NCBI RefSeq assembly: GCF_001194135.2 | Contig: NC_068999.1 | Location: forward strand, 31,905,035-31,938,729 | Reading direction: 5' to 3' | DNA length: 33,695 nt | DNA from: Octopus bimaculoides | Taxonomy: Eukaryota | Part shown: positions 1-33,695 of the stretch, piece after piece | How the letters are laid out: every line of letters starts with the position of its first letter | How positions within the stretch are numbered: position 1 is the stretch's first letter | Translations under genes and position numbers: made by a program | The notes under the pieces: model-generated | What the model saw: only the letters and a program-made list of their open reading frames with translations | What the model was told of the DNA's origin: nothing | The model's database searches: none

Positions 1-207
1 ATTCCAGAAGTTACTTTGAACATAATGCAAAACGGTGCATCATCATCTACTGCCCAATCTGATAGAATTTTGGCAGAACTGTGTAGCAACAGATCGCCAG
101 CAATTGCTTCATCACAAATTGCCGTCCTACCTCCTGCGAAAAGCAATCACCCTGCTATGTATAATCAAGGCAGCGCAAAAAGTTGTTTTGCACAAACATT
201 TGTATAG
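1..207 (+). CDS. Candidate 3'-terminal coding exon of an unidentified host gene, open from the window edge, ending ...SCFAQTFV*
   Basis: Frame 1 is open from base 1 to TAG at 205-207 (68 codons). It is non-repetitive and richer in GC/CpG than the flanks. No family recognised and no splice acceptor visible in the window. Confidence 0.3.
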   Translation: MPEVTLNIMQNGASSSTAQSDRILAELCSNRSPAIASSQIAVLPPAKSNHPAMYNQGSAKSCFAQTFV

Positions 208-499
208 CCAATTAGACGGATGAAATTTACGTACACTTAATAATGTTACACAAAACAGCCTTCAGACTTTCCCTCTTAATTTCGTCTTTTGAATTATGAA
301 CATATTTACATCATAAGGGTTTTTTCATTGTAAGGCTTTCTTTTTTAGTTGATTTTCACCTAGCAAGACTTATCGTAGATGGCGTAATAAGTCACACCCT
401 GACAATGTCGGGTTGTACTGCTAGTAATTGATAAAAATGACCCACTTGGATTCTATATCCCTACAAACCAAAATTTGGAGATTTATCTTTAATAACACT

Positions 500-721
500 C
501 GTGTGTGTATGTGTTTGTATTTGTGTTTGTCTCACACCACCACTTGACAACTGGTGTTGGTGTGTTTACATCCCCATGACTTAGAAGTTTGGCAAAAGAA
601 ATTGATAAGTAGCAGGCTTAAAAAGCATAAAGTATTGGGTTCAGTTTGTTTGACTAAAATTCTTGAAGGCAGTGCCCCAGCATGACCACATCTAATAACT
701 AAAATAAGTAAAGGGTAAAGG
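500..721 (+). mobile_element. tRNA-derived SINE family B, 3' half
   Basis: CTTGACAACTGGTGTTGGTGTGTTTACATCCCC...CCAGCATGACCAC...AAGTAAA matches the reverse complement of 27397-27560 and part of 23050-23160. Confidence 0.7.
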
Positions 722-1144
722 ATATAGTAGTGAGTTAGACAGCTCCATTGTACCTATCAACAGCTAGCTTGGCTGAGCTTTTAAAGGAAGTAAGCATCAT
801 ACCCATGGACATAATGCAAGCAATGGCTGCCAGTATCAGTACAGGAGCCATAAATTCTGCAGGTAGTCCACCTTCACAATCACCACTCAGCCACTTCTAC
901 TTCTTCATTATGTCTAAATAAAACCAAATTTATAGAAATATTCAACAGAATTGACATGCAGACATATACATTATTTTTCTGCTTGTCTTCATTTTATTAG
1001 AAATGTGTTTCTGTGATGGCTTTAGTCTAGTGAGGGTGGATGTATGACTATGTGTGTGTGTGTGTATACATATGTATTTGTGTACATGTCTATGTCTATG
1101 TATGTGTGGCCATGTATGTGTATATCAGTATGTGATACATACAC

Positions 1145-1188
<44 letters not shown>

Positions 1189-1638
1189 CACAGTTTAGTT
1201 ATATATTTAGGAGTTGGTTGTAATTTACTTATTGAATTTATTTAACAATACAGTTATACATAGGGTAAATGTGTTTGAAAGTTGTAGTTTCTTTGATTTG
1301 TTTGTTCCCAAACAACACTTATTTTAGTGCTATTGACACCGCTGGATTGAATGGTACTGTCCAGATGTCAAAACCATAATGATATCTGTGGGGCAGCTGA
1401 TGAGGGAGGTATATTGGAGTGTTGGTATGGCTGTTTTTGTATATGTGGAATAGTATTATTGGATTGTTGGTATGGTTGTCGAACAGTTTTATAATACATC
1501 CTTTTGATACACACACACATATATTCATACATATATGTATGATTATATATGTGTGTATGCTTATGTCAGTGTGTATATGGGTGTATGTGTATGTGTGTAT
1601 TTGTCCGTGTGTGTGCGTGCACACGTGCATGTGTGTTT

Positions 1639-1674
1639 TACAAGATCTGTATTTCCTACACGGTCATCAGTGTA
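1639..1674 (-). ncRNA. Candidate minimal type I hammerhead ribozyme (weak stems)
   Basis: Minus strand reads TACA-CTGATGA-CCGTGTAG-GAAA-TACAGA-TC-T-TGTA. Both core boxes and an AUC triplet are intact, but stem II has only one Watson-Crick pair and stem I has an extra base. Confidence 0.4.
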
Positions 1675-2499
1675 CAGAGGTGACATGATGCTATCTGTTG
1701 TAATCAATATGGTCAGTGACTAATTCTTTCTTGGTAGCAAACTGTTCTAATATTTATTTATGATAATATTAACTAATTTTTCTGACGTTAACTGTCTTCA
1801 TTAGTTATCTGGGATTTTGCTAGGACACACATACATTCATTCACAACAACAATATATATGAGGACATACACACATTCACAGATTTACAACTATATTCAAA
1901 CATACTTACACATATACATGTGTGTGTGCATAATTTGCAAACTGAGTTACAACTGTTTCCTAAGAATTATCCCTTTTTGTTTCCTTTTAACATATAAAGA
2001 GTGTACTAGTGGCATACAAATTCAAAGCTAAATATTCATAGGTTAGTCAAACAGATTCTAAATTATTCCTTAAGCAATTCTAATAATCTTTAGTTGTTTT
2101 ATCCTGCTCTAATGATTTTATTTTCATTCTACCTCTTTACTCAGCAAGTTCACACACACATATGTGTATAGTTATGTGTGTGTGTGTGTGCGTGTAATTT
2201 AGGCAATTATATATATATATATATATATAAAATTTAATAAAATATTATTATCATTATTAAAAATAACAATGATAATAATAATTATCGAAAATAACTAATA
2301 ATAAAGTGGCCAGCAAGTTTAATCTATATAGGCTAAAATATACAAATAAATTAGGGTACTGGAATGCCACTTGCTAGAAATAGGAGTTAACATTCTGAAG
2401 CCACAAATTTCTCAGTATTAAGAAACATACACGGTAAATGTAACAAATATAATAAAGATAAGCCTTACCTTGTATAAACCACAAAGCAAGAACAGATAT

Positions 2500-2556
2500 C
2501 TTGGTATCAATTGATTTCACCTTTTGTACATTAGTACTTAAGGATCATCAGCCAAG
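2500..2556 (-). ncRNA. Minimal type I hammerhead ribozyme
   Basis: CTTGG-CTGATGA-T CCTT AA GTAC TAAT GTAC AA AAGG T-GAAA-TCAATTGA-TA-CCAAG. Stem I is 5 bp perfect, stem II is bipartite, stem III is palindromic, triplet AUA. Confidence 0.8.
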
Positions 2557-2861
2557 CTTACTTTATTCATCTATTTTTCAAAACGTTCAAGTCATTAAAC
2601 CATGCACATTTAACCCCTATTTCTACCAAGTAGTATTCCAGTACCCTAATTTATTTGTATATTTTACCTATATAGGTTAAACTTGCTGACCATTTTATTA
2701 TTACTATTATTTCTAATAACAGTAATAATAATACTTTATTAAATTTTACATTGTACTTACTCACTTTATGTTCATTTTTGAACATTGAGGAAGCATTCAA
2801 ATGAACAAATGCACATGGTGTAATGAAATGAATATTTTGAAATATACACAAATGCAGTAAG

Positions 2862-2918
2862 CTTGGCTGATGATCCTTAAGTACTAACATACAAAATGTG
2901 AAATCAATTGATACCAAG
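2862..2918 (+). ncRNA. Minimal type I hammerhead ribozyme, inverted second copy
   Basis: CTTGG-CTGATGA(2867-2873)-stem II-GAAA(2900-2903)-TCAATTGA-TA-CCAAG. Core and stems I and III are identical to 2500-2556; stem II carries mismatches. Confidence 0.75.
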
Positions 2919-3133
2919 ATATCTGTTCTTGCTTTGTGGTTTATACAAGGTAAGGCCTATCTTTATTATATTTGTTACATTCACCGTGTATGTTTCTTAA
3001 TACTGAGAAATTTGTGGCTTCAGAATGTTAACTCCTATTTCTAGCAAGTGGTATTCCAGTACCCTAGTTTATTTGTATGTATGTATGTGTGTGTATGTAT
3101 GTATGTATGTATATATATATATATGTGTGTATG

Positions 3134-3172
<39 letters not shown>

Positions 3173-3177
<5 letters not shown>

Positions 3178-3599
3178 GAAGTATATTTGCCACTTCAATG
3201 TGGCTGACCCCTAAGGGTAGATGTTTTGCAAATACAGACAGGACACAGATGTGTGTCAATAGCCAGCTGGAGGAGATGTTCTCCTGGGGCTAAAAGCAAC
3301 AGTAACATCCAACCTTAGGGGTCAGCCACATTTAAGTGGCAAATATACTTCACTTTGTCTTGCAGTTACTGTTTATACCTCGTTCGGAGATTTAACATTG
3401 CTTGTTTTCACTTTTTCGAGGTCAGTGAATAATTTCACTGGAAAAAGATATATGTATTTGCATCGGGGTATCTTTTGCATCGAAGGTCGGCGATTGTCGT
3501 ACGCTGAGGACGGGTAAATATACGTGGCAAATATAAGTGGCAAAAAATATACTTCACTTTGTCGTGCAGTTACTGTTAATACCTCATTCAGAGATTTAA
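3173..3599. repeat. Inverted plus direct repeat block
   Basis: 3173-3225 and 3304-3356 are inverted (50/53 identical by eye). 3342-3395 and 3546-3599 are direct (50/54). Confidence 0.85.
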
Positions 3600-3840
3600 T
3601 ATATATATATATAAATAAAAAAAATTAAAAAAGGCGTTTTGTATGATAGTGTATAGAGGAATATATTATTTAAAAGAGTTCCAACTCTGTCTGTTTTTTA
3701 TGTTTTTATATTCTTATAGAATTAATGTGGGATATAGAATATGGAATATATAATATAAATAGTAAAATGAAATGAAGTATTGAATGTCTTATTGAATAAA
3801 TGAAATATTGAGTATATAAGGACATTAAATATATAAGGAC

Positions 3841-3880
3841 TAGTATACTTTCCTGCTTTATAGCAGTCATCAAGGATATC
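3841..3880 (-). ncRNA. Degenerate minimal hammerhead ribozyme
   Basis: GATATCC-TTGATGA-CTGCT ATAA AGCAG-GAAA-GTATAC-TA. Stem II is 5 bp perfect and stem III is palindromic (AGTATACT). The first core box is altered and stem I does not pair. Confidence 0.5.
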
Positions 3881-4430
3881 TTTATATCCAACTTAACATG
3901 GATGTTTTATTAGAACACCAAATACTGCATTATTAGCCTCGAGAGACCGTCTCATATAGGAACTTGGTGTGTAAAAGTGCACACATAAATCATAGCAGAT
4001 GCAAATCGTCTGTCTATGCATTCCAGAACTCTCATATCATGTGACTTCATTGTACTGGCAATCATCAGTGAGAATCATCCAGTCACCACATGCCAGTCAA
4101 ATATCGCTGTCACAACATATAAAATATTAGCATCTTTTCAGAAATTGAGGTCACAATTTGGTCAGCAGGCTTTTTATAAATTAATATATTAGTGATGGAA
4201 GCAGTATTACTACCAAAAAGGTAAATTTTATATCAAACTTAACAGGAATGTCTTGTTAGAACAGTGAATACTACATTATTGGCTTTATCTTTTTGCACCA
4301 AGCACCTATATGAAAGAATTTCTCAAGGCTAATAACACAGTATTAGGTGTTCTAACAAGGCTTCTATGTTAAGTTAGATATAAAGATTATCTTTTCATAA
4401 TATACTGCTAGCATCACTAATAAGTAATAT
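3875..4430. repeat. Second nested inverted/direct repeat block, PLE pseudo-LTR-like
   Basis: 3875-3980 is inverted relative to 4285-4390. 4225-4275 is a direct copy of 3880-3938. 4180-4213 is inverted relative to 4398-4430. Confidence 0.75.
4030..4073 (-). ncRNA. Minimal type I hammerhead ribozyme with one core substitution
   Basis: TCTCA-CTGATGA-TTG CCAGTA CAA T-GAAG-TCACATGA-TA-TGAGA. Stem I is 5 bp perfect, stem III is near-palindromic, triplet AUA; GAAA is changed to GAAG. Confidence 0.7.
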
Positions 4431-4447
4431 TTCAATATATAAACAAA

Positions 4448-4660
4448 GTGGCAAGCTGGCAGAATTGTTAGCATGGTGGGTAAAAATGCCATGCAGCATT
4501 TTGTCTGTCTTTACGTTTTGGGTTCAAATGCTCCTGGGGCCGACTTTTCCTTTAATCTTTTTGAAGTCAGTAAAACAAGTGCCAGTTAAGCATTGGAGTC
4601 GATTTAATCAATTTAGCCCCTCCTCCGAAATAGCTAGCCCCATGCCAAACTTTGGAACCT
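4448..4660 (+). mobile_element. tRNA-derived SINE family A, diverged
   Basis: Head GCTGGCAGAATTGTTAGCA, B-box-like GGGTTCAAAT, and a body alignable with 11783-12010. Confidence 0.75.
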
Positions 4661-4674
4661 ATATATATATATAT

Positions 4675-5489
4675 TAAAGAGGTGAGGAAACTTATATAAT
4701 CTTGACGTAAATCTCTATCACAAATTATTGAAAAAGGAAATTACCAAAGCTTACAAAATAGCTGACCAGAACGTTTTGAGGACTAATAATTTAATTGCTA
4801 AATGTATTATGGAGGGTTATCATTTGGAGGATAGAACTGAACTATTTGTTCCTAAAAGGTCTAAAAAAATTTTTTAAGACCATAAGGAGAATTTTTATAG
4901 TAACCCTAGAGTGTGCCTGATTTGCCCAGGGAATCAGATTTTGGGAATACTCAGTGAGGCCATTTTAGACAAGTATATTCCAATTCTTAAGAATAAGATT
5001 AAGTTGCATCTTTGGTCCAACTCCTATGAGGTTATCAATTGGTTTAATAAAATTGAGAATGGGGGTAGGAATGGGTTTATTCAAATAGATATTAATAATT
5101 CTTCTTCTATTTATCAAGTCATTTTAAACAAGATTCTAATATTTGCTCAATGTAATTCTCATTTAAGTATGGATGAAATTAAGATCATTTTGATGGCTAG
5201 ATCTGTTATTGAATTTGAGAATAAGTTTTGGATTAGAAAGGATAGTTATGATGGCTTTGATATTCCTATGGGGGCTAGGGATTCTGCTGAGGTTACAGAT
5301 ATTGTAGGTATTTACATTTTGTTTAAGTTAGGGTGTAAGTTTCCGGAGCTTGCAGGGGATTTATACCAGAATGACTCTTTGTTCACGGTTAAGAATGTTA
5401 CAAATATGAAATTAGATCTATATAAAAAGAAGTTCCACTGGATTTTTAGAGTTGTATATTGGTTCTGTACCAACTTGAATTTCAATTGA
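4675..5489 (+). mobile_element. Penelope-like element reverse transcriptase relic
   Basis: The translation matches PLE RT motifs: DHKENFYSNPRVCLICP, EVINWF, FIQIDI, FWIRK, FDIPMGARDSAEVTDIVGIYIL, and LYQND (decayed YRDD). There is a frameshift near 4878 and no GIY-YIG domain. Confidence 0.85.
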
Positions 5490-5611
5490 ATTAAAGTTCG
5501 TCTACACTTACAATTTTTTTCCTTTCCTTATACCTCATTTATATATATAACTACTGTGAGTATATATATATATATATATAAAGAGAGAGCTTTTGAAGTG
5601 ATGTACAGATA

Positions 5612-5822
5612 TTGTATATTGAGAATAACAAGGTAGTCAAAATGCTGGATGATTATATATATTTTTATTTACATTTTTAGTACTTTCTCCCGCTTTTGGA
5701 TTTAGTGCTTTCTTCCGTTATTGGAATTTTCTTCAAAAAATGGAAGAAAGCACTAGAAAATTAAATAAAAATATATATAATAATCCAACATTCTGACTAC
5801 CTTGTTATTCTCAATATATATA
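5612..5822. repeat. Inverted repeat (about 80 bp arms) downstream of the PLE relic
   Basis: 5612-5690 is inverted relative to 5743-5822 (TATTGAGAATAACAAGGTAGTC.../...GACTACCTTGTTATTCTCAATA). Confidence 0.8.
5672..5742 (-). ncRNA. Degenerate hammerhead-like motif with internal tandem duplication
   Basis: CATTTT-TTGAAGA-AAATTCC AATAAC GGAA-GAAAGCACT-AAATCCAAAAGCGGGA-GAAA-GTAC-TA-AAAATG. Stem I is 6 bp and stem III is palindromic (AGTACT). C3 is changed to T and a 25-26 nt unit is duplicated. Confidence 0.4.
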
Positions 5823-5826
5823 TGCA

Positions 5827-5867
<41 letters not shown>

Positions 5868-5957
5868 TTGTATGTATGTATATATATATATATATACAAA
5901 AATAAGAGGGATGACCAGCAAAAGTGGACTAGAAATAGATGCCGAATCATCTAACCA

Positions 5958-6380
5958 TGAAAAAAATATATGTTCTCAGTAAAAATTCAGCGACAAAGCA
6001 TAACAATTTAGAAATATCTCGATTATCAAAACTTGCCAGATCTCTTGTCTACAAAATTTGTAAGTAGCTAGAGACTGAAGATGGAAATGTATCACCAGTA
6101 TCAAAGCATAAAAAGCATTTTAAATGCTCTAAAATCACCAGAACACCTGAATTTATCTAGTAAGTTCAACAGACCATTGATTACAATCCCAGAAAGTCCA
6201 TGAGGTCAATTGCTAAAGATATCCATGTGTCAGAAGGAACAGTCAGAAATGTTGTTCACGTAGACATCTGATATAAGTCTAATATGATGGGGAAAGGTCA
6301 ATTTATCAGAAAAAGCAAAAGAAAATCTCTACATCAGATCTAAAAGGCTCTTAAACAAACTGAAAAATGCAGCAGAAGAA
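5958..6380 (+). mobile_element. Tc1/mariner-superfamily transposase relic (N-terminal HTH region)
   Basis: RTPEFI**VQQTIDYNPRKSMRSIAKDIHVSEGTVRNVVHVDI*YKSNMMGKGQF...RSKRLLNKLK. In-frame stops fit C-to-T changes; the DDE domain is absent. Confidence 0.7.
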
Positions 6381-7240
6381 GATTTTTATTTAATTTGCTT
6401 TGTGGGAGCAACTGTTTTACCGAAAGCATATATTGTTGTTAAACACTTGAAACACAAGACTAGATAAACAGCCAACAACTGATGAAAGGTCATTCTTTAT
6501 ATTGTTTGTTTTGTTTTCCATTTGTGGCTCACGTTGTTCGAAAGAATAGTTCATGTTTCATGTATTTGTACTTCATATTTTTTTTGTTGTACATATTTCT
6601 TGATGTCCTGTGCCACATGCATATATATATATATATATATATATANNNNNNNNNNNNNNNNNNNNNNNNNNNNNNNNNNNNNNNNNNNNNNNNNNNNNNN
6701 NNNNNNNNNNNNNNNNNNNNNNNNNNNNNNNNNNNNNNNNNNNNNNNNNNNNNNNNNNNNNNNNNNNNNNNNNNNNNNNNNNNNNNNNNNNNNNNNNNNN
6801 NNNNNNNNNNNNNNNNNNNNNNNNNNNNNNNNNNNNNNNNNNNNNNNNNNNNNNNNNNNNNNNNNNNNNNNNNNNNNNNNNNNNNNNNNNNNNNNNNNNN
6901 NNNNNNNNNNNNNNNNNNNNNNNNNNNNNNNNNNNNNNNNNNNNNNNNNNNNNNNNNNNNNNNNNNNNNNNNNNNNNNNNNNNNNNNNNNNNNNNNNNNN
7001 NNNNNNNNNNNNNNNNNNNNNNNNNNNNNNNNNNNNNNNNNNNNNNNNNNNNNNNNNNNNNNNNNNNNNNNNNNNNNNNNNNNNNNNNNNNNNNNNNNNN
7101 NNNNNNNNNNNNNNNNNNNNNNNNNNNNNNNNNNNNNNNNNNNNNNNNNNNNNNNNNNNNNNNNNNNNNNNNNNNNNNNNNNNNNNNNNNNNNNNNNNNN
7201 NNNNNNNNNNNNNNNNNNNNNNNNNNNNNNNNNNNNNNNN

Positions 7241-7412
7241 ACACACACACCGTTAAAATTTCCACTTATTTCTTATTTTTATTTTCCTAAAATTTTCGTT
7301 GCATCTTGCAACCTTTTCAATAGTCTTGACTCTTGGAAAGGTTGCAAGACGCAACGAAAATTTTAGGAAAATAAAAATAAGAAATAAGTGGAAATTTTAA
7401 CGGTGTGTGTGT
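7241..7412. repeat. Foldback/MITE-like palindrome, 80 bp arms with 12 nt loop
   Basis: 7241-7320 is the reverse complement of 7333-7412 with 2 mismatches. The ends are (AC)n/(GT)n and the left arm abuts an N gap. Confidence 0.85.
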
Positions 7413-8499
7413 TAAATTTTAAAGCATGATAAGAAAATGACTCTCCCCAGACACAACAGAATATTCTTCAACATACGAAATCACATAAAAAATCTTGCAA
7501 ACCAAATCCCAAAACGAAATATATGCATACATGTATATGTATACATATGTGTAGATGTATATATATAGATGTACATGTAATATGTACACATATATACATG
7601 CATACAGATATCTATACATATATACACCCCCACACACACACACACATACACATGTACACAAACACACACATTAGTCATTTGTTTTTTTATCCAAGACTAC
7701 GTCAAAAGTACTGAATGAATCTTTATGAAATTTGGAAATTATATTCTATGCATAACGGCCATAACCCCCATGAAAATTCATATATTTTTCATGTTGATGA
7801 AATTTTAACCATACATATTACACACAAATAAAGTAATATTTCTAAAATTTCTTCTTAGAAGTTACAAAGATCCCTTCATGGGGACTTCACACCCACAATT
7901 TAGTCATTTTTCCTAAGCAAAGACAAATACAGTTATACTATTGGAACCTATATGGTCACCCAAACGTAACAGATGAGCATTATTTGTAATTCAACAGTAA
8001 AACAGTGTAAGACTATCCTTTCAGATATACTTACATTGTGATTTCTGCAATGTGGTGCATAAATTGTCAAGTAAATGAGACGCATCTTTGCCTCCACTGA
8101 TTCACTTGCAAAGTATTGAGTAAAATTATTTCGTTGCAGACCTCCTTTGAGTCTTTTTATTACCACTGAGTCACACATAGTCCCCAGTTGGTAACATTGA
8201 TTTCAAGGCCTTCCCAGATGAGTGACTGGTTGTTCTAACACATTTATTGATTGTAAATTTTTTCTGCCCCAGTTACCTATCGGTATAGTGGTCACTTGCA
8301 AACTCCAGATGTGACACTTTCATTTCCCTTCACTCCAAACGTCACACATTGTTATTTCAAGTGGGTCATGCCCTTCCAATTGCTATAGATCCGTAATGCA
8401 TCTTACAGCTGTGCCTGTCACCTGTATGGGGATGAATCCTACATTGGGGAGTAGTAACGACTATGCTAGGGTAGCCGACTGATTATCATGATCATTTGT

Positions 8500-8903
8500 C
8501 TTTTGGTTTCCTGTAGTTTTACTCTCTTTTACAAACCCAGTGAACAAACATATATTTCCTATTTCAAAGAGATTCAAACAATACATATTAGACCCAAGTT
8601 AAAAACATTCCCAACAATTCAACTTCTCTGGTTGACATTAACACACCCATCCCCTATTGGGGCCTTAACTCCCACATTTTTCATCTCCAAGCGCTCCATT
8701 TTTCAGGAGCAAAATCCTTTTTACAGGGTATGTATATAGGTATACATATATATGTACATATTTACGTATAGATATAAGTATGTACATATATAGTCATACA
8801 TATAAATATTATTTATATGTGTGTATATATATATACATCTGCGTGTGTGAGTGTGTGTGTGTATATATGTATATGTATATATATATGTGTGTATGTATAT
8901 ATA

Positions 8904-8963
<60 letters not shown>

Positions 8964-10560
8964 TATATATGTGTATGTATATATGTGTGTGTGTGTGTAT
9001 CATTCACCCATGGTAGTAAGTAAATAATATTTTCGAAGTCAACATTTACATTTTTGTAACTACTTCACACCTAGCTAATTCAATCCTTGACTGAACTATA
9101 TAAGATTAAATTCATTGAAAGAAGCAGTACTCCACTGTTTTGAGATATTGTAACAGAAAATTGGTGGGTAAAAAGAAATAGTTATGATAAAAAAGAAACG
9201 TGTTTAAAAATGAGTGAGTAATGCATAGATCCACCTGTTGAGCCAGATAGCTTCCTTAATTCGTTATTATGGGCCCAGTAGTAGAAACCTTAAGAGGCAA
9301 AAAGTGATCAAATCAAAAAGAGAGTATTATATATCTTGATATCTATCCCTGTTGTTAAAAAGTAATTTAGTCTAGTTAATTTTTCTTTAAAGATCTATAT
9401 GAGAGATATTTAATTTTGTAAACCTCATCAAATTTGGTACAGGAAAAGAAAAAAACTTATGGGGTAATAAATGGTCTCTTTTGATGGAGATCACTGAGGC
9501 ACCAAACTGTAAATGTGCTTTTGTGTGTGTGTGTGTGTGTATGTGTGTGCATATATATATATAGTAAAATAAGGATTCAGATAGAATCAAGTACTTGGAA
9601 AGATATGCACCAGGTAGGGTTGGATTAACCTGTAGTTCTGGCCCATGCTTGATAAGTATCAAACAGGATATTCCAGTTGTGAACACAGAAAAAAAGCAAC
9701 CCTATGAGTATTTAGTGCCTAGGGGCTGGTCCAAAGCACACATTACATTGAATTGTACTTTGTTGGTATACTCTAGGGCGTACGACAAGTCATAAATTCC
9801 CTTGATGTATTATAATCTTTTTCTTCTGATTTTTCCTCTAACTCCATACTAGGTGTAGCTTATTATGTAACTCCCTCTTCCTTTGAACTCCTTAATAGTA
9901 CTCTACTATTACTACCAGGTTTTTCCTCTCCAGGCAAACGTTTTAATATTACAAACAGTCTCCACTAACCCATATAACATATTCATATCTAAAGCAACAT
10001 CCTACATCTTTCCACTTTATCAGATAAATCAATCATGCATAACACTACAATTCCTAAAAAGTCAGAACTTACCATTTGACTGCCTTCATACCCTCCCCCA
10101 ACTTTCAACCTATATCTGCAGAATATCCCTCAATTCTGTGTATCTCTGCCCTCCTCCTGTTGTTCTTTAGCCTTAACTAGCAAATCCTAAACCCCAACCC
10201 TATACCTAATTGGCTTTATTTATGCATTTATTTTGCTTCACTTTTACTTTTTACTTTCTTTATTCTTTATTTATCTTCGGTCCTCTCCCAGCTACCCACT
10301 TCTCTAAGTCTGCTATAATAAAAATATCACCTACACCCCACCTCTAGCCTATCAAAGAACCATTCTAGCAAATTCCTATCTCACCTGGGTCACTGACCTT
10401 AAATATCATATTACACCCTTTCACAAACTATATTATTAACCTAACCCCACCCCTTAATAGCTACAACAGCCACCTTTGTAGGCCATTCTCCCATTTCATA
10501 GTTAGTCTCGGACTTCAGCCACGTCCCTGCTGTATTCTTGGGATATTCTTTTGTTTGTAA
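8500..10560 (-). mobile_element. Heavily decayed second Penelope-like element
   Basis: Collinear minus-strand motifs: LLEWFFDRLE/DIFIIADLEKW (about 10300-10375), GGYEGSQMVSSDFLGIVVL (10042-10098, like MGSYDGAEVCELVGLYIL), ISFYPPIFCYNIS (9141-9179, like IWFNPPF), and a weak Cys/GIY-YIG-like remnant at 8550-8700. The G/T strand skew matches 4675-5489. Confidence 0.55.
8736..9000. repeat. Compound (TA)n/(TG)n microsatellite
   Basis: Read directly. It is one of many similar tracts (e.g. 1050-1185, 3075-3172, 7520-7670, 15060-15195, 18030-18125, 29360-29530). Confidence 0.95.
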
Positions 10561-10568
10561 GATTATGT

Positions 10569-10652
10569 TTCATCTGATGATTATGGTTTTTTGTAATGGA
10601 GTAATGTTCTCATTCTTCTATTAAAAAATGCATGAGAAACAGGTGTAGTGAG
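10569..10652 (+). ncRNA. Type I hammerhead ribozyme with extended stem II
   Basis: TTCAT-CTGATGA(10574-10580)-long imperfect hairpin 10581-10635-GAAA(10636-10639)-CAGGTG-TA-GTGAG. Stem III is ACA/TGT and the triplet is GUA. Stem I is 5 bp including two G-U pairs. Confidence 0.65.
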
Positions 10653-11434
10653 CTGTTATCATTCAGTTGATTGTATATATATATATANNNNNNNNNNNNN
10701 NNNNNNNNNNNNNNNNNNNNNNNNNNNNNNNNNNNNNNNNNNNNNNNNNNNNNNNNNNNNNNNNNNNNNNNNNNNNNNNNNNNNNNNNNNNNNNNNNNNN
10801 NNNNNNNNNNNNNNNNNNNNNNNNNNNNNNNNNNNNNNNNNNNNNNNNNNNNNNNNNNNNNNNNNNNNNNNNNNNNNNNNNNNNNNNNNNNNNNNNNNNN
10901 NNNNNNNNNNNNNNNNNNNNNNNNNNNNNNNNNNNNNNNNNNNNNNNNNNNNNNNNNNNNNNNNNNNNNNNNNNNNNNNNNNNNNNNNNNNNNNNNNNNN
11001 NNNNNNNNNNNNNNNNNNNNNNNNNNNNNNNNNNNNNNNNNNNNNNNNNNNNNNNNNNNNNNNNNNNNNNNNNNNNNNNNNNNNNNNNNNNNNNNNNNNN
11101 NNNNNNNNNNNNNNNNNNNNNNNNNNNNNNNNNNNNNNNNNNNNNNNNNNNNNNNNNNNNNNNNNNNNNNNNNNNNNNNNNNNNNNNNNNNNNNNNNNNN
11201 NNNNNNNNNNNNNNNNNNNNNNNNNNNNNNNNNNNNNNNNNNNNNNNNNNNNNNNNNNNNNNNNNNNNNNNNNNNNNNNNNNNNNNNNNNNNNNNNNNNN
11301 NNNNNNNNNNNNNNNNNNNNNNNNNNNNNNNNNNNNNNNNNNNNNNNNNNNNNNNNNNNNNNNNNNNNNNNNNNNNNNNNNNNNNNNNNNNNNNNNNNNN
11401 NNNNNNNNNNNNNNNNNNNNNNNNNNNNNNNNNN

Positions 11435-11472
<38 letters not shown>

Positions 11473-11782
11473 CACACACTTCAGCCATGTAACAACACAC
11501 ATGCTTTTCTCAGATTACTCTTTTCCTTCCCTCTGAGCTTTTTCCTGTTTCCTCTTTCTGACAAAGAACCCTGCTTGAAACATCACACACCACTTTTTCC
11601 CATTTTAAACTTTCTCTGAGCATCAACCTAAATACATTTACTGCATACATCCTTTTGACTGTTGTTCTTTTTCCTGTTTTTGCTTTTAGTTTTGATTTGC
11701 CTCTATATATATGCATGTGTGTGTGTGCATGCGCATATGCATGTGTGCGTATATGTGTGCATGCATTCAAAACTATGTTCAT

Positions 11783-12010
11783 CTGAGCTGACAGAACTGT
11801 TAGCACACTGGGTGAAATGCTTAGTGGTATTTCGTCTGCCGTTATGTTCTGAGTTCAAATTCTGCCGAGGTCGACTTTGCCTTTCATCCTTTCGGGGTCA
11901 ATTAAATAAGTACCAGTTACGCATTCGGGTCAATGTAATTGACTTAATCCCTTCACCTGTCCTTGTTTGTCCCCTCTCTGTTTAACCCCCTGTGGGCAAT
12001 AAAGAAATAA
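11783..12010 (+). mobile_element. tRNA-derived SINE family A, near full length
   Basis: A-box-like GAGCTGACAGAACTGTTAG, B-box-like GAGTTCAAATTC, central GCCTTTCATCCTTTCGGGGTC, and tail AATAAAGAAATAA. Confidence 0.9.
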
Positions 12011-13062
12011 ATCTTTCAGACAGTGTATGGAAACACTGATGGCCTGATGAATGTAGTTATGCAAAGTGTAGCTGTCCTAAGTCTTAGAATTCTAGCATTT
12101 GGTTACATTAAATTTTAACAAACCAGCATTGGGTGCTCTCACCTTGTATATGTTACCATATTTTTCAGCATGAAAGATGTACTTTTTATTTAAAACAAAA
12201 AGAAAAAATACCTTCAAAATTATTGTGCATCTTCTATGATGCTAGCTGAGAATTTGTTGCTATGAATAGTCAGGATTTGAAGAGGAATGAAATGCTTTCA
12301 GCTGTTTTGCTGGACATGATTTTTAGAGGTTTACAGCCTTTTCCTAACTTTTATTATTTACTTATTTGAAATATTAAATATTAAAATGCTTTTTTACTTT
12401 CACTCTAGTTTTTCTTTTGTTTTTTTTTGCAAAATAAATTAAGACATATACATTTACCTACTTTCTACTAAGGAAAGTATTCTTTATTGTACAGATAAAA
12501 TAAAAAACTAAAGAATGTAAATAGTACAGCCCATTAGATACATAGAGAAAGTGTCATATGTTTTTTTACTTATTCTTTATTAAAAGTTGATGACATAACC
12601 AGTAAATGACTGATGTTGGTTAAGGCCTGTCCACACACTCAAGCAGTACCCAGCAGTGTGTTACCATGCACATAGGGTGGCTGGCAGCAGTTGTGGTCAA
12701 GCACTGGTAGGTAGTCAGCAGTAATGTTTTTGGTATGATGGCCATGATGTTTCACATCAATAATTGCAGGACAATTAAAGAGAAGAGCAAAGTGCTGTGT
12801 ACAGCAATAAACCACCAAGTAGGTGGCTATTGTATGATGATTATGCTCAATAATGGGCATAAGCACTACACTGGCCTACATGCCAATTTTGTCTCACAGC
12901 CATTTATCATGTGACCACTAAGTACTACCTGATTGTGTGGATCCTTTTGGTAAGTGTAAAAACCTTTTTTCCAAGAATTATATTTCTAAAATCAGAGAGT
13001 ATTTCTATGATGCAGCATCTACCTTGTCACAAAATAAGGTAACCCATATGTTAATATTTATG

Positions 13063-13283
13063 AAGGTGGTGCGCTGGCAGAAACGTCAGCATGCTGGGTG
13101 AAATGCTTAGCAGTATTTCGTCTGTCTTTACGTTCTGAGTTCAAATTCCACCGAAGTCGACTTTGCCTTTCATCCTTTCAGGGTCAATAAATTAAGTACC
13201 AGCTGTGTACTGGGGTCAGTCTAATCGACTGGGCCCCACCTCCCTAAAAATTTTGGGCCTTATGCCTAGAGTAGAAAAGGATA
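13063..13283 (+). mobile_element. tRNA-derived SINE family A
   Basis: Same head and central domain as 11783-12010, with a different 3' tail. Confidence 0.9.
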
Positions 13284-13402
13284 TTTATGTATTATGTTTG
13301 TATGAATGTATATATGTATGTTTGTATGTATAATCTTCTTATTTTCCTTTAATTTTTTCTATACACAATACAGAAAGGCTTTACATGTATTTGTTCCTTC
13401 GT

Positions 13403-13630
13403 TTAACTCTTTAGCATTTAAACCAGTCTTATCTGGCCCAAATATTTTACCTGTTCTGCGCTCAAACCAGCCAGATCTGGACTTTCACTCTTACTCTACA
13501 ATGTCATTCTAAAAATAAACAGTCATACCATTGAAATCTCAAAGCTACAAGATAATGTATGATTAAATCAAAACAAAGTGAATAAATTAGCAACCTATTT
13601 CATACAGTAATTTGAATGCTAAAGGATTGC
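13403..13630. mobile_element. TTAA-type (piggyBac-like) MITE
   Basis: TTAA then CTCTTTAGCATT at the left end and AATGCTAAAGGA at the right end. The body matches the reverse complement of 18259-18445. Confidence 0.7.
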
Positions 13631-13642
13631 TTAATTTGATAT

Positions 13643-13706
13643 TTTAACTTGTAAATCAATTGATTTTTAACTTATAAATCAACTTTAACTTGTAAATCAA
13701 TTGATT
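13643..13706. repeat. Short tandem repeat, unit TTTAACTTGTAAATCAATTGA, about 3 copies
   Basis: Read directly. Confidence 0.8.
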
Positions 13707-15139
13707 GACTAATAGATGCAGAAATGAATATCAAATATCTATCTTATTATCAGAAATTGTCTCTTCCTGTTTGATACAAAATTTCAATGTATCACCTGTG
13801 TGTTTATTGCAGTATGATGCCACAAAATATCAGTGGTATAATCCCTAACTAGAAGAGCATTTATATTGTCTTTCACAAGCATTCAATAAAGAATAAAAGA
13901 AATACTGATCACCAGTAGTAGTATAGCAAACTAATAGGCAATCCATAAAACAATACAAATAATAATACATGAGACATGACAACTATTATACATGTACAAA
14001 TTTCCCATAATATATATTACATGAATTAAATTCACTCTAACTATAATATAGAATAACACATTGTGAATATTCACATTTAAGCACACACACATACACGCAC
14101 GCACACACACACTTTTGCTTGCACAGTTGAGCTTGCATATTTGAGCATGCATACATAAGGGCATCTATACATTTACACAATATCACACATACACACACAA
14201 CCATGAACAGAGATATATATTTACAATTTTTCACACATATACACAAATACACAAGACACACTATATAAAAATAAATATCTAGAAGTTCAATATAAATAAT
14301 AATGTATAGTTTTGACAGAACTAAGAATAAATAGAGAGATATTTGTTAAAAATAATTTTTGAGGCTTAGTGAATAGTGGGATGGTTTTGTTAGAGCTATA
14401 GTGTTGAAGAATAGATAGTTATCAAATTAATTTTTACCAGTAATTTTGTCCAGGAGCTCAAATTTATGTTTATAATGTTTATTAACACAAACCGATGGAA
14501 TCTTGAATATAGACTTAATGTCTTGTAGTATGAATGCTTATAAGCTGTTCTTCAATTTCTAAGAGGGTGTCTGCTAGAGATATAAAAGATTTATATTACT
14601 GCACAATTTTGGTCACATATTAGATCAGTTTCTCTTTCTTTACATTACGTTGTCAACTCAGTGCCATGCTCTGGTGATTTTTTCTTACATACTTGACAGC
14701 TATTCAGTGAAGAAGACATTCGCTACTTCATTTCTTTTATGGGTTCTGTCATATCACCCAATACCCAGTTTACCCGGCATCCTTCATTAATCTTAGAATT
14801 CCTAGCCATGGACATAATTTTACTATCCACCTTCCATACACCGTTCATTCATAATTGCTATATCTAGAAACTATCCAAAAGTTTTGTTCCTTTATTTTAT
14901 CAGTCTTTGACAGCTTGCTAAGGACATCATGATTATATATGTTTATATCTCTGTACTGACTTACTATTGAAATAGTTCAATACAGCCATACAACTAATCA
15001 CAAATATGTTTTATTTCCTATTCATTATACTGTGTGGTCTTAATCTCTTTAAGTACATCTACATATATTGACATGTATTTATGTAGATGTGTTTGTATGT
15101 AGATATATAATACATATATGTGTGTGTACATATGTATGT

Positions 15140-15196
<57 letters not shown>

Positions 15197-15678
15197 AACT
15201 GCAAGTTTTATGTCAGAGTATCTTTCTCCTAGAAGAGCTACTTTCCCTCTGGCTTTGTCAAAAATAATAAAAGCCTCCTCCACTCCTTTTTAATCTATAG
15301 ATGGGACCTTGAAACATACAACCAATCCAGGTCAGAACAGACTTGAGAGTAATGATGATTAAGGGTTGACTCCACTCTTCCCACAACTCAAGAACTGGAG
15401 CCTCACCACTGGATGCAGATCAATGTCATATACAGGGTCAGTCACTGGAAGCCACAATAGTGACCAAGAGATTGGCAACAGTGTTGAAGAAGCTTCTGTC
15501 ACTTAAATCCAGTCATGTACAGATGTCTCGCTATCATTTCATTTCTTGGTCCATCTTATATTTTATTAAGTCCTATGGAGATGGATGCATGGGAATGCTT
15601 TTGCTGGCCAGAAATGTCATATTCACACACATGCAAAGATGAAAGTAAATCAGGTTGAAAATGAGACAACTTTTGTCC

Positions 15679-15912
15679 TATTTCTTTACTGCCCACAAGG
15701 GGCTACACACAGAGGGGACAAACGAGGACAGACAAACAGATTAAGTCGATTATATCGACCCCAGTGCATAACTGGTACTTATTTAATCAACCTCAAAAGG
15801 ATGAAAGGCAAAGTCAACCTCGGCAGAATTTTAACTCAGAACATAACGGCAGATGAAATACTGCTAAGCATTTCACCCGGCATGCTAACGATTCTGCCAG
15901 GTCGCCGCCTTA
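15679..15912 (-). mobile_element. tRNA-derived SINE family A, near full length
   Basis: Reverse complement of the 11783-12010 family, including head and tail. Confidence 0.9.
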
Positions 15913-16345
15913 ACTTTCATCTTATAAGATGAGGCAGTCATTATATCTGTCTGTCCACCNNNNNNNNNNNNNNNNNNNNNNNNNNNNNNNNNNNNNNNNN
16001 NNNNNNNNNNNNNNNNNNNNNNNNNNNNNNNNNNNNNNNNNNNNNNNNNNNNNNNNNNNNNNNNNNNNNNNNNNNNNNNNNNNNNNNNNNNNNNNNNNNN
16101 NNNNNNNNNNNNNNNNNNNNNNNNNNNNNNNNNNNNNNNNNNNNNNNNNNNNNNNNNNNNNNNNNNNNNNNNNNNNNNNNNNNNNNNNNNNNNNNNNNNN
16201 NNNNNNNNNNNNNNNNNNNNNNNNNNNNNNNNNNNNNNNNNNNNNNNNNNNTTCTTTGTATCGTCTATCTAGATGTTTTGTTGTCCCTTTTTTGTATCAC
16301 CAAACTGTCTGGATGTTTTGCGTTCTTGTCCCATTTTATATTTTA

Positions 16346-16408
<63 letters not shown>

Positions 16409-16953
16409 CAGCATACATACACTTTGGTCTCTTATATATATATATTGTGATACTTTGTCATACCTTTCAGTAGTTTCAGGTTTTGTTATCAATGCTTCAT
16501 ATATCATTGCTTTTGAAAGACAGTCACCTTCTGGATAAGTAGAACGATTTTGACAGTTATCTATTGGTTGCTGAAGTGAAGACTATATAGGTATACAGGT
16601 ATGTTTCTGGTTATGGTGTGTGATTCTGACAACAATGATATGCAAACTGGAATAGCTGCCCTTAAATGTATTGCTGTGAAAAATTTTGTTGTATTTGTGA
16701 GAAATGTTTATTTCATTTAATTTTGTTTTGGTTGGTTGGAAATAACTTACAGGAAGCAGGATGTTCTGTTATAGCAGTGATAACATCAGTGCTCTATGGT
16801 GGATTAAACGAGGTGATATCTATTTTTCTTAGTTCTTTTCTGATGTGTCTGTATGAAAGTTATTTTTACTGAAGCTAAGCTACCTTTATCTAATGTATTG
16901 TCATACTGGAACTTTAAGGATGCCTCTGTCCAACAATAGGTTAAATAAAAATT

Positions 16954-17320
16954 CTCAGAAAGCCTTGTGAGTGGATTTAGTAGGCAGAAACTGCAAACAA
17001 GCCCCTTGTGTGTGTGTGTGTGTGTGTGCTTGTGCATGCATGTGAGTGAAACTTTGTGTGCATGTGTGTGTGTGCGTGCGCTGTCTTTTTACCTTGACAT
17101 GATGTCAAGGTAAACAAAAGCTACCAATCATGCAAATAGCATTCTTCATTTCCAGTCTTCTGTGAAAACATGATGTCATAGAGTAAAGTTACTTTACTCG
17201 GAAACAACGAAAGGTTGGTGGCAGAATGGGCATTCGGCTATAAAAAATCTGCCTCATCAAACTCAGTCAAATCTATGCAAACATGGTAAAATGGATGTTA
17301 AAAATGATGATAATGATGAT
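16954..17320 (+). mobile_element. SINE with family B body and a different tail ending in (ATG)n
   Basis: AAAGCCTTGTGAGTGGATTT...GAAACTG is shared with family B. It is followed by (GT)n, GGTTGGTGGCAGAATGGGCATTCGGC and an (ATG)n end. Confidence 0.65.
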
Positions 17321-17989
17321 ATATTCATGTATATGCATGTATGATGCGTATGTCTGTGTGCATGTATGCATATATCAATTCATGAATATGTGTGTACACA
17401 TAAAGTGTGTAAATGGATGCCAGTCATGCAAAATAATAGCAGAAAGAGATCTATCATAATCATTAGCATCATTATCATTATCATTATGAATATTTTTACA
17501 TTATCTTTATTTTTCTATTTCTCTTCTGATACATTTATTTGCTGAAGCAATCTGCTTTGTTTTTTTTTTTTACTTTTCTTATCACATCTGGATACCTTTG
17601 TATTTTTCCCACCGAGAACTGAACCGTGAAATTAGTGGAGAACCTACTGTTTGTTCAATCAAGTCAAACTGGAGCAAATAATATAATATTCTTGACCCTG
17701 GGGCACATCACAATGACTCTAATAAAGATTGAAGTCATGATCATGTGGTCAATAGGCCAGTTGCTTAACTTTGCAGTCACTAAATCATCATCATCATCAT
17801 CATCACCATTATTTTCATGACCATCATAAGAACACCATCATTATTCTTGATTCCACAATCTCATCTCTTTCTGTTCCTCTCTCTCTTTCTTTCTCTTTCT
17901 TTTTCTCCATTTACACATATAACAAACCGTCAACTATACACATGGAGTTACTTACTCCTGAACAATACTGCAAGCACACACACACACAC

Positions 17990-18028
17990 ACCAACACCAG
18001 TTGTCAAACAGTAGTGCAAGGACAGACA

Positions 18029-18081
<53 letters not shown>

Positions 18082-18258
18082 ACACACACCCATACACACA
18101 CACACACACACACATACGCACACACATATAATATACATATGACAGGCTTCTTTCAGTTTCTGCCTACCAAATCCACTCATAAGGCTTTGGTAAGGGGGAC
18201 TGAACCCAGAACTATATGGCTAGGAAACAAACTTCTTGCCACACAACCATGCCTGCAC
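17990..18258 (-). mobile_element. tRNA-derived SINE family B
   Basis: Matches 27540-27730: CTTCTTTCAGTTTC...CCAAATCCACTCA...GGGACTGAACCC, with an internal (CA)n. Confidence 0.8.
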
Positions 18259-18445
18259 CTATTTATTCAGATTGTTTTGAAATAATCATTCCTTATCTTG
18301 TTGCTTCAAGATTTCAATGGTGTGTTTGTATATTTTTAGAATGACATTGTAGGGTAGGTGTGAGAGGTTAGATCTTGTCAGTTTTAACACAAAACAGGTA
18401 GAATATTTGGGCCAGATATGGCCAGTTTAAATGCTAAAAGGTAAA
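18259..18445. mobile_element. Partial TTAA-type MITE, same family as 13403-13630
   Basis: Reverse-complement similarity, ending AATGCTAAAAGG; the other end is missing. Confidence 0.65.
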
Positions 18446-18504
18446 ACCAGATAACAGATAAATCCTACTATCGAATCCTGTGTGCAAGACTTAACCTGCT
18501 TGCT

Positions 18505-18648
18505 ACCCTGTCTTGGGTACTTTATTTTATTAATTCCAAGAATATGAAGGGCAAAGTTGACTTCAGCAGGCTTTGAACATAGAGATGGAACAAATAACAA
18601 ATACTAGATTTTGTTCAACATACTTATGACTCTACCAATTCACCATCT
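18505..18648 (-). mobile_element. Highly diverged SINE family A
   Basis: GGTACTTTATT...GAAGGGCAAAGTTGACTTCAGCAG resembles 15770-15830. Confidence 0.5.
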
Positions 18649-20230
18649 AAATACATACATACATACATACATACATGCATGCATATGTGCATGCATGCAC
18701 GCTGAGAAACACAGACATAAACACATTGAAATACACACTTGCATGTACAACAGATATGCAATTACTAAATGACACATTTACACACTTGCACTATCTCAAA
18801 TGTAATTACTCATTCTAACTTATATACAAACACACATGCACACGCATACACATGTATGCAGTCCCTTTCACAGAAAGACATACATAAAAACATCAACATA
18901 TAATTCACAGAAATATACACAGTTATACACAACGACACACAATAACACAGGCAGAGACACATTTATAAGCTATATTTATGGTAAATTAGTACTATTAATA
19001 ATCCATAAAAAATGTCCTCCAAGACAGTTTAGGACAGTATAATTTTGGATAACATCTATCTTCGTGGAGAAGGTGAACAAAGAGGATATAAATGGTAACA
19101 GTTCTCTTATAATATCATGAAATGCAGAATAATTGACACCAGACAATTTCCTCAGTAGTCTGCAGTATACATTGAAATTATAATATGTATCAAGCTACTT
19201 GTAATTTCTTTCCTAATAATTCATCAACATTTATTCTTGTTTGGCACACAGCTTTATTCTGTTTGACTTTCATCAATTTGAGAAAATTGTTCTTCCATGA
19301 CAAAATGGAAGCCAGAGAATTTTATTGTTGCCATAGGAAAGCAATATTAAGGGGAGATAATTATAGAACCAGAAACGTCGTTATTAATGAGGAGCAGAAG
19401 AGTAGACAAACTATTGCCCTCTCGCAGCTTTATAACTGTTTTAAAAGAACACATATGTTTGATAAGAGAGCAAATGTTATAGCTAAAATATTTTAACTCT
19501 GTTTTTAGTTTGTGAATGTTCATTAGTGAGAATATTTAAAAATAAATAAAATGAAAAAAACTTTTTAATAAAAAACTATAAAAACGAACGTATAAATGTA
19601 TTAAAAGTGCTTACAATTAACCTTTTGTGGAATTTGTTATGGTAAAAGTGAAATGAAATCATTGAGCAGAGCTTAATAACTGATTCTAATAAAGATTCCT
19701 TCAACTACTGGTAGTTACGTTCCATACACTTTCATTCTAATTGTTTAATTAAACATACAGCATCTCACTAAATTCAAATGATGTCAGAATATTGCCTGAT
19801 TTATGGCACTACAAAACAAATCTTGCCTAAAAAATCAATAATATTTTCTTCAAGTCGGTAAAATTGTCTGATTATTCGACCAGATTTTCTTGCTTCTCTT
19901 TTCAAAAGTAACTGAATGCTAGTTACTGCTGTTTGACAAAAATAAAACATTATGTGCTATTGTTTCACCATTAACATCATTATTATTACTGGTGTTTGGT
20001 TTCTTGGGTTTTTTTTTTTTTTTTGTTATTCTATATAGAATGGTGACCAGCAGACTGAACAATGCACTGACAAAATTCTTTCTACTATTTAATTATATTC
20101 ATTTCATGCTGTGTTCAACTCTTGCCAAGGTCAACTAGAGTCAATGAAATAAGTACCAATAAAATACTGCAATCCATAAAGATGATAAATTCTTCTCACT
20201 CAAACATTATATGTAGTTTATTATTATCAA

Positions 20231-20460
20231 AAGGCAACAAGCAGGTAGAAATCATTATTAGCACATCAGACAAAGTGGTTAGCAGCATTTCTTTTGGCTT
20301 TTTACCTTCTGAGTTCAAATACCACAGAAGTTGACGTTGACTTTCAGTGTCAATTAAATATCTAGCAATTCTGCACTGGGTTGAGGTAGTTAATTTATCC
20401 TCCTCCAACTAAAATTGGGGCCTTGTGCCAAAATCTGAAACTATTATTATTATTATTATT
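20231..20460 (+). mobile_element. Diverged SINE family A with (TAT)n tail
   Basis: CTGAGTTCAAATACC box, and a tail like those of 4448-4660 and 21998-22210. Confidence 0.7.
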
Positions 20461-21004
20461 GAGTAAGAGAGCAGTGCAAGCCATCAAAGTGACACTGAGG
20501 TACAAATATATGAAACCCAAAATACCCATCATGACTACCTGTCTGATAAGAGTACACCAGGCACATGCATCATAACCACATGTTCATGACATGGTGATCT
20601 CACATCAGGATAAACAGTATATCACCTTACAAGTGGCACTCAGGAGGAATTTTCTCCAGGTTGAGTAGTCCATCCCAATCGAAAGGTCCATGAATAAAGT
20701 TTGTTTAAAGATGATAAACTAAACACCTATGCTTCCAGAGGTGAATCATTCAAACCTCCAAATAATTCCTCTCGATACATGGTTATGATGCTTCCTCACT
20801 ATTCCTGTTCAGGATCAGTGATGCACATATTGTCAGCCATTAAGAGACATGTTCAACTGGTTAAGGTCAAGCAAATTTGTGGTACTGAGTAGAATATTTG
20901 CTGTAGCCCATCTTTTTATACCAAGACAAAACAATGTACATGATAACACTTTCAATCAGTTAAGATCAGAAGCCATGAGAGCCACTGCTTGGTTCTGCAT
21001 CAGG

Positions 21005-22790
21005 GCAATTATCATTATTAAAACTATAACTTACTACTTTAGTTAGCAAGAATGTTGTCTTATGGTTTGGTGACAACAAATCTCAAGAATCTTTCTTTGA
21101 ATTCTTGCAGAATACCAGGTTACACTTTTCTGAACAATGTGAATCTCAATTGCTATAGTTTTCAGGCTCTTTGGTTTGGATGTTGTGCCAAGTGCACCAA
21201 TTACTACAGGATCAATTGTTAACTTAGTCTTCCACAATCTCTTCATCACTCTGGCCAGGTCCTCATATTTCTCAATTTATTTGGAATCAACATGACATTG
21301 CAAAGTGTACAATCTCACACACATTTTTTGTCATCTATTTCCCTCAATAGTACAGCCAGTCTTTATGTGAAAATCCCATAAGATTCTGTAATTATTATTC
21401 TCCATTACAGCCTCTGGCTCATGTTCATACCACATTTTTACTACTTTCAATCTACACACTCATTTACCATCCCAGTGCACATTTTTACCGATGTAGTCAT
21501 GCCTGCATTTATACTTATTTTGTGCTACCTTACTACCTTCACTCAAGAGATGGTTAAAATTTTTCTCCTCTTTCCCACAGATTCTACATTTACTTTCTGA
21601 TGTGTTTTATCAATCTTTGCTTTTATCAAATTCATTCTAATGGCTTGTTCTTGAGCAGCTATAATTTGTGGCCCAGTGTCTCATTTCAGGTTACTATCTG
21701 TTTGCCACAACCACTGTTCTTTACATCTAACATCCTCAGTCTGTTGTGTTAATTGGCACAATAATTCCTTCTCTGGTTAGCTATTTTTCCTGTTGTTTTT
21801 TCTAGCTGTTCTTGAATTTTCATTGGCTTTTTGAATATTAATAGCCACTGATAGTATTTTTTTTTTTTCACTATACACAACAAAGTTTTTTAAACCCAAT
21901 ACCGCAATAATAACAGTGTTTTCTGCATTCAAAAATCCACTGCCTCTTTTATTCCTTAGCAGGTAAAACCTTTTAATATTAGTTTTAAGGTAAAGTTGGT
22001 GAGCTGGCAGAATCATTAGCATGCTGGACAAAATGTTTAGTGGCATTTCGTTCATCTTTATGTTCTGACTTCAAATTCCACTGAGGTCAACTTTGCCTTT
22101 CGTCCTTTCAATATCGATAGATTAGTACCAGTTAAACACTGGGTTTGATCTAATCAACTTACCCCTCTCCCTGAACTTGTTGGCTTTGTGCCAAAATTTG
22201 AAATCAATATCACTTTTGGGATGGTGTGCATTGTGAGCAGCTTACTGATTCTTCTAATTCCTGTAGATCAGTCTTTCTCCATTTTAGAAAAGGAGCAGAG
22301 TGTCATAATACAAACATGACCTACATATTTATTGATTTCATAATATTTCCTCTATTTTGATTTTGTTTTGAGCTTGTTCTTCATTCTTCATTTGTACTCT
22401 TCGGAAATTTTCTCCCTCATTTCTCCTTCCATTACCTTATTGTCTTGCAACATGCCAAGGTACATGTATTCTTCATTATTTCATAATCTTGTGATAACTT
22501 TATACCCTAAGAGTTTATATTTCTGTCTCGCTTCATAATTAACACTGCATACTCATTTGCCCCAAACTGTGTTCCATTATCGTTGCTAAATCTTGTTACT
22601 GCTTGGATCAGAGAATCCAGATCTTTCTCATTTTTTTAAAATACAGTTTGAGGTCATCCATAAAGCAAGTGATTTATTTTCACCTTGGTTTTGGCAAACC
22701 TATCTTGGTACACTTGTCAGGAGGATTAACCCAATTACAAAAGCAATGGAGAGAACAAGTCTCCCTGGAATATCCTCCTGCATATTTTCA
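21005..22790 (-). mobile_element. R4/Dong-clade non-LTR retrotransposon relic (RT, zinc knuckle, restriction-like endonuclease)
   Basis: FQGDLFSPLLF (22741-22772), HLL-MDDLKLY (about 22645-22675, frameshifted), RFYLLRNKRGSG, IAAQEQAIRMN, CRICG...NHL (21551-21588), WYEHEPE, ILWDF, EKYEDLA, LW...PVVIGALG, then a TAA-rich 3' end. Confidence 0.9.
21998..22210 (+). mobile_element. SINE family A inserted into the R4 relic
   Basis: Clear head and box motifs; R4 coding remnants continue on both sides. Confidence 0.9.
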
Positions 22791-22877
22791 CACAAAACAT
22801 AACACATATAGAATAAAGGGTGTGGAAGAGATGTAATAAAATGCATGAAACATTGTAGGTTAAAAATCTCAAAGACT

Positions 22878-23160
22878 TTGGGCAAATATCTTCTACTATA
22901 GCCTCAGCCTGACCAAATCATTGTAATTGGATTTGGTAGGTGGAAACTGAAAAAAGCCTGTCATATACAAGTGCGTGTGTGTGTGTGTGTGGGTGGGTGT
23001 GTGTGTGTGTGTGTGTGAGAGTGTGTGTGTATGTGCATGCGTGCGTGAGTGTGTGTGTCTTTGTTTGTGCCCCCCCCCCACTCACTGCTTGACTACTGGC
23101 TCTAGTGTGTTTATGTCCCAGTGACTTAGTGGTTTAGCAAAAAAGACCAGTAGAATAGTA
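22878..23160 (+). mobile_element. tRNA-derived SINE family B, 5'-truncated
   Basis: TGGGCAAATATCTTCTACTATAGCCTC...GGATTTGGTAGGTGGAAACTG, then (GT)n and a tail. Confidence 0.85.
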
Positions 23161-23983
23161 TATGCAAAGAAAGGTGATCTCATGATTGTGAATCTCATGA
23201 ATGAGGTGATAAAAGGTCGCCAAAAGCAGTGGAATCCATGGAAAAATTTCATATGAGGATGATGATGATCTTATAGTAAAATCAGTAAGCATCCTGCAAT
23301 CTGGGTCTTTTATATATTTTCATTGGCAAATTGTGCAATTTCACCACTAATAGTTTTTAGTAAGGCATGGCTGTCACTACATAATAGATTCCCTACCTTG
23401 CACCTTGGAGGTCACCTCTAATTAGGGTACAGAAGCTATTCATTAAAGCTAATTAGCAACAGCAGCAGTGTGAGCCAAATCAGTTGAGATGGTCTTTGAC
23501 AAGATTTTACTGCAGTGTTATATCAACATTGATTTCACTCTACTAATATTTACTCCAAGAAAATTTAGGAAAATTATTTCTCTTCTTCAAAGTCTTGAAG
23601 ATCTTTAACAGATTCAGGAAATTAATCTTTACCTTTTCATGACTGTTGGAGACAAAAAAAAGGCAGAGTTTTTTGTATATTTTGTCAAAGTATTATCAAA
23701 TGAAGCAATCTACTAAAACAAATGGGATTCTTTTGTTACAAAATTGTCTGCAAACAAACTTTGGTTCTGATTCTCTTTACATAGTTTCAGCTCTTCACAT
23801 ACAAAGTATTTTATTACTTTTTTTACTCTTCTTAAGAAAAGATTTACACTCCATTGTATTTTTTCAATGATACTCCTTTTCACACAAGGAATATCCAAAT
23901 GTTTTATTTTACAAGAAATATCATTCCAAGCCTATTTTACCATGATTTTCTGTGTATCTCCTGCAGTTTACCATTCATTTATT

Positions 23984-24070
23984 GAAGAAGAAGAAGAAGA
24001 AGAAGAAGAAGAAGAAGAAGAAGAAGAAGAAGAAGAAGAAGAAGAAGAAGAAGAAGAAGAAGAAGAAGAA
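23984..24070. repeat. (GAA)29 microsatellite
   Basis: Perfect trinucleotide run of 87 nt. Confidence 0.98.
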
Positions 24071-26149
24071 TAAGGAGGTAACCATTTACTGTGTACTGTT
24101 GTTTAAACCAATCTAAGTAGGGTATCAGACTATTATTGGAAACAATAGTTCTAAAATTACAAACAATTATTATGGTTATTATTATTCACTGCTAATCATT
24201 CAGATGTGCTCCAAATATTCTCAACGTTTTTCAAATGTAACAATGAAATTCATTTTCATTTTAGACATTATTTTAAACAGGAAGAACTATTGAACATTTA
24301 AAAAAATCCTATCCAATAATGAAGCTGAACTACAAGGTCAGTTTTTAAGAATATTTCCATTTTTATTCTACCCTCTGACTGTAAAGCAAAATTGTCATAT
24401 CGTTTGGGGCATGTCTCAAGAACAAGTAACATAGAACAAGGCAGAACAGCTGCCAAACAAGCCATAAAAATGTAAAACAAATATTGATGAACATGAAAGT
24501 GTACTGTTCTTTTGAACAAGAAAAGTTTAGAGGTAAAATGTTTTGCTGAAAGTATAAAGTTTAGCAACATTTCATTCACAAGACAGTCTGTTATTAGATT
24601 TGAGAGTTGCATGAATGGAAGAAAGTAGCATATTTGTACTTTGTCAATGCAACATGTACTTTCCTTGTTCTGTCCAAGTATGAGTTGGAGACAGCCCGGA
24701 TAGGAACACTGAACTCTTCTTTATTGTGAGAGGGAGTAAAGCACTGTATATGTCACTTTTAAGATAGAGGACATGGTAAAAGTTTAAGTCCAGATTGTAT
24801 ATCACACACCTTCCCATAAGCTCTTCCCACAGTATTTGGGAAGGAAGAACACAAAGTTCCATATCAAGAACATTGATGTTAACATCAATCGCTAGCTAGA
24901 AATCACTTTCAGGGCACTATGTTTGGGCTGATGGTCAGTGTAGATGTAACTTTCAGTGATATGTGGTCAGGTAAAGTCACCGTCAACTTACAAGCCCTTA
25001 TGATCTTGTGAGATCACAGAACAGTAACAAAACAGGAGGTTGGCAGTCCTAGGGTAGCATCAGTCACAACTCTGGAGCCATCAAAAGAAGTCGTTTTGTC
25101 TTTTTTATCATGAGCTAACGAAGAGAGCAAAGAATTCCTTCCACCAGCCACAAAAGCAAAGGTAATGAGAATCACCCTTGAAAATGACAGCAAAAACTAA
25201 ACAAACAGGATGCATTCTCTCACAGTAGTACCACTCCTTTCACTCCTGCGGATGATGGCCAAATGGAAGGTGAAGAAGATCAGGCAGACGTTTTTGGAAA
25301 AAGAAGTAAAAAAGAAAAAAAAAAAGCAGTTGAAAAAGGCAATAAAAAACGTGGGAATGAGTACACTTACCATGGAGAGAAGACACTCTTCACTGAGGAA
25401 GAATCCATTTTCTCTGAAAGGGGTTTCATTTTCCAGGAAGAGGAACTCTCCTCGTCCTTAAATGCAATAAGAGTCAGAACTTAAAGAACTGTAAATAATT
25501 AACTGCCAAACATTCTGTTCAAATTTCTAATGATTTAACTAATCCCCAACTACTCTACACCATCTCAATATTTCTCTCGAATTTAGAAACCACGCCTCAA
25601 ATACGAAAGATTAGAAATTAATTTGCAACGATAAAATTACTGAATTGCTATTTCTTTCATACAAATAACTTGAACCAGTGCAAGGAAGTGTGGAGTAGAA
25701 TTAAAACATTGTATCATTGAGTCTGGTTGAATAACTGGAGTCTTTCATAATAGATTAGAAGCAAAGAAATAATGCAAGCTGCTAAGATCTAAGGTAAATA
25801 TTTACAATAAAAATAGAAATAAGCACACAATTTTTGTATATTGTAATAATATGCACATATACGCACTTCTATATTAATAATATATTAATGTGTTGAGTAT
25901 TAGCTTAACACAAACGATGTTGGTAAATAATTGTCAGAAAATGTAAATCAATAAACAAACTAAATAGAACGGTTTCAAATACAAAAGGAAAAAATTCATA
26001 TGTACAATATTTTGTTGATTACATATATTGATTATTATGTTGTTAGCAGTGAATCACTCATCAATCAGATATAAGGAATTGATGGTCATCGATTATCATT
26101 TTTGATGATTATCTGAAATATCTGAACAGCAGAGCAATGTGAAAATGTT

Positions 26150-26196
<47 letters not shown>

Positions 26197-27396
26197 GAAA
26201 TCACCATAAGGATCCTCAAACAAGGACTTTCATTTGAAACTTTCGTTACATGCATGTGTTAAGATGAGTTTGTTTCCAGATCTTTCTGTAGCAATTGCAT
26301 TTTCTGCACTTAGAGGAGACTGGATTGTCATTTTCCTATTTGCAGATATTTTTCATATTCCTTAATGGGTTGCATTTGGATGACAGCTGTGTGTATGTGG
26401 TACATTAAGGAGCAATGAAGAGTAGTTATCAACTGCATAGGAGTGCATATTGCTGGGAACATTAGCATGTGTTTGGTTAATGTACCAAACGAAGAGTGTG
26501 AGAAACATCAACGAACATATAACAGAATTCATAGAAAGGTGGAGCTGGAGAATTACCCTGCCATCACACACTGGTTCGAGTGATCTCACATGAAACTTCC
26601 CATCCATAAGATGAAAGACTGATGGAATCGATAGGTGAGAAAAGATCTCCCTGTGGACACAATGAATATTTTTCTGGTGTCAAATGCAACATCATTTCTG
26701 TTATGTTCTGAATGGCAAAACACTTCTCATGTGTGATTGATAGAAAAGCCTCAGTAGATCTGGCTCTACAAAATCATATTGGTGTTCTCTGATAAAAGAG
26801 AAATGCTTAAGGTGAGTATGAAGGACATGGTCGTTTACTACTGCTTCCATCTCCTTACTATTTCACGTTTTATTATTTTGGTTTTAAGAATTGTCTTCAT
26901 GAGAGAAGAGAACTTACAACTGATGTGTTGCTGCTAACCAATGTGTCAATGTTTGTGAGTAACCAGATGGAAGTCAGTGACCACTGGGGAATGTGTCAAA
27001 TTCCTCCACTTGCAGGAGCACCAGCCACAAATTATGAAAGGATACAGGATTCCATAGCAGATAATAAGGAAGCCTTCTTCAATATTACCCATGGATCAGG
27101 ATTCTTGTCTTGTGTGAGGATGGAACTCCACTGGGAACATACTTCCTTTGTATTCTCCATCAAGCAGAGACAATACTCAAATGGATATGTTGAGAGTGTG
27201 TATTATTATTAATCCAGGTGTCTGGTCTTTATACTTGCAACCAAGTGAATTTCTCTGGCAACATTCAATGTACAGTGGTGTTAAACTCGATAATGTGTCA
27301 AACCTTTAAATCAATATCATTGATGTTTAGCTCAGTTCATTACTGGATTGTACAGGTATGATCAAATGGATTCCCATTCATGTATCAAGAACTACA

Positions 27397-27730
27397 TTAC
27401 TCATTACTCTTTTACTTGTTTCAGTCATTTGACTGCGGCCATGCTGGGGCACTGCCTTTTAGTCAAGCAAATCGACCCCAGGACTTATTCTATCGGTTTC
27501 TTTTTGCCGAACTGCTAAGTTACAGGGACGTAAACACACCAGCCTCAGTTGTCAAGTGAAGTTGGGGGGACAAACACAGACACACATATATATACATATA
27601 TACGACGGGCTTCTTTCAGTTTCCGTCTACCAAATCCACTCACAAGGCTTTGGTTGGCCCGAGGCTATAGTAGAAGACACTTGCCCAAGGTGCCATGCAG
27701 TGGGACTGAACCCGGAACCATGTGGTTGGG
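27397..27730 (-). mobile_element. tRNA-derived SINE family B, best-preserved copy
   Basis: Minus strand CCCAACCACATGGTTCCGGGTTCAGTCCC (B-box-like), then body and an AAGTAAAAGAGTAA tail. Confidence 0.9.
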
Positions 27731-28332
27731 TTCAAACAGTCTTTTTTAAAATGTAAAATGTAATTTGAGTGGTATTTGGCTGCTAATTCTAGCATGTTGT
27801 AACAGAGTGAACTCCACTGCAGGCACCCACTCAGTTGGTAGTACTATTTAACAAGAATATTAGTTTGTCTCTCTTCTCAAATTTAAATATGAGCGGGTGC
27901 TGAAGAGTTCCTGTCTTTGGCTAAAAGAAAATAGAGAAGGAACAGTTAATTATAATTTTATTCAACATATTCCCTTCTCAGATTCACACACTTATTGCAG
28001 CAGTTCTTCAGTTTTTCTAAGACCTGTAAAAAAAACTCAGAAGTTTGGGCCTCCAAGCAGGCTTTTCACAATATCCTTTAGGCCGGGAACTTTTCAGCAC
28101 CCCCTCGTACATACATATGTTAGGACCTTTACACAAGTCAAACTGAATAGTTTGTTAGACACTATCTTTGAAGTTTAGATGAAGTGTACATCAGCTAAAT
28201 TGTCAAAATATGTATCACCTTTTATTTCAGTAGTTTTTACTTGTCTCTTGTTCTCCATTATCATGAGATGATAGGCTGGTAGTATGGCTGGTTGCAAGCT
28301 GCTATATCACAGTTTGATGAAGTTATTGTTGT

Positions 28333-28562
28333 TTAACCTTTTTGATATCAACCTGGCTAAAACCGCCTCTGGCTCTGTAGTACAAATGTCTTGTTTTCAA
28401 AAATTCTGAATTAAAATCTTTCACCAAACCTTAGTCACAATTTATGTTCTCAACTCTAGCTTAATGATAACTAAGTTATTTTACTAAATCCTTTGTTATA
28501 TTTAAAATTAATTGAAAGAACCACAGAGCATCTCAACAGAAATATGGTAACAAAAGGGTTAA
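28333..28562. mobile_element. TTAA-type (piggyBac-like) MITE, second family
   Basis: TTAA at 28333-28336 and 28559-28562 flanks 13 bp terminal inverted repeats CCTTTTTGATATC / GGTAACAAAAGGG (10/13). Confidence 0.8.
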
Positions 28563-30049
28563 CCATAGGTTAAGTCTGACTGAGCTGGTGACCGATAATG
28601 ATTAAAAGCATCCATACCAGAAACAGTTTGTATTTGTTGAAGATGTAATACTGCCAGGATTAGAATTAAACACTTCACTTTCGTGTGACTGGTATTTCAG
28701 ACCAAGAATTAAGAGTTTTTCTGCATACACATGACATACATTACTTTCTCAGAAGATTGAGTGCAAGGTTTGAGGGAGACTTGGCTGCTATTTCTAGCAG
28801 GTCAACGACCACATACAACAGCAATTTTTTTAAGTGATTAAATTCATGTCATATTGAATAAGACCCTGAAAGTGTCATGGCACAATATCAGTTTTCTAAA
28901 AGTTATGTATGTGCGTACAAGTAATAATGTCATTTTCAATTGATGATAGGCAAATGCACATTGCTCTTATATACGCAACACTCTGATGCATTAAATATAC
29001 TGTCAAGTTTTCTAAATCTCTGACATCTTCCGCCTATCCTCTGAAATTCACAACATATGCAGTGCATTAGTTGAAAACACCTGACATAGAGAGAGACATC
29101 CTTCTTTGACTTGTTGGTGTCAGCATGTGTGTGTGTATGTGTGAGGGATCTGTGCAACACCATCACAATATCTCAGTGCCATTAGCTGTTTATAAAACAA
29201 CACAATAGTTTTACTTGGCCATTAATAAATCCCTCAGTCATGACGGACAATGTAAAAACCACCAGACTGTGAAAGAAGCATTCAGAACAGACTTGGTTAT
29301 TTATGAAATTTGATTTCATTGAGCTTCTGACATATCCGTGTATCCACTGTACTATACTGTACTGTGTGTGTGTGTGTGTGTGTGTGTGCGTGCATATGTA
29401 GTTATGTGTCTGTTCAAGTATGTATGTGAGCATATGTAAGCATGTATGCATGTGAATATATATGTGTGTGTGTTTGTGTATGTGTATGCATGGATGTATG
29501 TATGCATGTGTGTTTGTATGTATATGTGTATGGAAATATGTATTGTGTCATTCTAAGTACCACTGATAATGCTGTCCAGTAATATTTGTTCCATGATCAG
29601 ATATCAGAGACTAAATCATGTCAGAGCACCAGTCTAGAAGAAGGCCAGGTAAGGTTCCTTAGCCATGGGAAGGGTGACCTACCTGCACTGCCCTACTGCC
29701 ATGTGAGTGAGAACAAAGAATACAAAGAGTAGTGAAATATATCCTACAAGAAAAACAAGCAGTGGAAGTCTGCTTTAAGAGAGATTAGATTTTCAGCTGT
29801 CGGTGGAGCCACCAGCTGTATTCTTCAATGCAAGAGCTACATACTGAAGCTTCATCCCAATTCTAGTTGCTCCTTAGTCCTGCTTCAAGATGGTTCCCAA
29901 GGTTCCCAATCACTTCCAAACACCTTTTATATATTTTCTCTACTGGAGAGCTCCATAAATAGCCAGGCAACTAACACAAGAGTTGTTTACCCTGCTTTCG
30001 TGTTCTTGTTGGTACATCACCTCTAACCATCAATTAGTGTTTTCTACCA

Positions 30050-32258
30050 TGTAATCATTAAGCCTGGAGGGAAGTTAACATCTCTGACTTGATCCACAAA
30101 CTCCCGGACCAGCTGGTACATATTCAACCTGGAATGATCAAAGAAGATACCATGGCACCTGAATATGTATTTCATCTGTAAAAATTAACCTAAATGTTGA
30201 ATTTCTAACAAAGACTTTCTGTGTGTCATACTACACTGTTTCATCTGAATGTTTCCATTAATTGCATTGTATGAACATCTTCTGTACTAATGTAACAAAT
30301 TATTTTCTAATGTATAAAGAAGCCTTCCATTGTTACAAAAGTATCACACAGTGGAGAATCGCAGAAACTTCAGGTATTCCAAGAATAACATGAACCTCAG
30401 CTATTATAACAGAAGGAACAATATCTCAAACAATGGGGTTGAAGGCTTCAGAAGTTGATCTATATGTCATTCTAATACATTTCTACCTGCTCTTGCTTCA
30501 AAACAGACAGCTTCCACCTAAATGTTCACCAGCTCCAAAATTCTGTACAAGAACATGATTGTCCTTTTTAAATATACACAGCTAATGTAATATCTTCCCT
30601 GTTTTTTCCATATTATATTGGCCCCCTAGAGCTCGATGACAAGTATCTGGATTCAATAGGTGAAAAGCAGTCTGTAAGTGACATTTGAACAATTCAGCAG
30701 AATCTCCAGTTGTTAAATGCTGAGTAATTCTGAAAGAGAACAAGAACCAGTCGACCTTAGTTTCGAATGCCCCTTTCCCATCCACTTCCATCCTTTCCAT
30801 TGCCTTTCGTGAATGTGCAGTGCACGCTCAGCCAGCTGATTTGTTCGGCAATTTCCATAAAGAATTTTTATTTATTTACCTTTGTTTCCATATCCCACTG
30901 AAGCCAACATTTGCCTTTCGAATCGGCAAGAGAGGTGACAAGCGAAACAGACACTTACACACACTCATAGATCTACTGTCTTTCTTACACATTTACATAC
31001 ATAAAAACATATACATCTTTTTTGTATGTATGTGTATGTGTGTGTGTGAGCAAGTGAATGTGTTTTCTAGTGTGTGTTTCACTATTCAACTCATGGATAT
31101 GAAAGCAGCATTCTTGAAAGGTAGATGCTGGCTTCAACAGGACATGAAAATAAAAGTAAATAAATAAAAATTCTTTACGGAAATTGTCGAACAAATCAGT
31201 TGGTTATTTTGACAATATTGCTACTTTCATCGAAAGAATGCCATTACTGCTCCAACTCCATCGGGAGAAGCATCAACATGTACAAGAATTGGTCCGGATG
31301 GGTAAAAGTGTGCCGATGAAGGTGCAGAATACAACATATTCTTGCTAACTTTGAAAACCCTTTCCAGTCTGCACACCATTCCCATGCTTTTTCCTTTTTT
31401 GTTTTTAACAAACTATTCGGTTGCTCCATGAACATTGACAAATTCAGTAAATAATGATTGTAACAACCTGTAGGGACACTATTCATTATGGAACCATAAT
31501 ATACTATAAAGTACATTAAACATTTTTATAAGTCAATGTTGTGTTCTACTGTGTTAGCAGTGCTATCAAATCACTTAAGAAATTATAACCAGCACTGAAT
31601 TTGTTATGACGTTTTCATATCCAGATGCCAATATAAACAACAATGAGATTGAAGATGAAAAATTGGTTATGGGCATATATAACATATTTTAGGGGTTTTT
31701 GCTTCTTCATCAACACCTGTCCAACCCATTAACCATTCACAAACTAATTGCTTAAATAACCACTAAATATAACAGTGTAACATTATTGAACATACCAATT
31801 TTACATATTAAACACATTCCTGGAAGCTGGCACGTAAATATTAATGACCTCTAGAGAAACTGTATTTCGTAATGCAACCATAATATACTACAAAGTATAT
31901 TAAACGTTTCTATAGAAAATCTGTAGAGATAACCTTAACAAATGATTATAATAGTTCAGTGCCCCAGTATAACCTTTCAAGTCAGTAACACTTTTTGATG
32001 AAGAGGCTTCTTGCATCACAACAATTTTCTCTGGAAGGGGAGCTATGCCTTCTTCACACATTCTCAAATTAAGATAGGTCACTTCTGGAAGAAATAATTG
32101 ACATTTAGTCTGTTTTCTTATTTAAGCCCTGCCCTATCTGATACAGATGATACTCATAAGATCACTGGTATCATTAATTCTCGAAACTAAAATATCACCT
32201 ACTTCACTTTAAAGAAAGGAAGGTCTTTCAACCACTTTTCATTTCTAGTTCAAAGATA
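30050..32258 (-). mobile_element. Old Ty3/gypsy pol relic (RT, RNase H start, integrase C-terminal half), interrupted
   Basis: In RT-RH-IN order: GDILVS and KCQLFLPEVTYL...GIAPLPEK...LNYYN (31930-32210), LNLS...LLK...WEW and VHVDASPDGVGAV (31220-31460), LAERA and TKVDWFLFSFRITQHLTTGDSAEL (30580-30830), VLVQNFG and HIDQL (30450-30560). Confidence 0.8.
30832..31203. repeat. Inverted repeat (about 90 bp well-aligned arms) around a CA/TG microsatellite, inside the gypsy relic
   Basis: CCAGCTGATTTGTTCGGCAATTTCCATAAAGAATTTTTATTT... at 30832 is the reverse complement of ...AAATAAAAATTCTTTACGGAAATTGTCGAACAAATCAGTTGG ending at 31203. Confidence 0.8.
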
Positions 32259-33389
32259 TCTGTTGATGCATCGGATTCTGCGATTGGTGTTGTTTCGCAG
32301 CACACCGTAGATAATCAGACTAAACCTTTGGCGTTTTTTTCTCGTCAATTAAAGCCAGCCAAACGTCGGTACAGTACCTTTGATCACGAGGTCTTGGCGT
32401 TCTACCTGTCAGTTCGTCATTTTCAGCATCAACTCGAGGGCCGAGATTTTGTGATTTATACTGATCACAAGCCTCTTATGTTTGCTCTGTCTTCTAAATC
32501 GGACAAGCACTCGCCTCGTGCTTTTCGTCGCCTGGACTACATTTCCCAGTTCACGAGTGACATTCGGCACATACCTGGAACAGAGAACGTGTCTGCTGAC
32601 ACACTTTCTTGTCTTCCCGTGTGCTCCCTTTCATCCCCTTCTGCAATCGATTTAACTGCCATTGAGCAGGATCAGCCAGCTCTAGACACTTTGGATTTAG
32701 ATTCTATCAAGTTGTCCTGTTGCAAGTTTGCCTATCTTCCACTTCCATCTGCTGAAGGCACCATTCTTTGTGACACAGCTACTGGTTCTCCCAGGCTGTT
32801 TCTACCTGAGAACCACCAGCGCTCTGTGTTTGATGCCTTGCATTCACTGTCATATCCTGGCGTCACTGCCTCAGTGAAGCTTATTACGGCTCGGTTTTTC
32901 TGGCCTAATATGCGTCGGATGATCACCGATTGGGCATGCTCTTGTGTAAAATGCCAGCGTTCTAAAATCCACAGGCATATTCGCGCTCCTCTTGGACAGT
33001 TTTCTCCTCCGGAGACTTGCTTTCACCATGTCCACATTGATCTGGTTGGACCATGGCCTGTCAGTCGCAGTTTCTCTTACATATTGACATGCGTCGATCG
33101 ATTCTCTTGTTGGCCAGAGGCCATTCCGATAGTGGACATTTCCGCTGAGTCAGTTGCTTGAGCTTTCATTTCTAATTGGATTACTCGCTTTGGTGTCCCA
33201 GCTAAGATAACCACTAATTGTGGATGCCAGTTCGAGGCTTCTCTATTTCGTGAATTGTCATGAATCCTAGGCGTTCATCACATTCGTACGACCAGCTACC
33301 ACCCAGCCTCCAATGCACCTTTGACCACACCATCACCTACACCAGGACAGGCCGCACTGTGCATTGGCCCAAAAAACTCACTAAAACTA
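32259..33389 (+). mobile_element. Younger Ty3/gypsy pol fragment (RNase H, integrase)
   Basis: VDASD, PLAFFSR, YSTFDHEVLA, YTDHKPL, HIPGTENVSADTLS, zinc finger LHSLSYPG...CVKC, VHIDLVGP, VDRFS, then RFGVP and RTTSYHPASN past TGA stops at 33159 and 33261. Confidence 0.95.
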
Positions 33390-33695
33390 NNNNNNNNNNA
33401 GTGGACATTTCCGCTGAGTCAGTTGCTTGAGCTTTCATTTCTAATTGGATTACTCGCTTTGGTGTCCCAGCTAAGATAACCACTAATTGTGGATGCCAGT
33501 TCGAGGCTTCTCTATTTCGTGAATTGTCATGAATCCTAGGCGTTCATCACATTCGTACGACCAGCTACCACCCAGCCTCCAATGCACCTTTGACCACACC
33601 ATCACCTACACCAGGACAGGCCGCACTGTGCATTGGCCCAAAAAACTCACTAAAACTATTTATATCTGACAATCTCTTTTGTGTTTCCTGTGACA

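What the first reader, a model, noticed from the sequence alone, without database searches (positions are those of the whole stretch)
1639..10652. Cluster of sequence-distinct minimal hammerhead ribozymes around Penelope-like relics
Up to eight hammerhead-like motifs of about six different sequences lie within 9 kb (1639, 2500, 2862, 3841, 4030, 5672, 6415, 10569), and I found none convincing in the remaining 23 kb. Seen in sequence: core boxes, paired stems and different palindromic or near-palindromic stem III sequences (TCAATTGA, GTATAC, TCACATGA, GTAC, ACA-GG-TGT). Established: PLEs carry minimal type I hammerheads with short palindromic stem III that can cleave as dimers, and non-autonomous hammerhead retroelements (retrozymes) make small circular RNAs in metazoans. 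Inference: this is a hotspot of several PLE or retrozyme families, and I am not aware that these particular families are described.
Basis: partly seen in the sequence, partly recalled or inferred. Interest (0 to 1): 0.85.

Follow-up and report, generated by a model that had tools for sequence, protein, structure and literature searches.

The report
Penelope-like element hammerhead ribozyme relics
Five of the eight proposed sites are real hammerhead-ribozyme motifs left by a known kind of jumping gene (Hydra-clade Penelope-like retroelements) that inserts into TA-repeat DNA, so the find is genuine but ordinary.

Summary
Partly confirmed. Five of the eight sites, from four unrelated sequences, are type I hammerhead-like motifs well above chance: 2500-2556(-), its inverted-repeat copy 2862-2918(+), 10569-10652(+), 4027-4076(-) and 3840-3873(-). 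The first three have a complete catalytic core. 4027 has G at 15.1 and 3840 has U3 and no helix I. Sites 1639, 5672 and 6415 are only isolated boxes.

The RT relic at 4647-5573(+), and a second at 16418-16750(-), belong to the Hydra clade of Penelope-like elements (PLEs). I fetched intact Hydra-clade PLEs from public assemblies. Their flanking repeats carry hammerheads of the same build: 3-8 bp helix I, CUGANGA, a variable helix II often closed by a U.U mismatch, then GAAA, a 6-8 nt palindrome and UA, in several cases ending at (TA)n.

A covariance model trained only on those external ribozymes ranks 2500, 2862 and 4027 as the top three window hits (E = 1e-4 to 9e-3). Site 10569 scores like the genuine long-helix-II examples.

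Rfam finds none of the genuine ones, so its silence on the window means nothing. There are no tandem arrays, so there is no evidence for retrozymes. This is a known kind of element, possibly in undescribed families. The "hotspot" is weak and is explained by the (TA)n target preference.

The parts
2500..2556 (-). Best hammerhead. Helix I CUUGG (2556-2552) pairs with CCAAG (2504-2500). Core CUGAUGA is at 2551-2545. Helix II is at 2544-2519: a U.U closing mismatch, CCUU/AAGG, then GUAC/GUAC with a UAAU loop. GAAA is at 2518-2515. The palindrome UCAAUUGA is at 2514-2507. U16.1 and A17 are at 2506-2505, so predicted cleavage falls between 2505 and 2504.
   Evidence: Descriptor hits, none in shuffles. 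The minimum-free-energy fold keeps helices I and II, z = -3.1. External covariance model R2 gives 26.6 bits, E = 1e-4. The 10-bp helix III homodimer is -11 kcal/mol, against 0 for the monomer.
2862..2918 (+). Inverted-repeat paralogue of the motif above. The core (2867-2873), GAAA (2900-2903), palindrome (2904-2911), UA (2912-2913) and helix I are identical. Helix II carries three substitutions, two of which break pairs.
   Evidence: Inverted-repeat arms 2340-2611 and 2807-3078 are 93% identical. It does not fold, z = +0.4. R2 gives 21.7 bits, E = 2.5e-3.
2232..3078 (.). Complex insertion carrying the two motifs. Copy 1 is inverted and runs 2611 down to 2296, with low-complexity homology to about 2232. 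Copy 2 is the 3' part only, 2610 to about 2752. A spacer of about 55 nt follows. Copy 3 runs 2807-3078. The outer ends run into (TA)n / (TATG)n tracts. Copies 1 and 3 start at the same nucleotide, 55 nt upstream of the ribozyme.
   Evidence: Alignment A4, self-BLAST, and the sequence itself. The layout (an inverted copy next to a partial direct copy plus a unit) matches the PLE insertion structures described in PMC8557442 and the divergent ribozyme pair in L009 at 1881-1915(-) and 1944-1981(+).
10569..10687 (+). Hammerhead at the 3' end of an element. Helix I UUCAU (10569-10573) pairs with GUGAG (10648-10652). Core CUGAUGA is at 10574-10580. Helix II is a 55-nt long hairpin at 10581-10635. GAAA is at 10636-10639. 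Helix III inner sequence CAGGUG is at 10640-10645. UA is at 10646-10647. A 21-nt tail (10653-10673) leads to (TA)n at 10674-10687, and then the gap.
   Evidence: Descriptor hit against 0.015 expected. The fold has a roughly 23-bp helix II, z = -2.9, like the genuine L008 ribozyme with its 55-nt helix II, z = -3.4. CAGGUG resembles the external consensus CAGAUCUG / CAGACUG / CAGACCUG. The tail-plus-(TA)n ending matches L001 and L009. R2 gives only 10.4 bits, E = 2.7, the same level as genuine L008 and L009 at 12.6 and 12.3 bits.
4027..4076 (-). Degenerate hammerhead. Helix I is 8 bp: GAUUCUCA (4076-4069) with UGAGAGUU (4034-4027). Core CUGAUGA is at 4068-4062. Helix II is UUG/CAA with one extra U (4061-4049). 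The second box reads GAAG (4048-4045), so position 15.1 is G rather than A. The near-palindrome UCACAUGA is at 4044-4037. UA is at 4036-4035.
   Evidence: Relaxed descriptor A gives no hit in 300 shuffles. R2 gives 19.6 bits, E = 9e-3. It does not fold as a monomer.
3840..3873 (-). Hammerhead-like fragment without helix I. The 5' box is UUGAUGA (3873-3867), a U3.G8 variant. Helix II is CUGC-UAUAAA-GCAG (3866-3853). GAAA is at 3852-3849. The palindrome GUAUAC is at 3848-3843. UA is at 3842-3841. It begins exactly where repeat Y (3878-3969) ends, and a (TA)n tract lies 225 nt downstream at 3600-3615.
   Evidence: Relaxed descriptor B expects 0.013 per window. Neither covariance model finds it. 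A U3-A8 core occurs in the genuine L002-L007 ribozymes and is published for Cercyon PLEs (PMC4209133). Reading it as a 5'-truncated copy is an inference.
4647..5573 (+). Relic of a Hydra-clade PLE reverse transcriptase, covering residues of about 160-416 out of about 720. It has in-frame stops and is bounded by (TA)n tracts on both sides.
   Evidence: tblastn with full-length relatives gives E = 1e-52. There are 1295 relatives. Their alignment shows the RWK/RWR motif, the DKT motif, YRDD, the CxCX5C linker, a C-terminal GIY-YIG domain, and CxxC...E...N...CxH, as defined for the Hydra clade in PMC8557442. There is no Pfam RVT_1 or GIY-YIG hit.
16418..16750 (-). Second Hydra-clade PLE relic, matching residues of about 521-595. 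Its 3' continuation runs into the gap at 15960-16251. It lies outside the finding's range.
   Evidence: tblastn, E = 1e-6.

Best explanation
The region holds decayed remains of several independent insertions of Hydra-clade Penelope-like retroelements, or of short non-autonomous derivatives of their flanking repeats (pLTRs). Each insertion brought along the type I hammerhead ribozyme that these elements carry in the pLTR.

Mechanism, taken from published PLE biology and not shown here: a tandem or read-through transcript contains two ribozyme copies. Helix III is a short palindrome that cannot fold on its own, so the two copies pair through it. Each then cleaves after U16.1-A17, which trims the retroelement RNA to unit length. 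The element's GIY-YIG endonuclease and RT then insert the copy into (TA)n microsatellites. This often produces 5'-truncated, tandem and inverted copies.

In this window, 2500(-) and 10569(+) still have an intact core and all three helices, so they could cleave as dimers if transcribed. Site 2862(+) has lost helix II. Site 4027(-) has a 15.1 mutation. Site 3840(-) has lost helix I. No intact ORF remains.

Shown here: the motifs, their statistics, their fit to a model trained only on external ribozymes, the clade of the RT relic, the (TA)n junctions and the inverted/tandem layout.

Inferred: that each motif came from a PLE, and that any of them cleaves.
For: (1) Motifs exceed chance.

(2) The RT relics are Hydra-clade PLE.

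(3) Genuine Hydra-clade PLE loci carry hammerheads of the same build in repeats on both sides of the ORF. These are L001, L002-L007, L008/L009 and L010-L015. Examples are L001 3845 and 7501, L010 32 and 2467, and L012 446 and 2873.

(4) Those external ribozymes covary. All helix I pairs and two of three helix II pairs show changes on both sides, and the covariation score is 0.73 against 0.19 in shuffles. That alignment is fitted to the model, which favours the structure.

(5) Covariance models trained only on the external ribozymes rank 2500, 2862 and 4027 as the top three window hits, and 10569 next.

(6) Features that the descriptor did not demand are shared. Position 10.1-11.1 is unpaired in 7 of 11 distinct external ribozymes, and is U.U in 2500. 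The palindrome TCAATTGA is identical in L014 and in 2500. A 55-nt helix II occurs in L008 and in 10569. A tail followed by (TA)n occurs in L001, L009 and 10569.

(7) Helix III is stable only as a homodimer, in the window motifs and the external ones alike.

(8) The divergent, opposite-strand pair 2500/2862 mirrors L009 1881(-)/1944(+) and the dual opposite-strand motifs reported in PMC4209133.
Against: - No ribozyme is contiguous with a PLE ORF in the window. The RT relic is on the opposite strand to 3840 and 4027 and is truncated at both ends.
- No other genomic copies could be retrieved, so family membership, consensus and covariation within the host genome are untested.
- The only paralogue pair (2500 and 2862) differs by pair-breaking changes, not compensatory ones.
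- Site 10569 has E = 2.7 with the model, and site 3840 is not detected at all.
- The relaxed descriptors for 4027 and 3840 were written after seeing those sites.
- In 2500, 2862 and 3840 the distance from the ribozyme to the (TA)n tract is 150-320 nt, not the 21-37 nt seen in L001 and L009.
- The complex at 2296-2703 can also be read as a MITE with 95-nt terminal inverted repeats.
- Cleavage has not been tested.
Confidence: 0.75

Rival explanations
1. The motifs are chance matches. AT-rich, microsatellite-rich DNA throws up CUGAUGA and GAAA boxes with short complementary flanks, and a reader looking for hammerheads will find them.
For: CTGANGA occurs at exactly the chance rate. Three of the eight sites are indeed only boxes. 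An extended descriptor gives about 0.5 chance hits per window and does return two obvious false hits, at 5215 and 32019. Rfam reports no hammerhead.
Against: Complete descriptors give 0-0.08 expected against 2-3 observed. Models trained only on external ribozymes put three of the sites at the top of the window with E = 1e-4 to 9e-3. Features not used in the search are shared with genuine ribozymes. Rfam is equally blind to all the genuine Hydra-clade ribozymes.
Confidence: 0.05
2. The motifs belong to metazoan non-LTR retrozymes. These are short non-autonomous elements arranged as direct tandem monomers, each with a type I hammerhead, which are expressed as small circular RNAs.
For: Copies 1 and 3 of the 2500/2862 element begin at the same nucleotide. 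This suggests a discrete short unit of about 0.37-0.42 kb rather than random 5' truncation. Sites 4027 and 3840 lie in tandem on one strand, 190 nt apart. A 2026 preprint argues that animal retrozymes derive from PLE pLTRs, so the two categories overlap.
Against: TRF finds no direct tandem array with a period up to 500. Self-BLAST finds none either. The two copies of the one repeated ribozyme are inverted, not tandem. Sites 4027 and 3840 share no flanking similarity. The motifs follow the PLE minimal build, not the canonical loop-loop type I of retrozymes that Rfam RF00163 detects.
Confidence: 0.12
3. The 2296-2703 structure is a foldback or MITE-type DNA transposon with terminal inverted repeats of about 95 nt. 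The second partial copy lies at 2807-3078. On this reading the hammerhead-like sequence inside is a passenger or a coincidence.
For: 2296-2390 and 2610-2703 are 92% inverted copies flanking the 220-nt segment that holds the motif. The window contains several other MITE-like foldbacks, at 3173-3356, 5615-5818 and 7241-7412.
Against: The second copy lacks the left 'terminal repeat', which cut-and-paste elements do not normally lose. The internal motif scores E = 1e-4 against a PLE ribozyme model. The same layout is described for PLE insertions. The ends lie in (TA)n tracts, as for Hydra-clade PLEs.
Confidence: 0.08

Closest known systems
Hammerheads of Hydra-clade Penelope-like elements (Craig et al. 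2021, PMC8557442)
   Same: The RT relic has relatives with all the clade hallmarks. The ribozymes have the same build as those I extracted from intact Hydra-clade loci: a short helix I, a variable helix II that is often closed by a non-Watson-Crick pair, then GAAA, a 6-8 nt palindrome and UA. Insertion is at (TA)n. Copies are tandem or inverted.
   Different: All window copies are relics detached from any ORF. Three have tails of 150-320 nt, not about 30-40 nt. Two have core or helix defects. The host families were not compared with Repbase.
Minimal PLE hammerheads (Cervera and de la Pena 2014, PMC4209133; Lunse et al. 2017, cited but not read)
   Same: Type I topology, a palindromic helix III that requires a dimer, a short helix I, a large helix II, an unpaired nucleotide next to helix II, pairs on opposite strands 100-700 bp apart, and high sequence diversity within one genome.
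   Different: The published consensus has a conserved G10.1-C11.1 pair. Here, and in most external Hydra-clade examples, that position is U.U or otherwise unpaired. Helix III is longer here, at 8-10 bp as a dimer.
Metazoan non-LTR retrozymes (Cervera and de la Pena 2020, PMC7229834)
   Same: Non-autonomous elements that carry a type I hammerhead. A possible short unit of about 0.4 kb exists for the 2500/2862 element.
   Different: There are no direct tandem monomers and no canonical loop 1-loop 2 ribozyme. Circular RNA is untested.
Rfam Hammerhead_1 (RF00163) and the other Rfam hammerhead models
   Same: The catalytic core and the three-helix junction.
   Different: None of the window motifs reaches even E = 10. 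None of the genuine Hydra-clade PLE ribozymes is reported either, at gathering score in L001-L007 or at E <= 1 in L008-L015.

Membership tests
Hammerhead ribozyme (type I) | Conserved core: C3 U4 G5 A6 N7 G8 A9, then G12 A13 A14, the A15.1-U16.1 pair, and H17 | tested here: met
   Complete in 2500(-), 2862(+) and 10569(+). Not met in 4027(-), which has G15.1 and an extra U before G12, in 3840(-), which has U3, or in 1639, 5672 and 6415.
Hammerhead ribozyme (type I) | Three helices around the core, with the 5' and 3' ends in helix I | tested here: met
   2500: helix I 5 bp, helix II 4+4 bp, helix III 10 bp as a dimer. 10569: helix I 5 bp, helix II about 23 bp, helix III 3+3 bp. 2862 has lost helix II. 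3840 has no helix I. 1639 has neither helix I nor helix II.
Hammerhead ribozyme (type I) | Match to a curated Rfam hammerhead model | tested here: not met
   No hit at gathering score or at E <= 10, even when only 481 nt were searched. As a control, the same models report none of the genuine PLE ribozymes in 15 external loci, so this failure carries little weight.
Hammerhead ribozyme (type I) | Site-specific self-cleavage after H17 | not testable with these tools
   This needs in vitro transcription of monomer and dimer constructs, or mapping of RNA ends.
PLE (Hydra-clade) pLTR hammerhead | Significant score against a structure model trained only on ribozymes from intact Hydra-clade PLE loci | tested here: met
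   Model R2: 2500 E = 1e-4, 2862 E = 2.5e-3, 4027 E = 9e-3. For 10569, E = 2.7 is inconclusive, since genuine L008 and L009 score 0.7-0.8. 3840 is not detected.
PLE (Hydra-clade) pLTR hammerhead | Short palindromic helix III that is stable only between two molecules | tested here: met
   Homodimer energies run from -3.6 to -11 kcal/mol, against about 0 for the monomer. The external ribozymes behave the same way.
PLE (Hydra-clade) pLTR hammerhead | Location in a repeat that flanks a PLE RT-GIY-YIG ORF | tested here: inconclusive
   Hydra-clade RT relics exist at 4647-5573(+) and 16418-16750(-), but no ribozyme is contiguous with them. The 2232-3078 complex has the inverted-plus-tandem layout typical of PLEs.
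PLE (Hydra-clade) pLTR hammerhead | Insertion into (TA)n microsatellites | tested here: met
   10569 is followed by a 21-nt tail and then (TA)n. The 2500 and 2862 copies and 3840 end at (TA)n or (TATG)n tracts 150-320 nt downstream. External L001 and L009 show the same. The preference is published in PMC8557442.
PLE (Hydra-clade) pLTR hammerhead | Multi-copy families in the host genome with compensatory changes in the helices | not testable with these tools
   No host genome is available. A peptide look-up across the 2500 motif found nothing. The one paralogue pair shows only pair-breaking changes.
Hydra clade of PLEs (protein) | RWK motif, DKT in place of DKG, CxCX5C linker, C-terminal GIY-YIG without CCHH, no CxC/IFD | tested here: met
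   All are seen in full-length relatives of the window relic (alignment A1) and checked against the definition in PMC8557442. The relic itself covers only the RT core, from DHKENF to YQND, so its membership is by homology (E = 1e-52).
Metazoan non-LTR retrozyme | Direct tandem repeats of 170-400 nt monomers, each with the same type I hammerhead | tested here: not met
   TRF finds only microsatellites and periods up to 36. Self-BLAST finds no direct repeats that carry a ribozyme.
Metazoan non-LTR retrozyme | Expression as small circular RNA | not testable with these tools
   No transcriptome data are available.

The most novel reading that the evidence does not exclude
Two readings remain open. 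First, the 2500/2862 element may be a discrete, previously undescribed non-autonomous derivative of a Hydra-clade PLE, about 0.4 kb long and carrying a hammerhead. That would make it an animal 'retrozyme-like' element in what looks like a mollusc genome, and its ribozyme is still intact. Second, Hydra-clade PLE hammerheads may form a recognisable ribozyme subclass that every current Rfam model misses. Its marks would be a non-Watson-Crick 10.1-11.1 position, an 8-10 bp intermolecular helix III, and a helix II of anything from 10 to 56 nt.
Probability: 0.3. Interest if true: 0.45.

Novelty: new member of a known kind. Interest (0 to 1): 0.3.

Why it matters
It matters little for biology at large. 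Hammerheads in Penelope-like elements, the Hydra clade, its presence in molluscs and its (TA)n targeting are all published.

Two practical points follow. First, the standard annotation route (Rfam/Infernal) misses this whole class of ribozyme. Genome annotations therefore under-report them, and a small dedicated covariance model recovers them. Second, the locus shows how (TA)n microsatellites collect successive PLE 3' ends. Those same tracts are where this assembly breaks into gaps.

Tried and rejected
- Rfam at gathering score and at E <= 10, on the whole window and on 2470-2950, found no hammerhead. I rejected this as evidence once the same result was obtained for genuine PLE ribozymes.
- I tried to retrieve other genomic copies by searching the protein database with spurious ORFs that span the motifs. 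A chimeric query timed out, and the 72-aa peptide across 2500 had no candidates.
- Pfam on the RT relic and on eight full-length relatives gave no RVT_1 or GIY-YIG hit. The clade was assigned from motifs in the alignment instead.
- MAFFT on the untrimmed external ribozymes misaligned the long helix II and helix III. I replaced it with a trimmed seed alignment and a model-guided realignment.
- Pairwise alignment of the flanks of the four ribozyme families found no similarity, so they are not one family.
- I tried reading 3840 as a type III hammerhead with the hairpin GGAUAU-AAAG-AUAUCC as helix I. Helix III would not pair, so I rejected it.
- I tried reading 1639, 5672 and 6415 as permuted or variant-core hammerheads. 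No helices support this.
- A weak Pfam CRIM hit for ORF 7948-8178(-) was not supported by a PDB sequence search.
- The supplements of the two key papers are not held. Lunse et al. 2017 is not held.

Full report
**Setting and gaps.** The window is AT-rich metazoan DNA (GC 0.20-0.44). It is full of (TA)n, (TG)n and (TATG)n microsatellites, foldback repeats and about six copies of a SINE-like repeat. From memory it looks like a cephalopod genome; I could not verify this.

There are four assembly gaps: 6646-7240, 10688-11434, 15960-16251 and 33390-33399. None of the eight proposed motifs spans a gap. The first gap sits between a (TA)n tract and a (CA)n tract. The second starts inside the (TA)n tract that follows motif 10569 and resumes as (TA)n at 11435. 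The gaps therefore do not affect any single motif. They do make the '9 kb' span an estimate, and they may hide further copies.

**Is the observation more than chance?** The 5' box alone is not: CTGANGA occurs 15 times against 14.7 expected. Complete motifs are.

- A type I descriptor (helix I >=4 bp, CUGANGA, helix II >=3 bp, GAAA, 2-14 nt, U-H) finds 10574-10652(+) and 2500-2551(-). Dinucleotide-preserving shuffles give 0.01-0.05 sites per window.
- After I had extracted ribozymes from genuine elements (see below), I wrote a descriptor from their layout alone, adding a 6-8 nt palindrome after GAAA. It again returns only these two sites, and none in 100 shuffles.
- Relaxed versions that tolerate GAAG, U3, or a missing helix I also capture 4027-4076(-) and 3840-3873(-), with 0.00-0.08 expected (300 shuffles). 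These relaxed versions were tuned after seeing the sites, so their p-values are optimistic.
- A deliberately loose descriptor gives about 0.5 chance hits per window and does return two obvious false positives, at 5215 and 32019. This marks where noise begins.

**Site by site.**

- 2500(-) reads cuugg-CUGAUGA-u-ccuu-aa-guac-uaau-guac-aa-aagg-u-GAAA-ucaauuga-UA-ccaag. The core is complete and helix I is 5 bp. Helix II is 4+4 bp, and the unconstrained minimum-free-energy fold recovers it (z = -3.1). A15.1 through U16.1 forms a perfect 10-nt palindrome.
- 2862(+) is the same sequence in the other arm of a 272-nt, 93% inverted repeat. Its three differences all fall in helix II and two of them break pairs. 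It no longer folds.
- 10569(+) has a complete core and a 5-bp helix I. Its 55-nt helix II folds into a long hairpin (z = -2.9). Helix III is ACA-GG-UGU. A 21-nt tail and then (TA)n follow.
- 4027(-) has an 8-bp helix I and a correct 5' box. It reads GAAG (G at 15.1), has an extra U, and carries a 6-of-8 palindrome.
- 3840(-) has UUGAUGA, a good 4-bp helix II, GAAA-GUAUAC-UA, and no helix I.
- 1639 has both boxes 8 nt apart but neither helix I nor helix II.
- 5672 has only GAAA-GUAC-UA.
- 6415 has only scattered boxes.

So five sites, representing four sequences, stand and three fall.

**What the neighbouring 'Penelope-like relic' is.**

- *The relic.* The stop-free stretch 4878-5486(+) has no Pfam hit. 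It does have 1295 relatives in the representative library.
- *Its relatives.* The full-length relatives, of about 620-900 aa, also lack Pfam RVT_1 and GIY-YIG hits. Their alignment shows an N-terminal RLRWR/K motif, ADKTxN, TLKDHKxNF...CRLINP, FDVTMGS...GLYRDDGL, a CNCx5C linker, a C-terminal VVYxA...YIGST...FKxR...H block (GIY-YIG), and CxxC...E...N...CxH.
- *The clade.* This is point for point the definition of the Hydra clade of PLEs. That definition lists an RWK motif, DKT in place of DKG, a divergent RT4, a CxCX5C linker, no CCHH, length under 3 kb, canonical hammerheads, insertion into (TA)n, and presence in Cnidaria, Mollusca, Echinodermata and Arthropoda (PMC8557442).
- *Placement in the window.* tblastn places one relic at 4647-5573(+), covering residues of about 160-416, and a second at 16418-16750(-) beside a gap.

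**What genuine Hydra-clade ribozymes look like.** I fetched 15 loci that encode intact relatives.

- Rfam reports no hammerhead in any of them. Its silence on the window is therefore uninformative.
- My descriptor finds a ribozyme in the repeats flanking the ORFs of most families.
- In L001 a 220-nt pLTR occurs on both sides of the ORF. Both copies are bounded by (TA)n, and the ribozyme lies 32 nt from the 3' end.
- The ribozymes share a 3-8 bp helix I, CUGANGA (or the U3-A8 variant in L002-L007), and a helix II of 10 to 56 nt. After GAAA comes a 6-8 nt palindrome (CAGAUCUG, CAGACUG, CAGACCUG, CAAAUUUG, UAAAUUUA, CUAAUAG), then UA.
- Helix III has no stability as a monomer and -6 to -16 kcal/mol as a homodimer. 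The window motifs behave the same way.
- The external set covaries strongly in helices I and II. In 7 of 11 distinct sequences position 10.1-11.1 is unpaired, usually U.U, exactly as in 2500.
- L014 even carries the same palindrome, UCAAUUGA.
- L008 and L009 have a 55-56 nt hairpin as helix II, like 10569.

**Independent membership test.** I built covariance models from the external ribozymes only: R1 from a trimmed seed, and R2 from the model-guided alignment of the natural sequences.

| Site | R2 score (bits) | E-value |
|---|---|---|
| 2500 | 26.6 | 1e-4 |
| 2862 | 21.7 | 2.5e-3 |
| 4027 | 19.6 | 9e-3 |
| 10569 | 10.4 | 2.7 |
| L008 (genuine, long helix II) | 12.6 | 0.72 |
| L009 (genuine, long helix II) | 12.3 | 0.84 |

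The first four rows are the top four hits of R2 in the window. The long insertion in helix II is what costs 10569, L008 and L009 their score. Site 3840 is not found. Sites 1639 and 5672 score 8.8-9.6 bits, among the noise.

**Architecture.**

- *The 2232-3078 complex.* It consists of an inverted copy (2611 down to 2296/2232), a direct copy of the 3' part only (2610 to about 2752), a 55-nt spacer, and a third copy (2807-3078). Its outer ends run into (TA)n and (TATG)n tracts.
- *Precedents for this layout.* This is the 'inverted 5'-truncated copy next to a partial tandem' layout drawn for PLEs (PMC8557442). The two ribozymes point away from each other, as in L009 and as reported for Schistosoma (PMC4209133).
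- *A possible short unit.* Copies 1 and 3 begin at the same nucleotide. That hints at a discrete short unit of about 0.4 kb, possibly non-autonomous.
- *Site 3840.* It starts exactly where another repeat (Y, 3878-3969) ends. This fits a copy truncated at its 5' end inside the ribozyme, which would explain the missing helix I. That is an inference.
- *Tandem arrays.* TRF finds no long-period tandem arrays, so nothing here looks like a retrozyme array.

**Conclusion.**

- *What the region is.* It is a graveyard of Hydra-clade PLE 3' ends, or pLTR-derived fragments, that landed in (TA)n tracts. Two ribozymes are still intact (2500 and 10569) and three are decayed.
- *The proposed function.* It is taken from the literature and not shown here: dimer-dependent self-cleavage that trims tandem transcripts to unit length before reverse transcription.
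- *The clustering.* It is weak. There are three or four independent complexes, a further PLE relic lies at 16.4 kb, and other (TA)n tracts in the window are unoccupied. The target preference accounts for it.
The elements are new members of a known kind.

Noticed in passing
window 33131-33389 and 33400-33658: Two 259-bp stretches are 100% identical direct copies on either side of a 10-N gap. This is most likely an unmerged overlap, that is, an assembly artefact.
   Followed up: no
window 7241-7412; also 5615-5818, 3173-3356 and 30832-31203: Near-perfect foldback (MITE-like) inverted repeats. The first is 172 nt at 95%, framed by (CA)n and (TG)n, and abuts the gap at 7240. These and the microsatellites account for all the sub-threshold 'miRNA' Rfam hits.
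   Followed up: partly
window 4427-4626, 11784-12009, 13046-13243, 15679-15911, 20269-20440, 21987-22210: About six diverged copies (70-85% identity) of one SINE-like repeat of about 200 nt, on both strands. One copy directly precedes the PLE RT relic.
   Followed up: no
window 5900-6400 (+): A decayed reading frame gives only sub-threshold helix-turn-helix hits (HTH_24, CENP-B_N, HTH_Tnp_Tc3_2). It is possibly the N-terminus of a Tc1/mariner-type transposase. Site 6415 lies just after it.
   Followed up: partly
window 16418-16750 (-): A second Hydra-clade PLE relic, from the C-terminal half of the RT (E = 1e-6). Its 3' part, and any ribozyme it had, would fall in the gap at 15960-16251.
   Followed up: partly
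loci L001-L015 (external Hydra-clade PLEs): Rfam 15 reports no hammerhead in any of the 15 loci, although a small home-made model finds 14. In 7 of 11 distinct ribozymes the 10.1-11.1 position is unpaired, whereas the published PLE consensus has G-C there.
   Followed up: partly
loci L002-L007, e.g. L003 3385-3438: One Hydra-clade family uses the U3-A8 core variant (UUGAUAA). It has an 8-bp helix I and visible compensatory changes in helix II between copies (ucUgug/cauAgu against ucAgug/cauUgu).
   Followed up: no
locus L008 2050-2167: A near-threshold 5S rRNA match (34.5 bits against a gathering score of 38) lies about 0.8 kb upstream of a Hydra-clade PLE ORF.
   Followed up: no
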